A stretch of DNA of 64,000 nt from Actinomycetes bacterium (GCA_021818265.1 JAKAEP010000004.1:4108-68107), one strand, 5' to 3'; shown: positions 1 through 64,000, counted from the first letter of the stretch. Made by a program: numbers and translations. The notes: generated by a model not told the origin, from the letters alone.

Positions 1-209
1 ACGAGCGGCGCACCGTCGCCGAGATGATGGCCAAGGGCACCTACGGCCACGTCGTGCTCGAGAGCGAGGACCTCGAGGCGACCGTCGCGGCCCTCGCGGC
101 GGCCGGGGTCGAGGTCGTCCACGAGCCGACCGACCAGCCCTACGGGATCCGCGACGCCGCCGTGCGCGACCCGTCGGGCAACCTCGTGCGGATCAACCAG
201 CGGCCCTGA
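1..209 (+). CDS. VOC/glyoxalase-family protein, C-terminal fragment (5' end outside window)
   Basis: The ORF-track frame 24..209 stays open to the window edge. The translation GHVVLESEDLEATVAALAAAGVEVVHEPTDQPYGIRDAAVRDPSGNLVRI looks like the last beta-alpha-beta module of glyoxalase/bleomycin-resistance proteins. Confidence 0.6.
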   Translation, partial: ERRTVAEMMAKGTYGHVVLESEDLEATVAALAAAGVEVVHEPTDQPYGIRDAAVRDPSGNLVRINQRP

Positions 210-238
210 CTCGCCCGGCCCGGCCGCGGGCCCGGCGG

Positions 239-244
239 TAGGGT
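239..244 (+). promoter_or_regulatory. -10 hexamer TAGGGT, 6 nt upstream of ATG 251 (leaderless start)
   Basis: TANNNT lies exactly 6 nt before the start codon with no room for a Shine-Dalgarno. The same architecture recurs at 12 other operon heads in the window. Confidence 0.45.
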
Positions 245-250
245 GGCGAG

Positions 251-1057
251 ATGGACACCACGGACAACGCCCCCTCGGCCCTCGAGGCCATCGACACGGT
301 GACCTTCAAGGTCGGGCTCAAGGGCTACAGCGTCGACGAGGTCGACGAGTTCCTCGAGCGGCTCTCGGGCGAGGTCCGCCAGATGAAGGACCTGGTCCAC
401 CAGCAGCGCCAGCAGCTGCGCCAGGCGGCCGAGCGCATCGCCCAGCTCGAGGGCGCCCGCCCGGCCCCGGCCCCGTCGGCCGCCCCGGCCCCGGCGCCCG
501 CCCCGGTGCGCGCGAGCGCGGCGGTCGCCCCCGAGGAGGTGGCCTCGATGATCGCCCTGGCCCAGCGCTTCATCGAGCAGGCCCAGGCCGAGGCCGAGGA
601 GAAGGCGCGCGAGCTCACGGCCCAGGCCCAAGAGCGCGCCCGCGAGATCGTCGGCGAGGCCCGCAGCCGGGCCGAGGACGAGGTCAACCGGCTCAACGGG
701 CTCAAGCAGCGCCTCGGCGAGGACGTCGAGCGGCTGCGCCGCCAGCTCGACGAGCAGCGCACGCGCATCTCGGGGGTCCTGAGCGAGTTCACCCACTGGG
801 TGGAGGCGACCTTCAGCGACGACGGCGCCCCGGCGGCCGCCCCCGCCCCGGCGCGCCCGGCCCCGGCGCCGGCCCCCGCGCCGGCCCCCGCGCGCGAGTC
901 GGCCGTCGCGCCGGTGACCGAGGCCGTCCCCTCCGTGCCGGCGCGCGCGGTGCCCCCGCGCCCCAGCCAGACGCCCCCGCCGGCCCCCGCGCCGTCGGGT
1001 CACACCCCGACCATCGGCCAGATGCTGCGCATGGACCAGGGGCGCGACGAGGCGTAG
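251..1057 (+). CDS. DivIVA-domain protein with Pro/Ala-rich low-complexity segments
   Basis: N-terminal FKVGLKGYSVDEVDEFLERLSGEV matches the DivIVA motif (RGY..eVD.FLd). It is followed by coiled-coil-like E/R/Q-rich sequence and PAPAPA tracts. Confidence 0.75.
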   Translation: MDTTDNAPSALEAIDTVTFKVGLKGYSVDEVDEFLERLSGEVRQMKDLVHQQRQQLRQAAERIAQLEGARPAPAPSAAPAPAPAPVRASAAVAPEEVASMIALAQRFIEQAQAEAEEKARELTAQAQERAREIVGEARSRAEDEVNRLNGLKQRLGEDVERLRRQLDEQRTRISGVLSEFTHWVEATFSDDGAPAAAPAPARPAPAPAPAPAPARESAVAPVTEAVPSVPARAVPPRPSQTPPPAPAPSGHTPTIGQMLRMDQGRDEA

Positions 1058-1112
1058 CCCTCGCCCCCGGCTGGTAGGGTCTCCGCTCACCCGTCACGGC
1101 AGAGGAGTGGAG

Positions 1113-2108
1113 ATGGCCGCCAGCTCGAAGACCACGTCCAAGGCAGCGTCGAAGAAGGTCCCGGCGAAGAAGTCGGCCAAGGCCCCCGCCAAGGCGCCGG
1201 CGAAGAAGGCGGCCAAGGCCCCCGCCAAAGCCGCCAAGGCCCCGGCGGCGAAGGCGACCGCCCAGAAGGAGCGCGAGGCCAAGGCCAAGGCCGCGGCCGC
1301 CGCCAAGGCCAAGGCCGCCAAGGAGCGCGAGGCGAAGGCCAAGGCCGCGGCCGCCGCCAAGGCCAAGGCCGCCAAGGAGCGCGAGGCCAAGGCCCGCGCG
1401 GCCCAGAAGGAGCGCGAGGCCAAGGCCAAGGCCGCCGCCGCCGCCAAGGCCAAGGCCGCCAAGGAGCGCGAGGCCAAGGCCCGCGCGGCCCAGAAGGAGC
1501 GCGAGGCCAAGGCCAAGGCCGCGGCCCGGGCCCGCGAGGTCGAGCGCAAGGCCCGCGAGAAGGCGGCCGTCGAGGCCAAGCGCCAGCGCGAGATCGAGGC
1601 GAAGAAGAAGGCCGTCGAGGCCGAGCGCCTGCGCAAGCTGCGTGAGATCGAGCGCCGCGAGGCCGAGGAGCGCAAGCGCCAGGAGCGCCGCGAGGCCGAG
1701 GAGCGCAAGCGCCAGGAGGCCCTCGAGCGCAAGATGCACTCCAAGCCCTACGCCGAGGACGCCCCCTTCCTCGAGGAGCTACGCGCCCTGCTCGACGAGA
1801 CGCGGGCCTCGACCATGCACCAGATCGACGTCGCCGAGAGCGAGGCCAACGAGATGCTGGTCGACCGCGAGCGCCTCGAGTACGACGACGAGGACGGCAC
1901 CGGGGCGGCGTCGGACATCCAGCGCGACCAGCTCAAGGAGTTCGCGGCGACCCTGCGCACCAAGGTCGACGAGATCGACGTGGCCCTCGCCCGCGTGGCC
2001 GACGGCAGCTACGGGCGCTGCGACGGCTGCTACGAGCCGATCAGTCAGGCCCGCCTGCGCGCGCAGCTGCCGGTGTTCACCTGCGTCTCGTGCCGCGCCG
2101 CCGTCTAG
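1113..2108 (+). CDS. Lys/Ala-repeat (histone-H1-like) protein with C-terminal DksA/TraR C4 zinc finger
   Basis: The C-terminus CDGCYEPISQARLRAQLPVFTCVSC is CxxC-x17-CxxC, the DksA/TraR finger. The N-terminal ~50 aa are AKKxAKAPAK repeats, followed by KEREAKAKAAAAAKAKAA repeats and an E/R/K coiled-coil. ATG 1113 has a GAGGAG Shine-Dalgarno at 1102-1107 with a 5-nt spacer. The track start GTG 1107 is the alternative. Confidence 0.8.
   Translation: MAASSKTTSKAASKKVPAKKSAKAPAKAPAKKAAKAPAKAAKAPAAKATAQKEREAKAKAAAAAKAKAAKEREAKAKAAAAAKAKAAKEREAKARAAQKEREAKAKAAAAAKAKAAKEREAKARAAQKEREAKAKAAARAREVERKAREKAAVEAKRQREIEAKKKAVEAERLRKLREIERREAEERKRQERREAEERKRQEALERKMHSKPYAEDAPFLEELRALLDETRASTMHQIDVAESEANEMLVDRERLEYDDEDGTGAASDIQRDQLKEFAATLRTKVDEIDVALARVADGSYGRCDGCYEPISQARLRAQLPVFTCVSCRAAV
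1266..1525 (+). repeat. In-frame tandem coding repeats (54-nt KEREAKAKAAAAAKAKAA unit; 87-nt super-unit duplicated at 1320-1406 and 1407-1493)
   Basis: Direct reading shows that 1320-1406 and 1407-1493 differ at only two synonymous positions. A further 54-nt copy lies at 1266-1319 and a partial copy starts at 1494. Confidence 0.9.
1653..1718 (+). repeat. Perfect 33-bp tandem duplication (RREAEERKRQE x2) inside the same gene
   Basis: cgccgcgaggccgaggagcgcaagcgccaggag occurs at 1653-1685 and again, identically, at 1686-1718. Confidence 0.95.
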
Positions 2109-2569
2109 GGGCCCGCGGCAGGATCAACCTCGGGGTCGTCGCGGTGGCGCTCGGCGTGACCGCGCTCGACGCGCTCACCAAGGCCTGGGCCCGCCACGCG
2201 CTGGCGCACCACGCGCTGCACGTCGCCGGCCCGCTCTGGCTCCGCCTGCACTACAACACGGGGGCCTCGTTCTCGGTGGCGAGCTCCGGGCCCCTCCTCG
2301 TGACCGTGGCCACCGCGGTCGTCGCCCTGGCCGTGGTGGTGGTGGGCCTGCGCGCGCGACGGGGGTGGCCCACCGCGGGCTTCGGGCTGCTCATCGGCGG
2401 CGGGGTGGCCAACCTGCTCGACCGGCTCGCCGCGACGCCGCACGCCGTGACCGACTTCGTCGCCGTCTCGAGCTTCCCGGTCTTCAACCTGGCCGACGCG
2501 GCGATCACCGTCGGTTTCGGCGTGCTCGCGGTGGTGGCCCTGCGCGGCGGGACCCTGGCGGCCCGATGA
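2090..2569 (+). CDS. lspA: Lipoprotein signal peptidase (signal peptidase II)
   Basis: Motifs LHYNTGASFSV, NLLDRL and FPVFNLADAAITVG, with four hydrophobic segments. The GTG start overlaps the upstream gene by 19 nt. Confidence 0.85.
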   Translation: MPRRRLGARGRINLGVVAVALGVTALDALTKAWARHALAHHALHVAGPLWLRLHYNTGASFSVASSGPLLVTVATAVVALAVVVVGLRARRGWPTAGFGLLIGGGVANLLDRLAATPHAVTDFVAVSSFPVFNLADAAITVGFGVLAVVALRGGTLAAR

Positions 2570-3501
2570 CCGAGCGGCTCGACCTTCGCGTCCCCGAGGC
2601 GCTGGCCGGCGAGCGGGTCGACCGCGTCGTGGCGACCCTGACCGAGCGCTCCCGGGCCGAGGTGCGCGCCGCGCTCGAGGCGGGGGGCGTGCGCCTGGAC
2701 GGCGCCGCGGTGACCCGCGGCGCGACGCCGGTCGCCGCCGGCCAGCGCCTGGAGGTGGACCTGCCGGCGCGCGACGACGGGACGGTCGCCCCCGAGCCCG
2801 CGGTCGCCGTCACCGTCGTGCTCGAGGACGAGGACTTCGTCGTGGTCGACAAGGCGCCCGAGCTCGTGGTGCACCCGGGCGCCGGCCAGCGCGAGGGCAC
2901 CCTGGTCGCGGGGCTGCTCGCGCGCTACCCCGAGATCGCGGCGCTCGCCCCGCTGGGCGAGCCGGAGCGCCCGGGCATCGTCCACCGCCTCGACAAGGGC
3001 ACCTCGGGGCTGCTGGTCGTGGCGCGCAGCGCCACCGGGTTGGCGTCGCTGCGCGAGCAGATGGCGACACGGGCCGTCTCGCGCACCTACACCGCCTTCG
3101 TCCAGGGGCACGTGGCCGAGGACCGCGGGGTGGTGGACGCGCCGATCGGGCGCTCGGCCCGCCAGCCGACGGCGATGGCCGTGCGCGGGGACGGCCGCCC
3201 CGCGCGCACGCGCTACCGGGTGCGCGCGCGCTACGACGCGCCCTACCCGGTGACCGAGCTGGAGGTGGAGCTCGAGACCGGGCGGACCCACCAGATCCGG
3301 GTGCACCTCGCCTCGATCGGACACCCCGTCGTGAACGACGCGCGCTACGGCCACCGGCGAGACGCGCGGCTCGCCGAGGGGCGCGTCGCCCTGCACGCGA
3401 GCGCGCTGGCCTTCTCCCACCCGCGCACCGGCGAGACGGTGCGGGTCACCCGTGAGCTCCCCGGCGACCTCGCGGCGCTGCGCGAGGGGGCTTCGGCCTA
3501 G
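2566..3501 (+). CDS. rluD: RluA-family 23S rRNA pseudouridine synthase (RluD-like, with S4 domain)
   Basis: ATG 2566 overlaps the lspA stop (ATGA). Catalytic motif HRLDKGTSGLLVVA, plus THQIRVH near the C-terminus. Confidence 0.85.
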   Translation: MTERLDLRVPEALAGERVDRVVATLTERSRAEVRAALEAGGVRLDGAAVTRGATPVAAGQRLEVDLPARDDGTVAPEPAVAVTVVLEDEDFVVVDKAPELVVHPGAGQREGTLVAGLLARYPEIAALAPLGEPERPGIVHRLDKGTSGLLVVARSATGLASLREQMATRAVSRTYTAFVQGHVAEDRGVVDAPIGRSARQPTAMAVRGDGRPARTRYRVRARYDAPYPVTELEVELETGRTHQIRVHLASIGHPVVNDARYGHRRDARLAEGRVALHASALAFSHPRTGETVRVTRELPGDLAALREGASA

Positions 3502-4349
3502 GCGACCTCGTGGGCCGCCACGACCGAGGCGTCCTGTCGCAGCACGGCCAGGGCCTCGTCCTCGGCGCGGCGGACCCGGCGCACGCCGATGTCCATCTTG
3601 GCCGCGGTCGCCTGCAGCGACAGCGGCGTGGCGCCGTTGAGGCCGAAGCGCAGCGTGAGCACCTCGCGCTGGAGGTCGCTCAGCTGGTCGAGGGCCCCGT
3701 GGATCTGGTCGTTGATCATCGAGGTCTCGATGCCGCCGACCCAGTCGTCCTGGCTCGGGGCGACGAGGTCGCCGAGGGTCGTGGCCGAGTCGGCCGAGGC
3801 CGGCTGGTCGAGGCTGGCCGTCACCCCGGCGAGGCCCTTGAGGTTGTCGCGCTCGGCCTTGGCCATGCCGGTGGCCTCGGTGAGCTCGTCGTCGGTGGGC
3901 GGGCGGCCGAAGGTCGAGGTGAGCTCGGCCGTCGTCGCCTCGAGCCGCTGGAGCTGCTCACCGACCTCGAGGGGGATGCGGATGGTGCGCCCGTGCTGCT
4001 GGACCGCGCGCTGGAGGGCCTGGCGGATCCACCAGGTCGCGTAGGTGGAGAACTTGAAGCCGCGCTCCCAGTCGAACTTCTCGACCGCCCGCAGCAGGCC
4101 GAAGACGCCCTCTTGGACGAGGTCGACCATCTCGACGCCCCGGTCCTGGTAGCGGCGGGCCCAGTGCAGGACGAGGCGGAGGTTGGCCGCCACCATCTGC
4201 TTCTTGGCCTCCTCGTCGCCGGCGGTGACCCGCTTGGCCAGCTCGACCTGCTCGTCGTAGTTGGGCATGGGGTAGCGGTCGAGGTCGCGCATCAAGAGTC
4301 CGAGCATGTCGGTGGTGTTGACGGCCGACCGGCGGGGGGTGGTGGTCAC
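3498..4349 (-). CDS. Sigma-70 family RNA polymerase sigma factor (group-2-like, no region 1.1)
   Basis: Region 2 reads LRLVLHWARRY..VDLVQEGVFGLLRAVEKFD..GFKFSTYATWWIRQALQRAV. Region 3 contains RTIRIPLEV and region 4 contains LSDLQREVLTLRFGL. GTG 4349 is preceded by a perfect AAGGAG (4355-4360) with a 5-nt spacer. The track start (TTG 4376) is less likely. Confidence 0.85.
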   Translation of the reverse strand: MTTTPRRSAVNTTDMLGLLMRDLDRYPMPNYDEQVELAKRVTAGDEEAKKQMVAANLRLVLHWARRYQDRGVEMVDLVQEGVFGLLRAVEKFDWERGFKFSTYATWWIRQALQRAVQQHGRTIRIPLEVGEQLQRLEATTAELTSTFGRPPTDDELTEATGMAKAERDNLKGLAGVTASLDQPASADSATTLGDLVAPSQDDWVGGIETSMINDQIHGALDQLSDLQREVLTLRFGLNGATPLSLQATAAKMDIGVRRVRRAEDEALAVLRQDASVVAAHEVA

Positions 4350-4376
4350 GGCGACTCCTTGTCTAAGGGGGGCCAA

Positions 4377-4454
4377 TAGTCTCGCGTCTCACGGATTGAT
4401 TTCTCCTATGAGCGCCTTAATAATTTACCACGGGCCCGGCCCCGGGCGCAAGGA
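4377..4454 (-). promoter_or_regulatory. Relatively AT-rich intergenic tract upstream of the sigma-factor gene (promoter region, not resolved)
   Basis: The tract contains ttaataattta, which reads TAAATT on the minus strand. This is unusual in this GC-rich sequence. It lies between the Rrf2 stop and the sigma gene Shine-Dalgarno. Confidence 0.3.
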
Positions 4455-4901
4455 TCAGGCGCTGTGGGTGCGCGCCACGGGCCGTCCGCCCCGGGCCTGG
4501 TCGGCCATGTCGGCCAGGCTGAAGCTGGCCAGGTGCTCGCGCATGTGGTTGCCCACGTCGGCCCAGACCTCCAGCAGCACGCACTGGCCCTCGTGGTCGC
4601 AGGCCCCGTTGCGGTGGGGCTCGCCGAAGTCGCCGGCGTTGATCGGTCCGTCGACGGCCGCGACGATCTCGGCCAGGGTGATCGCGTGCGCCGGGCGCGC
4701 GAGCACGTAGCCCCCGCCCACGCCGCGTTTGGAGCGCACCAGCCCGGCGCCCTTGAGGCTGAGGAGGATCTGCTCGAGGTAGGGCTGGGGCAGTCCGGTG
4801 CGCTCGGCCAGGTCCCGGACCGAGGTGGGCGACCCGTCGTCGCGCAGGGCCAGGCTCAATAGGGCCCGACTGGCGTAGTCGCCGCGGGTGGAGACCCTCA
4901 C
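4455..4901 (-). CDS. Rrf2-family transcriptional regulator
   Basis: MRVSTRGDYASRALLSLAL...VRDLAERTGLPQPYLEQILLSLKGAGLVRSKRGVGGGYVLAR is the Rrf2 winged helix. Only two clustered Cys are present (CDHEGQC). Confidence 0.85.
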   Translation of the reverse strand: MRVSTRGDYASRALLSLALRDDGSPTSVRDLAERTGLPQPYLEQILLSLKGAGLVRSKRGVGGGYVLARPAHAITLAEIVAAVDGPINAGDFGEPHRNGACDHEGQCVLLEVWADVGNHMREHLASFSLADMADQARGGRPVARTHSA

Positions 4902-4907
4902 GGGCCC

Positions 4908-4913
4908 ATGCTA
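4908..4913 (-). promoter_or_regulatory. -10 hexamer TAGCAT, 6 nt upstream of GTG 4901 (leaderless Rrf2)
   Basis: The minus strand reads TAGCAT-gggccc-GTG. A perfect 12-bp palindrome ccggggccccgg (4914-4925) abuts it. Confidence 0.45.
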
Positions 4914-4974
4914 CCGGGGCCCCGGAGCCCCTCGGGGGTGTCCGAAGGTCCCGAAACTCTGGCACACTGGCCCG

Positions 4975-5472
4975 GTGAGCGACGCCGACACCCCCCAGAC
5001 CCCGACGAGCGAGGCGGTCGGACCCGACGCGGTCCTGCCCCCGGGCGAGGAACCCGAGAACCCCGAGGAGGGGGAGGCCACCGACTACATCAGCCAGCCG
5101 GCCAAGGTGATGCGCATCGGCTCGATGGTCAAGACCCTCCTCGACGAGGCGCGCACCGCCCCCCTCGACGAGGCCGGAAGGACCCGGCTGCGCGAGATCT
5201 ACCGGACCTCGGTCGAGGAGCTCTCCGGGGCGCTCTCGCCCGACCTGCGCACCGAGCTCGCGCGCATGACCCTGCCCTTCGCCGCCGAGGTCCCCTCGGA
5301 GTCCGAGCTGCGCGTGGCCCAGGCCCAGCTGGTCGGGTGGCTCGAGGGTCTCTTCCACGGGATCCAGGCCTCCCTCTTCGCCCAGCAGGCGGCCGCCGCG
5401 GCCCAGCTGGAGAAGATGCGCGACCGGTCCCTGCCGCCCGGGTCCGACACCCGGGCGGGGACGTACCTCTAG
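4975..5472 (+). CDS. bpa: Bacterial proteasome activator (Bpa/PafE family)
   Basis: QPAKVMRIGSMVKTLLDEARTAPLDEAGRTRLREIY...LRVAQAQLVGWLEGLFHGIQASLFAQQ closely parallels mycobacterial Bpa as I remember it. The protein ends in GTYL (Bpa ends GQYL). The start is uncertain: GTG 4975 is chosen, and the track start is 4888. Confidence 0.75.
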   Translation: MSDADTPQTPTSEAVGPDAVLPPGEEPENPEEGEATDYISQPAKVMRIGSMVKTLLDEARTAPLDEAGRTRLREIYRTSVEELSGALSPDLRTELARMTLPFAAEVPSESELRVAQAQLVGWLEGLFHGIQASLFAQQAAAAAQLEKMRDRSLPPGSDTRAGTYL

Positions 5473-5527
5473 GGGGCTAACCTTCGAAATCCCATCGGTG
5501 TAGTTTGCGCAGGAGAGGAGGTCGCCG

Positions 5528-8500
5528 GTGCCCGACGGGTTCGTCCACCTGCACAACCACACCGAGTACTCGATGCTCGACGGCGCGGCGCGCATCGAAG
5601 AGCTCGTGCTCGCGGCCAAGGCCGACGGCCAGCGCGCCCTCGCGATCACCGACCACGGCAACCTCTACGGCGTCATCGACTTCTACCAGACGTGCCGCAA
5701 GCACGGGGTCACGCCGGTGCTCGGCCTCGAGGCCTACATGTCGGCCACGAGCCGGTTCGACCGGCCGGCGCGACGCGGCCGCATCGACGACACCGGGGGC
5801 GAGACCGAGGGGGGGCAGAAGCTCTACCACCACCTGACGCTGCTCGCGATGACCAACGAGGGCTACCGCAACCTGCGCGAGCTCTCGTCGCTGGCCTTCC
5901 TCGAGGGCTACTACTACAAGCCCCGCGTCGACTGGGAGCTGCTCGAGCGCCACGCCGGGGGGCTGGTGGCGACCTCGGGCTGCCTGGGCGGAGTCGTCCT
6001 GCAGGCCCTGCTCCAGGACGAGTACGGGCGGGCCCGCGAGCTCGGGGGGCGCCTCCAGGAGATCTTCGGCCGCGAGAGCTTCTTCATCGAGCTCCAGGAC
6101 CACGGCCAGCCCGAGCAGCGCCGGACCAACCCGCGGCTCGTCGAGCTCGCCCGCGACCTCGGGGCGCCGCTGCTCGCCACCAACGACCTGCACTACGTGC
6201 GCCCGGGCGACGCCGAGATGCACGACGCGCTCTTGTGCATCGGCACCGGCGCCCGGGTCTCGGACCCGGACCGGTTCCGGTTCCACAGCGACCAGCACTA
6301 CCTCAAGACCGCGGCCGAGATGCGCGAGCTCTTCGCCGACCTGCCCGAGGCGTGCGACAACACGCTGCTCGTCGCCGAGCGCGCCGAGGTGACGATCGAC
6401 TTCGACAACGACGCGCTGCCGGAGTTCCCGCTGCCCATGGGCTACCTCGACCTCTCGCACAAGGACGGCGCCGCGCGCTACCTGCGCGACCTCGCCTACC
6501 AGGGGGCCCGGGAGCGCTACGGCCACGACCTGTCCGACGCGGTGCGCGAGCGCCTGGACTACGAGCTCTCGGTGATCGGCGATATGGGCTTCGCCGACTA
6601 CTTCCTCGTCGTGTGGGACCTGATCCGCCACGCCCGCGAGAGCCGGATCCGCGTCGGCCCCGGCCGGGGCTCGGCCGCGGGGTGCTGCGTCGCGTACTGC
6701 CTGCGCATCGTCGACATCGACCCCATCGCCAACGGGCTCATCTTCGAGCGGTTCTTGAACCCCGGGCGCAAGCAGATGCCCGACATCGACATGGACTTCG
6801 ACGAGCGCTTCCGCGGGGACATGATCCGCTACGCCGGCGAGCGCTACGGCACCGACCACGTCGCCCAGATCATCACCTTCTCCACGATCAAGGCGCGCGC
6901 CGCGGTGCGCGACGCCGCCCGCGTGCTCGGCTACCCGCCCCAGCTCGGCGACAAGATCGCCAAGGCCATGCCCCCGCTCGTCATGGGCCAGGACCTCCCC
7001 CTCGAGGCGTGCTTCACCCCGACGCCGGGCTACGAGGGCCGCTTCGCCGAGGCGGCCGAGCTGCGGTCCCTCTACGGGAGCGACCCCGAAGTCCGCCACG
7101 TGGTCGACGTCGCCAAGGGATTCGTGGACAAGCGACGCCAGGACGGGATCCACGCGGCGGCGGTCGTGATCACGAAGGACCCCGTCCTCGCCTACGTCCC
7201 CGTCCAGCGCAAGAGCGGCCCCAACGCCGCGGGCGACGACGCCCCGATCGTCACCCAGTACGAGGCGACCGCCATCGAGAAGCTCGGCCTGTTGAAGATG
7301 GACTTCCTCGGGCTGCGCAACCTCGCGATCATCGAGCGCACGCTCGACCACATCGAGCGACGCCACGGCGAGCGCGTGGACATCGACCGGGTGCCCCTCG
7401 ACGACCCGGCCGTCTTCGAGATGCTGCGCCAGGGCAACTCGATCGGCATCTTCCAGCTCGAGGGCGACAAGATGCGCCAGCTCATGCGCCGGCTCGCGCC
7501 GACGTCGTTCGACGACATCGCCGCCCTGAACGCGCTCTACCGGCCGGGGCCCCTCAGCGAGAACGTCCACAACGACTACGCCGACCGCAAGAACGGCCGC
7601 CAGAGGGTCACCTACGACCACCCGGACCTCGAGGCGATTCTCTCCGAGACCTACGGGCTGATGATCTACCAAGAGGACATCATGCGCGTCGCCACCACGG
7701 TGGCCGGGTTCTCGATGACCGAGGCCGACGACCTGCGCAAGGCCTGCTCGAAGAAGATCAAGGAGATGATCCAGGCCCAGCGGGCCAAGTTCGAAGAGGG
7801 CGCCGAGCGCCAGGGCTACGGCCAGGCGCTGGGCAAGGCCATCTTCGACAAGATCGAGCCCTTCGCCGACTACGCGTTCAACAAGAGCCACGCCTACGGC
7901 TACGCGCTGGTGGGCTACCAGAACGCCTGGCTCAAGGCCCACTACCCGGTCGAGTACATGGCCGCGCTGCTGACCTCGTTCCGCGAGGACAAGGACAAGT
8001 CCGCGCTCTACCTCAACGAGGCCCGCCAGATGGGGATCACGGTCGGCGTGCCCGACGTCAACGCCTCCTTCGCCGACTACACGCCCTCGCCGAGCGAGGA
8101 GCGGACGATCCTGTTCGGGATGGCCGCGGTGCGCAACGTCGGCGAGGGCCTGGTGGAGCGGATCGTCCACGAGCGCGAGGCCCACGGACCCTTCGCCTCG
8201 GTCTACGACTTCGTGCGCCGCGTCGACCCGGTGGTGCTGAACCGGCGCACCCTGGAGTCGCTCGTCAAGGCCGGCGCGTTCGACTCCTTCGGGGTGAGCC
8301 GACGGGGCCTGCTGCTCGCCGTCGACGAGATCGTGGAGCTGACGCTCGCGCGGCGCAAGGACCTGTCGCTCGGCATCTCCACCCTCTTCGCCGCGCTCGG
8401 CGGCGAGGGCGGCGACGACTGGGAGGGGACCGAGGTGCCGATCCCGGCCGAGGAGTTCGACACCCCCGTCAAGCTCGACTTCGAGCGCGAGATGCTCGGC

Positions 8501-9088
8501 ACCTACGTCTCGGACCACCCGCTCTACGGGGTCCAGGCGGCGCTCGCCCAGCGCACCGACGGCTCGCTGGGCGAGATCCGCGAGCGGGCCGAGGAGATCG
8601 CTCGCACCGGCCGGCCCGTCACCGTCGGGGGGCTCCTGAGCGAGGTCCAGCTCCGCCAGACCAAGGCGGGGCGCACCTACGCGCGGGTGGTGGTCGAGGA
8701 CCTCGGGGGCTCGCTCGAGGTGAACTTCTCGGCGGCGAGCTTCGAGCGCTTCAGCGGCTTCCTCGTGAAGGACAACGTCGTGCTGATGCGGGTGCGGCCC
8801 AACGAGGGCGACGAGGACCTGCGCTTCAGCGCCATCGACGTGGAGTCCTTCGCCCGGCCGTCGGGGACCGACGAGCTGCGCCTCTCGCTGCGGCCCGAGG
8901 ACCTCACGGCCCGCTCCATCGCGACGCTGCGCGAGATCCTGGCGCGCTACCCGGGCCCGAGCCCGGTCGTGGTCGACACCGGCGCCGCCGGCAAGGTCTT
9001 CCGGCTCGGTCCCGACTACACCGTCGACATCGCCGGGGTGGTGGCCGAGCTGCGCAGCGAGTTCGGACGGCGGGTCATCTCGGCCTAG
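5528..9088 (+). CDS. dnaE: DNA polymerase III alpha subunit
   Basis: 1186 aa. PHP domain HLHNHTEYSMLDGA, polymerase core DIDMDF, and OB/tau-binding regions. A GGAGAGGAGG Shine-Dalgarno lies upstream. Confidence 0.97.
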   Translation: MPDGFVHLHNHTEYSMLDGAARIEELVLAAKADGQRALAITDHGNLYGVIDFYQTCRKHGVTPVLGLEAYMSATSRFDRPARRGRIDDTGGETEGGQKLYHHLTLLAMTNEGYRNLRELSSLAFLEGYYYKPRVDWELLERHAGGLVATSGCLGGVVLQALLQDEYGRARELGGRLQEIFGRESFFIELQDHGQPEQRRTNPRLVELARDLGAPLLATNDLHYVRPGDAEMHDALLCIGTGARVSDPDRFRFHSDQHYLKTAAEMRELFADLPEACDNTLLVAERAEVTIDFDNDALPEFPLPMGYLDLSHKDGAARYLRDLAYQGARERYGHDLSDAVRERLDYELSVIGDMGFADYFLVVWDLIRHARESRIRVGPGRGSAAGCCVAYCLRIVDIDPIANGLIFERFLNPGRKQMPDIDMDFDERFRGDMIRYAGERYGTDHVAQIITFSTIKARAAVRDAARVLGYPPQLGDKIAKAMPPLVMGQDLPLEACFTPTPGYEGRFAEAAELRSLYGSDPEVRHVVDVAKGFVDKRRQDGIHAAAVVITKDPVLAYVPVQRKSGPNAAGDDAPIVTQYEATAIEKLGLLKMDFLGLRNLAIIERTLDHIERRHGERVDIDRVPLDDPAVFEMLRQGNSIGIFQLEGDKMRQLMRRLAPTSFDDIAALNALYRPGPLSENVHNDYADRKNGRQRVTYDHPDLEAILSETYGLMIYQEDIMRVATTVAGFSMTEADDLRKACSKKIKEMIQAQRAKFEEGAERQGYGQALGKAIFDKIEPFADYAFNKSHAYGYALVGYQNAWLKAHYPVEYMAALLTSFREDKDKSALYLNEARQMGITVGVPDVNASFADYTPSPSEERTILFGMAAVRNVGEGLVERIVHEREAHGPFASVYDFVRRVDPVVLNRRTLESLVKAGAFDSFGVSRRGLLLAVDEIVELTLARRKDLSLGISTLFAALGGEGGDDWEGTEVPIPAEEFDTPVKLDFEREMLGTYVSDHPLYGVQAALAQRTDGSLGEIRERAEEIARTGRPVTVGGLLSEVQLRQTKAGRTYARVVVEDLGGSLEVNFSAASFERFSGFLVKDNVVLMRVRPNEGDEDLRFSAIDVESFARPSGTDELRLSLRPEDLTARSIATLREILARYPGPSPVVVDTGAAGKVFRLGPDYTVDIAGVVAELRSEFGRRVISA

Positions 9089-9910
9089 TCAGGGCCGCGC
9101 CCCGGCCGCCAGGGCCTCGCGCCACGTGTAGAAGAGGGCCGGCCGGGCGCCGGCGACCTGGACGATGAGCTCGCTGAACGAGCCGTAGCCGCCGCCGGCG
9201 CCGCGCGCGACGTAGCCCGCGCCCATCACGTAGGCGCAACCGCCCGAGGGGCAGGGCTCACGCGCCGCGTCTACCAGGATGTTGTCGCGATGGCCCCAGC
9301 AGCCCGGGGCGCCCGCCGAGGTGCAGTCCGCGTTGCGGGTAGCCGCCCCGGCCCAGCCGTCGAGGTACATCCAGCTGTAGTTGGCGTCGAGCGCGTTGTC
9401 CGCGCCGGCCCAGTTCGAGGCGTAGGCACCGGTGGCCCCGGCGACCGGGGCGCTCATCAGGGGGTCGGCGTCGTGGACCGCCCCGACCTGGGCCTGGGCG
9501 TCGAGCGCGCGGCTCAGCCCGAGGATCGGCGCCTCGCCGCGGCTCACCCGCTCGACGTCGCAGAGCACGAAGAGCTGCTCGGCGACGCTGAGCCGGGCCC
9601 AGTCCCGCGGCAGGCGCACCGGTGCCAGGTGCTCGAGGGCGTGGGCGTGGTCGGTCGCGGCGACCTCGGCGGCCACGCAGCCGCTCGCGGTGGCGGCCAG
9701 GGCGAAGCCCGTCCCCCGCCAGCTCCAGCACGGCGGCAGGGGCTGGCCCACCGTGTAGGAGACGCCGGGGGCGAGGGAGTACGCCGGGTCGGCGGGCACG
9801 TCGCGGGCCGGGTTGCGCGGGGGCACGAGGCCCGCGCCGCCGGCGGCGGCCGCACCGAGGGCCCCCGCGAGGACCGCGGCGAGGGCCGTCGTCACGAGCC
9901 GCACGCGCAC
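9089..9910 (-). CDS. Secreted cysteine-rich protein, CAP/SCP (YkwD/PR-1-like) domain suspected
   Basis: Signal peptide MRVRLVTTALAAVLAGALGAAAAG. NWAGADNALDANYSWMYLDGW...CWGHRDNILVD...YVMGAGYV resembles the C-terminal W..S.gHr.NiL block of CAP domains. Eight Cys are present. Confidence 0.5.
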   Translation of the reverse strand: MRVRLVTTALAAVLAGALGAAAAGGAGLVPPRNPARDVPADPAYSLAPGVSYTVGQPLPPCWSWRGTGFALAATASGCVAAEVAATDHAHALEHLAPVRLPRDWARLSVAEQLFVLCDVERVSRGEAPILGLSRALDAQAQVGAVHDADPLMSAPVAGATGAYASNWAGADNALDANYSWMYLDGWAGAATRNADCTSAGAPGCWGHRDNILVDAAREPCPSGGCAYVMGAGYVARGAGGGYGSFSELIVQVAGARPALFYTWREALAAGARP

Positions 9911-10037
9911 GTCCCACCCCCTCTAGCGCTCGGTCGAAGCGTACCGGGCGAGGGCGCCGCACGCGGGTCCGGCCCGACGAATCCCCAACGCGCGCCCGGC
10001 TGAGCGTCCGCCCGGGACCCGGGTCACGGGCCTCCCG

Positions 10038-10043
10038 TAGAAT
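10038..10043 (+). promoter_or_regulatory. -10 hexamer TAGAAT, 7 nt upstream of ATG 10051
   Basis: TAGAAT-ggagcac-ATG. The longer starts at 10042 and 10045 would overlap the hexamer itself. Confidence 0.45.
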
Positions 10044-10050
10044 GGAGCAC

Positions 10051-10722
10051 ATGGCGATGACGGTGACGACCAAGGACACCACGGCCCTGAGCGACGCCGA
10101 GTTGGCCGAGATGGCCGACCTCTGCGTCGATCGGGAGCCCAACTTCGACATCGGGTTCCTCTCCAAGCAGCGCGAGGAGTGGGTGCTCGTGACCTACGCC
10201 AAGGAGGGGGCGCGGCTGCGGGGGTACTCCTTCTGCTCCCTCGAGCGCATCGGCGGCACGCCGTCGCTCCTGGTGGGGCTGCTGCTCGTGGACCGCAACG
10301 CCAAGTCCGACCAGACCCTGCGCGCGATCTTGCACGACCAGTTCCGACGGGCCCTGCTGGCCTTCCCCGACGAGGACGTCCTGCTCGGGACCCGGCTCAC
10401 CTCGCCCGACGGGTACCGCGCGTTCTTGGGCCTCGAGGACGTGGTGCCGCGCGTCGGCTACCGGCCGACCGGCGAGGACCGGGCCTGGGGGCGTCGCCTG
10501 GCCAAGCGCTTCGGGGCGGAGAAGGCCATCGACGACAAGACCTTCGTCATGACGACGGCGCCCGGCCCCGTCGGCGGGCTCGACTACGTGGCGGCCAAGG
10601 GGGCGGTGCCCGACGGCGTCGATGGCCTCTTCTCGGAGGTCGACCCCGCCTCGGGCCAGCGGCTCGTGGTCTTCGGCTGGGCCATGGCCGAGGCGCTCGC
10701 CTCGGGCAAGCTGCCCCGCTAG
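10051..10722 (+). CDS. Hypothetical protein (no family recognised)
   Basis: The codon third position is strongly G/C in this frame. The upstream part of track ORF 9622..10722 is Arg/Pro-rich junk. The start is chosen from the leaderless promoter geometry, with 10042 and 10057 as alternatives. Confidence 0.6.
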   Translation: MAMTVTTKDTTALSDAELAEMADLCVDREPNFDIGFLSKQREEWVLVTYAKEGARLRGYSFCSLERIGGTPSLLVGLLLVDRNAKSDQTLRAILHDQFRRALLAFPDEDVLLGTRLTSPDGYRAFLGLEDVVPRVGYRPTGEDRAWGRRLAKRFGAEKAIDDKTFVMTTAPGPVGGLDYVAAKGAVPDGVDGLFSEVDPASGQRLVVFGWAMAEALASGKLPR

Positions 10723-10723
10723 C

Positions 10724-11443
10724 TCACCCTCGGGGCAGTAGCCCCGTACAGCTCTTGTAGCAGTGGCCCTCGACCGGGGCCGACAGCGTCGTGAGCACGT
10801 AGGTCGGGCGAAAGCCGAGGGCCGTCGCGAGCTCCTTGCCCGAGAGGGTGGTCCGCCGGGTGGACTCGATGGTGCGGATCGCGTGGGCGTCCTCGCACAG
10901 CAGCCAGATGTCGTCGCCGAACCACCCGAAGCGCACCCAGGTCGAACCGTCGTCGGGGCGGCGCAGCAACTGGGGCCCGCGGTCGGGGGCGACCAGGGCG
11001 ACGCTCGGCCGCTCGCCGCGGAACTCCCAGTAGGGGGCGCTCGGTCCCCGGAAGCCGAAGAGCGGGCCGTCGGCGGGGGTGACCAGCCGCTCGAGCCACA
11101 CGCGCACCCGGCGGCCCCGGTACGTGCCCAGGCGTCGGGGGAGCTCGGCCAGCGTGACGCTCTCGGGCTGGGCGAGGTCGTCGCGCTCGAGGTCCTCGGC
11201 GAGGACCGCCTCGACCACGTCGAACAGGGCCAGGTCGGTCTCCTCGCCCGGTGGCCACGGGACGCGCCAGCGCACCAGGGCTCGGCTCGAGAGGTCGATG
11301 ACCGTGGTGGACTCGTTGGTCGAGCCGAGGACCAGGCCGTAGACGGTCGAGCCCCCCACCAGGGTCACCGCGTCGCGCTGGGGCATGTGGGTGATCAGGT
11401 GGCGCGTCGCGCGCACCGCGGGGTCCCGAGTGATCAGCGCCAC
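10724..11443 (-). CDS. Hypothetical protein, last gene of the GNAT/DUF255 operon
   Basis: GTG 11443 overlaps the stop of the upstream gene by 10 nt (GTGGCGCTGA). The first 20 aa of track ORF 10724..11503 are Arg/Pro-rich and lie inside the upstream gene. Confidence 0.6.
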   Translation of the reverse strand: MALITRDPAVRATRHLITHMPQRDAVTLVGGSTVYGLVLGSTNESTTVIDLSSRALVRWRVPWPPGEETDLALFDVVEAVLAEDLERDDLAQPESVTLAELPRRLGTYRGRRVRVWLERLVTPADGPLFGFRGPSAPYWEFRGERPSVALVAPDRGPQLLRRPDDGSTWVRFGWFGDDIWLLCEDAHAIRTIESTRRTTLSGKELATALGFRPTYVLTTLSAPVEGHCYKSCTGLLPRG

Positions 11444-13437
11444 GCCAGCGCCTCGGCCAGGGCCGCGTCGAGGGCCACGGGGTCGTCGACGGGGGCGGTG
11501 CACACCCCGGCCCGACAGACGTAGGCCCGTCCGGCACTGCGCCCGGCGAGCAGCGGCGACCGGCCCTCACCGGTGATGACGACGGTGCGCGGCACGACCA
11601 CCGATCGTAGGTGACGGGCGAGGGGGCCCTCGGCGCCGGGCACGGCGACCTCGACGCCCTGGAGGGCGAAGCCGGCCGCCTCGACGAGGTCGGGCACGGC
11701 CAGGGGGTGCTCGAGGAGCGTGGACGCCAGCGCCACCAGGCGCTGGGCGACGCAGAGTCGGTCGAGGTCGGCGTCGACGAGGGCCAGGCGGGCCAGGGCG
11801 CGGGTCGCGAGCGCGTGGGCCGAGGGGGTGGCGCCGTCGAGGACGTCCTTGGGCCGGGTCACCAGGTCGAGGGTCTCGCGGTCCGGGGTGGCGACGCCCG
11901 CGCCCACGTCGGGCGCGGGCGCACTCGGGCGCGGCCCCTCCCAGTGGCGCTCGATAAGCGCGTCGGCGAGCGCGCCCCCCCGGTCGCGCCACCGGTCGTC
12001 CCCGGTCGCGACGAAGGCGTCAACGTGTGCGTCGCAGAGCGCGGCGAGGTCACCGGCCGTCGCCGCGACTCGCCGGTGTTGGGTGCGCCACCACCGGGAC
12101 CCGGACCGGTGGGTGCTCCAGAGGCCCTCGAGGAGATCGAGCGCGCGCGACAAGTAGGGCTCGGATCCGGCCGCGAGGAGGGCCTGGGCGAGGTAGGCGT
12201 TCCACTCGAGCACGACCTTGTCGTCGCGCGCGGGCTGGGCTCGGCGTGCGCGGGCCCCGGCGAGGCGCCGGGCCGCCCCCTCGAGGTCGGGCGGGGTCGC
12301 GAAGGGCTCCCCGTCGGCCAGGCGGGGCACGCTGCGCCCCTCGAGGTCGCCGAGTTCGGTGATCGTCCAGCGCGCGAGCGCCGCGTCGACGACGGGGTCG
12401 GGCTCGCCCGCGAGGGCCTCGCGCACCTCCTCGGGGGTCCAGGTCACGTGGGCCCCCTCCGTACCGCCGGCGTCGGCGTCGAGCGCGGCGGCGTAACCCG
12501 AGGGCGTGCGCAGGGCCCGCTCGACGAAGTCGAGGGTCGCGAGCCCCACCTCGCGCCACTGCGGGCGTGCGGCGACGCGGGCGGCCTCGAGGTAGCAGCG
12601 CGCGAGGAGCGCCTGGTCGCTCAGCATCTTCTCGAAGTGGGGCACGCGCCAGTGGGCGTCGACGCTGTAGCGCGCGAAGCCCCCGTCGAGGTGGTCGTAG
12701 AGGCCCCCTCGAGCCATCGCCTCCAGGGCGTTCGCGAGGGCGGCGCGCGACTGCGCGTCGTCGAACTCGAAGAGGGCGCGCAGGTAGCTCGGCCGGGGGA
12801 AGCGCGGCGCCGGGCCGAAGCCGCCGTCCGCGTCGGCGCGCTCGACCAGTGCGTCGCGCAGGCCCCTGCGCACCCGGGCGAGGTCGACCGGGCCCACGGC
12901 GGGACTCAGGTGGTCGGTCAGGCGCACCTCGCGCTCGAGCGCGTCGGCGAGCTCGCCGGCCTGGGCCTCGACGAGGTGGCGCTGGGAGCCCCACGCGTCG
13001 TCCACGGCCGCGAGCAGGCGGGCGAAGCCGACCAGGCCCCCGCGGTCGCGGGGCGGGTAGTAGGTACCGGCGAGGAAGGGCCGCCCGTCGGGCAGGGTGA
13101 AGACCGACATGGGCCAGCCCCCGTGGCCGCTCGAGAGCTGGACCGCGGCCATGTAGAGGGCGTCGACGTCGGGCCTCTCCTCCCGGTCGACCTTGATCGG
13201 GACGAAGCGCTCGTTGAGCACGCGCGCCACCTCGGGGTCCTCGAAGGACTCGTGGGCCATCACGTGGCACCAGTGGCAGGCCGCGTAGCCCACCGAGAGG
13301 AAGACGGGCCGGTCGAGGCGACGCGCCTCGGCCAGGGCGTCCTCGCCCCAGGCCCACCACGCGACCGGGTTGTCGAGGTGCTGGCGCAGGTAGAGCGACC
13401 CCAGCGCGGCCGGGTCGTCGCGCAGCCGCGGGCTCAC
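11434..13437 (-). CDS. Thioredoxin-domain protein of the DUF255/YyaL type (thioredoxin fold + alpha/alpha-toroid)
   Basis: WWAWGEDALAEARRLDRPVFLSVGYAACHWCHVMAHESFEDPEVARVLNERFVPIKVDREERPDVD is the family signature with CxxC. GTG 13437 overlaps the GNAT stop (GTGA). Confidence 0.8.
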   Translation of the reverse strand: MSPRLRDDPAALGSLYLRQHLDNPVAWWAWGEDALAEARRLDRPVFLSVGYAACHWCHVMAHESFEDPEVARVLNERFVPIKVDREERPDVDALYMAAVQLSSGHGGWPMSVFTLPDGRPFLAGTYYPPRDRGGLVGFARLLAAVDDAWGSQRHLVEAQAGELADALEREVRLTDHLSPAVGPVDLARVRRGLRDALVERADADGGFGPAPRFPRPSYLRALFEFDDAQSRAALANALEAMARGGLYDHLDGGFARYSVDAHWRVPHFEKMLSDQALLARCYLEAARVAARPQWREVGLATLDFVERALRTPSGYAAALDADAGGTEGAHVTWTPEEVREALAGEPDPVVDAALARWTITELGDLEGRSVPRLADGEPFATPPDLEGAARRLAGARARRAQPARDDKVVLEWNAYLAQALLAAGSEPYLSRALDLLEGLWSTHRSGSRWWRTQHRRVAATAGDLAALCDAHVDAFVATGDDRWRDRGGALADALIERHWEGPRPSAPAPDVGAGVATPDRETLDLVTRPKDVLDGATPSAHALATRALARLALVDADLDRLCVAQRLVALASTLLEHPLAVPDLVEAAGFALQGVEVAVPGAEGPLARHLRSVVVPRTVVITGEGRSPLLAGRSAGRAYVCRAGVCTAPVDDPVALDAALAEALAWR

Positions 13438-13982
13438 CGGGCGGCCCGCCAGGGCTCGGCGCGCTGGGCGAGGACGACCTCGCTCGTCCACTCGCCCTTG
13501 ACGAACTCGTTCTCGACGAAGTGGGCCTCGCGGCGCAGGCCGGCGCGCTCGAGGGAGCGGATCGACGGCCCGTTGCGCGCGTCGCAGCGCCCGACCACCC
13601 GGTGCAGGCCGAGCTCGTCGAAGGCGACCCCGAGCAGGACGCCGTACACCTCGCTGGCGTAGCCCCGGCCCTGGTGCGCGGGCCGCAGGCTGCCGCCCAT
13701 CTCGCCCTGGCGGTGCGTCGGGTCCCACCACAGGACGAAGTCGCCGACCATCTCGTCGCCCTCGCGCAGGGCGACGCACACGTCCATCCGCGGCTCGTCG
13801 GGGTCCCGCGCGAGCCGGTCGTCGAGGAGGGCGCGGGCCTCGTCGGCCGTGCGGGGCTCGCTGTAGAGGTACCGGTTCACCGACGGGTCGGCCACGAGCT
13901 CGGCGAGACGGTCGAAGTCGCGCTCGGCGAAGGGGCGCAGGCGCAGCCGCGCGGTCTCGCGCGCGGGGTCGAGGCGGGCCAC
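13434..13982 (-). CDS. GNAT-family N-acetyltransferase (RimJ/RimL-like)
   Basis: LRLRPFAERDFDRLAELVADPSVNRYL and the acetyl-CoA loop HQGRGYASE. Confidence 0.8.
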   Translation of the reverse strand: MARLDPARETARLRLRPFAERDFDRLAELVADPSVNRYLYSEPRTADEARALLDDRLARDPDEPRMDVCVALREGDEMVGDFVLWWDPTHRQGEMGGSLRPAHQGRGYASEVYGVLLGVAFDELGLHRVVGRCDARNGPSIRSLERAGLRREAHFVENEFVKGEWTSEVVLAQRAEPWRAAR

Positions 13983-14041
13983 CGCACCGTTCTAGCGCCG
14001 GGGCGTCGGCGCAATAGCGTGGGTCCCGACCAGGAGGCCGG

Positions 14042-15016
14042 ATGACCACAGCCGTTCGCTGGGGCGTCGTGGGGACCGGGCGCATCGCCCAGACCTTCGC
14101 GAGCGACCTCGCCCCCCTCGCCGAGGGCGAGGTCGTCGCGGTGGGCTCGCGCTCGGCCGAGGCGGCCGAGGCCTTCGCCCGCCGCTTCGGGGTGGCCCGT
14201 CACCACGCCAGCTACGAGGCGCTCTGCGAGGACCCGGGGGTCGACTGCGTGTACGTGGCCACGCCGCACCCCTTCCACCACGCCAACGCCCTGCTCGCCC
14301 TCTCGCGGGGTAAGCCCGTCCTCGTCGAGAAGGCCTTCACGATGACCGCCGGCGAGGCTCGCGACGTGGTCGAGGCGGCTCGCCGTGCCGGGCTGTTCGC
14401 GATGGAGGCGATGTGGACGAGGTTCCTGCCCCACGTGGTGGCGTTGCGCGAGCGCGTCGCGGCGGGGGCGCTCGGCGAGGTCGTCCTCGTCATCGCCGAG
14501 CACGGCAAGTGGTTCGCCCGGGACCCGGCCTCACGCCTCTTCGCGCCCGAGCTCGGCGGGGGAGCGCTGCTCGACCTCGGGGTCTACCCCGTCTCGTTCG
14601 CCTCGATGCTCCTCGGGGCGCCCTCGAGCGTGCGCTCGATGGTGACCCCGGCCTTCACCGGGGTCGACGCCACCACCTCGATCCTGCTCGGCCACCCGTC
14701 GGGGGCGCAGGCCGTGCTCGCCTGCACCTCGTCGGCGCGTAGCGCGACGCGCGCGAGCGTGGTCGGCACCGAGGCCCGCCTCGAGGTCGAGGGGGACTTC
14801 TACGCTCCGAGCGCCTTCTCGATCCTGGCGCGCGACGGAACGCTGCTCGAGCGGGTCGAGGGCCCCGTGGCCGGCCGGGGCCTGCAGTTCCAGGCGATCG
14901 AGGTGGCCCGCTGCCTCGCGGCCGGTCTCACCGAGAGCCCCGTCATGCCCCTCGACGAGACGGTGTCGATCATGGCGACCATGGAGCGGGTCCTCACGGG
15001 CGCGGCGTCGGGCTGA
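14042..15016 (+). CDS. Gfo/Idh/MocA-family NAD(P)-dependent oxidoreductase
   Basis: N-terminal Rossmann RWGVVGTGRIAQTF, a conserved EKAF motif, and an AGGAGG Shine-Dalgarno upstream. Confidence 0.85.
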   Translation: MTTAVRWGVVGTGRIAQTFASDLAPLAEGEVVAVGSRSAEAAEAFARRFGVARHHASYEALCEDPGVDCVYVATPHPFHHANALLALSRGKPVLVEKAFTMTAGEARDVVEAARRAGLFAMEAMWTRFLPHVVALRERVAAGALGEVVLVIAEHGKWFARDPASRLFAPELGGGALLDLGVYPVSFASMLLGAPSSVRSMVTPAFTGVDATTSILLGHPSGAQAVLACTSSARSATRASVVGTEARLEVEGDFYAPSAFSILARDGTLLERVEGPVAGRGLQFQAIEVARCLAAGLTESPVMPLDETVSIMATMERVLTGAASG

Positions 15017-15025
15017 GCCCGTCCT

Positions 15026-15050
15026 GACGACCCGCACCGGGCCGGTCGTC
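15026..15050 (+). terminator. Candidate stem-loop terminator after the oxidoreductase gene
   Basis: The 7-bp stem gacgacc/ggtcgtc encloses an 11-nt loop, 10 nt after the stop. It is followed by tgctacggtt, a weak U tract. Confidence 0.3.
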
Positions 15051-15142
15051 TGCTACGGTTCCGACCGACCGCCTCCGGGCGTTCACGCGGTAGACACAAA
15101 ATCGGCACCAACGGCGGTGCCATCCAAATGGTTGGGGAGATT

Positions 15143-16375
15143 ATGAAATTCACAAAGGGTAGGGCCCTTGCGGCCGTCACTCTGGCGGGCACGTTCGTTG
15201 CCCTGGCTATCCCGAGCGTGGGGTCGGCCGGGGGGACCGTGTCCGCCTCGTCGTTCAACTCGAACTACACGACGATGGCGAACCTCAAGGCGATCGCCGC
15301 CGCGGGTTCGGGCGGCATCGGCGTCATCCTGCCGGACGAGGTCTCGTCGAACCGGTACGTCGACTTCGACGCGCCGAACCTGACGACGGCCCTGACCGAC
15401 GCGGGCCTGCCGGCGAGCGACCTCAACGTGCAGAACGCGCTGGGCGTCGACGCCAACGAGATCAGCATCGCCCAGGGCGACATCGCCGCGGGCGACAAGG
15501 TGCTCATCATGGACCCGCTGGACTCGACGACCGGTGTGACGATCGAGAAGGACGCGGCCAAGGCCGGGGTCCAGGTCATCGACTACGACCGCCTCACGGT
15601 GGGCGGGTCGGCCCCGTACTACGTCAGCTTCAACAACGTCGCGGTGGGTCAGCTCATCGGGCGCGGCGAGCTCGCGTGCATCAAGGCCTACAAGATCAAG
15701 AAGCCCCTCGTCTACGTCATGAACGGCAGCACCACGACCGACAACAACGCGGTGCTCTTCGCCCAGGGCTACGACGGCGTGCTGAACAAGGCCGGCTTCA
15801 AGGCGAGCGTGGGCGGCGCGGGCAACGCCAAGACGATCAACGAGACGGGAACGGGCACCTGGACGCCCTCCCAGGCGCTGACCGACTTCCAGGGCGCCTA
15901 CTCGCAGAACCCGAAGATCAACGCGGTCGTGACGCCCAACGACGAGAACGCCGCGCCGATCATCGCCTTCTTGCAGAAGAAGGGCCTCAAGCCGTACACG
16001 ATGCCCTTCACCGGCCAGGACGCGACGCTCACGGGCTTCCAGAACATCATCTCGGGCTACCAGTGCGGCACGGTGTACAAGCCGATCTGGAAGGAGGCCC
16101 AGGCGGCTGCGGCCATCGCGCTGTACCTGCGCGCGGGCAAGACCCCGCCGAGCTCGCTGGTGAACGGCTCGACCAAGGACCCGAGCACGGGCCGCGCGGT
16201 CCCGTCGGTCCTCCTGCAGGCCACGTGGGTCACGCCGAAGCTCGTCGAGTCCACGGTGATCCACGACGGGGTCATCAACCCGGTGGCCCTGTGCACCAAG
16301 GTCCGTCCGGCGGTCGCGGGTGACAAGAAGATCCCGACGTACGCCCAGGACTGCAAGAAGTACAAGATCCACTAG
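15143..16375 (+). CDS. Sugar ABC transporter substrate-binding protein (periplasmic-binding-protein type I)
   Basis: Signal peptide MKFTKGRALAAVTLAGTFVALAIPSVG and PBP1-like alternating beta/alpha pattern. It is followed by the ATPase and permease genes. The alternative start is 15128. Confidence 0.75.
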   Translation: MKFTKGRALAAVTLAGTFVALAIPSVGSAGGTVSASSFNSNYTTMANLKAIAAAGSGGIGVILPDEVSSNRYVDFDAPNLTTALTDAGLPASDLNVQNALGVDANEISIAQGDIAAGDKVLIMDPLDSTTGVTIEKDAAKAGVQVIDYDRLTVGGSAPYYVSFNNVAVGQLIGRGELACIKAYKIKKPLVYVMNGSTTTDNNAVLFAQGYDGVLNKAGFKASVGGAGNAKTINETGTGTWTPSQALTDFQGAYSQNPKINAVVTPNDENAAPIIAFLQKKGLKPYTMPFTGQDATLTGFQNIISGYQCGTVYKPIWKEAQAAAAIALYLRAGKTPPSSLVNGSTKDPSTGRAVPSVLLQATWVTPKLVESTVIHDGVINPVALCTKVRPAVAGDKKIPTYAQDCKKYKIH

Positions 16376-16393
16376 GTCCCGCTAGCTACGACC

Positions 16394-17203
16394 GTGTCCG
16401 AGCCCGTGACGAACGAGAGCGCCGCTCCGTCCGTCACGGGCTCGGCCGTGTCGGGTGACCCGGCGCCGCTGCTGAGCCTGCGCGCGATCACCAAGAGCTT
16501 CGGCGCCGTCCAGGCCCTGCGCCACGTGGACCTGGACATCCCCGCGGGCCAGGTGACCGCGCTCATCGGCGACAACGGCGCCGGCAAGTCGACGCTCATC
16601 AAGGTCATCGCCGGCATCCACGAGCCCACCTCGGGCGAGAAGTTCTGGCTCGGCCGCAAGGTCGACGCCCACACGCCGCGTGCGGCCGCCGAGCTCGGCA
16701 TCGCCACGGTGTACCAGGACCTCGCGCTGTGCGACAACCTCGACATCGTCGCCAACATGTACCTCGGCTACGAGGAGACCCGCCGCGCGATCCTCGACGA
16801 GGTGGCGATGGAGGTGCGCACCCGTCAGACGCTCGCCGACCTCTCGGTCTCGACCATCCAGTCGGTGCGACAACTCGTCGGCTCCCTCTCGGGCGGCCAG
16901 CGCCAGGCGATCGCCGTGGCGCGCGCGGTGATGCGCGACGCCAAGCTCGTGATCATGGACGAGCCGACCGCCGCCCTGGGCGTCACCCAGACCAAGAACG
17001 TCCTCGACCTCATCACGACGCTCGCCTCGCGCGGCATCGCGGTGCTGGTCATCTCACACAACCTCAACGACGTGTTCGCCGTCGCCGACCGGATCGCCGT
17101 GATGCACCTCGGCACCCTGGTGAGCAGCGGACCCGTCGCCAACTACGACACCGCTAGCGCCGTCGAGCTGATCACGACGGGCACGACCTCTCGCGCCGCC
17201 TAG
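16394..17203 (+). CDS. ABC transporter ATP-binding protein (single nucleotide-binding domain)
   Basis: Walker A GDNGAGKST, signature LSGGQRQ, Walker B LVIMDEPT. Confidence 0.9.
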   Translation: MSEPVTNESAAPSVTGSAVSGDPAPLLSLRAITKSFGAVQALRHVDLDIPAGQVTALIGDNGAGKSTLIKVIAGIHEPTSGEKFWLGRKVDAHTPRAAAELGIATVYQDLALCDNLDIVANMYLGYEETRRAILDEVAMEVRTRQTLADLSVSTIQSVRQLVGSLSGGQRQAIAVARAVMRDAKLVIMDEPTAALGVTQTKNVLDLITTLASRGIAVLVISHNLNDVFAVADRIAVMHLGTLVSSGPVANYDTASAVELITTGTTSRAA

Positions 17204-17223
17204 CCGCGGCGAAGGACCCCCCT

Positions 17224-18456
17224 ATGTCCCTCGACACCAGCGCCCTCGAGTCCGGGGGCACGCCCTCCTCGCGCCAACGGCTGCGCGCCCTCGTGGGCGG
17301 CGACCTCGGCCTCGTCCCGGTCCTCATCGCCCTCGTCGCCCTGGTCGTCTACTTCCAGGTGCGCAACTCGGTCTTCCTCTCGGCGGCCAACGTCACCAAC
17401 CTCTTCATCCAGGCCGTCATCTACGTCTTCCTCGGCATGGCCGAGGTCTGGCTCCTCCTCCTGGGCGAGATCGACCTCTCGCTCGGCTGGGTCGCGGGGA
17501 TGGCCGGGTCGATCGCCGCCATCGTCACCAACGTCCAGTACGCGTGGCCGTGGTGGGCGGCCTTCCTCGTCGCCCTGGCGGTCTCGGCCGCCATCGGGGC
17601 GCTGTGGGGGCTGTTCGTGGTCCGCCTGCGGCTGCCCTCGTTCATCGTCACCCTGGCCGGCAACTTCATCGTCGAGGGCGTGCTGCTCTACATCCTCGAC
17701 CACGTCTTCCAGGGCGGCGGCGCCCCGGTCCAGGAGAAGGTCCTGAGCGACCTCACGAACGGGAACCTCACCCCGACCTGGACGTGGGTCTTCGTCGTGG
17801 CGACCGTGGTGGTGTCGGCCGTGGTCGCCCTGTCGCGCGAGCGGGCACGCCGGCGCGCGGGGCTCGTGAACGCGCCCCTCTACCGGCTCGTCGTCAAGCT
17901 CGTCGCCCTCACGGTCTTCGGCGTGCTGCTCGCCCTGGTCTTCAACGCCGACCGCGGCTCGTTCATCCCGATCCGGGGGATGCCCTTCGCCGTGCCCCTC
18001 GTGTTCGGGGTGATGGTGCTGTACTCGTTCGTGCTCGCGCGCACCAAGTTCGGACGGTACCTCTACGCCATCGGCGGGAATCCGGAGGCGGCCCGCCGGG
18101 CCGGGATCCCGGTGGACCGCTACCGGGTCTACGCCTTCCTCCTCGGCGGGCTGACCGCCGGTATCGGCGGCCTCTTCTACGTCTCGCGCCTGGGCGGCTA
18201 CTCCTCGAGCTCGACCGACTCGACCGTCGTCCTCTACGCGGTCGCCGCGGCGGTCATCGGCGGGACGAGCCTCTACGGCGGACGGGGCAAGATGACCTAC
18301 CCGGTGGTGGGCGGCATCATCCTCGCGGTGATCATCAACGGCCTCGTCTTGATCCAGGTATCGGCGACGATGGAGTTCGTCGTCACCGGCGTCGTCCTGC
18401 TGGCGGCGGTGACCGTCGACTCGCTGGCCCGGCGGAGCCAGACCCTGCTCAAATAG
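17224..18456 (+). CDS. Sugar ABC transporter permease (AraH/XylH-type)
   Basis: 410 aa and highly hydrophobic. GIPVDRYRVYAFLLGGLTAGIGG and GGTSLYGGRG blocks are typical of the monosaccharide permease family. Confidence 0.8.
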   Translation: MSLDTSALESGGTPSSRQRLRALVGGDLGLVPVLIALVALVVYFQVRNSVFLSAANVTNLFIQAVIYVFLGMAEVWLLLLGEIDLSLGWVAGMAGSIAAIVTNVQYAWPWWAAFLVALAVSAAIGALWGLFVVRLRLPSFIVTLAGNFIVEGVLLYILDHVFQGGGAPVQEKVLSDLTNGNLTPTWTWVFVVATVVVSAVVALSRERARRRAGLVNAPLYRLVVKLVALTVFGVLLALVFNADRGSFIPIRGMPFAVPLVFGVMVLYSFVLARTKFGRYLYAIGGNPEAARRAGIPVDRYRVYAFLLGGLTAGIGGLFYVSRLGGYSSSSTDSTVVLYAVAAAVIGGTSLYGGRGKMTYPVVGGIILAVIINGLVLIQVSATMEFVVTGVVLLAAVTVDSLARRSQTLLK

Positions 18457-18457
18457 C

Positions 18458-19567
18458 TCAGTGCACGTGGGCGAGGTCGCCCCGGCGCACCTTGCCGCTC
18501 GTCGTGCGCGGGATGGCCGTCACGTAGCGGATCTCCTTGGGCTTCGCCCACGGGCCGATCGCCTCCTCGGCGGCCGCCCGCAGGGCCCCGTCGAGGTCGC
18601 GGGCCTCAGCGACCACGAGCGCGACCACCCGCTCGCCCCACTCGTCGTCGGCCAGCCCCGTCACGGCGACGTCGGTGACGCCCGCGACCCGCGCGAGGAC
18701 GGCCTCCAGGTCCTCGGGCCAGACCTTCTCGCCGCCGGTGTTGATGACGTAGCCCAGCCGGCCGAAGACGGTGAGCCGCCCGTCGTCGAGGCGCCCGGCG
18801 TCGCCGGTGGGGAACCAGTCGTCGCGGCCGTCGGGCCCCACGGCCGTGGGCCGGGCCCGGTCCCGGTAGCGGGCGAAGAGGGTCGGGCTGCGCACGCAGA
18901 GCTCCCCGTCGACGACGGCGAGCTCGACGCCCGGCAGCGCCACGCGGTCGTAGACGACGCCCGAGCCGGTCTCGGTCATGCCCCAGGTCGTGACCACGTT
19001 GTCGGCGAGGGCGTGGGGCGGTCGCGCCCCCCCGAGCAGGACGGTGCGGTAACGGGCGGGGTCGAGGCGGGCGAGCTGGGCGCGCACGACCGCGACGTGG
19101 CTCGCCCCGAGGTCGGGCCCGGTATCGGGCCGCTCGGGGTCGCCCCAGACGAGGGTCGCGTCCGAGAGCACGCCGCGCAGCACCACGGCGAGCCCCCCAA
19201 TGTGGCAGGCCGGCAGGCAGGGGAACCAGGCCGGCGGCGCGTCGTCGCGCAGCGTCGCCTGGGTGATCCGCGCGCTCGCCTCGAGCGCCGCCCAGGACAG
19301 TTCGGCGGCCTTGGGCGTCCCGCTCGAGCCCGACGTGAGCATCACCAGGCCCACGCCGTCGTCGACGCCGCGCCCCTCGCGCCGCGCGCGGCGCCCGGCC
19401 GCGTCGAGGACGTGGGTCGGGGCGAGCCGCTCGAGCTCGAGCGCGCGCGCCCGGGGCGAGAGCCGCCGGTCGAGGACGCAGAAGGCGTCGCCGGCGTCGG
19501 CCACCTCGCGCACGGCCCGCTCGAGGTCGGGTCCGAGCGCGAGGTCGAGGGCGACGAGGTCACGCAC
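18458..19567 (-). CDS. menE: o-Succinylbenzoate-CoA ligase (AMP-dependent synthetase)
   Basis: AMP-binding motif TSGSSGTPK, WGMTET, and C-terminal GKVRR. It sits inside the men gene block. Confidence 0.75.
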   Translation of the reverse strand: MRDLVALDLALGPDLERAVREVADAGDAFCVLDRRLSPRARALELERLAPTHVLDAAGRRARREGRGVDDGVGLVMLTSGSSGTPKAAELSWAALEASARITQATLRDDAPPAWFPCLPACHIGGLAVVLRGVLSDATLVWGDPERPDTGPDLGASHVAVVRAQLARLDPARYRTVLLGGARPPHALADNVVTTWGMTETGSGVVYDRVALPGVELAVVDGELCVRSPTLFARYRDRARPTAVGPDGRDDWFPTGDAGRLDDGRLTVFGRLGYVINTGGEKVWPEDLEAVLARVAGVTDVAVTGLADDEWGERVVALVVAEARDLDGALRAAAEEAIGPWAKPKEIRYVTAIPRTTSGKVRRGDLAHVH

Positions 19568-19602
19568 CCCGCGAGCCTACGGGGCGCGTGCTAGTAAGGC
19601 GC

Positions 19603-19998
19603 ATGGCCTCGGTCCGCTTCGAACGCCGGATCGCTGCGCCGGCCGATCGGGTGTGGTCGCTCGTGGGCGACCCGGCCCGGATCGTCGAGTGGTTCCCCGG
19701 TGTCCTCGAGGCGCGGGTCGTGGGCGACCGGCGCACCCTGCGGCTGGCCACGGGCGTCGAGATGCCCGAGCGGATCCTCGCCGCCGACGCGCGCACGCGC
19801 CACTTCGCCTACCGCCTCGCGACCGACCTCGTGCGCTTCCACCTGGGGACGATCGACGTGTTCGAGCTCGGCCCGAGCGACACGCTGGTGGCGTACGCCA
19901 CGACGGCCGAGCCCGACACCATGGCGCTCGTCATCGGCGGCGCCACCGACGAGGCGCTCGACGCGATCGTGCGCCTGAGCGAGGGGGCGGGGGGCTAG
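19603..19998 (+). CDS. SRPBCC (START/polyketide-cyclase-like) domain protein
   Basis: MASVRFERRIAAPADRVWSLVGDPARIVEWFPGV is a typical SRPBCC N-terminus. The alternative start is GTG 19588. Confidence 0.65.
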   Translation: MASVRFERRIAAPADRVWSLVGDPARIVEWFPGVLEARVVGDRRTLRLATGVEMPERILAADARTRHFAYRLATDLVRFHLGTIDVFELGPSDTLVAYATTAEPDTMALVIGGATDEALDAIVRLSEGAGG

Positions 19999-20000
19999 GG

Positions 20001-21569
20001 GTGGGGCGCAAGATCCTCTTCATCACGACCGACCAGCAGCGCTACGACACGCTCGGGGTCAACGGGGGCGTCGTGGCCTCGACCCCGGTGGTCGACGCGC
20101 TCGCGCGCGAGGGGGTGCGCTACACGCGCTGCCAGCCGACGTCGGTCGTCTGCATGCCCTCGCGCGCCTCCATGCTGACCGGCCAGTACCCCTCGACCCA
20201 CGGGGCCTGGATGAACGGCGTCGCGCTGCGCGTGGACGCCCCCTCGGTGGCGGCGGCCCTGCACGACCGGGGCTACGCGACGGCCCTGGTGGGCAAGGCC
20301 CACTTCGAGCCGTTCCTCGACCCCTTCGGGCGCTACGCCGAGAACGCGCTCTCGAACCTGGGCGTGCCGACCGTGGAGCAGCCGTGGTTCGACGGGCGCC
20401 TCGGGGTGCACCGCGGCTTCGACTCGATGGAGCTCGCGACCCACGGCGTCCTCGGCCCGCTCCACTACGCCCGGTGGTTCCGCCGCGCCCACCCCGAGGC
20501 CGTCGAGGGCTTCTACCCGGTGCTCGACGCCGACCTCAACGTGAACGCGGCCGGGGGCGGCGACACCGGCGCGCCCCAGGTGCGCTACAACGACGTGCCG
20601 CGCGAGTGGTACCACACCGACTGGGTCGCCGACCGCACGATCGCCTGGCTCGAGGGGCTCGACCCGGCCCAGGACTGGTTCTGCTGGATGAGCTTCCCCG
20701 ACCCCCACCACCCCTGGGACCCGCCGGCCGAGGCCGCCCGGCGCGTCGACTGGCGCGAGGTGCCCCTGCCCGAGAACTACCCCGAGCGCCGCGAGGAGCG
20801 CGAGCGCCTGCTCGACGCCAAGGCGCGCCACTGGCGGCTCTGGTACGACGGGCGCGTGGTGTCGAACTACGAGGCCCCGGCCCACTGGGTGCCGGCTACG
20901 CTCACCGCCGACCAGGTCCGCGAGGTCAACGCCCTCAACGCCGTCGAGGTCGAGCTCATCGACGAGGCGATCGGCCGGGTGCTCGCCGTCGTGGAGGCTC
21001 GTGGGTGGGGGGAGGAGACCGACGTGGTCTTCACCTCCGACCACGGCGAGCTCCAGGGCGACTTCGGGCTGCTCTTCAAGGGCCCCTACCACGTCGACGG
21101 GCTCTTGCGCCTGCCGCTGGTGTGGCGCCCGGCCCGCTCGGCGGGCGTGGCGCCCGCGGTCGTCACCGCCCCGGTGAGCCTCGTCTCGCTCGCCGCGACC
21201 TTCCTCGGCATCGCCGGGGGCGAGCGACCGGCGTGGGCCGAGGGCGAGTCGCTGCCCCTGGAGGACGCGGCCGCGCCGAGCGACGCGGCCACCGTGACCG
21301 AGTGGGACTCGGCGCTCTTCGGGGTGGACGTCCACGTGCGCACGATCCTGACCCGCTCGCACCTGTACACCGAGTACGCAAAGGGCGCGATGCACGACGG
21401 CACCGAGGCCGAGCTCTACGACCTCTACGACGACCCGCTGCAGCGGGTGAACCTCGCCGACGACGACGGCGCCCGGGCCGTGCGGGCCGAGCTGAGCGAG
21501 CGGCTCGCCGAGCACGAGGCGCGCCCCGTGGAGCGGGCGGCCCCGGGCCGACTGGTCGCGCCGGTCTAG
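20001..21569 (+). CDS. Formylglycine-dependent sulfatase
   Basis: ILFITTDQQRYD...CMPSRASMLTGQYPSTHG contains the C-x-P-S-R sulfatase signature, and FTSDHGE lies further on. GTG 20001 follows the SRPBCC stop by 2 nt. Confidence 0.85.
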   Translation: MGRKILFITTDQQRYDTLGVNGGVVASTPVVDALAREGVRYTRCQPTSVVCMPSRASMLTGQYPSTHGAWMNGVALRVDAPSVAAALHDRGYATALVGKAHFEPFLDPFGRYAENALSNLGVPTVEQPWFDGRLGVHRGFDSMELATHGVLGPLHYARWFRRAHPEAVEGFYPVLDADLNVNAAGGGDTGAPQVRYNDVPREWYHTDWVADRTIAWLEGLDPAQDWFCWMSFPDPHHPWDPPAEAARRVDWREVPLPENYPERREERERLLDAKARHWRLWYDGRVVSNYEAPAHWVPATLTADQVREVNALNAVEVELIDEAIGRVLAVVEARGWGEETDVVFTSDHGELQGDFGLLFKGPYHVDGLLRLPLVWRPARSAGVAPAVVTAPVSLVSLAATFLGIAGGERPAWAEGESLPLEDAAAPSDAATVTEWDSALFGVDVHVRTILTRSHLYTEYAKGAMHDGTEAELYDLYDDPLQRVNLADDDGARAVRAELSERLAEHEARPVERAAPGRLVAPV

Positions 21570-21577
21570 CTCTTCGG

Positions 21578-21583
21578 TAGCGT
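21578..21583 (+). promoter_or_regulatory. -10 hexamer TAGCGT, 7 nt upstream of ATG 21591
   Basis: TAGCGT-ggacgcc-ATG. The track start GTG 21582 lies inside the hexamer. Confidence 0.4.
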
Positions 21584-21590
21584 GGACGCC

Positions 21591-22481
21591 ATGACGACCG
21601 TGATCCAGGGCCCCCCGACCGACCCGCTCGACGCCTTCCGGGCCCAAGCGCTGCCCCACTGGGAGCGCTCGGGCGAGTACGGCGACATCGTCTACGAGAC
21701 GGCCGAGGGCATCGCGCGCATCACCATCAACCGGCCCGAGGTGCGCAACGCCTTCCGCCCCCAGACCCTCTTCGAGCTCGAGGACGCCTTCGAGCGGGCC
21801 CGCGACGACGTGTCGGTGGGCGTGGTGATCCTCACCGGGGCCGGGCCCGACGCCTTCTGCTCCGGCGGCGACCAGCGGATCCGCGGGACCGACGGCTACC
21901 TGGGCGACGACGAGGTCGCCCAGCACGGGGTGGGCCGGCTCAACGTGCTCGACCTCCAGGTCCAGATACGGCGGCTGCCCAAGCCGGTCATCGCCCAGGT
22001 GGCGGGGTACGCCATCGGCGGGGGCCACGTCTTGCACCTGGTGTGCGACCTCACGATCGCCGCGGACAACGCGCGCTTCGGCCAGACGGGCCCGCGGGTG
22101 GGCTCCTTCGACGGCGGCTACGGCGCCTCACTGCTCGCGCGCACGATCGGGCTCAAGCGGGCCAAGGAGGTCTGGTTCCTCTGCCGCCAGTACGACGCCG
22201 AGACGGCGTACGCCTGGGGCCTCGCGAACACCGTCGTGCCCCTCGCCGACCTCGAGCGCGAGACGGTGGCCTGGTGCCGCCAGATCCTGACCCTGTCGCC
22301 GATCGCGCTGCGCATGCTCAAGGGCGGCTTCAACGCGGCCGACGACGGGCTCGCCGGCATCCAGCAGTTGGCCGGCGACGCGACGATGCTCTTCTACATG
22401 TCCGAGGAGGGCCAGGAGGGCCGCAACGCCTACGTCGAGCGCCGCCGACCCGACTTCTCGAAGTACCCCAAGCGACCATGA
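21591..22481 (+). CDS. menB: 1,4-Dihydroxy-2-naphthoyl-CoA synthase
   Basis: Crotonase fold with [19 protein letters not shown] and the C-terminal [13 protein letters not shown]. The alternative start is 21582. Confidence 0.92.
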
Positions 22482-23356
22482 CCCCGGCCCCCGGGCCGGT
22501 CCGTCGCTGGGTGCTGGCGGCGCGCCCGCGCACGCTGCCCGCCGCCGCCGTGCCGGTGGTGCTCGGGGTCGCCCTGGTGCGGCCCGCGCCGGTCGAGTGG
22601 ACCAACAGCGCGCTCTGCCTGGTGGTCGCCCTCGCCCTGCAGGTGGGGACCAACTACGCCAACGACTACTCCGACGGCGTGCGCGGCACCGACGCGACGC
22701 GCGTGGGGCCGTTCCGGCTCACCGCGTCGGGCCTGGTGGCCGCGGCGCGGGTGCGCGACGCGGCCTGGCTCACCTTCGCGCTGGCCGCGGCGTCGGGGCT
22801 GGTGCTCGCCTCGCGCACGTCGTGGTGGCTGGTGGCGATCGGGGCGAGCGCGGTCGCGGCCGGGTGGCTCTACACCGGCGGCCCGCGGCCCTACGGCTAC
22901 CTGGGCCTGGGCGAGCTGTTCGTCTTCGTCTACTTCGGCCTCGTCGCCACGGTGGGCACCGCCTACGTCCAGCACCAGTCGATCCCGGGGCGCGCGTGGT
23001 GGCTCGGCGCCGCGGCCGGGGCGATGGCCTGCGCGCTGCTCGAGGCGAACAACCTGCGCGACGTCGAGGGCGACCGCGCGGCGCGCAAGCACACGCTGGC
23101 CGCGCGCCTGGGTCGCGAGCGCGGCGCGTGGCTCTACGGGCTCTGGGTGGCGGTCGTCGCCGGCGCCCTCGTGGGGGCGGGCGAGCTGGCGGCGGCGCTG
23201 GTCGCCCTCGTGGTGTACGCCCCGGCGCTGCGCCTGGCCTTCTCGCCGCGCCACGGGCGCGAGCTGCTCGCCCTCCTGCGCGACTCGGCGCGCGCCCAGC
23301 TGGCCCTCGGGGGAGTGGTCGCGGTGCTGCTCGCGACGGCCACCTACTGGGGCTAG
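22478..23356 (+). CDS. menA: 1,4-Dihydroxy-2-naphthoate polyprenyltransferase (UbiA family)
   Basis: ATG 22478 overlaps the menB stop (ATGA). Motifs [11 protein letters not shown] and NNLRDVEGD, with about 8 TM segments. Confidence 0.88.
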
Positions 23357-24099
23357 CCGAGGAAGTCGCGCACCACCCCCGCCACCCTCGCGGGGTCCTC
23401 GAGGTGGGCCGCGTGGCCGAGGCCCCCGAGCACGACGAGCCGGGCCCCCGCGATGGCGCCGGCGAGGCGAGTCCCGGCCTCGACGAACTTGGGGTCGCGC
23501 TCCCCGGCGAGCACGAGCGTGGGCACCTCGATCCCGGCGAGCGCCCCGAGCAGCCACGCCTGGGTCCCGGTCCCGGCGCGGCGCAGCGAGTCGGCGAGCC
23601 CGGCGGCGTCGGTGCTGCGCGTCGCGCGCTCGGCGTCGTCGCGCGCGAGGGAGGAGAAGAGGGGCTGGGCCAACCACTCCTCGAGGAAGGCCGGGGCGCC
23701 GACACGTTCGATCCGGCTCGCCAGCGCCTCGTCGCGTGCCCGGCGCGCGGCTCGCTCGGACTCGTCCTCGATGCCCGCGCTCGCGCTCAGCAGGACCAGC
23801 CGCGAGACCAGAGCGGGATGGCGCAGGGCCACGTGCAGGGCCACCCGCCCGCCCATCGAGTACCCGCCCAGCGCGACCGGCCCGGCGCCGGCCGCCGCCG
23901 CCACGAGGTCGGCCGCCTCCTCGAGCGAGGCCCTGAGCCCGGCGCTCGAGCCGTGGCCGGGCAGGTCGGGGCTGAGGACCTCGTAGTCTGTGGCCAGAAT
24001 GGTCCGGTAGCGACGGGCCGAGTCCCGGGTCTGGGTGAAGCCGTGGAGCCACACCAGCACCGGGCCCGAGCCCTCGCGCGCCACCCCGAGGAGCCCCAT
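23353..24099 (-). CDS. menH: SHCHC synthase / alpha-beta hydrolase
   Basis: LVWLHGFTQT and the nucleophile elbow GYSMGGR, within the men context. Its stop shares CTAG with the menA stop. Confidence 0.75.
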   Translation of the reverse strand: MGLLGVAREGSGPVLVWLHGFTQTRDSARRYRTILATDYEVLSPDLPGHGSSAGLRASLEEAADLVAAAAGAGPVALGGYSMGGRVALHVALRHPALVSRLVLLSASAGIEDESERAARRARDEALASRIERVGAPAFLEEWLAQPLFSSLARDDAERATRSTDAAGLADSLRRAGTGTQAWLLGALAGIEVPTLVLAGERDPKFVEAGTRLAGAIAGARLVVLGGLGHAAHLEDPARVAGVVRDFLG

Positions 24100-25757
24100 T
24101 GACCCGTAGCGTACCGAGCCCGAGCGAGGTGCAGGCCACCTTCGCCGCGACCCTCTTCGACGAGTGGCGCCGGGCCGGGCTCACCGACGTCGTACTCGCC
24201 CCGGGGTCGCGCTCGACGCCGCTGGCCCTCGCGGCGGCGGCGACCGAGGGGCTGACGCTCCACGTGCGACTCGACGAGCGCTCGGCCGCGTTCTTCGCGA
24301 TCGGCCGGGCCCTCGCGAGCGCCCGCCCGGTCGCGGTGGTGGTGACCTCGGGCACGGCCGCGGCCGAGCTGCACGCCGCCGTCGCCGAGGCCGACCTCGC
24401 CCGGGTGCCGCTGCTCGTGGTGACGGCCGACCGGCCGCCGGAGCTGCGGGGGGTCGGCGCCCCCCAGACGATCCTCCAGAGCCACCTCTACGGACCGATG
24501 GTCCGGCTCTTCGAGGAGCCCGGCGTCGCCCGGGCCGAGGCCGCGCCGACGTGGCGGCCGCTCGCGGCGCGCCTCTACGCCACCGCGCGGGGCCGCCGGG
24601 GCGAGCCGGGCCCGGTGCACCTGAACGCCGCCTTCGTCGAGCCCCTCGTGGGCGCGCCCTACGAGCTGCCCGCGGCGCGCACCGAGCCCGACGGGCCGAC
24701 CCCCGAGGTCGGTCCGGCCGCCGGCTTGGACGTGGCCGGCCGGGCCGTGCTGTGCGTGGTGGGCCTCGGGGTCTCGCCCGAGACCGTCGAGCGGGCCCGC
24801 GCGGCCGACTGGGCCGTGGTGGGCGACGCCACGGTGGCGGGCACGCTGGCCCACGCCGACGTCGTGCTGCGCGACGACGCCCTGGCCGCGTGGCTCGCGC
24901 CCGAGGTCGTCGTGCGCCTCGGTGGGGCGCCGGCCTCGAAGTCACTGGCCGCCCGCCTCGCGGGCTGGGGCGCACCCGTCGTCGCCCTCGACGATGAGGG
25001 CCCGGTCGCCGACCCCGACGGCGTCGTGACCCGCCGGGTCGGCGGCCGTCCCGACCCCGCCGAGGCGAGCCACCGGGGCGACCCCCGCTACGTGGCCCGC
25101 TGGGCCGCGTCGAGCGAGGCCGTCGAGTCGTACCTGGCCGAGCGGCGCGACGAGGTGCTCGACGAGCCGGCGGTCGCCCGGACCGTCGTCGCGGCGGCCA
25201 ACGAGGCCGGGGTCGACCTCGTGGTCGGCTCGTCGATGCCCGTGCGCGACGTGGAGTGGTGGGCGCCACCGCGCCGGGTCCGGGTCTTCTCGAACCGCGG
25301 CGCCAACGGCATCGACGGGGTCGTCTCGACGGCGCTCGGGGTGGCCGCCGGGTCGCGGGCCGTCGCCCTGGTGGGCGACCTCACCTTCCTGCACGACGTC
25401 TCGGGCCTCGTGAGCGGTCTCGGCCCGGTGGGCGGGTCGCTCGTGCTCGTCGTCGCCGACAACCGGGGCGGGGGGATCTTCTCCTTCCTCGCCCAGCGCG
25501 CGCTGCTCGAGCCCGAGCGGTTCGAGGCGCTCTTCGGCACCCCCCACGACCACGACCTCGTCGCGGTGGCGCGCGCCTTCGGGGCGTGCGCCACGCGCGT
25601 CGGTGACGCCGCGGCCCTCGCGGCCGAGGTCGCCGCGGGCCTGGCGGCCGGAGGACTCCGGGTGGTGGTGGCGACCGTGCCCGAGCGCGACGAGAACGTG
25701 GGGCGCCACGAGCGGCTCGTCGAGGGCGCCTGCCGCGCGGCGGGGGTGCTGCGATGA
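24099..25757 (+). CDS. menD: SEPHCHC synthase (ThDP-dependent)
   Basis: LFDEWRRAGLTDVVLAPGSRSTPLALA and the ThDP motif GDLTFLHD...NRGGGIF. The track start is TTG 24099, base-to-base with the menH ATG. GTG 24129 is an alternative. Confidence 0.88.
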   Translation: MTRSVPSPSEVQATFAATLFDEWRRAGLTDVVLAPGSRSTPLALAAAATEGLTLHVRLDERSAAFFAIGRALASARPVAVVVTSGTAAAELHAAVAEADLARVPLLVVTADRPPELRGVGAPQTILQSHLYGPMVRLFEEPGVARAEAAPTWRPLAARLYATARGRRGEPGPVHLNAAFVEPLVGAPYELPAARTEPDGPTPEVGPAAGLDVAGRAVLCVVGLGVSPETVERARAADWAVVGDATVAGTLAHADVVLRDDALAAWLAPEVVVRLGGAPASKSLAARLAGWGAPVVALDDEGPVADPDGVVTRRVGGRPDPAEASHRGDPRYVARWAASSEAVESYLAERRDEVLDEPAVARTVVAAANEAGVDLVVGSSMPVRDVEWWAPPRRVRVFSNRGANGIDGVVSTALGVAAGSRAVALVGDLTFLHDVSGLVSGLGPVGGSLVLVVADNRGGGIFSFLAQRALLEPERFEALFGTPHDHDLVAVARAFGACATRVGDAAALAAEVAAGLAAGGLRVVVATVPERDENVGRHERLVEGACRAAGVLR

Positions 25758-26500
25758 TCGCGACGGTCACCACCTCGTCGCTCCTCGCGGCCGTCCCCCT
25801 CGCGCTCGCGGCGGGGCTCGTCTCGTTCGTCTCGCCCTGCGTGCTGCCGCTGCTGCCGGGCTACCTCGCCTTCCTCTCGGGCTCGGCCGGGAGCCTCGAG
25901 GGCTCCCGGGGCCGGGGACGGGCCGTCGTGGGCTCGATCGCCTTCATCGTCGGCTTCGCCCTGGTCTTCGTGAGCCTCGGGGCGATCTTCGGCCAGATGG
26001 GTCGCGAGGTCCGCCTCCACCAGCGCGGCCTCGAGGAGGTCTTCGGGCTGGTCACGATCGCGCTGGGCTTCTTCTTCGCGGGGTGGTGGCCGTCGCGCTG
26101 GCTCCAGCGCGAGCGTCGGATCCACAAGGTGCCCCGGGCCTCGGTCCTCGGCGCGGGGGCCCTCGGCTTCACCTTCGGGCTGGGCTGGACCCCCTGCATC
26201 GGACCGACGCTCGCGGCGATCCTCGGGCTCGCGGCCTCCTCCTCGGGGGCGACGGCGTTGCGCGGCTCGGTGCTCGCCTTCGTCTACTGCCTGGGCTTGG
26301 GCATCCCCTTCGTGGTGGCGGCCCTCGCGACCGAGTGGATGGCGACGGCGTCGTCGTGGCTGCGCCGCCACGCCCGCCCGATCGGGACCGCGGGCGGGCT
26401 GCTGCTCATCGTCATCGGCGTCTCGGAGGTGACCGGCCTCTGGCACGCCTTCGTGGTGTGGCTGCAGGTGCACGTGCCGAACACCTCAACGGCCCTGTGA
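25754..26500 (+). CDS. ccdA: Cytochrome c biogenesis thiol-disulfide transporter CcdA (DsbD family)
   Basis: SPCVLPLLPGYLAFLSG and WTPCIGPTLAAIL carry the two conserved Cys motifs, with six TM segments. There is an ATGA overlap with menD. Confidence 0.85.
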   Translation: MIATVTTSSLLAAVPLALAAGLVSFVSPCVLPLLPGYLAFLSGSAGSLEGSRGRGRAVVGSIAFIVGFALVFVSLGAIFGQMGREVRLHQRGLEEVFGLVTIALGFFFAGWWPSRWLQRERRIHKVPRASVLGAGALGFTFGLGWTPCIGPTLAAILGLAASSSGATALRGSVLAFVYCLGLGIPFVVAALATEWMATASSWLRRHARPIGTAGGLLLIVIGVSEVTGLWHAFVVWLQVHVPNTSTAL

Positions 26501-26510
26501 GGGGCGCTCG

Positions 26511-26516
26511 TAGACT
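26511..26516 (+). promoter_or_regulatory. -10 hexamer TAGACT, 6 nt upstream of ATG 26523
   Basis: cgTAGACT-gagccc-ATG. The same cgTAGACT box precedes aroC and the Nfu-like gene. Confidence 0.5.
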
Positions 26517-26522
26517 GAGCCC

Positions 26523-27803
26523 ATGAAACTGAGCGAGGACTGGCGCCGGAGGGGCCTGATCTACCAGGTCACCGACGAGGCCGTGCTCGACCAGCTCGAC
26601 GCCGGCTCGGTCACCGCCTACATCGGCTTCGACCCGACCGCGTCCTCGCTCCACCTGGGCAGCCTCATGCAGATCTGCTCGCTGCGCCGCCTCCAGCTGG
26701 CCGGTAACGCGCCCATCGCCCTGGCCGGGGGCGGGACCGGACTGATCGGGGACCCCAGCTTCAAAGACGCCGAGCGGCCCCTGCTCGACGCCGACACCAT
26801 CGGGGCCAACGTCGAGGCCATCGGTCGCCAGCTGGCCCGCTTCCTCGACTTCACCCCCGGGGCCGGGCCGGCGCGCGCCCAGCTGCTCGACAACGCCGAG
26901 TGGCTCACCCGGATCCCGCTCACCGACTTCTTGCGCGACGTGGGCAAGCACGTGACGGTCAACCAGATGGTGGCCAAGGAGTCGGTGCGCGTGCGCCTGG
27001 AGCGCGAGGACGTCGGCCTGTCGTTCACGGAGTTCACGTACATGCTCTTGCAGGGCTACGACTTCGTGCGGCTCAACCTCGACCACGGCTGCACCCTCCA
27101 GCTCGGGGGGTCGGACCAGTGGGGCAACATCACCCTCGGCGCCGAGATCGTGCGCAAGATGACGGGCCACGCGGCCTACGGGCTCACCTCGCCGCTCATC
27201 CTGCGCGCCGACGGCACCAAGTTCGGCAAGACCGCCTCGGGGGACAACGTCTGGCTCGACGCGGCGCGCACCTCGCCGTTCGCGATGCACCAGTTCTTCC
27301 TCAACTGCGACGACGTCGTGACCGGGACCCTGCTGCGCTTCGTCACCTTCGTCGACCACGACACCCTGGCCGAGCTCGACGAGGCCACCGAGAGCCACCC
27401 CGAGCGGCGCACGGCCCAGCGTCGGCTGGCCGACGAGGTCGTGACCCTCGTCCACGGCGCCGACGCCGCCGCCCGGGCCCGGCGCGCCGGCGAGGCGCTC
27501 TTCTCCGAGGCGATCGCCGAGCTCGACGAGTCCACCCTGCTCGAGGCGGTCGCCGACGCGCCGTCGTCGACCTGGTCGCGCGCCGAGGTCGCGGCCGGCG
27601 TCGACCCGGTCGAGCTGCTCGTGCGCACGGGCCTCGCCAGCTCCAAGGGGGAGGCGCGCCGCTTCCTCGACCAGGGGGGCGTCTACGTCAACAACGCGCG
27701 TGTCGAGCCCACCGACCTCGTCGGGGCGGCCCACGCCCTGCACGACCGCTACCTCGTGGTGCGCCGGGGTCGACGCCTGCTCCACCTCGTGGTGCTGGGG
27801 TGA
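26523..27803 (+). CDS. tyrS: Tyrosine-tRNA ligase
   Basis: The HIGH region reads YIGFDPTASSLHLGSL and the KMSKS region reads KFGKT. A C-terminal S4 domain is present. Confidence 0.95.
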   Translation: MKLSEDWRRRGLIYQVTDEAVLDQLDAGSVTAYIGFDPTASSLHLGSLMQICSLRRLQLAGNAPIALAGGGTGLIGDPSFKDAERPLLDADTIGANVEAIGRQLARFLDFTPGAGPARAQLLDNAEWLTRIPLTDFLRDVGKHVTVNQMVAKESVRVRLEREDVGLSFTEFTYMLLQGYDFVRLNLDHGCTLQLGGSDQWGNITLGAEIVRKMTGHAAYGLTSPLILRADGTKFGKTASGDNVWLDAARTSPFAMHQFFLNCDDVVTGTLLRFVTFVDHDTLAELDEATESHPERRTAQRRLADEVVTLVHGADAAARARRAGEALFSEAIAELDESTLLEAVADAPSSTWSRAEVAAGVDPVELLVRTGLASSKGEARRFLDQGGVYVNNARVEPTDLVGAAHALHDRYLVVRRGRRLLHLVVLG

Positions 27804-28240
27804 GGGCGCGCGCCGCGCTCGCACTGGCGGCGAGCGGCCTGGTGCTGGCCGCCTGCGGGGGATCGCTCTCGGGCGCGGCGGCGGTGGCGAGCTGGGCGAA
27901 GGACGCGAACTTCACCGCCAACACCCGCACGCTCCTCGACGACGCCCGCCACGCCGTGACGGCCCTCGCGGACCCCTCGAGCACCGCCAACGACCTGCAC
28001 ACCGTCTGCGGGGTGCTCCAGACCGACGACGAGGCGGCCTACAACAGCCTGCCCACGCCCGACGCCGCCGCCACCCGGCTGCTCAACCGCGCCTACAACC
28101 AGCTCGGCACCGGCGCCAGCCACTGCTACGACGCGGGCGCCTCGGTGAGCGCCCGGGCGCGGGCGCTGCGCGAGGTCACCGCCGGCAGCGCCGACCTCGC
28201 CGAGGGGGCCGCGCGGGTCGCGAGCGCCCTCGTCCCCTAG
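27800..28240 (+). CDS. Lipoprotein (function unknown)
   Basis: GTG 27800 overlaps the tyrS stop (GTGA). The signal peptide ends in the lipobox LVLAAC. Confidence 0.65.
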   Translation: MRARAALALAASGLVLAACGGSLSGAAAVASWAKDANFTANTRTLLDDARHAVTALADPSSTANDLHTVCGVLQTDDEAAYNSLPTPDAAATRLLNRAYNQLGTGASHCYDAGASVSARARALREVTAGSADLAEGAARVASALVP

Positions 28241-28467
28241 GCTTCGCGCGCCTCGGGCGGTCGCAGGTCGATCTCGAGGCGCAAGACGCCGTCCTCGAGC
28301 CGGGCCGTGGCGTCGCCGACCATGGCGAAGTCCTGGAAGTCGATACGGGCCTGCTCGAGGAAGCGCTGGCGCTCGGGCCCCTCCACGGGGGGCAGGCCGC
28401 GTCGGCGCACCGCCTCGGCCCGGTCCCGGAAGCGCTGGATCATGTCCTGGGGGTCGAATCCGTCCAC
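28237..28467 (-). CDS. Small hypothetical protein (76 aa)
   Basis: High third-position G/C, and a leaderless TAGCAT-N6-GTG start. Its stop shares CTAG with the lipoprotein stop. Confidence 0.55.
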   Translation of the reverse strand: MDGFDPQDMIQRFRDRAEAVRRRGLPPVEGPERQRFLEQARIDFQDFAMVGDATARLEDGVLRLEIDLRPPEAREA

Positions 28468-28473
28468 GGACCG

Positions 28474-28479
28474 ATGCTA
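28474..28479 (-). promoter_or_regulatory. -10 hexamer TAGCAT, 6 nt upstream of GTG 28467
   Basis: The minus strand reads TAGCAT-cggtcc-GTG. Confidence 0.45.
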
Positions 28480-28587
28480 GGGGCCGGGCCGGTCTCGGGG
28501 AGGGGCCGGGTAGTATCGGGTATCGACTCGCCGAGCGAGAGTCGCGGCCGCCGCCCCCTGAGGGCCCGCGGTCAGTGAGGAGTTGAC

Positions 28588-28800
28588 GTGAAAAAAGGTC
28601 GCCACCGTCGCTTTGTCGAGGCTCGCGAGCTCAAGCGCTCCACCGGGCCCCGAGCCACCACCTGCGCGGAGTGCGGTGCCGCCCCCGACGACGTCCACGC
28701 CGAGTGGTGTCGCGCCGAGGAGGACCGCTTCGACGAGATCCTCGGCTCGCTGCCGAGCGCGAACCTCGCGGACGAGGACCCGCTCGCGGCGGAGAGCTAG
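28588..28800 (+). CDS. Small basic/acidic protein with CxxC (70 aa)
   Basis: GTG 28588 is preceded by a GAGGAG Shine-Dalgarno. The protein reads MKKGRHRRFVEARELKR...CAECG...WC and has an acidic tail. Confidence 0.55.
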   Translation: MKKGRHRRFVEARELKRSTGPRATTCAECGAAPDDVHAEWCRAEEDRFDEILGSLPSANLADEDPLAAES

Positions 28801-29537
28801 CCCCGACGGCGCACCACGGGGTGCGCCAGCCGGGTCCCGCGGGGCTGGGTCGCGCGCCGGTCGAGGTGGGCCATGAGCATCGCGTACACCGCGTCGCCGA
28901 CCATGGCGACGAGCTCGTCGCGCATCGAGTCCGCCACCCGGGTCTTGCCGACGAAGGCCTCGGGCGCCTCGGTGCACCACCAGTGGAAGTCGTCGCCGCC
29001 GCCGCCCCAGTGGCGCCGGTCCCACTGGGTGATCCGGGTGATCACGTGGCCGTCGTCGAGGACCTCGTCCTCGCGGCGCAGCGGCAGCTGCCAGCAGACC
29101 TCCGGCTTGAGCCCGACGTAGCTCTCCCCGGTGTCGAGCGCCATCACGTGGAAGGCGCAGCCCGCCCCGCGGTGGAAGTCCGGCCGGTTCAAGAAGATGC
29201 ACGCGTCTTGGACCAGGCGGGTCGTCATCTCGCCCGAGCGCGACACCTTGGTGGTGCCCTTGGCCCCCTTGGCCTTGAACTGCCACTGGTCGGCGCTGAG
29301 GCGCTTCGCCGCGCGCTCGACCCGGTCGCGGTCGGCTTCGTCGGAGAGGTGGGCGCCGTAGCTGCAGCAGCCCTGGACGAGCTCGGGGGCCGGGCCCGTG
29401 AGCACGCCCTGGCAGCCGTGGCCGAAGATGCAGGTCCAGTTGCTCTCGAGGAAGGTCACGTCGAACATCCAGGTCCGCTCGAGCTCGGGGTCCTCGAAGC
29501 TCACCCACTCGTGGGCGTCGGACGGCAGTCGGGTCAC
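28797..29537 (-). CDS. Cysteine-rich conserved hypothetical protein (putative metal/Fe-S binding)
   Basis: Ten Cys arranged as CIFGHGCQG...GCCSYG...ACIFL...GCAFH...VCW...WWC. The leaderless start is TAGTTT-N6-GTG. Confidence 0.6.
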   Translation of the reverse strand: MTRLPSDAHEWVSFEDPELERTWMFDVTFLESNWTCIFGHGCQGVLTGPAPELVQGCCSYGAHLSDEADRDRVERAAKRLSADQWQFKAKGAKGTTKVSRSGEMTTRLVQDACIFLNRPDFHRGAGCAFHVMALDTGESYVGLKPEVCWQLPLRREDEVLDDGHVITRITQWDRRHWGGGGDDFHWWCTEAPEAFVGKTRVADSMRDELVAMVGDAVYAMLMAHLDRRATQPRGTRLAHPVVRRRG

Positions 29538-29543
29538 CGCAAG

Positions 29544-29549
29544 AAACTA
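29544..29549 (-). promoter_or_regulatory. -10 hexamer TAGTTT, 6 nt upstream of GTG 29537
   Basis: The minus strand reads TAGTTT-cttgcg-GTG. Confidence 0.45.
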
Positions 29550-29579
29550 GCCTCCGTCCGCTCGGGCCCGATCCACCCG

Positions 29580-29585
29580 TAGACT
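29580..29585 (+). promoter_or_regulatory. -10 hexamer TAGACT, 6 nt upstream of GTG 29592
   Basis: cgTAGACT-cgcgcc-GTG. Confidence 0.5.
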
Positions 29586-29591
29586 CGCGCC

Positions 29592-30242
29592 GTGAGCACG
29601 CTCGAGACCTTCGACGTCCTCTCCCTCACCGACGAGGCCCGCTCGGTGGTGCGAGAGGCCCTGGCCGCCGAGGCCAACCACGAGGGCCTCGCCCTCTGGG
29701 TCGAGGTCACCGGCACGCGGGGCCCGGGCTACGCCTACGACCTCTACTTCTCGGAGCTCTCGCTCGCGCCCGGCGACGCGGCGGTCGGGCGCGACGGCGA
29801 CCTGCACATCGTCGTGCCCGCGGCGAGCGTCGAGCGCCTGCGCGGCAGCCGGCTGGAGTTCTCCGACGAGGGCGGGGGCGGGCTGGTCCTCGTGAACCCC
29901 AACGCGCCCACCCGCGAAGAGATGAACCCGGGGATCCCCGAGGAGATCCTCGCCCACGGCGTCGAGGGCCCGCTCGGGCAGGTCGCGACCCGCGTGCTCG
30001 ACGAGCAGGTGAACCCGGCCATCGCCAGCCACGGCGGGCGCTGCGACCTCGTCGCCCTCGACGAGGGGGCCCGGGTGGCCTACGTGCGCCTCGGGGGCGG
30101 CTGCCAGGGGTGCGCGCTGAGCCGCATGACGCTGAGCCAGGGGATCGAGTCGATGCTGCGCGAGGCCATCCCGGAGCTGGAGGGCGTGGTCGACGTGACC
30201 GACCACGCCTCGGGGGCCAACCCCTTCTACACCCACGAGTAG
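29592..30242 (+). CDS. NfuA-like Fe-S cluster carrier (Cys-less A-type domain + Nfu domain)
   Basis: The C-terminal Nfu motif is GGCQGCALSRMTLSQGIE. The N-terminal half has the HesB/IscA-like layout but contains no cysteine. Confidence 0.7.
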   Translation: MSTLETFDVLSLTDEARSVVREALAAEANHEGLALWVEVTGTRGPGYAYDLYFSELSLAPGDAAVGRDGDLHIVVPAASVERLRGSRLEFSDEGGGGLVLVNPNAPTREEMNPGIPEEILAHGVEGPLGQVATRVLDEQVNPAIASHGGRCDLVALDEGARVAYVRLGGGCQGCALSRMTLSQGIESMLREAIPELEGVVDVTDHASGANPFYTHE

Positions 30243-30257
30243 CCGCGGGCGCCTCCG

Positions 30258-30263
30258 TAGACT
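30258..30263 (+). promoter_or_regulatory. -10 hexamer TAGACT, 6 nt upstream of ATG 30270
   Basis: cgTAGACT-gaggcg-ATG. Confidence 0.5.
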
Positions 30264-30269
30264 GAGGCG

Positions 30270-31457
<1,188 letters not shown>

Positions 31458-31459
31458 CC

Positions 31460-31948
31460 GTGGCGCGGGTGGTGCTGGTGGGCCTGCCCGGCGCGGGCAA
31501 GTCGACCCTGGCCCGGGCCCTGGCCGACCGGTGGGGCTGCGCGGCGCTCGACACCGACGACGTGCTGGCCCGCCGCGTCGCGACCCCGACGGCCGCCTAC
31601 CTGCGCGACGCGGGCGAGGACCGGTTCCGTGCGGCCGAGCTCGACGCCCTCGTCGAGGCGCTCGGCGCCGACGCGGTGGTCGCGACCGGGGCGGGGGTCG
31701 TCACGCGCGCCGACGCGCGCGCGCGGTTGCGCGCCGAGCGCACGCTCTGGCTCGACGCCCCCGACGCGACGCTGCTCGAGCGCGTCGGCGACGGCGACCG
31801 CCCGCTCCTGGGCGACCGCCCGGCCGAGGCGCTGGCGCGCCTGCGCGACGAGCGCAGCCCCCTGTACCAGGAGGTCGCCTCGGCGACCGTGGACACCTCG
31901 GGGAGCCTCGAGGAGGCGCTCGAGCGGCTCGCCGAGGCGGCCTCGTGA
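31460..31948 (+). CDS. aroK: Shikimate kinase
   Basis: P-loop GLPGAGKST, with LDTDD downstream. Confidence 0.88.
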   Translation: MARVVLVGLPGAGKSTLARALADRWGCAALDTDDVLARRVATPTAAYLRDAGEDRFRAAELDALVEALGADAVVATGAGVVTRADARARLRAERTLWLDAPDATLLERVGDGDRPLLGDRPAEALARLRDERSPLYQEVASATVDTSGSLEEALERLAEAAS

Positions 31949-32991
31949 GGATCCCGGTCGAGCTCGGCGAGCGGGCCTACGAGGTCGTGGTGGCCGGCGG
32001 GGCCCGCCACGAGCTCGCCGGGCTGCTCGCCGCGCGCGCGCCGCGGGCCCGGGTGGCGGCCCTCGTGACGACCGAGCCGCTGCGCGCCGAGACCTGGTTC
32101 GACCTCGAGACCGGCCTCGAGCAGGTCGTGCTCAGCGTCCCCGACGGCGAGGCGGCCAAGTCGCTCGCCCAGCTCGAGTCCCTGGTGGAGCGCCTGGCGC
32201 TGGCGAATCTCTCGCGCGACGACGTGGTCGTCGCGGTCGGCGGTGGGGCGGTCTGCGACCTCGCGGGCTTCGCCGCGTCGGTGTATCGCCGGGGCGTGGG
32301 CGTGGTGCACGTCGCGACGTCGCTCGTTGCCCAGGTCGACGCCGCCGTCGGGGGCAAGACGGGGGTGAACCTGCGCGCGGGCAAGAACCTGGCCGGGACG
32401 TTCCACCAGCCCTGGGGCGTGCTGTGCGACACCGACGTGCTCGCGACGCTGCCCGAGCGCGAGGTCCGCAACGGCCTGGCCGAGGTCGCCAAGTGCTGGC
32501 TGATCGAGGGCCGTCGCGCCGAAGACGTCGCCGGGACCCCGCTCGCCACGTTGGTGGAGGTGGCCGTCGGGCTGAAGGCCCGGGTCGTCGCGAGCGACGA
32601 GCGCGAGGGCGGGCCCCGCGCCGTGCTCAACTACGGTCACACCCTGGCCCACGCCCTCGAGGCGCTGGCGCTCGCGCGCGGGGACGACGTGCGTCACGGC
32701 GAGGCCGTCGCCACCGGGCTCGCCGTGGCGGCCCGGCTGGCCCGGGCCCTCGGGCGCATCGACGGAGGGGGCGTCGCCCACCACGACGCGGTGCTCGCCG
32801 CCTTCGGCCTGACCCCGTGGGCGACGCCGGCCTACGAGCCCGGGGCGCTGATCGAGGTGATGGCCCGGGACAAGAAGGCCCACCACGACCTCACCTTCGT
32901 CCTCGACGGCCCGCGCGGGATCGAGACGGTGCCGGGGGTCGACGCGGGACTCGTGCACGACGTGCTGGAGCGGTTCGAGGAGGAGAGATGA
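31945..32991 (+). CDS. aroB: 3-Dehydroquinate synthase
   Basis: GTG 31945 overlaps the aroK stop (GTGA). Motifs GGGAVCDLAGFAAS, VDAAVGGKTGVN and LNYGHTLAHALE. Confidence 0.92.
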   Translation: MRIPVELGERAYEVVVAGGARHELAGLLAARAPRARVAALVTTEPLRAETWFDLETGLEQVVLSVPDGEAAKSLAQLESLVERLALANLSRDDVVVAVGGGAVCDLAGFAASVYRRGVGVVHVATSLVAQVDAAVGGKTGVNLRAGKNLAGTFHQPWGVLCDTDVLATLPEREVRNGLAEVAKCWLIEGRRAEDVAGTPLATLVEVAVGLKARVVASDEREGGPRAVLNYGHTLAHALEALALARGDDVRHGEAVATGLAVAARLARALGRIDGGGVAHHDAVLAAFGLTPWATPAYEPGALIEVMARDKKAHHDLTFVLDGPRGIETVPGVDAGLVHDVLERFEEER

Positions 32992-33446
32992 GCGGCGTGA
33001 TCCTGTTGTTGTCGGGGCCCAACCTCGACCAGCTGGGCCGGCGGGACCCGGCGCTCTACGGCACGGCCACGCTCGAGGAGCACGTGGCGCGCCTCAGCGA
33101 GGCGGCCCGGGCGCGCGGCTACGCGCTGCGCCACGTGCAGTCGAACTTCGAGGGCGACCTCATCGAGGCGGTGCGCGACGCCACCGACTGCGCCGCGGTG
33201 ATCGTGAACGCCGGGGCGCTCACCCACACCTCCTGGGCGCTCGCCGACGCCCTGGCGACCTTCGCCGGGCCCCGGGTCGAGGTCCACCTGTCCAACCCGG
33301 CGGCCCGCGAGCCGTTCCGCCACGTCACGACCCTCGCGGGCGTGGTGGAGGGCTCGATCGCCGGCTTCGGCGCCCTGAGCTACGACCTCGCCCTCGAGGC
33401 GGTCTGTCGGCGGCTCGGGGACGGGCCCGGCGCCGCCGGCTCCTAG
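32988..33446 (+). CDS. aroQ: Type II 3-dehydroquinate dehydratase
   Basis: ATG 32988 overlaps the aroB stop (ATGA). Motifs LLLSGPNLDQLGRRDPALYG and NAGALTHTS. Confidence 0.92.
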   Translation: MSGVILLLSGPNLDQLGRRDPALYGTATLEEHVARLSEAARARGYALRHVQSNFEGDLIEAVRDATDCAAVIVNAGALTHTSWALADALATFAGPRVEVHLSNPAAREPFRHVTTLAGVVEGSIAGFGALSYDLALEAVCRRLGDGPGAAGS

Positions 33447-33485
33447 ACTCGTCCCCGCACGCTTTCGCGAAAGGGAAACGGGCCC

Positions 33486-34049
33486 ATGGCCGCCATCACG
33501 ACCTCCGACATCAAGAACGGCATCACGATCAAGCTCGACGAGGGCCTCTACACGATCATCGAGTTCCAGCACGTCAAGCCGGGCAAGGGCGGGGCCTTCG
33601 TGCGCACGAAGCTGCGCAACCTGCGCACCGGCGCCGTCATCGAGCGGACCTTTCGGGCCGAGGAGCGCCTCGAGCAGGCGATCATCGACAAGCGCGACAC
33701 CCAGTTCCTCTACCGCGACGGCGAGGACTACATCTTCATGGACCAGACGACCTTCGACCAGGTGCCGGTGCGCGCCGCGACCCTCGGGGAGGCCGCGAAC
33801 TTCCTCGTCGAGACGGGCCGGGCCATGCTCGTCTCCTACCAAGACGAGGTCATCGGGGTCGAGCTGCCGGCGTCGGTCGAGCTCACCGTCACCGACACCG
33901 AGCCCGGAGTCCAGGGCGACCGGGTCTCGGGGGCCCGCAAGCCGGCCACCCTCCAGACCGGCTTCGTCGTCCAGGTGCCGCTCTTCGTCGGGCCGGGCGA
34001 GACCATCAAGGTCGACACCCGCACCGGCGAGTACATGACCCGGGCCTAG
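33486..34049 (+). CDS. efp: Elongation factor P
   Basis: SDIKNGITIKLDEGLYTIIEFQHVKPGKGGAFVRTKLRNLRTG. A TAGACT box at 33444-33449 lies 36 nt upstream. Confidence 0.95.
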   Translation: MAAITTSDIKNGITIKLDEGLYTIIEFQHVKPGKGGAFVRTKLRNLRTGAVIERTFRAEERLEQAIIDKRDTQFLYRDGEDYIFMDQTTFDQVPVRAATLGEAANFLVETGRAMLVSYQDEVIGVELPASVELTVTDTEPGVQGDRVSGARKPATLQTGFVVQVPLFVGPGETIKVDTRTGEYMTRA

Positions 34050-34050
34050 G

Positions 34051-34449
34051 GTGCGCCCGGGCCCCGAGCGCCACCGGGCGCGCGAGCGGGCCCTCGAGAT
34101 CCTCTACGAGGCGCAGATCAAGGGCCGCCGCGCGCCGGAAGTGCTCGCGTCGCTCGCGGTGGCGCCCGACCCCTACGCGGTGCGCCTCCTCGAGTCGGCC
34201 GAGACCCACCGCGAGCGCGCCGAGCGCCTGATCGAGGCGTGCGCGATCGACTGGCCCCTCGAGCGCATCGCCCTCGTGGACCGGCTGGTGATGACCCTCG
34301 CGGTGGGCGAGATGCTGCTCGATGACCCGCCGCCCCTCGCCGTTATCCTGGACGAGGCTGTGGAGCTGGCCAAGGTGTTCTCGACCGAGGGGTCGCCGTC
34401 GTTCGTGAACGGCGTGCTGGCCGAGGTCGCGCGGCGCCTCAGGGACTGA
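34051..34449 (+). CDS. nusB: Transcription antitermination factor NusB
   Basis: RERALEILYEAQIKG...AILDEAVELAKVFSTEGSPSFVNGVL. Confidence 0.9.
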   Translation: MRPGPERHRARERALEILYEAQIKGRRAPEVLASLAVAPDPYAVRLLESAETHRERAERLIEACAIDWPLERIALVDRLVMTLAVGEMLLDDPPPLAVILDEAVELAKVFSTEGSPSFVNGVLAEVARRLRD

Positions 34450-34465
34450 CGAGAGGGGTCGCCGC

Positions 34466-36202
34466 GTGCCGGGGATGGGTCAGAAGGGCGTCTCGCTCAC
34501 CAACGCCCTCACCGTCGCGGCCTTCCACCACAGCGCCTACCAGGTCGCCCTCTACTGGATCATCGCCGTCGCCGTGGTCGTCCTCGCGGTCGCGGCCCTC
34601 ACCGGACGGCTCGGCTCGTTCAACCTGTCGGCGGCGGGCCTCGCCGAGCCGCGCGCGCGCACCGTGCTGCGGGTGGGCTTCGGCGTGCTCTGGCTCATCG
34701 ACGGGCTCTTGCAGTTCCAGCCCGGGATGCCCCTCGGGCTCGCCAACGACGTCGTCCGGCCCGCGCTCGCGGGCACGCCCGCCTTCTTCAAGCCCGTCGT
34801 GCGTCACGCGATCACCCTGTGGAACCTGCACCCCGTCGCCCTGGCGACGGGCGTCGCCTGGCTCCAGGTCGGCCTGGCCCTGGCCCTGCTCAGCTCGAAC
34901 GGCCGGCTCGGCCGGGTGGCCGGGGCCGTGTCGGCCGGGTGGGCGCTGGGCGTCTTCGCGGTGGGCAACGGGCTCGGCGGGGTCTTCGCCCCGGGGGCGT
35001 CGATCCTCTTCGGCTGGCCCAGTGCCGCCTTCTTCTACCTGGTCGCGGGGGTGTGGCTGGCCCTCAGCCCGGACTACTTCGCCCGGCGCTTCTCGGTCGT
35101 GACGACCCGACTGGTGGCGGTCGTGCTCGCCCTCGGGGCACTGCTACAGGTCCTGCCCTCGACGGGCTTCTGGCGCGGCGGCGACGCCAACGCCCTCACC
35201 CGGATGAGCCGCTCGATGACCTCGATGGCCCAGCCCCACCCCCTCGCGTGGGTGGTGCGCCACGTCGGGGACCTCGCCGGGACGATGGGCGGGGGCTTCA
35301 ACGTGATCGTCCTCTTGTGGCTGCTCGGCACGGCCGCGGGCCTGTGGTGGGCGACGCGGCGCCCGGTCACCTGGCCCTACCTCGCGCTCGCCGTGGGCGC
35401 CGTCGTCGTCTGGGTGGTGGGCGAGGACCTGGCGGTCTTCGGGGGTGTGGGCACCGACATCAACTCGATGGTCCCGATGGCCCTCCTCGCCTGGTGCGCC
35501 CGCCCGGCCCTCGCGGCGCGCGAGCCCTACCCCCGGCGCTGGCCGCGCGAGCTGCGCTCGAACTCGGGCTCCGTGGTGGCCGCCTTCGCCGCGGCCATGG
35601 TGCTCTTCTCGGCGGTGTCGATGGGCGTGGCGGCGGCCTCCCCGGCCGAGTCGACCCTGTTCCTCGCCGCGAACGGCTCGGTGGGCACCGAGCACGCGCG
35701 CGAGACGCCCTTCACCCTCACCGACCAGCACGGTCAGCCCTACACCCTCGGCGAGCACCCGGGCCGCTACACGATCCTCGCGTTCCTCGACCCGGTCTGC
35801 TGGACCGACTGCCCGATCATCGCGAACCAGCTCGCGCAGGTGCGCGCGGCCCTCGGCCCGACGGCCCCCGTCGACGTCGTCGCGGTGGCGGCCAACCCCG
35901 AGCACCAGACGCTCGCGAACGTGCGCCACTTCATCGCCATCCACCACCTGGGCTCGATGCCCGACTTCTACTTCGTGACCGGGCCGGTCGCCGAGACCCG
36001 AAAGGTCTGGAACGCCTACGGCATCGGGGTCTCGAACGAGAAGGGCTTCGCGATGAGCGTGCACGCCGACTACCTCTTCTTGATCGACCCCCACGGCTAC
36101 ATCCGTTGGCTCGTGCCCGACGACCCCGGGACCGGGGGAGCCCAGACGACCTCGACGGTGACCGAGCTGCTCGGGCTGCTCGCCCAGATCGGCCTGCGCT
36201 AG
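34466..36202 (+). CDS. Polytopic membrane domain (~10 TM) fused to a C-terminal SCO1/SenC-type thioredoxin-fold copper chaperone domain
   Basis: The C-terminal ~170 aa contain FTLTDQHGQPYTL...ILAFLDPVCWTDCPIIANQL (CxxxCP) and MSVHADYLFLIDPHGYI (the SCO His). The N-terminal ~400 aa carry 9-10 hydrophobic helices. A GAGAGGGG Shine-Dalgarno lies 7 nt before GTG 34466. Confidence 0.7.
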   Translation: MPGMGQKGVSLTNALTVAAFHHSAYQVALYWIIAVAVVVLAVAALTGRLGSFNLSAAGLAEPRARTVLRVGFGVLWLIDGLLQFQPGMPLGLANDVVRPALAGTPAFFKPVVRHAITLWNLHPVALATGVAWLQVGLALALLSSNGRLGRVAGAVSAGWALGVFAVGNGLGGVFAPGASILFGWPSAAFFYLVAGVWLALSPDYFARRFSVVTTRLVAVVLALGALLQVLPSTGFWRGGDANALTRMSRSMTSMAQPHPLAWVVRHVGDLAGTMGGGFNVIVLLWLLGTAAGLWWATRRPVTWPYLALAVGAVVVWVVGEDLAVFGGVGTDINSMVPMALLAWCARPALAAREPYPRRWPRELRSNSGSVVAAFAAAMVLFSAVSMGVAAASPAESTLFLAANGSVGTEHARETPFTLTDQHGQPYTLGEHPGRYTILAFLDPVCWTDCPIIANQLAQVRAALGPTAPVDVVAVAANPEHQTLANVRHFIAIHHLGSMPDFYFVTGPVAETRKVWNAYGIGVSNEKGFAMSVHADYLFLIDPHGYIRWLVPDDPGTGGAQTTSTVTELLGLLAQIGLR

Positions 36203-36504
36203 CCGGTCGGGGAGCCCTCGTCGCGGTGGACGCGACGCAGGTACTCGTTGTACTCCTCGCGGGCGGCGTCCTCGACGGGGTCGGCCGGCGGCGGCTGAGG
36301 GGCGAAGCGCTCCTCTCTCAGCATCCTGCGGGTCATGTAGAGGGCGTAGAGCGCGAAGAGGGGCCACTCGAAGACGTAGGCCCAGGACAGGGCGTTGCCC
36401 CTGAGGGCCCGGTCGAGCTCGACGGCGAACGCCCCCCAGCAGATGATCTCGGCCAGGGCGAAGCCGAAGTATACGAGAAGAATGTTCTTAGTTTTCCCCG
36501 ACAT
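36199..36504 (-). CDS. Small 2-TM membrane protein, paralogue of 43511..43918
   Basis: [20 protein letters not shown] aligns with [20 protein letters not shown] in the other copy, including a 17-nt identical DNA core tacgtcttcgagtggcc. The start is ambiguous: ATG 36504 is chosen, with GTG 36558 as the alternative. Confidence 0.65.
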   Translation of the reverse strand: MSGKTKNILLVYFGFALAEIICWGAFAVELDRALRGNALSWAYVFEWPLFALYALYMTRRMLREERFAPQPPPADPVEDAAREEYNEYLRRVHRDEGSPTG

Positions 36505-36579
36505 AGGTCCCAAACTCTCACGGCGACCTGAGTACTCTTCCTCCGGAGCCGAAAGCACCCTTCGCTAAGGAGCATAGGT

Positions 36580-37263
36580 ATGACGATGAGTGGAAGATTG
36601 GGAGCAGTCCTAGGACTCTTCGTGATCGCCGTGGGGCTGATCATCTGGGTCTTGATGGGCCTCCTGACGCCCGGGACACCGGAGGGCGTCGTCAACTACG
36701 TGGGCTCGTCGGCCCCGGGACAGCCGGTCAACCTGACGATCCAGACGGTGGGCTCGATGGGCGTGGGCGACCGCCCGACCTGGGTGAGCTACCTGGCGCG
36801 GACCCCCCAGGGCCAGTGGGTCCACGACACCACCTGGCAGCTGCCGGCCAACACCCTCATCAACGTGACCGTCTACCAGTACGACTCGGGCAGCCCCTTG
36901 CGCAACCAGCAGTACGGCCAGGTCACCGGCACGATCGGCAACAGCGAGACCGTGAACGGCAAGACGATCCACGCCTTCAACTCCTACGACGGGGCGGGCG
37001 TCGGCCACACGTTCACCGTCCCGGCCCTCGGGATCAGCGTCCCGCTGCTCGGCAGCCCCGCCGCCAACCTCTGCGGCGTGGCCCCGTGCCAGCCCAAGTG
37101 GCCGCACAACCTCATCCACTTCAGCTTCAAGACGCCCGCCAAGACCGGCGAGTACCACTGGCAGTGCTTCGTGCCCTGCGCGGCGGGCTGGCTCTACGGC
37201 AACGGCGGTCCGATGTCGACCCAGGGCTTCATGGGCGGCTTCTTGGACGTGGTCCAGCAGTAA
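36580..37263 (+). CDS. Membrane-anchored cupredoxin-fold protein with degenerate CuA-like site
   Basis: One N-terminal TM (LGAVLGLFVIAVGLIIWVLMGLL). GVGHTFTVPALGISVP resembles the COX2 H-x-F-x-[VI]-P-x-L-G block. YHWQCFVPCAAGWLYGNGGPM keeps the C-x3-C pair but lacks the CuA His at +4. An AAGGAG Shine-Dalgarno lies 7 nt upstream. Confidence 0.6.
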   Translation: MTMSGRLGAVLGLFVIAVGLIIWVLMGLLTPGTPEGVVNYVGSSAPGQPVNLTIQTVGSMGVGDRPTWVSYLARTPQGQWVHDTTWQLPANTLINVTVYQYDSGSPLRNQQYGQVTGTIGNSETVNGKTIHAFNSYDGAGVGHTFTVPALGISVPLLGSPAANLCGVAPCQPKWPHNLIHFSFKTPAKTGEYHWQCFVPCAAGWLYGNGGPMSTQGFMGGFLDVVQQ

Positions 37264-37296
37264 CCGGATTCGAGCGACGACGACGGAGATATTGCA

Positions 37297-38268
37297 ATGA
37301 ACAACGAACCTCGCCACATGCGCCGAATCGTGACCGCCTGGGTCATCGCGTCGGTCATCGGTGACCTGCTCTGGTGGTTCCTGGTCGGTCCGCACATCCC
37401 CCCGGGGAACATGACCGAGTCGGCCCACTGGAACCAGTTCGACTTCAACATCCTCGCCATCACGGCCCTGCCGGTCGTCTTCATGGTGTGGATCTGGATG
37501 GGCTACGCGCTGGTCAACTGGCGCGACAAGCCGGGCGTTCCCGACCCGGTCGGCGGCGAGGCGGCCAAGGCCCCCTACAAGGTGCAGGCCGCCTGGATCT
37601 CGATCACCTCGATCGTGGTCATCTCGGCGGCCATCTACGGCACCATCGCCCTGATCGGGGACCACGGCTCCGGCGGCGGCGAGGGACCGAACCCGGTCTG
37701 GGCCCCCGCGGGCACGATCGCGGCCAACACCGCGGCCATCCAGGGCAAGGCGACCTGGTCGCCCACGGGTGACCAGCCGCTCGTCGTCCAGGTCATCGCC
37801 CAGCAGTGGAAGTTCAACTACCGCTACCCGGCCTTCGGCGGCATGGAGACGAACCGGCTCATCCTGCCGGTGAACACCGACGTGGTCTTCGACGTCACCT
37901 CGCTCGACGTCATCCACGACTTCTGGGCCTACCAGCTGAGCGTGAAGGCCGACGCGAACCCCGGAGTGAACAACGTCGCCTTCGCCGAGACCCGTCAGAC
38001 CGGACAGTTCATGGTCCGCTGCGACGAGCTGTGCGGGATCTGGCACGGGGCGATGTACAACAGCGGCCGGATCCTCTCGAAGACGGCCTTCATGGCCTGG
38101 GCGACCAAGACCGAGGCCCAGAACGCCTCGAACACCAAGTACCTCCCGCCCTTCGCGTGGACCTACACCCCGGACGCCAACGGCGCCAACGGCGGCCTCT
38201 ACCCCGACGGCAACGTGACGCCCTACAGCCCGTACGACACCTACGGCGCCAAGCAGCCCGCCTCGTGA
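37297..38268 (+). CDS. ctaC: Cytochrome c oxidase subunit II (CuA present, no cytochrome c domain)
   Basis: A complete CuA ligand set is present: VIHDFWAYQL...CDELCGIWHGAM. Three N-terminal hydrophobic helices are present. Confidence 0.88.
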   Translation: MNNEPRHMRRIVTAWVIASVIGDLLWWFLVGPHIPPGNMTESAHWNQFDFNILAITALPVVFMVWIWMGYALVNWRDKPGVPDPVGGEAAKAPYKVQAAWISITSIVVISAAIYGTIALIGDHGSGGGEGPNPVWAPAGTIAANTAAIQGKATWSPTGDQPLVVQVIAQQWKFNYRYPAFGGMETNRLILPVNTDVVFDVTSLDVIHDFWAYQLSVKADANPGVNNVAFAETRQTGQFMVRCDELCGIWHGAMYNSGRILSKTAFMAWATKTEAQNASNTKYLPPFAWTYTPDANGANGGLYPDGNVTPYSPYDTYGAKQPAS

Positions 38269-38323
38269 GCGTCGAACCCGTTCTAGTAATGCGTGATCAC
38301 TGTCAAGAAATGGAGATGGTGCG

Positions 38324-40294
38324 ATGACAATTAGCGCCGAGCGACCCACCGAGACGGCGGCCGGCACTACGGCGCCCACGGGACCTCGAGGGGTCTCGTG
38401 GACCAACCGTCCCGGCTGGATGAGCCAGCACCTGGGCACAGCGTTGGTGCTGGCGTTCCTGGGCTACCTGCTGGGCCACTGGTGGGGCAACCACATCGCC
38501 GGGAACTACGCGTACATCAACGGCGCGAGCGGCCAGAACAGCGTCGCCGACTTCCTCGCCCTGCTGCTCATGGTGGTGGGCTGGCTCGTCGGCATCGGTG
38601 CGCTGAACTACCCGATCGCCAAGCTCTTCGGCCGCGAGGCGGTAGAGGAGGAGCCGGCCAAGGGGCTGAGCCGGTACTTCCGCTACACCCTCGACCACAA
38701 GGTCGTGGGCATGCAGTACGTGGTGGGCGTCCTGCTCTTCATGTTCACCGGCGGACTGCTCGCCATGGCCATCCGCACCGAGCTGCTCAACCCGACGGTC
38801 CACATCTTCAACCCCGGGACCTACATCGAAATCGTGTCCGAGCACGGGACGATCATGATGATGATGGCGACCTCGATCATCGTCGGGCCGCTGGGCAACT
38901 ACCTGGTGCCCCTGATGATCGGCTCTCGCCGCATGGCCTTCCCGCGCATCGAGGCGTTCAGCTTCTGGATCTTCTCGGCCGGCTACATGGTCATCTTCTC
39001 GGCCCTCTTCTTCGGCGGGTTCCCGACCGGGTGGACGGGTTACGCCCCGCTGCAGAACCAGGCGGGCCCGGGCATGATCTCCTACCTGTTCGGCTTCGCC
39101 GTGATCGGCATGGGCATGATCGCGGCCGGCTTCAACATCGCGGTCACGATCGTCAACTACCGCGCGCCGGGGATGACCTGGAGCCGGGTGCCGATGTTCG
39201 TGTGGTCGATCCTCGCGACGGCCTCGCTGCTCACCCTGGCCACGCCGGTGCTGTTCTCGGCCGGCCTCTTCGGCATCCTGGACCACGTGGTGCTCACGAG
39301 CCTCTACGTGAACGAGCACGGCGGGAGCTCGTACCTTTGGGAGAACCTCTTCTGGTTCTTCGGCCACCCGGAGGTGTACATCATGGCCCTGCCGGGCTTC
39401 GGCATCGTGGCCGAGATCGTCCCGGTGTTCACCCGCAAGCCGCTGTTCGCCTACAAGGTCGCGGCGGCGGGCATGATGGGCGTGGCGTTGCTGTCGTTCT
39501 TCGTGTGGCAGCACCACCTCTTCCAGAGCGGCATCAACCCCGACATGCGGCCCCTGTTCATGCTCACGACCGAGCTGATCTCCATCCCCACGGGCTTCAT
39601 CTACCTGGTGGGCATGGGCTCGCTGTACAAGTCGAAGATGCGCCTCGAGATCCCGATGCTCTTCTCGCTCGCGCTCTACTTCAACTTCCTGATCGGTGGC
39701 ATCACCGGCGTCTTCCTCTCGGACGTGCCGGTGAACGTGACGGTGCACGGCAGCTTCTTCGTGCTGTCGCACTTCCACTACACGATCATGGGCGGGCTGC
39801 TCTTCGCCTTCATGGCCGGCCTGTACTACTGGCTGCCCAAGATGACGGGCTACATGATGAACAAGAAGCTCGGCCTGTGGCACTTCTGGACGATGTTCAT
39901 CTTCTTCAACCTGACCTTCTTCCCGATGTTCATCATCGGCCTGCTCGGTCAGCCCCGCCGTGTCTTCGAGTACGCCCACAACCTGCAGGGCCTGAACGAC
40001 TTCTCGTCGATCAGCGCGTTCTGCCTCGGGGCATCGTTCCTGCTGTTCTTCTGGAACCTCATGTACTCGATGATCATTAACCCGCAGAAGGCGCCGGCGA
40101 ACCCGTGGGACTCGCTGGGCCTCGAGTGGCAGACGGCGAACCCGGTCCCGCTCTACAACTTCGAGCGGATCCCGGTCATCGTGACCGAGCCCTACCGCTA
40201 CAGCGAGCCGGGCGCCCCGGCGTACGCGGACTTCGGCGGCGGGGGATCGGGCAGCGGTTCGTCGAGTTCGGTCAGCAGTTCGGTCGAAGAGTGA
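38324..40294 (+). CDS. ctaD: Cytochrome c oxidase subunit I (A-type), with N-terminal two-helix extension and Gly/Ser tail
   Basis: Motifs TLDHKVVGMQY, WFFGHPEVYIMALPGFG, WQHHLF and HFHYTIMGG. The TLDHK motif only appears at residue ~122. Confidence 0.93.
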   Translation: MTISAERPTETAAGTTAPTGPRGVSWTNRPGWMSQHLGTALVLAFLGYLLGHWWGNHIAGNYAYINGASGQNSVADFLALLLMVVGWLVGIGALNYPIAKLFGREAVEEEPAKGLSRYFRYTLDHKVVGMQYVVGVLLFMFTGGLLAMAIRTELLNPTVHIFNPGTYIEIVSEHGTIMMMMATSIIVGPLGNYLVPLMIGSRRMAFPRIEAFSFWIFSAGYMVIFSALFFGGFPTGWTGYAPLQNQAGPGMISYLFGFAVIGMGMIAAGFNIAVTIVNYRAPGMTWSRVPMFVWSILATASLLTLATPVLFSAGLFGILDHVVLTSLYVNEHGGSSYLWENLFWFFGHPEVYIMALPGFGIVAEIVPVFTRKPLFAYKVAAAGMMGVALLSFFVWQHHLFQSGINPDMRPLFMLTTELISIPTGFIYLVGMGSLYKSKMRLEIPMLFSLALYFNFLIGGITGVFLSDVPVNVTVHGSFFVLSHFHYTIMGGLLFAFMAGLYYWLPKMTGYMMNKKLGLWHFWTMFIFFNLTFFPMFIIGLLGQPRRVFEYAHNLQGLNDFSSISAFCLGASFLLFFWNLMYSMIINPQKAPANPWDSLGLEWQTANPVPLYNFERIPVIVTEPYRYSEPGAPAYADFGGGGSGSGSSSSVSSSVEE

Positions 40295-40309
40295 GTGGAG
40301 AGATCCAAG

Positions 40310-40966
40310 ATGACTGACACCTACAAGGACTCGCTGGCGCCCAACGCCACGCCCGAGGAGCGGGAGTTCGAGTTCCGCTCGCACATCGGGTCTATCTGGA
40401 CCGGGGGACGGCTCGCCATCGGCGTGGCGACGTTCATGTACGCGTCGCTGGCGTTCGCGTACTTCTACCTGCGCTCCAGCAACAACTCCCACCTGTGGCG
40501 GATCCCGGGGCAGCTCGCCCCCCTCTACTACGGCTGGACGATCCTGATCTGCATGCTGCTCATGGCGGGTCTGGGGATGTACGGCCACAGCCGGCTGCGC
40601 AAGGGGTTCACCAACGACTTCCAGGTGGCCGGCTGGACCGGGGTGGCGTTGGGCGTCATCGCCCTGATCTTCCAGGTCTGGGAGCTCGTGGTCCTGCCCT
40701 TCTACCCGGGTTCGAGCGGCTACGCGTCGACGTTCGTGGCCTTCGTGGTCATGAATATCATGACGATCGTCTTCGCGACGTACTGGCTGGAGACGGCGGT
40801 GGCTCGGTCCCTGCGCATGCGTAAGGAGCTGGGCGGGACCAAGCCCGAGCTCTCGTCGGCCCACACGGCGCGCTCGTTCCGGGCCAACGTGTCCTCGATG
40901 TCGTACTACCTGGGATACGTCGGTATCATCAGCATCGGGTTCTTCCTGATGTTCTACGTGCAGTAG
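40310..40966 (+). CDS. ctaE: Heme-copper oxidase subunit III (short, 5-TM form)
   Basis: Hydrophobic pattern and FAYFYLR...H...W..V blocks are typical of COX3. ATG 40310 has a GGAGAG Shine-Dalgarno 7 nt upstream. The track start GTG 40295 is the alternative. Confidence 0.75.
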   Translation: MTDTYKDSLAPNATPEEREFEFRSHIGSIWTGGRLAIGVATFMYASLAFAYFYLRSSNNSHLWRIPGQLAPLYYGWTILICMLLMAGLGMYGHSRLRKGFTNDFQVAGWTGVALGVIALIFQVWELVVLPFYPGSSGYASTFVAFVVMNIMTIVFATYWLETAVARSLRMRKELGGTKPELSSAHTARSFRANVSSMSYYLGYVGIISIGFFLMFYVQ

Positions 40967-41001
40967 CCGCCGGGTTGGATCTGAGTTAAGGAGAGTTGGC
41001 T

Positions 41002-41112
41002 GTGGACATCTACATCGGCCCCCAGGTCCAGACCATGGTCTTCCTGCTGGGCGTGCTCGGAGCTGTGATCATCTGGGGAGCCTTCCAGCACCGGAATCAC
41101 ACCGAGAAGTAG
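41002..41112 (+). CDS. Unannotated 36-codon single-TM ORF (below the ORF-track length cut-off)
   Basis: GTG 41002 is preceded by AAGGAG (40988-40993) with an 8-nt spacer. The translation is VDIYIGPQVQTMVFLLGVLGAVIIWGAFQHRNHTEK, and 33 of 36 third codon positions are G/C. It lies between ctaE and the CtaG-like gene. Confidence 0.6.
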   Translation: MDIYIGPQVQTMVFLLGVLGAVIIWGAFQHRNHTEK

Positions 41113-41127
41113 GCGGTCGCGAGCCGC

Positions 41128-41904
41128 ATGTCGTATCGGGTGCGGCGGCTCCGTGACGCATCACTGATCGCAGGGGTGGTCGCGTGGGCGTTGTTCCTCG
41201 CGCCACCCCTCGATTCGTGGGCGGGGCGCTACGAGTTCGTGAACGCGCTGCAGTTCGGGGTGTTCGCCTTCTGGGTCCCGGCGGCCCTGTCCGTGGGCGC
41301 GCCCTGGCGGCTGACGCGCGCGGGTCGCGCTCTCGCGGCGGGTGACACGAAGGCGACCTGGCTCACGCGCTGGATGGCCCGGCGAGAGGCGTTCTCGCGC
41401 GAGGCGCGGGCGGTGATCGCGACCGTGGCGTTCATCCTTCTCGAGGTGTTCTGGCGCCTCGCGCCGGTCGTCGACGATATCGCCGTGCATCGGTGGGGCC
41501 GGGCGCTCGAGTCGCTGACCCTGGTGGGCGCGGGCGTGGCCCTCTTCTTGTCGCTGGTGGAGTCGCCGCCGCTGACGCCCCTGCCCAAGCGCGTCTTTCG
41601 GATCTTCATGGCCGCCCCGGCCATGTGGACGATCTGGATCATCGGCTACATGGACGGCATGACCGGCGCCGGGTGGTACCGGGTCTTCCACCACGTGGCC
41701 GGGACCGGGGTGTCCCTCGTCGCCGACAAGGAGATCGCCACGGGCATCCTCTGGGCGACGTCGGCGGTGATCTTCATCCCGATCGTGTTCTGGAACATGA
41801 TCCACTGGCTGCAGGCCGAGTCGACCCCGGACGAGGAGATGTACGACCTGGTGCGCGAGGAGCGCACCCGCGGCTTCTTCGGACCGCGGGCTGAGCGCTT
41901 CTAG
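41128..41904 (+). CDS. Divergent CtaG-like (Caa3_CtaG family) membrane protein lacking the conserved histidines
   Basis: PPLDSWAGRYEFVNALQFGVFAFWVPAALSVGAPW aligns with [35 protein letters not shown] of 43915..44856. DKEIATGILW aligns with [10 protein letters not shown]. Confidence 0.6.
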   Translation: MSYRVRRLRDASLIAGVVAWALFLAPPLDSWAGRYEFVNALQFGVFAFWVPAALSVGAPWRLTRAGRALAAGDTKATWLTRWMARREAFSREARAVIATVAFILLEVFWRLAPVVDDIAVHRWGRALESLTLVGAGVALFLSLVESPPLTPLPKRVFRIFMAAPAMWTIWIIGYMDGMTGAGWYRVFHHVAGTGVSLVADKEIATGILWATSAVIFIPIVFWNMIHWLQAESTPDEEMYDLVREERTRGFFGPRAERF

Positions 41905-41910
41905 CCTCGG

Positions 41911-42585
41911 CTAGCCGGCCGGGGGCGGGCTCACCACCGGCAGGCGCGGCGTGATGAGCGGGGCGCCAAGGGTCCGGCTCGCCAGGGAGATGTCGCCGAG
42001 GACGTGGTCGCGCTCCCGGTTGAGTTCGGACGCCTGGTAGGCGAGGTTGGCCTTCAGGGACGCGTTGGTCGGGTCGTCGAGCAGCTGGCGGATGTCCTGG
42101 ATGGCCTTGAGGGCGGTGCCGCTGATCCAGTGGTCGAGGGCCGTGTGGGCGGCGTCGACGTGCTTGCCCGCGGCGGTCAGGGTGATCTGGATGTTGTTCG
42201 TGAGGTCGTAGACGGGCTGGCCGGCGAAGGAGCAGGGGACCTCGTCCTCGGCGATGTAGGTCTTGGTGGTCGCGAGGTCGGCGGGCGTCAGAGCGCCCCC
42301 GACGAACTTGGCGTACAGCGAGAAGCTCTCCTTGACGCCGTAGGCGCACTCGCGGGCGTCGCTGCGCATCTGGGTGAGGACGGCGTTCTGGGCGGCGATG
42401 TCCTGGGAGACGGTGATCGGGTGGGGCAGGTCGGTCACCACCGAGACCGCGATAATGACCGCGGCGATCGACGACACGAGGAACCACGGCCGCCGGAACC
42501 AGGGCACGCGCCGGTTCGTCAGCGACGAGATGGCCATCGTCGAAGGGTCGTACTCCTCCTCGGAGAGGTCCAGGTGGTCGGTCAC
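41911..42585 (-). CDS. Membrane-anchored extracytoplasmic protein, translationally coupled to SCO (function unknown)
   Basis: GTG 42585 overlaps the SCO stop (GTGA). There is one TM (WFLVSSIAAVIIAVSVV) and two Cys in the exported part. Confidence 0.6.
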   Translation of the reverse strand: MTDHLDLSEEEYDPSTMAISSLTNRRVPWFRRPWFLVSSIAAVIIAVSVVTDLPHPITVSQDIAAQNAVLTQMRSDARECAYGVKESFSLYAKFVGGALTPADLATTKTYIAEDEVPCSFAGQPVYDLTNNIQITLTAAGKHVDAAHTALDHWISGTALKAIQDIRQLLDDPTNASLKANLAYQASELNRERDHVLGDISLASRTLGAPLITPRLPVVSPPPAG

Positions 42586-43268
42586 GGGACGAGACTACCG
42601 GCGGTCTGGGCGATGCCCTCTGCCCAGCGCGCCACCTGGGTGGCGCCCAGGGTGTAGGTGCCCGATCGGCTCTCGTTCGCGAACGGGGTGGCGAGGTCGG
42701 CGAGGCCGCCGTGTTGGCCGATGAAGTACATGACCTCGTTGTGGGCCATCTGGGTCGAGCGGCGGCCCACGGTGATGGTGACGCCGTAGTTCGACCACAC
42801 CGGGTCGATCTGGGACAGGCTCCCGGTCAGGAAGTACACGTCCCCCAGGCGGTCGAGCCCGGTGCGCGACAGGGCCGGGGGATCGGCGCTCACCTTGAGG
42901 TCGCGCGGGTCGGTGTTCACCACCACGAAGTCCACCCCGTGGGCCCGGGGCCCGAGGAGCGACTCCGCACGGCGGATCTCCTCGCCGACGACCGGACAGA
43001 TGTCGGTGCAGGTGCTGTTGTAGAACGTGAGGACCACGGCGTGGCCCCGGGCGCCTCGGAGGGTCCAGGAGGCCCCGTGCTGGTCGGTCAGGGTGAAGCC
43101 CGGCGCCACCTTGGAGCTGATGGGCTTGAGCCCCATGAGGGCGTCGAGGCTGGAGGCGAGCGGCCGGGTGGACCCGGCGGGAGCCGCCGTCGTGGCGTGG
43201 GGCGCCGGGGTCGAGCCGACGCGACCGAGGTAGTAGTCGGCCACGAGACCGATGACCCCGAGGAGCAC
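42582..43268 (-). CDS. SCO1/SenC-family copper chaperone / thiol-disulfide oxidoreductase
   Basis: FTLTDQHGASWTL...VVLTFYNSTCTDICPVVGEEI (CxxxCP) and MAHNEVMYFIGQHGG. GTG 43268 lies inside the predicted TM helix, so the true start may be upstream (see findings). Confidence 0.8.
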   Translation of the reverse strand: MLLGVIGLVADYYLGRVGSTPAPHATTAAPAGSTRPLASSLDALMGLKPISSKVAPGFTLTDQHGASWTLRGARGHAVVLTFYNSTCTDICPVVGEEIRRAESLLGPRAHGVDFVVVNTDPRDLKVSADPPALSRTGLDRLGDVYFLTGSLSQIDPVWSNYGVTITVGRRSTQMAHNEVMYFIGQHGGLADLATPFANESRSGTYTLGATQVARWAEGIAQTAGSLVP

Positions 43269-43498
43269 CAGGATCGTGACGAAGCGGCCGACGTAGCGGC
43301 TCGACGCCTTCGGCGTCCCCTCGGCCAGGGCCCGCCGTCGCTGCTCCTCGGAGAGCCCGCGGGGTGCGTCGGCGCGTTGCTCTTCGGACAGATCGGAGAT
43401 GAGGGCCTCCCGGGTGGTGAAGTCGCCGCGACGGTGGACTCACGCTACCACCGGCCGGATTCCTCGGCCCGGGCGTTGAGCGGGCGGGGAGCGCGAAG

Positions 43499-43504
43499 TA
43501 GCCT
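43499..43504 (+). promoter_or_regulatory. -10 hexamer TAGCCT, 6 nt upstream of GTG 43511
   Basis: TAGCCT-cgcgac-GTG. A divergent TAGCGT box for the SCO operon lies at 43442-43447 on the minus strand. Confidence 0.45.
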
Positions 43505-43510
43505 CGCGAC

Positions 43511-43918
43511 GTGAGCGAATCGCCTCGTGAGGCGTCACCCGATGCGCCCCCCGAACGGCTCCGCGGGGCTGCGGCGCTGCGACTCCACCTGACCCTCGCC
43601 GCCGGGCTCGCGCTGTGCGCGGTCGCGTTCTGGTTCGAGCTGCGCCGGGCCGAGGGCGGCAACGGCCTCAGCTGGGCGTACGTCTTCGAGTGGCCGCTTC
43701 TCGGGATCTTCGCCGTCTACATGTGGTGGAAGTTCCTGCACCCGGGCCGCGACGCCGCGCGCGAGAGAGCCCGGGCCCGGCGCCGCCCGCCCGCCCCGGT
43801 CGTCGAGGCGCAGTACCAGGGGATGCTCGAGGCGTGGCAGGCCCATCAGCGCGAGCTCACCGAGCGCCAGGCGGTCGAGGACACTCAGAGGTCCCGCCCG
43901 CCCTGGACCCCGTCGTGA
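43511..43918 (+). CDS. Small 2-TM membrane protein, paralogue of 36199..36504, coupled to ctaG
   Basis: It shares the [10 protein letters not shown] core with the other copy. Its stop overlaps the ctaG GTG (GTGA). Confidence 0.7.
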
Positions 43919-44856
43919 GGGCCCTCACCCAGGGCTGGTCCTGGGACCCCACGGTCTACGCGCTCGCGCTCACGGTCGCGGCCCACGAGCTCGGGCTGCG
44001 CCGTCTCGCCCGGCGCTCCTCGGCGAGGAACCAGCGCGCCCGGCGCCGTCGCGCCGGGGCCTTCTACGCCGGGCTCGCCCTGTTGCTTCTCACGATCGAC
44101 TCGCCCCTCGACTACTGGTCGAGCAGCTACTTCTACGTCCACATGATCGAGCACATCGTCCTGATGTTCTTCGTGCCGATCCTCGTGGTGTGGGGCGCGC
44201 CGTGGAACCCGCTGCTCTTCGCCCTGCCGGTGCGCTGGCGGCGCGCCACCGGGCGGTTCTTCTACCTGAGCCCCCGGGCCCGGCCGTACCGGGCGGTCGG
44301 CCGCCTGGTGCGCAACCCCTGGTTCGCCCTCGTCGTGATGAACGTGGTGATGCTCGCCTGGCACGTCCCACGGCTCTTCGACCTCGCCGAGACCAACGCG
44401 TTCGTCCACATCGTCCTCATGCACGGCAGCTACGTCGTGGCCGGGATCCTCTTCTGGCTCCAGATCGTGCCCTCGTTCCCGATGACGCCGCGCAAGGGCT
44501 ACGTCTGGCAGGGGAGCGCGATCCTCTTCACGAACCTCGTGATGACCATGCTCGCGATCTCCATGAGCATCCTCACCTCGACGAGCTGGTACAGCGTCTA
44601 CGACCACGTACCGGGCGTCACCCTCTCGCCCTTCGCCGACCAGCAGATCGGCGCGGCGATCCTGTGGATCTGCGGCGACTTCTGGGCCCTACCGGGGATC
44701 AGCTACGTCATCCGCAAGGCCATCCGCACCGAGGGCTCGGCCGGCGCGGTGCTCGACCGGCTGACCGGGCGCGCGTCCCACTTCGGCACCGAGGTGCCCC
44801 ACTGGCCCGCCTCGAACGTGGAGGCGGCGATCAACGCCAAGTACGAGTCGGAGTAG
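43915..44856 (+). CDS. ctaG: Cytochrome c oxidase assembly factor CtaG (Caa3_CtaG family)
   Basis: Polytopic membrane protein with the HMIEH motif in [28 protein letters not shown]. Further His residues are at WHVPRLFD and VHIVLMHG. Confidence 0.7.
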
Positions 44857-44894
44857 CGCGGCGCCCTGCTACCATGGCCCGCGACGTCGTGAAG

Positions 44895-44912
44895 CGGGTC
44901 CCGTGAGGCCCG
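44895..44912 (+). promoter_or_regulatory. Candidate PyrR-binding hairpin in the pyrR leader
   Basis: The stem cggg/cccg encloses ucccgugagg. UCCCGUGAGGC matches 9 of 11 positions of the PyrR box core UCCAGAGAGGC. It lies 8 nt upstream of the GGAGG Shine-Dalgarno (44920-44924), and a TACCAT box sits at 44870-44875. Confidence 0.35.
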
Positions 44913-44928
44913 TACGACCGGAGGCGAT

Positions 44929-45471
44929 GTGACCGAGAGCACCGATGGCCCGCGCACCCCGAGCGGGGCCGCCCGACCCCTCCTGTCGTCGTCCGACGTC
45001 ACCCGGGCGCTGCGCCGGATGGCCCACGAGATCCTCGAGCGCAACCACGAGGCGCCCGTCTGCGTGGTCGGCCTCCAGCGCGGCGGGGTGGCCCTGGCCG
45101 AGCGGCTCGCCCGCGACCTCGAGGAGGTCGGTGCGAGCGGGGTGGAGCTCGGCCGGCTCGACGTCGCCTTCTTCCGCGACGACCTGGCGGCGCGGCCCGT
45201 CACCGGCGCCGGCGCCACGGCGCTGCCGGCGCTCGAGGACCGCGTGGTCGTGCTCGTCGACGACGTCCTCTACACCGGGCGCACCGTGCGCGCCGCGCTG
45301 AACGCCCTCGTCGAGTGGGGCCGGCCCCGGGCGGTGCAGCTCGCGGTCCTCGTCGACCGCGGCCACCGGGAGCTGCCCATCCGCGCCGACTTCGTGGGCA
45401 AGAACGTCCCCACCTCCCGCGAGGAGTCGGTGCGCGCCACCCTCGAGGGCGTCTGGCTGGAGCGGCCGTGA
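44929..45471 (+). CDS. pyrR: Bifunctional pyrimidine operon regulator / uracil phosphoribosyltransferase
   Basis: PRPP-binding motif [18 protein letters not shown], followed by pyrB. Confidence 0.92.
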
Positions 45472-46454
45472 GCGTCGCGTCGATCCGGGGCCGGAGCCTG
45501 CTCGGGCTCGAGGACCTCTCGCGCGAGGGCGTGCTCGAGGTCCTCGACACCGCCGAGACCTTCGTCGAGGTCCACAGCCGCGAGGTGAAGAAGGTGCCCG
45601 CGCTGCGCGGGCGGGTCGTGGCCTCGCTCTTCTACGAGGAGTCGACCCGCACCCGGCTCAGCTTCGAGACGGCGGCCAAGCGCCTCTCGGCCGACGTGCT
45701 TTCGCTCGCGGTGGCCTCCTCGAGCGTGAAGAAGGGGGAGTCCCTGCGCGACACGATCGCCACGATCGACGCGCTGGGCATCGACGCCGTCGTGATGCGC
45801 CACGCCGCCTCGGGCGCCGCCGAGGCCGTCGCGCGCTACGTGCCCCACGTGCGGGTCATCAACGCCGGCGACGGCCTCCACCAGCATCCGACCCAGGGCC
45901 TGCTCGACGCCTTCACCCTGCGCCAGGCGCTCGCCGAGCGGGCTGGCGTGTCCGGCCCCGACTCGGGCGCCTCGCTCTTCGAGGGGCTGAACGTCCTCAT
46001 CGTCGGCGACATCCGCCACAGCCGCGTCGCGCGCAGCGACGTGGCCGTCTACACGACCCTGGGCGCGCGCGTGCGCCTGGCCGCGCCCGGCACGCTCCTG
46101 CCCCCGGGGGTGGCGAGCTGGCCGGTCGAGGTCGTCGACGACCTCGACGCAGCGCTCACCGAGGCCGACGTCGTCTGCCTGCTTCGCCTGCAGCGCGAGC
46201 GCGGCAGCGGGACCTTCGTGCCGGGGCTCGCCGAGTTCACCCGCACCCACGGGCTCACCGTCGAGCGCCACGCGCGCCTCAGGCCCACCGCGTTCGTGAT
46301 GCACCCCGGGCCGATGATCCGCGGGGTCGAGATCGACTCGGCCGTGGCCGACGCCCCGAACGCGCTCGTCGAGCGCCAGGTGGCCAACGGCGTGCCGGTG
46401 CGCATGGCCGTGCTGTACCTCACGATCGCCGGGCTCGGGCGGGAGGCGGCGTGA
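45468..46454 (+). CDS. pyrB: Aspartate carbamoyltransferase catalytic subunit
   Basis: [27 protein letters not shown] and HPGP motifs. There is a GTGA overlap with pyrR. Confidence 0.95.
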
Positions 46455-47761
46455 GGCTCGTCGTGCGCGGGGGCGAGGTCGTCGGGCCCGACGGGCCGGT
46501 GCGCGCCGACGTCGGGGTCGAGGACGGCCGGATCGTCGTCGTGGGTCCCGACCTCGAGGCGCCCGGGGACGCGCGGGTCCTCGACGCGACGGGCTGCTGG
46601 GTGGGTCCGGGCCTGGTCGACCTGCACACCCACCTGCGCGAGCCGGGACACGAGGAGGCCGAGACGATCGAGAGCGGGGCCCGGGCCGCGGCCCGGGGCG
46701 GCTACAGCGCGGTGGTGGCCATGCCCAACACCGAGCCGGCGCTCGACACCGCGGCGATGGTGGCCTTCGTCCAGGCGCGCGGTCGCGAGGCCTGCGTCGA
46801 GGTCGCCGTGGCCGGGGCCATCACCCAGGGTCGGCGCGGCGAGCTGCTCGCCCCGATGGCCGAGATGGCCGCGCTCGGGGTGCGCCTGTTCACCGACGAC
46901 GGTCGGGGCGTCGAGGACCCCCTGGTGCTCCGTCGGGCGATGGAGTACGCGAGGGGCCTGGGCGCGCGCATCGCCGAGCACTGCGAGGACGAGCGCCTGG
47001 CCGCGGGCGGCGTGATGCACGAGGGCGCCCTCTCGGGGCGGCTGGGACTCGTCGGTCGACCGGCCCTCGCCGAGGAGCTGATGGTGGCCCGCGACGTCGA
47101 GCTGGCGCGCCTGACGGGCTGCTCCCTGCACGTGATGCACCTATCGAGCGCACGGGCCCTCGCCCTCGTCGCCGCGGCCCGCGCCGAGGGCCTGCCGGTG
47201 ACCTGCGAGGTGACCCCCCACCACCTCGCCCTCGACGAGACCGCGGTCGAGGGCTACGACCCGCTGTTCAAGGTCCACCCGCCGCTGCGCCCCCGCGCCG
47301 ACGTGGCGGCGCTCGTGGCGGGACTCGCCGGCGGCGCGATCGACGCGGTGGCGACCGACCACGCCCCCCACGCGCCCGAGACCAAGGACCGGACCTTCGA
47401 CGAGGCGCCCCCCGGGATGCTCGGGCTGGAGCACGCCGCCGCCTTGACCCTGGAGGCCCTCGGGGGCGCCGAGGCGTCCGCGGCGGCCTTCTTCGCGCTG
47501 CTCAGCCGGCGCCCGGCGCGCATCGCCGGACTCGACGCCGCCGACCCCCGCTCGGGGCTGGGCGCCCACGGCGGGCTGGTCGCCGCGGGCGAGGACGCCA
47601 ACCTGGTGGTCTTCGACCCGCGGCGGCGCTGGCGCGCGAGTCGCGAGGACCTCGCCAGCCGGGCGCGCAACACCCCCTACCACGGGCGCGAGCTCACCGG
47701 CCGGGCGCGGGCCCTGCTCGTGGCCGGCCGCGTGGTGCTCGAGGGAGAGGAGCTCGCGTGA
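46451..47761 (+). CDS. pyrC: Dihydroorotase
   Basis: [19 protein letters not shown]. There is a GTGA overlap with pyrB. Confidence 0.92.
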
Positions 47762-48845
47762 GAGAGCCGGCCCACCTCGTGCTCGCCGACGGCGCGGTCT
47801 TTTCCGGCGAGGCCGCCGGCTTCGCGCCGCGCGACGGGATCACGACGGGTGAGTTCGTCTTCAACACCGCCCTCTCGGGCTACCAGGAGGTCATCACCGA
47901 CCCGAGCTACGCCGGCCAGGTCATCGCCTTCACCTACCCCCACGTGGGCAACTACGGGGTCACCCCCCTCGACGACGAGTCGGTGCGCCCCTGGTGCCGC
48001 GGGGTGGTGGTGCGCGAGCTCAACCCCGTCGGCTCGAACTGGCGCGCGCGCGAGGAGCTCGAGGCGTTCCTCGTGCGCCACCGCGTGCCCGCGCTCGTCG
48101 GGGTCGACACCCGCCGGCTCACCCGCCACCTGCGCGCCCACGGCGCCCTGCCCGGCGCGTTCGGCACGGCGCCCCTGGCGACGCTCGAGGCGGCCGCGCG
48201 CGAGGCCCGCGGCACCGACGACACCGACTTCGTGACGACGGTCACGACCTCCGAGCCCTACCGACGCGGGGACGCGGGGCGCCACGTGGTCGCCTTCGAC
48301 TACGGCGTCAAGCGCACGATGGTCGACCAGCTGGCCCGGCGCTTCTCGGTGAGCGTGGTGCCCGCGACCACGACGGCCGACGAGGTGCTCGCGCTCGCGC
48401 CCGACGGCGTCTTCCTCTCCAACGGCCCCGGCGACCCGGCGGCCCTCGACGGGCTCGCGGCCGAGCTCGCCCGCCTGCTCGGCCGGGTGCCGGTCTTCGG
48501 GATCTGCCTCGGCCACCAGCTGCTCGCCCGGGCCCTCGGCGGGCGCACCTACAAGCTGCCCTTCGGCCACCACGGCTCGAACCACCCGGTGAAGGACCTC
48601 GCCACCGGGCGGATCGAGATCACGGCCCAGAACCACAACTACGCGGTCGACCCCGACTCGCTCGCGCGCGCCGCCGTGAGCCACGTCGACCTCAACGACG
48701 GCGTCGTCGAGGGCCTGGCGCTGCGCGAGGAGCGGTGCTTCTCGGTCCAGTACCACCCCGAGGCCGGGCCCGGGCCCCACGACGCGCGCTACCTGTTCGA
48801 GCGCTTCGCGCGCCTCGTCGAGTCCGCCGAGTGGTGGGAGGGCTG

Positions 48846-48846
<1 letters not shown>
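47758..48846 (+). CDS. carA: Carbamoyl-phosphate synthase small (glutaminase) subunit
   Basis: [10 protein letters not shown] catalytic Cys, and HHGSNHPV. Confidence 0.95.
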
Positions 48847-52131
<3,285 letters not shown>

Positions 52132-52139
<8 letters not shown>

Positions 52140-53046
52140 CCTCTCGACCCGGGTCGGCTCGCTCGAGCTCGCCTGCGCGGTCCTCACCGCCTCGGGCACG
52201 GCCGGGGTCGGCGACGAGCTCGCGGCCTACGGGGAGCTCGACGGGCTCGGGGCCGTCGTCGTGAAGTCCCTCGCGGCCTTCGCCTGGCCGGGCAACCCGG
52301 CGCCGCGCCTGGCGACCTGGGGGGCTTCGATGGTGAACGCCGTCGGGCTCTCGGGGCCGGGGGTGGCCGCCTGGCGGGCCGACGGGCTTGCCCGGCTGCG
52401 CCGGCGCGGCGCGACGGTGGTCGCCTCGATCTGGGGGCGCAGCGTCGGGGAGTTCGAGGCGGCGGCGGCCGCGCTCGCCGGAGCCGAGGTCGCCGCCGTC
52501 GAGGTGAACGCGAGCTGCCCCAACCTCGAGGGGCGCCGGGGTATCTTCGCCCACTCGCCCGAGGCGACCGCCGCCGTGGTCGAGGCGGCCGGCGCCGCGG
52601 GCCTGCCGCGGTGGGCGAAGCTGAGCCCCAACACGCCCGAGCTGGTCGAGGTGGCCGGGGCGGCGCTCGCCGCCGGCGCCGAGGCCCTGGTGCTCGTGAA
52701 CACCGTGCTCGGGATGGTCATCGACGTCGAGGCCCGGCGCCCGGCCCTCGGCCACGGCGGCGGCGGGCTGAGCGGCAGCGCGATCGCCCCCATCGCGCTG
52801 CGCGCGGTCTACGAGTGCCGCGAGGCCTTCCCGGAGGCGCCGATCGTCGGGGTGGGCGGGATCGCCACCGGCGAGGACGCGGTGGCGATGGCGATGGCCG
52901 GCGCCGACGCGCTCGAGGTGGGCACCGCGACCTTCGCCGACCCGCGCGCGCCCTTCCGGGTGCGCGACGAGCTCGGTCGCTGGCTCGACGACCACGGCGT
53001 CGCCTCGCTCGGCGAGATCGTGGGGGTGGCCCATGGCGACGCGTGA
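52132..53046 (+). CDS. pyrD: Dihydroorotate dehydrogenase, class 1 (Cys active-site base)
   Basis: [14 protein letters not shown] (class-1 Cys) and [11 protein letters not shown]. No pyrK-like gene is adjacent. Confidence 0.85.
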
Positions 53047-53866
53047 GACCTTCGGGGTGCGCCTGGCCCGCGCGATCGAGGCGCGGGGCCCCCTGTGCGT
53101 CGGGCTCGACCCGAGCGCCGCGGTGCTGGCCGACTGGGGCCAGCCCGACACGGCCGAGGGGGCGCGCTACCTCGCCCTCACCACGATCGAGGCCGTCGCC
53201 GAGACGGCGGCCGCCGTCAAGGCCCAGGTCGCCTTCTTCGAGCGCTTCGCCTCGGCGGGCTACGCGGCCCTCGAGCGGGTCGTCGAGGTGGCCCGCGAGG
53301 CGGGGGTGCTCTTCATCGCCGACGCCAAGCGCGGCGACATCGGCTCGACCAACGAGGGCTACGCCCAGGCCTGGGCGGGGGAGGGCTCGCCACTGCGCGC
53401 CGACGCGGTGACCCTGCACCCCTACCTCGGGGTCGCCTCGCTCGCCCCGCTGCTCGCGGTGGCGCGGGCCAGCGGCACCGGGGCGCTGGTGCTCGCGGCC
53501 ACCTCGAACCCCGAGGGCCGGCGGGTCCAGGAGGCCCTCTACGAGGGCCGCAGCGTCGAGGCCGGGGTGTGCGCGGCCGTCGCGGGCCTGAACGCGGTGG
53601 AGGGGTGGGGGTCGGTCGGGGTCGTGATCGGCGCGACGCGGGCCCCCCTCGGCGTCGACCTCGCCGGCCTGGGCGGGCCCGTCCTCGTCCCCGGGGTCGG
53701 GGCCCAGGGGGCGGGGCCCCGCGAGGTGGCCGCGGTGACGGCCGGCTGCGCGCGCGCCAGCGTCCTGGCGAGCGTCTCGCGCGCGCTGCTCGCGGCCGGC
53801 CCGTCGCGCCGGGCCCTGCGCCAGGCGGCCGAGCGCTGGCGCGACGACCTCACCGAAGTCCTCTAG
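53033..53866 (+). CDS. pyrF: Orotidine 5'-phosphate decarboxylase (type 2)
   Basis: LCVGLDP, DAKRGDIGST. Confidence 0.9.
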   Translation: MATRETFGVRLARAIEARGPLCVGLDPSAAVLADWGQPDTAEGARYLALTTIEAVAETAAAVKAQVAFFERFASAGYAALERVVEVAREAGVLFIADAKRGDIGSTNEGYAQAWAGEGSPLRADAVTLHPYLGVASLAPLLAVARASGTGALVLAATSNPEGRRVQEALYEGRSVEAGVCAAVAGLNAVEGWGSVGVVIGATRAPLGVDLAGLGGPVLVPGVGAQGAGPREVAAVTAGCARASVLASVSRALLAAGPSRRALRQAAERWRDDLTEVL

Positions 53867-53886
53867 CCTGATCACCCGGCGCCGGG

Positions 53887-53892
53887 TAGTCT
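53887..53892 (+). promoter_or_regulatory. -10 hexamer TAGTCT, 6 nt upstream of GTG 53899
   Basis: TAGTCT-gagccc-GTG. Confidence 0.45.
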
Positions 53893-53898
53893 GAGCCC

Positions 53899-54219
53899 GT
53901 GGTCCCAACTCCACCGTCCCTGACCCAGCAGCAGCGCGTCGAGGCCTCCCGGCTCGCGGTCGCCAACCGCCGACGCCGCGCCGAGGTCAAGCGCCTCGTC
54001 AAGACCGGCCAGCTCTCCTTGGAGGAGCTGTTCGAGCTCGCCGCGCGCGAGGACTGCATCGCCCAGATGCGCGCCTACGACCTCATCAGCGCCCTGCCGG
54101 CCATCGGCGAGGTGAAGGCCGAGCGCATCATGAAGGCCGCCCAGATCGCCAAGACCCGGCGCATCCGGGGGCTGGGGCCCAAGCAGCGCGCCGAGCTGTT
54201 CCGGGCCCTTGTCCGGTGA
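53899..54219 (+). CDS. mihF: Actinobacterial integration host factor (mIHF)
   Basis: LTQQQRVEASRLAVANRRRRAEVKRLVKTGQLSLEEL...IGEVKAERIM. It occupies the conserved position between pyrF and gmk. Confidence 0.85.
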   Translation: MVPTPPSLTQQQRVEASRLAVANRRRRAEVKRLVKTGQLSLEELFELAAREDCIAQMRAYDLISALPAIGEVKAERIMKAAQIAKTRRIRGLGPKQRAELFRALVR

Positions 54220-54775
54220 GCCCCTCGTCGTCGTCCTGATCGGCCCGGGCGGCGTCGGCAAGGGCACGCTCGCGCGCCGGCTCGTCGAGCGCGACGGCCA
54301 CCTCTGGCTCTCGCGCAGTTGGACGACCCGCCCGCCCCGGCCCCACGAGACCGACGCCGACTACGTCTTCGTCCCTCGCGAGGAGTTCGCCCGCGCGGCC
54401 GACGAGGGCCGCTTCCTCGAGTGGGCCGAGTTCCACGGCCAGCTCTACGGCACGCCCCGGCCGACGCCACCGGCGGGTGACGACGTGCTGCTCGAGATCG
54501 ACGTCCAGGGGGCCGAGCAGGTCCGCCGCCTCGTCCCCGACGCCCTGGTGGTCCTGGTGACCGCGCCCGACGACTCCTCGCTCGAGGCGCGCCTGCGCGG
54601 GCGTGGCGACGACGAGGCCCACGTGCGCGCGCGCCTGGCGAGCGCCCCCGGGGAGGTCGCCCGGGGCCGGGCACTGGCGGACCGGGTGGTCGTCAACGAC
54701 GACCCGGACCGGGCGGCCGGGGAGATCGTCTCTATACTGGAGGGGCTGCGTCGAGCCCGGCGCACCCCCGCCTGA
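54209..54775 (+). CDS. gmk: Guanylate kinase
   Basis: P-loop GPGGVGKGT, TTRPPR, and EWAEFHGQLYGT. The TTG start overlaps the end of mihF. Confidence 0.9.
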   Translation: MSGEPLVVVLIGPGGVGKGTLARRLVERDGHLWLSRSWTTRPPRPHETDADYVFVPREEFARAADEGRFLEWAEFHGQLYGTPRPTPPAGDDVLLEIDVQGAEQVRRLVPDALVVLVTAPDDSSLEARLRGRGDDEAHVRARLASAPGEVARGRALADRVVVNDDPDRAAGEIVSILEGLRRARRTPA

Positions 54776-54787
54776 GAAGGACGCCCC

Positions 54788-55141
54788 ATGGCCGAACGCC
54801 CCACCCTCGTCGACCCGCCCATCGAGGACCTCCTCGCCAAGGTCGACGCGAGCCGCTTCACCCTGGTCGCCGTGTCCTCGATCCGGGCCCGCCAGATAAA
54901 CGAGTACTACAACGGGCTCGGCGCCGGCCACGGCGGGGTCATCCCGCCCCAGGTGACCAGCCTGTCGAACAAGTCGCTGTCGATCGCCATGGAGGAGCTC
55001 TTCGAGGGCAAGCTCGAGTACCACCGCCCGACCCCCGAGGAGATCGAGGCCGAGCGCGAGGCCGCCGAGGCGGCCGCCGAGGCCCGGGCGGACGCGGGCC
55101 TCGACCTCGACGCGTTCACCGATGCCCTCCGCGACGCCTGA
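54788..55141 (+). CDS. rpoZ: DNA-directed RNA polymerase subunit omega
   Basis: SRFTLVAVSSIRARQINEYY, within the conserved gmk-rpoZ-coaBC order. Confidence 0.88.
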   Translation: MAERPTLVDPPIEDLLAKVDASRFTLVAVSSIRARQINEYYNGLGAGHGGVIPPQVTSLSNKSLSIAMEELFEGKLEYHRPTPEEIEAEREAAEAAAEARADAGLDLDAFTDALRDA

Positions 55142-56350
55142 GCCAGGGCCCTACCGCATCGTCCTAGGCGTCGCCGGTGGCGTCGCCGCCTACAAGTCGG
55201 CCGAGCTGACCCGTCTCCTTCGTGCGCGCGGCTACGAGGTCGAGCCCGTCATGACCCGCGAGGCCGCACGCTTCGTCGGCCCGACGACCCTCGCGGCGCT
55301 GGCCGGCCGGCCCGTGCGCACCGAGCTCTTCGACGACCCCACGACGCCGATCCCGCACACCCGGCTCGGCCAGGGCGCCGACTGCGTCGTGGTGGCCCCG
55401 GCGACGGCCCACCTGATCGCCCGCTACGCGCTGGGCCTCGCCGACGACCTGCTCACCGCGACCCTCCTCGCGACCCGGGCGCCCGTGGTGCTCTGCCCGG
55501 CCATGCACACCGAGATGTGGGAGAGCCCGTCGGTCCAAGAGAACCTCGCCACCCTGGGCCGCCGCGGGGTGCTGGTCCTGGGCCCGGACGACGGGGCCCT
55601 GGCCGGGGGCGACGAGGGCCCCGGACGCCTGGTCGAGCCCGAGGCGATCGCCGAGTTCGTGACGCGCGTGCTCGAGGGCTACCGCGGCGTCCTCACGGGC
55701 CGACGGGTGGTGGTGAGCGCGGGGGGCACCCGCGAGCCCCTCGACCCCGTCCGGGTGCTCACCAACCGCTCCTCGGGCCGCCAGGGGGCGGCCCTGGCCG
55801 AGGTGGCGGCGCGGCTCGGGGCCCGGGTCACCCTGGTGACGACCTCGGACCGCCCCCTCGCCCCGGACGTGGCCGGCGCCGTGGCGGTGGTGCGCGTCGA
55901 GACCGCGGCCGAGATGGCCGCGGCCCTCGAGGCCGCCTTCGACAAGGCCGACGCGCTGGTGATGGCGGCGGCCGTCTCGGACTTCACCCTCGAGGCGCGC
56001 CCCGAGAAGATCAAGCGCCGCGACGGCGCGCCGAACCTCGCCCTGCTCCCCGTTCCCGACGTCCTCGCGGGGCTCGCGGCGCGGCGCCGGCCGGGCCAGG
56101 TGCTCGTCGGCTTCGCCGCCGAGACGACCGACGTCGAGGCCAACGCCCAGCGCAAGCTCGAGGAGAAGGACGTCGACCTGCTGGTGGTCAACGACGTCAC
56201 GGCCCCGGGCGCGGGCTTCGACCACGAGACCAACGCGGTCACCCTCCTCGAGCGCGGGGGGAGGGTCGAACGAGTCTCGCTGCGCTCGAAAGCGGCCGTC
56301 GCGCACGCGGTGTTGGGTAGGGTGGCCTGGTTGCTGGACCGAGGAGCCCG

Positions 56351-56354
<4 letters not shown>
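55122..56354 (+). CDS. coaBC: Bifunctional phosphopantothenoylcysteine decarboxylase / synthetase
   Basis: [19 protein letters not shown], and [21 protein letters not shown]. Confidence 0.93.
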
Positions 56355-57546
<1,192 letters not shown>

Positions 57547-57547
<1 letters not shown>

Positions 57548-59250
57548 TGGCCGGGGTCGTCCGGGTCCTCACCGAGGTCGCCCCCCTCGAGCGGGGCTTC
57601 GACTACCGCGACGGGGGTCTCGCGCTCTCGGTGGGCGACCGGGTGCGCGTCGCGCTCGGCCCGCGCTCGGTGCGCGGCTGGGTGATCGACCAGGACGTCG
57701 CCGCGCCCGAGCGCGACCCCGAGGGGCTCCGGGCCGTCACGGCGTCGCTCGGGCTCGGCCCGCCGCCCGCGGTCCTCGAGCTGGCCCGCTGGGCCGCCTG
57801 GCGCTACTGCGCGCCGTGGAGCCACTTCCTCGCCACCGCCTCGCCGACCCGGATCGTGCGCGAGCTCCCGGTCGCCCCCGCCGCCGGCCCCGCCGCGTCG
57901 CCCCCGCGGCGGGTCTGGGCGCCCGGGACCCACCAGCTGGCCCCCACGACCGACCCTCTCGACCTCGTGCTCCACGCCTACGAGGCGACCCGGGGGCGCG
58001 GCGGCTCGCTGCTCGTCCTCGTGCCCCACGAGGGGTGGGCCGAGCGGCTGGCGTCGCGCCTCGAGCGCCGCGGGCTCGCCGTCGCGCACGGGGACTGGGC
58101 CCGGGCCCGCGCCGGCTGGCCGGTCGTGGTGGGCACGCGGGCCGCGGCCTTCGCGCCCGCGCCCCGCCTGGCCGGGGCGGTCGTGCTCGACGCCGACGAC
58201 GACGCCCTCGCCTCGAGCGCCGCCCCGACCTGGGACGCGCCCACCGTGGTCGCCGAGCGGTGCCGCCGTGACGGGGCCCCGCGCTGGACGGGGGCGCTCT
58301 GGCCCTCGCCGGGCCTCGTCGGGCCGGGGGGCTACGCGCGCGACCCCGACCTCGTGCCCGGCTGGCCGCGGGTCGTCCTCGTCGACCGGCGCGACCGCGA
58401 CCCCCACGAGGGGGCGCTCGCGCCCGAGGTGCTCGAGGCGGCGCGCCGCGCGCTCGCGGGCGACGAGCCGGTCGCCCTCGCCGTCCTCCACCAGCGCCTC
58501 GGGACGGGGCGGCTGCTGGCCTGCGGGCGCTGCGGGGCGCTCGCGCGCTGCCCCGAGTGCGGCCAGGCCGAGGCCGAGGCCGAGCGCGGCCTGGTGTGCC
58601 CGGGGGGGCACGCGCGCGAGCGCTTCTGCGCGGCGTGCGCCTCGACGGCGCTGCGCCGGGTGCGCTCGGGCGTGACGACCCTCGCGCGCGACGTCGCGGC
58701 CCAGCTGGGCGTCGCCGTCGCTGAGGTCACCGCCGCGCGCCCCTACGACGGCGCGGCGCGCGTGGTGGTGGGCACCGAGGCGCTCTTCGCCTCGGTGCGC
58801 CGGGCCGGGGCGGTCTGCGTCTTCGACGCCGACCAGTACCTGCTCGCCCCGCGCGCGGCGGCCCGCCGCCAGTTCGTCCACGCGCTCGGGCGCGCCGGCC
58901 GGCTCGTCGGCCCTCGCCGCGAGGGGCGCGCGGCGATCTACGTGCAGACCCGCCGCGGCGAGGACCCGGTGCTCGAGGCGGTGGTCGCGGCGCGCTTCGA
59001 CGACCTCGTCGCCGAGGAGGCCGCCGAGGCCGCGCTGCTGCGCCTCTCGCCCTTCGGGGGCGAGGCCCGGCTCTCGGGCGAGGGCGCGGCCGAGCTGGCG
59101 GCGGAGCTCGCGGCGCGCGGGGTGGACGTGCGCGAGGGCGCGGGCGGCTTCGTCGCGCGCGCGCCCGACGTCGCGACGCTCTGTGACGCGCTGGCCGCGT
59201 GCGCGTCGCGCCGTCGCTGTCGGGTCGCCGTGGCGGGAGGCGACGGGTAA
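57547..59250 (+). CDS. priA: Primosomal protein N' (PriA) homologue with degenerate helicase motifs
   Basis: The N-terminal DNA-binding region reads VGDRVRVALGPRSVRGWVI, and the Cys-rich zinc region reads CGRCGALARCPECG...CPGGH...CAACAS. No GxGKT Walker A is present, and DADDD replaces DExH. Confidence 0.75.
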
Positions 59251-59253
59251 CGT
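59248..59253 (+). promoter_or_regulatory. -10 hexamer TAACGT (includes the priA stop), 6 nt upstream of GTG 59260
   Basis: TAACGT-ggaccg-GTG. Confidence 0.4.
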
Positions 59254-59259
59254 GGACCG

Positions 59260-59766
59260 GTGAGCCTGCTGCCGATCCGCGTCTTCCCCGACCCGGTCCT
59301 CACCACCCCCACGACCGAGGTCACCGAGATCGACGGCGCCCTGGCCTCGCTGTGCGACTCGATGATCGAGACGATGTACGACGCGCCGGGCGTGGGGCTC
59401 GCCGCGAACCAGATCGGGGTCGCCAAGCGCTTCTTCGTCTACGACGCGGGCGAGGGCCCGCGGGTCGTGATCAACCCGCGGATCGTCGAGACCTCGGGCG
59501 AGTGGGAGTACGACGAGGGCTGCCTCTCGGTGCCCGGGATGGGCTGGGCGATCACCCGGCCCGGGACGGTGCACCTGGTCGGGGTGGACCTCGAGGGCCG
59601 CGAGCTCGACTTAGTCGCCACCGAGCTCGAGGCCCGGATCTTCCTGCACGAGACCGACCACCTCGACGGGCGGCTCCTGCTCGACCGGCTGGACGAGGAC
59701 GAGCGCCGCGAGGCGCTGCGCGAGCTGCGCGGCCGGCGGCTGCGGCTCGGCCGGCGCGCCGACTAG
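59260..59766 (+). CDS. def: Peptide deformylase
   Basis: GVGLAANQIG, EGCLSVPG, HETDHLDG. Confidence 0.95.
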   Translation: MSLLPIRVFPDPVLTTPTTEVTEIDGALASLCDSMIETMYDAPGVGLAANQIGVAKRFFVYDAGEGPRVVINPRIVETSGEWEYDEGCLSVPGMGWAITRPGTVHLVGVDLEGRELDLVATELEARIFLHETDHLDGRLLLDRLDEDERREALRELRGRRLRLGRRAD

Positions 59767-60657
59767 ATGCGCCTCTGCTTCCTCGGCACGCCGCGCGCGG
59801 CGGTGCCGACCCTGGAGGGCCTCTGCGACGCCGGCCACGAGGTCGCCCTCGTCGTCACCCGGCCCGACCGCCGCCGGACCCGGGGCGGGCCGCCCGAGCC
59901 GAGCCCCGTGAAGCGGGTCGCCCTCGAGCGCGGCCTCAAGGTCACGAGCCGGCTCGCCGACGTGCTCGACGCCGGGGTCGAGCGCGGGGTCGTCGTCGCC
60001 TACGGCGCGCTCGTGCCGCCCGCGGTGCTCGCGGCGGTGCCCATGCTGAACGTCCACTTCTCCCTGCTGCCGCGCTGGCGCGGCGCCGCCCCGGTGGAGC
60101 GGGCCATCCTGGCGGGCGACGCGCGCACCGGGGTGACGATCATCACGCTCGAAGAGGCGCTCGACACCGGGCCGATCCACGCGTCGGCCGCGGTCGAGGT
60201 CGACGAGAAGGACGCCGCGACCCTCACCGAGGAGCTGGCCGTGCTCGGGGCCCGACTGCTCCTCGGGGTGCTCGCGGACCCCGCGGCGCTCGCGGGCGCG
60301 CGCCCCCAGGTGGGCGAGGCGACCTACGCGAGGAAGCTCACGAAGGCCGAGCGGGCCCTCGACCCCGCGACCGGGGCCGCCCGGGCCGCGCGGGTGGTGC
60401 GCCTGGGCGGCGCCCACCTCGTGTGCGCGGGCCAGCGGCTCATCGTCGAGCGCGTCGCGCGCAGCGGGGCGCGCGTCGCGGCGGGCACCGTCGCCCTCGT
60501 CGAGGGCCGGGTCGTCCTCGGCCTCGCCGACGGCGCGCTCGAGCTCCTCGAGGTCCGCCCGGCCGGCCGGGGCTCGATGGCGGCGTCGGCGTGGTGGCGC
60601 GGTCGACGCGCCGGTGCCCCGGCGACGTGGTCGAGCGGCGCGGACGGCCCCCTCTAG
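59767..60657 (+). CDS. fmt: Methionyl-tRNA formyltransferase
   Basis: NVHFSLLPRWRGAAPVERAI. It starts directly after the def stop. Confidence 0.9.
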   Translation: MRLCFLGTPRAAVPTLEGLCDAGHEVALVVTRPDRRRTRGGPPEPSPVKRVALERGLKVTSRLADVLDAGVERGVVVAYGALVPPAVLAAVPMLNVHFSLLPRWRGAAPVERAILAGDARTGVTIITLEEALDTGPIHASAAVEVDEKDAATLTEELAVLGARLLLGVLADPAALAGARPQVGEATYARKLTKAERALDPATGAARAARVVRLGGAHLVCAGQRLIVERVARSGARVAAGTVALVEGRVVLGLADGALELLEVRPAGRGSMAASAWWRGRRAGAPATWSSGADGPL

Positions 60658-60660
60658 GCT
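60655..60660 (+). promoter_or_regulatory. -10 hexamer TAGGCT (includes the fmt stop), 6 nt upstream of GTG 60667
   Basis: TAGGCT-gagcgc-GTG. Confidence 0.4.
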
Positions 60661-60666
60661 GAGCGC

Positions 60667-61353
60667 GTGAGCGCGCACCCCCCCGGTGAGGTCGGGGCGC
60701 TGCGCGTGGCGCCCTCGATCCTCTCGGCCGACTTCGGGCGCCTCGGCGCGTGCGTCGCCGAGGTCGACCCCGAGACCGACTGGCTGCACGTCGACGTGAT
60801 GGACGGCCACTTCGTGCCCAACGTGAGCCTGGGCCCGCCGGTCGTGGCCTCCCTGCGCCGCTACAGCGAGCGCTTCTTCGACTGCCACCTCATGATGGAT
60901 GAGCCCGGGCGCTACCTCGAGGCCTTCGCCCGCGCCGGCGCCGACGGCTGCACCGTGCACGTCGAGGTGGGCGGCACCGACGAGCTGATCGACCAGATGC
61001 GCGCCCTCGGCCTGCGCGTCGGGCTCGCCGCCAACCCCGACACGCCCTTTCGCGCCGTCGAGGCGTTCCTCGGGCGGATCGACCTGCTGCTGCTCATGAC
61101 CGTCTTCCCCGGCTTCGGGGGCCAGTCCTTCATGGGCGAGGTGATGGACAAGGTCGAGCGCGCGCGCGCCGCGATCGAGGCCGGCGGGCTCGCGGTCGAC
61201 CTCGAGGTCGACGGCGGGATCGACCCCGCGACGGCCCCCGTCGCCGTCGCCGCCGGGGCCAACGTGCTCGTCGCCGGCTCGGCGATCTTCGCCCGGTCCG
61301 ACCCCCTCGGGGCGGCCCGGGCGCTGCGCGCCGCCGCCGCGGCGGCGCGATGA
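60667..61353 (+). CDS. rpe: Ribulose-phosphate 3-epimerase
   Basis: PSILSADF, HVDVMDGHFVPN, and VDGGI. Confidence 0.93.
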   Translation: MSAHPPGEVGALRVAPSILSADFGRLGACVAEVDPETDWLHVDVMDGHFVPNVSLGPPVVASLRRYSERFFDCHLMMDEPGRYLEAFARAGADGCTVHVEVGGTDELIDQMRALGLRVGLAANPDTPFRAVEAFLGRIDLLLLMTVFPGFGGQSFMGEVMDKVERARAAIEAGGLAVDLEVDGGIDPATAPVAVAAGANVLVAGSAIFARSDPLGAARALRAAAAAAR

Positions 61354-62330
61354 TCGACCTCGAGGGGGCGATGGCCGCGGCCCGGGCCGCGGCCGCCACC
61401 GCCCGCCTCGACGCGCCGCCGAACCCCTGGGTGGGGGCGGTCGTGCTCGACGACCTCGGCGAGGTGCTCGCCACCGGGGCGACCGCCGCCCCGGGCGGCC
61501 CCCACGCCGAGGTGGCGGCCCTGCGGGCGGCCGGCGCGCGCGCGCGCGGCGCCACGCTCGTGGTGACCCTCGAGCCGTGCGCCCACACCGGGCGCACGCC
61601 GCCCTGCGTGGAGGCGATCGAGGCGGCCGGGGTCGCCCGGGTCGTCGTCGGGGTCACCGACCCCGACCCCCGCGTGGCCGGCCGGGGCCTCGCGCACCTG
61701 CGCGCGGCCGGGGTCGAGGTCGTCGAGGGCGTCGGCGCGCCCGCCGTCGCCGACCAGCTGGCCGCGTACCTGACCCACCGGCGCACGGGCCGGCCCTACG
61801 TGGTGGGCAAGGTGGCCGCCACCCTGGACGGCATGGTCGCCGTCGCCGACGGGACCAGCCAGTGGATCACCGGCGAGGCGGCCCGCGCCGACGCCCACCG
61901 CCTGCGCGCCGAGAGCCAGGCGATCCTCGTGGGGGCGGGCACGGTGCGCGCCGACGACCCCCGGCTCACCGCCCGGCTGGGGGAGCGCACCTACGAGCCC
62001 CTGCGGGTGGTGCTCGGGGCGGCCCCGGCCGCGGCCCGGGTCCGCCCCTGCCTGGAGCGCTCCGGTGAGCTCGGCCCGATCCTCGACGAGCTGGGCGCCC
62101 TCGACGTGCTCCAGCTGCTCGTCGAGGGCGGCCCGCGCACCTTGAGCGCGTTCGTCGAGGCCGGCCTGGTCGACCGGCTCGCGTGGTACGTGGCGCCGGC
62201 CCTCGCGGGCCCGGCGGGCCTCCCGGCCCTGGTCGGGCTGGCCACCCCTACGATGGAGTCCCTGAGGCGCGGCCGCCTGGTCGCCGTGACGCGCCTGGGT
62301 GAGGACGTACGGCTCGACGTGGAGGTCTGA
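61350..62330 (+). CDS. ribD: Bifunctional riboflavin biosynthesis deaminase/reductase
   Basis: HAEVAAL and TLEPCAHTGRTPPC zinc motifs, with a reductase C-terminal half. There is an ATGA overlap with rpe. Confidence 0.9.
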   Translation: MIDLEGAMAAARAAAATARLDAPPNPWVGAVVLDDLGEVLATGATAAPGGPHAEVAALRAAGARARGATLVVTLEPCAHTGRTPPCVEAIEAAGVARVVVGVTDPDPRVAGRGLAHLRAAGVEVVEGVGAPAVADQLAAYLTHRRTGRPYVVGKVAATLDGMVAVADGTSQWITGEAARADAHRLRAESQAILVGAGTVRADDPRLTARLGERTYEPLRVVLGAAPAAARVRPCLERSGELGPILDELGALDVLQLLVEGGPRTLSAFVEAGLVDRLAWYVAPALAGPAGLPALVGLATPTMESLRRGRLVAVTRLGEDVRLDVEV

Positions 62331-63550
62331 TGGCGCTGGCGACGATCGACGAGGCGATAGCCCAGATCCGCGCGGGCGGGATCGTGGTGGTGGTCGACGA
62401 CGAGGACCGCGAGAACGAGGGCGACCTGGTGATGGCGGCCGAGGACGTCACCGCGGAGTCGATGGCCTTCTTCCTCGAGCACACCTCGGGGGTGATCTGC
62501 GCGCCGCTCGAGAGCGAGCGGGCCGACGAGCTCGACCTGCCGCTCATGGTGAGCGCGAACACCGAGAGCCAGCGCACCGCCTTCACCGTCTCGGTCGACT
62601 ACCGCCACGGCACCACGACCGGCATCTCGGTCCACGACCGGGCGGCGACGGTGCGCGCCCTCGTGGACCCGGCGACGCGCTCGACCGACCTGAACCGGCC
62701 CGGCCACGTCTTCCCCCTGCGCTACCGCGAGGGCGGGGTCCTGAAGCGGGCCGGCCACACCGAGGCCACCGTCGACCTGTGCCGGCTGGCGGGCAAGGCG
62801 CCGGTGGGGGTGCTGTGCGAGGTGGTGACCCCCGACAAGTCCGACATGGCCCGCCTGCCCGACCTCGAGGCCTTCGCCGAGCGCCACGGGCTGCCGCTCG
62901 TCACGATCGCCGACCTCATCCGCTACCGGCGCCGCCACGAGAAGCTCGTGCGCCGGGTCGCCGAGGCGAGCCTGCCGACCGAGTGGGGCACCTTCAGCGC
63001 CCAGGTCTACGAGAGCGTGCTCGACCACGAGCAGCACATGGCCCTCGTCTACGGGGACCTCGCGAGCCGGCCCGATCCGCTGGTGCGGGTCCACTCCGAG
63101 TGCCTGACCGGCGACGCGCTGGGCTCGCTGCGCTGCGACTGCGGCCCCCAGCTGCACACCGCGCTCGCCAAGATCGCGGCCGAGGGGGCCGGGGTGGTGG
63201 TCTACCTGCGCGGCCACGAGGGCCGCGGGATCGGCCTCGGCCACAAGATCCGCGCCTACGCCCTCCAAGAGGAGGGACTCGACACCGTCGACGCCAACCT
63301 CGACCAGGGCCTGCCCGTCGACTCGCGCGAGTACGGGATCGGCGCCCAGATCCTCGAGGACCTGGGGGTGCGCGCCATGCGGCTCATGACCAACAACCCC
63401 GCGAAGTACGGCGGCCTCGAGGGGTTCGGCCTGCGCATCGTCGAGCGCGTCGCGCTCGAGAGCCAGCCGACGCCCTTCAACATCGACTACCTGCGCACCA
63501 AGCGCGAGCGGCTCGGACACCTCCTCGAGGGGCTCGATGAGCTCGAGTGA
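62330..63550 (+). CDS. ribBA: Bifunctional DHBP synthase / GTP cyclohydrolase II
   Basis: VVVDDEDRENEGDL, HTEATVDL, and HSECLTGDALGSLRCDCG. Confidence 0.95.
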   Translation: MALATIDEAIAQIRAGGIVVVVDDEDRENEGDLVMAAEDVTAESMAFFLEHTSGVICAPLESERADELDLPLMVSANTESQRTAFTVSVDYRHGTTTGISVHDRAATVRALVDPATRSTDLNRPGHVFPLRYREGGVLKRAGHTEATVDLCRLAGKAPVGVLCEVVTPDKSDMARLPDLEAFAERHGLPLVTIADLIRYRRRHEKLVRRVAEASLPTEWGTFSAQVYESVLDHEQHMALVYGDLASRPDPLVRVHSECLTGDALGSLRCDCGPQLHTALAKIAAEGAGVVVYLRGHEGRGIGLGHKIRAYALQEEGLDTVDANLDQGLPVDSREYGIGAQILEDLGVRAMRLMTNNPAKYGGLEGFGLRIVERVALESQPTPFNIDYLRTKRERLGHLLEGLDELE

Positions 63551-64000
63551 CAAGACCCTCCTCGACCCCGCGGCCCAGGCCCGCCTCGCCGGGCGGGTGG
63601 GCCGGCACCTCGACCCGGCCCCCGAGGGCCGGGGCCGCCGGGTGGCGGTCGCCTGCGCCCGCTTCAACGGCGGGGTCACGACGCGCCTGCTCGAGGGCGC
63701 CCTCGAGGCGCTGGCCGAGCGCGGCGTCGAGCCCCACGACGTGACCGTTGCCTGGGTGCCGGGCGCCTTCGAGCTGCCCCTGGCCGCTCGCGCGCTGGCG
63801 GCCGGCGGGCCCGACGCGGTGATCGCCCTGGGCGCGGTGATCCGCGGGGACACCGGACACTACGACTTCGTGGCCGGCGAGTGCGCGCGGGGCCTGCAGG
63901 ACGTGGCGCTCTCGACCGGGGTGCCCGTCGTCTTCGGGGTCCTCACCACCGACACGGTCGATCAGGCGCTCGAGCGCTCGCGCGCCGACGGGTCCAACAA
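63537..64000 (+). CDS. ribH: 6,7-Dimethyl-8-ribityllumazine synthase (3' end outside window)
   Basis: This is my own translation, since the open frame is not in the track: RVAVACARFNGGVTTRLLEGALEAL...VAWVPGAFELPLAA...VIALGAVIRGDTGHYDFV. ATG 63537 overlaps the end of ribBA by 14 nt. The exact start is uncertain. Confidence 0.85.
   Translation, partial: MSSSDKTLLDPAAQARLAGRVGRHLDPAPEGRGRRVAVACARFNGGVTTRLLEGALEALAERGVEPHDVTVAWVPGAFELPLAARALAAGGPDAVIALGAVIRGDTGHYDFVAGECARGLQDVALSTGVPVVFGVLTTDTVDQALERSRADGSN

Follow-up and report, generated by a model that had tools for sequence, protein, structure and literature searches.

Gene content of the locus

The window analyzed, a stretch of 64,000 nucleotides, belongs to a metagenome-assembled genome (MAG) of an Acidimicrobiales bacterium. 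Genes were called by GC3 frame analysis and translation, and together with profile searches these calls identified a heme-copper oxidase cluster in the ~10.4 kb block at positions 34466–44856. MAG GCA_027349245.1 carries an identical locus, and the NCBI gene calls on its contig DAIEMX010000058.1 agree with the GC3-frame calls. An earlier note on this DNA had described a self-contained heme-copper oxidase with a private copper-insertion system, a description that holds for what proves to be an A-family oxidase. Its statement that the block contains no qcr, ctaA, ctaB or cytochrome c gene is borne out by Pfam searches, by the NCBI gene calls and by the absence of a CxxCH motif from every supported ORF in the whole window. 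As it had also noticed, several ORFs have no assigned family: the N-terminal 390 residues of g1, the g2m/g11a pair, g3 and g9 gave no sequence match in Pfam, NCBIfam or the PDB.

Subunits II and I

The ctaC gene (g4; 37297–38268, plus strand) encodes subunit II with two transmembrane (TM) helices and a complete CuA site (Pfam COX2, 1e-15). The site is formed by H207, C242-D-E-L-C246, H250 and M253; across 31 orthologues H207, C242, E244, C246, H250 and M253 are invariant, as is the entry Trp (QQW171). The ctaD gene (g5; 38324–40294, plus strand) encodes subunit I, which matches Pfam COX1 (1e-124) over residues 128–566. A 120-residue N-terminal extension contributes two extra TM helices, giving 14 helices altogether. 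Subunit I retains the full set of six His ligands together with Y244 and E242 (bovine numbering) and the HPEVY motif, while the K-channel Lys and the D-channel entry Asp are replaced; the substitutions (bovine to g5) are D91 to R203, N98 to E210, K319 to I426 and M310 to E417. The mapped residues are conserved across 80 orthologues. Pfam matches and residue maps thus agree with the earlier reading of a complete CuA site in CtaC and of the metal-binding histidines in CtaD. Against the NCBIfam actinobacterial aa3 models, CtaD and CtaC score 448.6 and 69.9, missing the cut-offs of 880 and 250, respectively.

The best solved-structure matches of CtaD are the enzymes of M. tuberculosis (8HCR), M. 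smegmatis (6ADQ/6HWH) and C. glutamicum (7Q21), with E values of 1e-116 to 5e-119. These actinobacterial bc1-aa3 cytochrome aa3 enzymes share A-family membership and the GHPEVY motif with g5. However, they lack the N-terminal 2-TM extension (the matches begin at g5 residues 97–121) and, unlike the g5 cluster, keep the K-channel Lys, are encoded by dispersed genes and use the di-heme donor QcrC; their CtaE and CtaF are not recognizably related to g6 and g7. The Mycobacterium/Corynebacterium arrangement had been taken as the baseline in the earlier note, but since the source is an Acidimicrobiales MAG this is the wrong yardstick, and it is not relevant for the class Acidimicrobiia.

Based on shared sequence features, g5 is assigned to the COX1 subclade '2TM Chloroflexi & Actinobacteria', in which Degli Esposti et al. 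2021 (PMC8239418, Table S1, Fig. S7) place COX1 of Acidimicrobium, Acidithrix and Acidimicrobiaceae. The COX1 traits listed there are two extra TM helices, HPEVY, replacement of K354 by I or L, and an associated caa3_CtaG. Within those parts of the study, the subclade (for example, Acidimicrobium ferrooxidans WP_015799102 and Acidithrix ferrooxidans WP_052605977) agrees with g5 in having two additional helices at the N-terminus, HPEVY in helix VI, Ile or Leu in place of the K-channel Lys alongside a retained Thr, caa3_CtaG in the cluster, and the taxon Acidimicrobiia. The CtaD sequence type is already catalogued; it is not known to have been studied biochemically. The correspondence to a known oxidase type extends to CtaD and not to the accessory genes: these parts of the source classify COX1, CtaA and CtaG sequences only, and they describe neither the gene order nor a g3-type cupredoxin, a ligand-less CtaG, a Sco fusion or the 2-TM proteins.

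Subunit III-like protein, small subunit and CtaG pair

Directly after ctaD, at the ctaE position, g6 (40310–40966, plus strand) encodes a very divergent, subunit-III-like protein with five TM helices. No Pfam COX3 match was obtained for any of 33 orthologues, and no PDB sequence match was found. Alignment with bovine COX3 by hhalign is weak (E 0.0025), with the YGSTFF motif in register, and JGI names the orthologues 'oxidase subunit 3'. The ctaE of the earlier note is therefore present as a subunit-III-like gene in the expected position, but it is not recognizable with standard HMMs. The next gene, g7 (41002–41112, plus strand), was also called by NCBI and encodes a 36-residue single-TM peptide at the subunit IV position; it is conserved in 49 of the 55 fully covered loci (tblastn) over which the presence of g1, g2m, g7, g11a and g11 was counted.

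Two proteins belong to the Caa3_CtaG family. The canonical member, g11 (43915–44856, plus strand; Pfam, 3e-45), has the conserved residues H76-M-x-x-H80, H165, M169, D242, C253 and D255. The other, g8 (41128–41904, plus strand; Pfam, 2e-17), closes the structural operon and encodes a Caa3_CtaG-fold membrane protein that has lost the candidate metal ligands. In the g11 columns, H76 is replaced by Q, M77 by A, H80 by F, H165 by V, C253 by L and D255 by A. No His, Met or Cys that is conserved in the g11 family survives in g8, which does retain D-Q-Q and the Trp residues. As a ligand-less paralogue, g8 is therefore not a functional duplicate; it may be a structural or scaffold subunit, and CuB would be loaded by g11.

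Sco proteins and associated genes

The 578-residue product of g1 (34466–36202, plus strand) consists of a ~10-helix membrane domain fused to an extracytoplasmic C-terminal Sco domain (Pfam SCO1/SenC, 2e-12) that carries CWTDC and a conserved His. In the AF2 model (pLDDT 77), ~10 helices lead into a Sco fold, the latter superposing on ScoI with a TM score of ~0.8 (Foldseek). The fusion family contains only 549 proteins, and its organism-named members are all Acidimicrobiales or Acidimicrobiaceae. The second Sco protein, g10 (42582–43439, minus strand; Pfam SCO1-SenC, 3e-13), is membrane-anchored and carries CTDIC. Its start is more likely the GTG at 43439 than the position called by NCBI, 43268, which cuts through the TM helix in translation. 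The start of g9 (41911–42585, minus strand) overlaps the g10 stop, an arrangement indicative of translational coupling; g9 encodes a membrane-anchored extracytoplasmic protein with two invariant Cys residues, C80 and C118.

Overlap likewise points to translational coupling of g11a (43511–43918, plus strand) to g11, whose start overlaps the g11a stop. The g11a product is a 2-TM protein found in all 55 loci, and its paralogue g2m (36199–36504, minus strand), divergently oriented relative to g3, occurs in 36 of them. The two are 34% identical and have an invariant 17-letter motif in common. The three small flanking units, namely the Sco fusion g1, the Sco protein g10 with g9, and CtaG g11 with g11a (paralogue g2m), would supply outer-face copper and thiol chemistry, and the two Sco proteins may act on g3 and g4, both of them Cys-x3-Cys cupredoxins.

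The earlier note had thus recognized correctly the two SCO-type proteins, one of them fused to ~10 helices, the ligand-less member of the CtaG pair, the paralogous 2-TM proteins and the SCO-coupled exported protein. Its claim that every copper component is duplicated was overstated: two Sco proteins and two CtaG paralogues are present, but g8 has lost its ligands, and g1 and g11 are found in 44 and 47 of the 55 loci, respectively.

The cupredoxin g3

The 227-residue protein g3 (36580–37263, plus strand) has an N-terminal TM anchor followed by a cupredoxin domain. The AF2 model (pLDDT 79) shows a TM helix and a β-sandwich cupredoxin fold, in agreement with the membrane-anchored cupredoxin that the earlier note had placed before ctaC, in a cluster that also contains the 36-codon TM gene it reported; the ligand loop is modelled at pLDDT < 50. 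Structural matches identified by Foldseek are rusticyanin (1e-5), AcoP (E 4.6e-4) and ba3 subunit II. The family, for which there is no Pfam model, comprises 617 clusters at 50% identity. Its signature in g3 is H143 / C196-F-V-P-C200 / M212 / M218, and His / Cys-x-x-Pro-Cys / Met / Met is invariant in 30 family sequences with identity down to 30%. In a statistically weak profile–profile alignment, H143, C196 and C200 coincide with the CtaC CuA residues H207, C242 and C246. The signature resembles a CuA site minus the second His, and the three alignable ligands at CuA positions suggest a CuA-derived redox center. To our knowledge, this ligand set, with two Cys and no second His, is unlike that of any characterized electron-transfer cupredoxin; judged by its residues, it resembles Cu(I) chaperone chemistry.

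The subunit II CuA domain of Thermus ba3 (2QPE_B) and g3 share the fold and the positions of one His and Cys-x3-Cys. However, g3 lacks the second His and the glutamate position of C-x-E-x-C, its pre-Met loop has 11 residues versus 6, and it has a single TM anchor and a ~40-residue insertion. In 71 of 71 loci g3 lies directly upstream of ctaC. The adjacency also occurs in distant lineages, in one of which CtaD is only 49% identical and has the same PTGII and PRIEA substitutions as g5; one distant g3 homologue has no oxidase neighbor.

AcoP is a TM-anchored cupredoxin that is encoded before coxB and interacts with the oxidase (PMC10804444). Both AcoP ('cup' of the Acidithiobacillus ferrooxidans rus operon; PDB 7Z3B) and g3 have an N-terminal TM anchor and a gene immediately upstream of coxB/ctaC, and the oxidases of both systems belong to the K-channel-lacking, 2TM-extended group. 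However, the AcoP site is the classical His/Cys/His/Met set with C-x6-H spacing, whereas the g3 set is His / Cys-x3-Cys / Met / Met, the second His being absent. The match is structural only, with no detectable sequence similarity, and cytochromes c and rusticyanin are encoded in the rus operon but not in the g3 block. In the Sulfolobus SoxM terminal oxidase complex with sulfocyanin SoxE, and with halocyanin in haloarchaea, a membrane-attached cupredoxin takes the place of cytochrome c as donor to a CuA oxidase, in cells that have no periplasm. SoxE and halocyanin, candidate functional analogues of g3, differ from it in being archaeal, in having classical type-1 sites and in being encoded with Rieske/cytochrome b genes.

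Electron entry and origin of the oxidase

The block is probably a vertically inherited, lineage-typical aa3-type (A-family) locus at a fixed nusB–pyrR site, with the gene roles proposed above and electron entry through g3. Gene content, metal ligands, cluster conservation and COX1 subclade membership are the established part of this reading. The enzyme operon g3–g8 would encode the cupredoxin, the CuA subunit II, the 14-helix subunit I, a divergent subunit III, the 36-residue subunit and the ligand-less CtaG-fold protein. Electrons would pass to g3 and then to CuA rather than via cytochrome c, as proposed for AcoP and sulfocyanin; the most likely role of g3 is that of an electron-entry partner comparable to AcoP or sulfocyanin, with a CuA chaperone as the main rival. 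The lack of CxxCH and the invariable coupling of the cupredoxin gene to ctaC make the non-cytochrome-c entry suggested by the earlier note plausible, and the dominance of a-type hemes in Fe(II)-reducible whole-cell spectra of Acidimicrobium and Ferrimicrobium (PMC5143472) counts in its favor. Points against the proposed role of g3 are its ligand set, the low pLDDT of the ligand loop, the statistical weakness of the profile similarity to CtaC and the homologue that has no oxidase neighbor. The true donor might also be a cytochrome c or a QcrC whose gene lies elsewhere in the genome, and the window contains ccdA. In other bacteria ccdA is used for cytochrome c maturation.

More tentatively, g3 may act on the CtaC CuA site as a copper chaperone or assembly factor, replacing PCuAC and working with the two Sco proteins instead of carrying electrons. 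Pfam and NCBIfam searches found no PCuAC or Cox11 gene in the block; the invariant His, two Cys and two Met are typical of Cu(I) binding and close to the CxxxC and His of Sco; and the model suggests a flexible ligand loop. PCuAC also has a cupredoxin-like fold (PMC9145763), and the AcoP authors suggest a possible role in CoxB maturation, A. ferrooxidans being without the usual factors (PMC10804444). However, in all loci g3 heads the structural operon and directly precedes ctaC, whereas the evident assembly genes form separate units of variable position; two Sco proteins are already there; and the ligands at CuA positions argue for a redox center. Electron entry through g3 is the preferred reading.

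In a group of actinobacteria from acid soils and mine waters, this locus is the standard oxidase cluster. Among the best 80 related loci, CtaD is 73–97% identical to g5, and the labels are mostly Acidimicrobiales, Acidimicrobiaceae or Actinomycetes MAGs, with a few bins named Acidobacteria or Saccharibacteria. For related RAAP-2 MAGs, automated annotation also lists bd and cbb3 oxidases (PMC8357290). The oxidase cluster was found, with its gene order kept, in all 80 related species genomes, and the nusB–pyrR insertion site in 41 of the 55 that are fully covered, a placement from which the cluster would be ancestral to its Acidimicrobiales clade and vertically inherited. The earlier note would have abandoned its interpretation had the accessory ORFs not been conserved beside homologous clusters; g3 and g4 lie upstream of ctaD in 71/71 loci, and g6, g8, g9 and g10 downstream in 66/67, so this objection fails.

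Horizontal acquisition of the block as an autonomous alternative oxidase, supplementing a canonical bc1-aa3 supercomplex encoded elsewhere, is improbable. In its favor, the block interrupts nusB–pyrR, total GC drops to 64–67% across ctaC–ctaE versus ~75% in the flanks, CtaD and CtaC fall far under the NCBIfam aa3 cut-offs, and the label 'Acidimicrobium ferrooxidans 1' in the table of PMC8239418 implies that the species has at least two COX1 proteins. However, the GC3 of the block (0.93–0.97) equals that of the flanks, the AT enrichment is confined to codon positions 1 and 2, and the dip in total GC is due to hydrophobic codons. No mobile-element genes are present, and with the shared site and the cluster in all 80 genomes, any transfer would predate the clade. 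The terms 'island' and 'alternative' in the earlier note find no support in the GC3 values or the common insertion site.

A quinol oxidase needing no protein electron donor is very improbable. In its favor, cytochrome c and bc complex genes were not found nearby, a menaquinone biosynthesis cluster lies ~10 kb upstream, and CtaD scores nearly equally with the NCBIfam QoxB and actinobacterial aa3 models. Against it, A-family quinol oxidases (CyoA, QoxA) have no CuA, the subunit II site is complete and invariant with its entry Trp conserved, and the NCBIfam CyoA and QoxA models score far under their cut-offs.

The earlier interpretation is therefore partly supported: its gene content stands, while the island reading, the baseline and the full duplication do not, and the CtaD type is already catalogued in the cited parts of PMC8239418. 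The new part relative to that type is the accessory gene set, and g3, unannotated and always ahead of the subunit II gene, is the most interesting part of the cluster.

Gene content of the oxidase locus

Because the window has a GC content of ~75%, genes were called by third-position GC and translation, and the resulting calls agree with the NCBI calls on DAIEMX010000058.1 (MAG GCA_027349245.1). Thirteen genes lie between nusB (34051-34449) and pyrR (44929-45471). They include g1, which encodes a Sco protein fused to a membrane domain; g2m, a 2-TM protein on the minus strand; the cupredoxin g3 (36580-37263, plus strand); ctaC (g4); ctaD (g5); a subunit-III-like protein (g6); a 36-aa peptide (g7); a CtaG-like protein (g8); g9 and g10, which overlap on the minus strand and encode a protein of no known family and a second Sco; and the overlapping pair g11a and g11, which encode another 2-TM protein and a CtaG. 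Pfam and NCBIfam models recovered COX2, COX1, two SCO1/SenC and two Caa3_CtaG proteins, and gave no match for g2m, g3, g6, g7, g9, g11a and residues 1 to ~390 of g1. Neither the block as a whole nor its intergenic regions gave promoter, terminator, Rfam or inverted-repeat signals above background.

The gene calls and family searches bear out every item that an earlier note had observed in this block: ctaC and ctaD, the cupredoxin, the 36-codon ORF, the two Sco and two CtaG proteins, the 2-TM pair and the Sco-coupled protein. The ctaE that it listed stands as a gene following ctaD, but standard HMMs do not recognise the product as subunit III. Its statement that the block lacks qcr, ctaF, cytochrome c, ctaA and ctaB is upheld by the gene calls and by a CxxCH scan. 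Over the whole 64-kb window, the CxxCH motif is absent from every supported ORF and no qcr, ctaA or ctaB occurs among the genes; neither ctaF nor a qcrCAB linkage with di-heme QcrC was found in the block or in the 64-kb window. A menaquinone biosynthesis cluster at ~18458-25757 comprises an AMP-binding MenE-like gene, MenB (ECH_1), MenA, a hydrolase and MenD; the MenA belongs to the UbiA family and so is not a ctaB.

Conservation and inheritance of the locus

A CtaD scan over one genome per GTDB species, in which the motif GHWWGNH also served as a pattern, returned 538 relatives, and the best 80 of these were compared. The 80 CtaD proteins are 73–97% identical to that of the window from end to end, N-terminal extension included. 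Their genomes are labelled mostly as Acidimicrobiales, Acidimicrobiaceae or Actinomycetes MAGs, with a few other bin labels, and include a Ferrimicrobium-labelled MAG and RAAP-2; the habitats of the 80 are bogs, palsa, mine drainage and soil.

A tblastn comparison of all window proteins with the related loci found the whole cluster conserved, so that the accessory ORFs do co-occur with this ctaCDE type. The genes g3 and g4 precede ctaD in 71/71 loci with enough sequence, and g6, g8, g9 and g10 follow it in 66/67. Among the 55 fully covered loci, the nusB and pyrR flanks are both kept in 41, and g11a is present in all 55, g7 in 49, g11 in 47, g1 in 44 and g2m in 36.

The total GC falls to 64–67% over ctaC-ctaE (37000-41000), a dip that arises at the first two codon positions of genes for hydrophobic proteins and is no sign of foreign DNA. 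The GC3 of the block (0.93–0.97) is at the level of efp, nusB and pyrR. The unchanged GC3 together with the conserved cluster and site speak against a horizontally acquired island, a reading that was rejected; they mark the block as ancestral to this Acidimicrobiales clade and passed on vertically, not as a recent island. The description of the block as an island is accordingly not supported, and the gene arrangement of Mycobacterium and Corynebacterium, which had been taken as the yardstick, is the wrong reference for Acidimicrobiales. Overall, the observations of the earlier note are confirmed and its interpretation is supported in part.

Variants of the cluster were seen at several related loci. 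At L038 (4221-7835) the Sco-fusion gene g1 occurs in two tandem copies, and at L039 an extra Sco lies between g1 and g2m. One sublineage, represented by L058 (13642-14124 and 16219-17145) and L034, has a PsiE-family insertion separating g8 from g9, and a gene with weak similarity to DUF6069 separating g11a from g11, which is inverted there. The bin of the MAG 'SPRUCE 489' holds two different partial clusters (L017 and L074), with CtaD 83% and 74% identical to that of the window, which point to a genuine duplicate of the cluster or to two populations combined in the bin.

The catalytic core

The bovine COX1 and COX3 reference sequences were entered by hand, and the COX1 residues were checked by script at every numbered position used. 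The Pfam COX1 model matches g5 at 1e-124, with the domain beginning at residue 128. Residues H174, H485, H483, H348, H397, H398 and Y352 of g5 correspond to bovine H61, H378, H376, H240, H290, H291 and Y244, such that all six ligand histidines (two for heme a, one for heme a3 and three for CuB) and the cross-link tyrosine of helix VI are retained. The D-channel glutamate E350 (bovine E242) lies within the GHPEVY motif of the A1 type. In comparison with the bovine enzyme, K319 is replaced by I426 (PTGFI for PTGVK), D91 by R203, N98 by E210, M310 by E417 and S255 by Ala. Accordingly, g5 lacks the canonical K-channel lysine and the D-channel entry aspartate and carries glutamates at E210 and E417; the substituted channel residues are kept in 80 orthologues. 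Loss of the K-channel lysine or the D-channel entry aspartate is a known variation inside the A-family (PMC8239418).

Two extra hydrophobic segments, at residues ~35–57 and 74–100, are present in the N-terminus of g5. This additional helix pair (residues 1–125, window 38324-38700) carries a conserved GHWWGNH motif with two histidines. The supplement of Degli Esposti et al. 2021 (PMC8239418) catalogues a '2TM Chloroflexi & Actinobacteria' COX1 subclade with two extra TM helices, HPEVY, no K-channel lysine and an associated caa3_CtaG, and lists as members Acidimicrobium, Acidithrix and an Acidimicrobiaceae MAG. The g5 cluster has the same N-terminal 2-TM extension, HPEVY, PTGFI in place of PTGVK, and caa3_CtaG (g8 and g11), and by these shared sequence features g5 matches that subclade. 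Against the NCBIfam models of the actinobacterial aa3 oxidase (NF050116 and NF050117), CtaD scores 448.6 (cut-off 880) and CtaC 69.9 (cut-off 250), both far below threshold; the closest solved structures to g5 are the mycobacterial and corynebacterial aa3 enzymes.

The CuA site of g4 (H207, C242, E244, C246, H250 and M253) is invariant in 31 orthologues, and so is the entry tryptophan. These invariant residues indicate an enzyme that takes its electrons from a protein donor; a quinol oxidase is rejected, as the CuA site is complete.

The product of g6, directly after ctaD, has five predicted helices, and its orthologues carry the JGI label 'subunit 3'. The hhalign comparison with bovine COX3 is weak (E 0.0025, probability 12%) and in register, including the YGSTFF motif. 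Pfam COX3 matched none of 33 g6 orthologues, a profile search over all PDB chains gave no sequence match, and Pfam searches of the alignment members of g6 and of the g1 N-terminal domain at E values up to 5 returned, between them, scattered chance matches only, such as TatC and DUF6232. The COX3 and COX4 proteins of such clusters are described by the authors of the subclade as too divergent to relate to others.

Copper maturation genes

Both Sco proteins exceed the SCO1/SenC Pfam cut-off and keep the CxxxC motif and the distal histidine of this extracytoplasmic, thioredoxin-fold family; the motif reads CWTDC in g1 (residues 445–449, with H533) and CTDIC in g10. In the g1 model, ~10 helices precede the Sco part, which aligns with ScoI at a TM score of ~0.8 (Foldseek). 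The full model matched Sco and thioredoxin structures only, all for the C-terminal domain; the N-terminal domain gave no significant match in a profile search of all PDB chains, and its alignment members, searched against Pfam at E values up to 5, gave scattered chance matches only. A DoxX/MauE-like assignment of this domain, guessed from an R..G..W..G..Q pattern, has no support. The fusion family comprises 549 proteins, and all those with an organism name are from Acidimicrobiales or Acidimicrobiaceae. The deposited start of g10 (43268, minus strand; 228 aa) falls within a predicted TM helix; a GTG at 43439 (minus strand) gives a 285-aa protein in which the anchor is complete and preceded by a cytoplasmic tail, in agreement with the 288–293-aa ORFs at this position in L034 and L058.

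The g11 protein is a Caa3_CtaG (PF09678, 155 bits) with H76, H80, H165, D242 and D255 invariant. A column-by-column comparison with its paralogue g8 shows that g11 keeps H76-M-x-x-H80, H165, M169, D242, C253 and D255, whereas in g8 (64 bits, above the Pfam cut-off) H76, M77, H80, H165, C253 and D255 are all replaced; of the conserved g11 residues listed, g8 retains only D242, along with D-Q-Q and structural residues. The proposed duplication of copper maturation thus holds insofar as two Sco and two CtaG-fold proteins are encoded, but one CtaG copy, g8, is degenerate. In every locus the structural operon ends with g8.

Cys-x3-Cys occurs four times in the block, once in each Sco protein and once in each of the cupredoxins g3 and g4, which suggests one Sco per cupredoxin. 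The Sco-coupled g9 protein has a TM anchor and two invariant cysteines and is translationally coupled to g10. The 2-TM proteins g11a and g2m share a common invariant motif [17 protein letters not shown], and g11a overlaps g11. Profile searches of all PDB chains with g9 and with the 2-TM family returned nothing significant.

Elsewhere in the window, ~8 kb upstream of the oxidase genes, a CcdA/DsbD_TM gene (ccdA; 25754-26500, plus strand) immediately follows menD and precedes tyrS, with no adjoining resB or resC; its product could provide the CxxxC motifs of the Sco proteins with reducing equivalents, instead of or besides cytochrome c maturation. The window also encodes, at ~11434-13437 (minus strand), a 667-aa protein whose thioredoxin domain is of the DsbH type (PF03190).

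The cupredoxin family of g3

The AF2 model of g3 (56 homologues, pLDDT 79) comprises an N-terminal TM helix, residues 3–29, followed by a β-sandwich; model quality is poor in the ligand loop at the C-terminus. Among PDB structures, Foldseek matched g3 best to rusticyanin (1e-5), ba3 subunit II and AcoP (5e-4), and the g3 profile gave no significant sequence match among all PDB chains. An exhaustive profile search gathered 617 cluster representatives at 50% identity, none of which matches a Pfam model, and the named members are 'hypothetical' save for a few mislabelled YaiE (UPF0345). A screen of longer family members for fusions gave a single find, a probable merged call of CtaG and cupredoxin.

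Thirty full-length members, down to 30% identity, have P89, D102, G117, H143, F183, C196, P199, C200, M212, M218 and G220 invariant. The candidate ligands are therefore H143, C196-x3-C200 (Cys-x-x-Pro-Cys), M212 and M218; C165, C170 and H176 are conserved in near relatives only and were rejected as core ligands. In a statistically weak profile-profile alignment with the CtaC family (E 0.029), H143, C196 and C200 fall opposite H207, C242 and C246 of the CuA site, although in g3 the second histidine is absent and the loop before the methionine is longer. On this alignment of ligands, g3 looks like a CuA-type cupredoxin lacking the second histidine. In a weak match to auracyanin, C200 is positioned at the second histidine of the type-1 site.

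The closest characterised analogue of g3 is AcoP, a cupredoxin with a TM anchor whose gene precedes coxB in the rus operon of A. ferrooxidans; AcoP binds the oxidase and may carry electrons (PMC10804444). The two share an N-terminal TM anchor, a cupredoxin domain and a gene position directly upstream of subunit II; unlike AcoP (C-x6-H), g3 lacks the type-1 His/Cys/His/Met set and has no histidine in the loop.

The g3 gene lies upstream of ctaC in 71/71 loci. Distant family members are also encoded directly upstream of COX2, next to a 635–651-aa COX1, a Pfam-less gene of subunit-III size and a Caa3_CtaG. The COX1 encoded at L085 shares only 49% identity with g5 but likewise carries the N-terminal extension, together with PTGII and PRIEA. 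The L086 cupredoxin (2083-2730, GCA_036704725.1; 30% identity) has no oxidase gene adjoining and lies near a gene of the F420H2-dependent quinone reductase family, and thus the g3 family may have uses outside the oxidase.

Discussion

Acidic peat, permafrost and mine drainage harbour abundant Acidimicrobiales, some of which oxidise iron. To our knowledge, their respiratory chain has yet to be purified or dissected. By its residues and gene order, the locus encodes an A-family core that is intact for oxygen reduction and includes CuA; the entrances of its proton channels are altered, and a cupredoxin is invariably encoded with it. The oxidase type is already catalogued at the sequence level; of the accessory set, above all the g3 family, no description was found in the literature consulted.

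The main rival to a role of g3 in electron transfer is that g3 is a CuA assembly chaperone standing in for PCuAC, which we consider possible though on balance unlikely; if so, g3 would represent a new route of CuA assembly. In the proposed electron-entry role, which we favour, g3, anchored on the outer face, would deliver electrons to CuA, as has been proposed for AcoP and sulfocyanin, and would itself be reduced by a candidate donor such as a membrane complex or, where iron is oxidised, Fe(II). No c-type cytochrome is encoded in the window, and in whole cells of Acidimicrobium and Ferrimicrobium a-type hemes dominate the Fe(II)-reduced spectra (PMC5143472); both are consistent with entry through g3 and are no proof of it. 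Automated annotation of three related RAAP-2 MAGs that have the cluster lists 'caa3', bd and cbb3 types (PMC8357290). In its fullest form, the electron-entry reading would make the g3 family an undescribed class of copper centre, derived from CuA and built of His, Cys-x-x-Pro-Cys and two Met without a second His, that acts as a dedicated electron-entry subunit in place of cytochrome c; this is speculative and we hold it to be rather improbable. Such a class would serve the K-lysine-less A-type oxidases of Gram-positive acidophiles in soil and mine water, and in iron-oxidising Acidimicrobiaceae g3 could be the missing link from extracellular Fe(II), or a membrane donor, to the a-type hemes.

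The locus provides a highly conserved, complete parts list for the putative main heme-copper oxidase of Acidimicrobiales, including a cupredoxin whose CuA-like ligand set has no known precedent, a Sco fused to a large membrane domain, a 2-TM protein that partners CtaG, and g8, which keeps the CtaG fold without its ligands and may now serve as a subunit. If g3 is the electron entry, these would be bacteria in which a sulfocyanin- or AcoP-like copper protein, and not cytochrome c, feeds an A-family oxidase, which would help explain the path of electrons from iron to oxygen in Gram-positive acidophiles.
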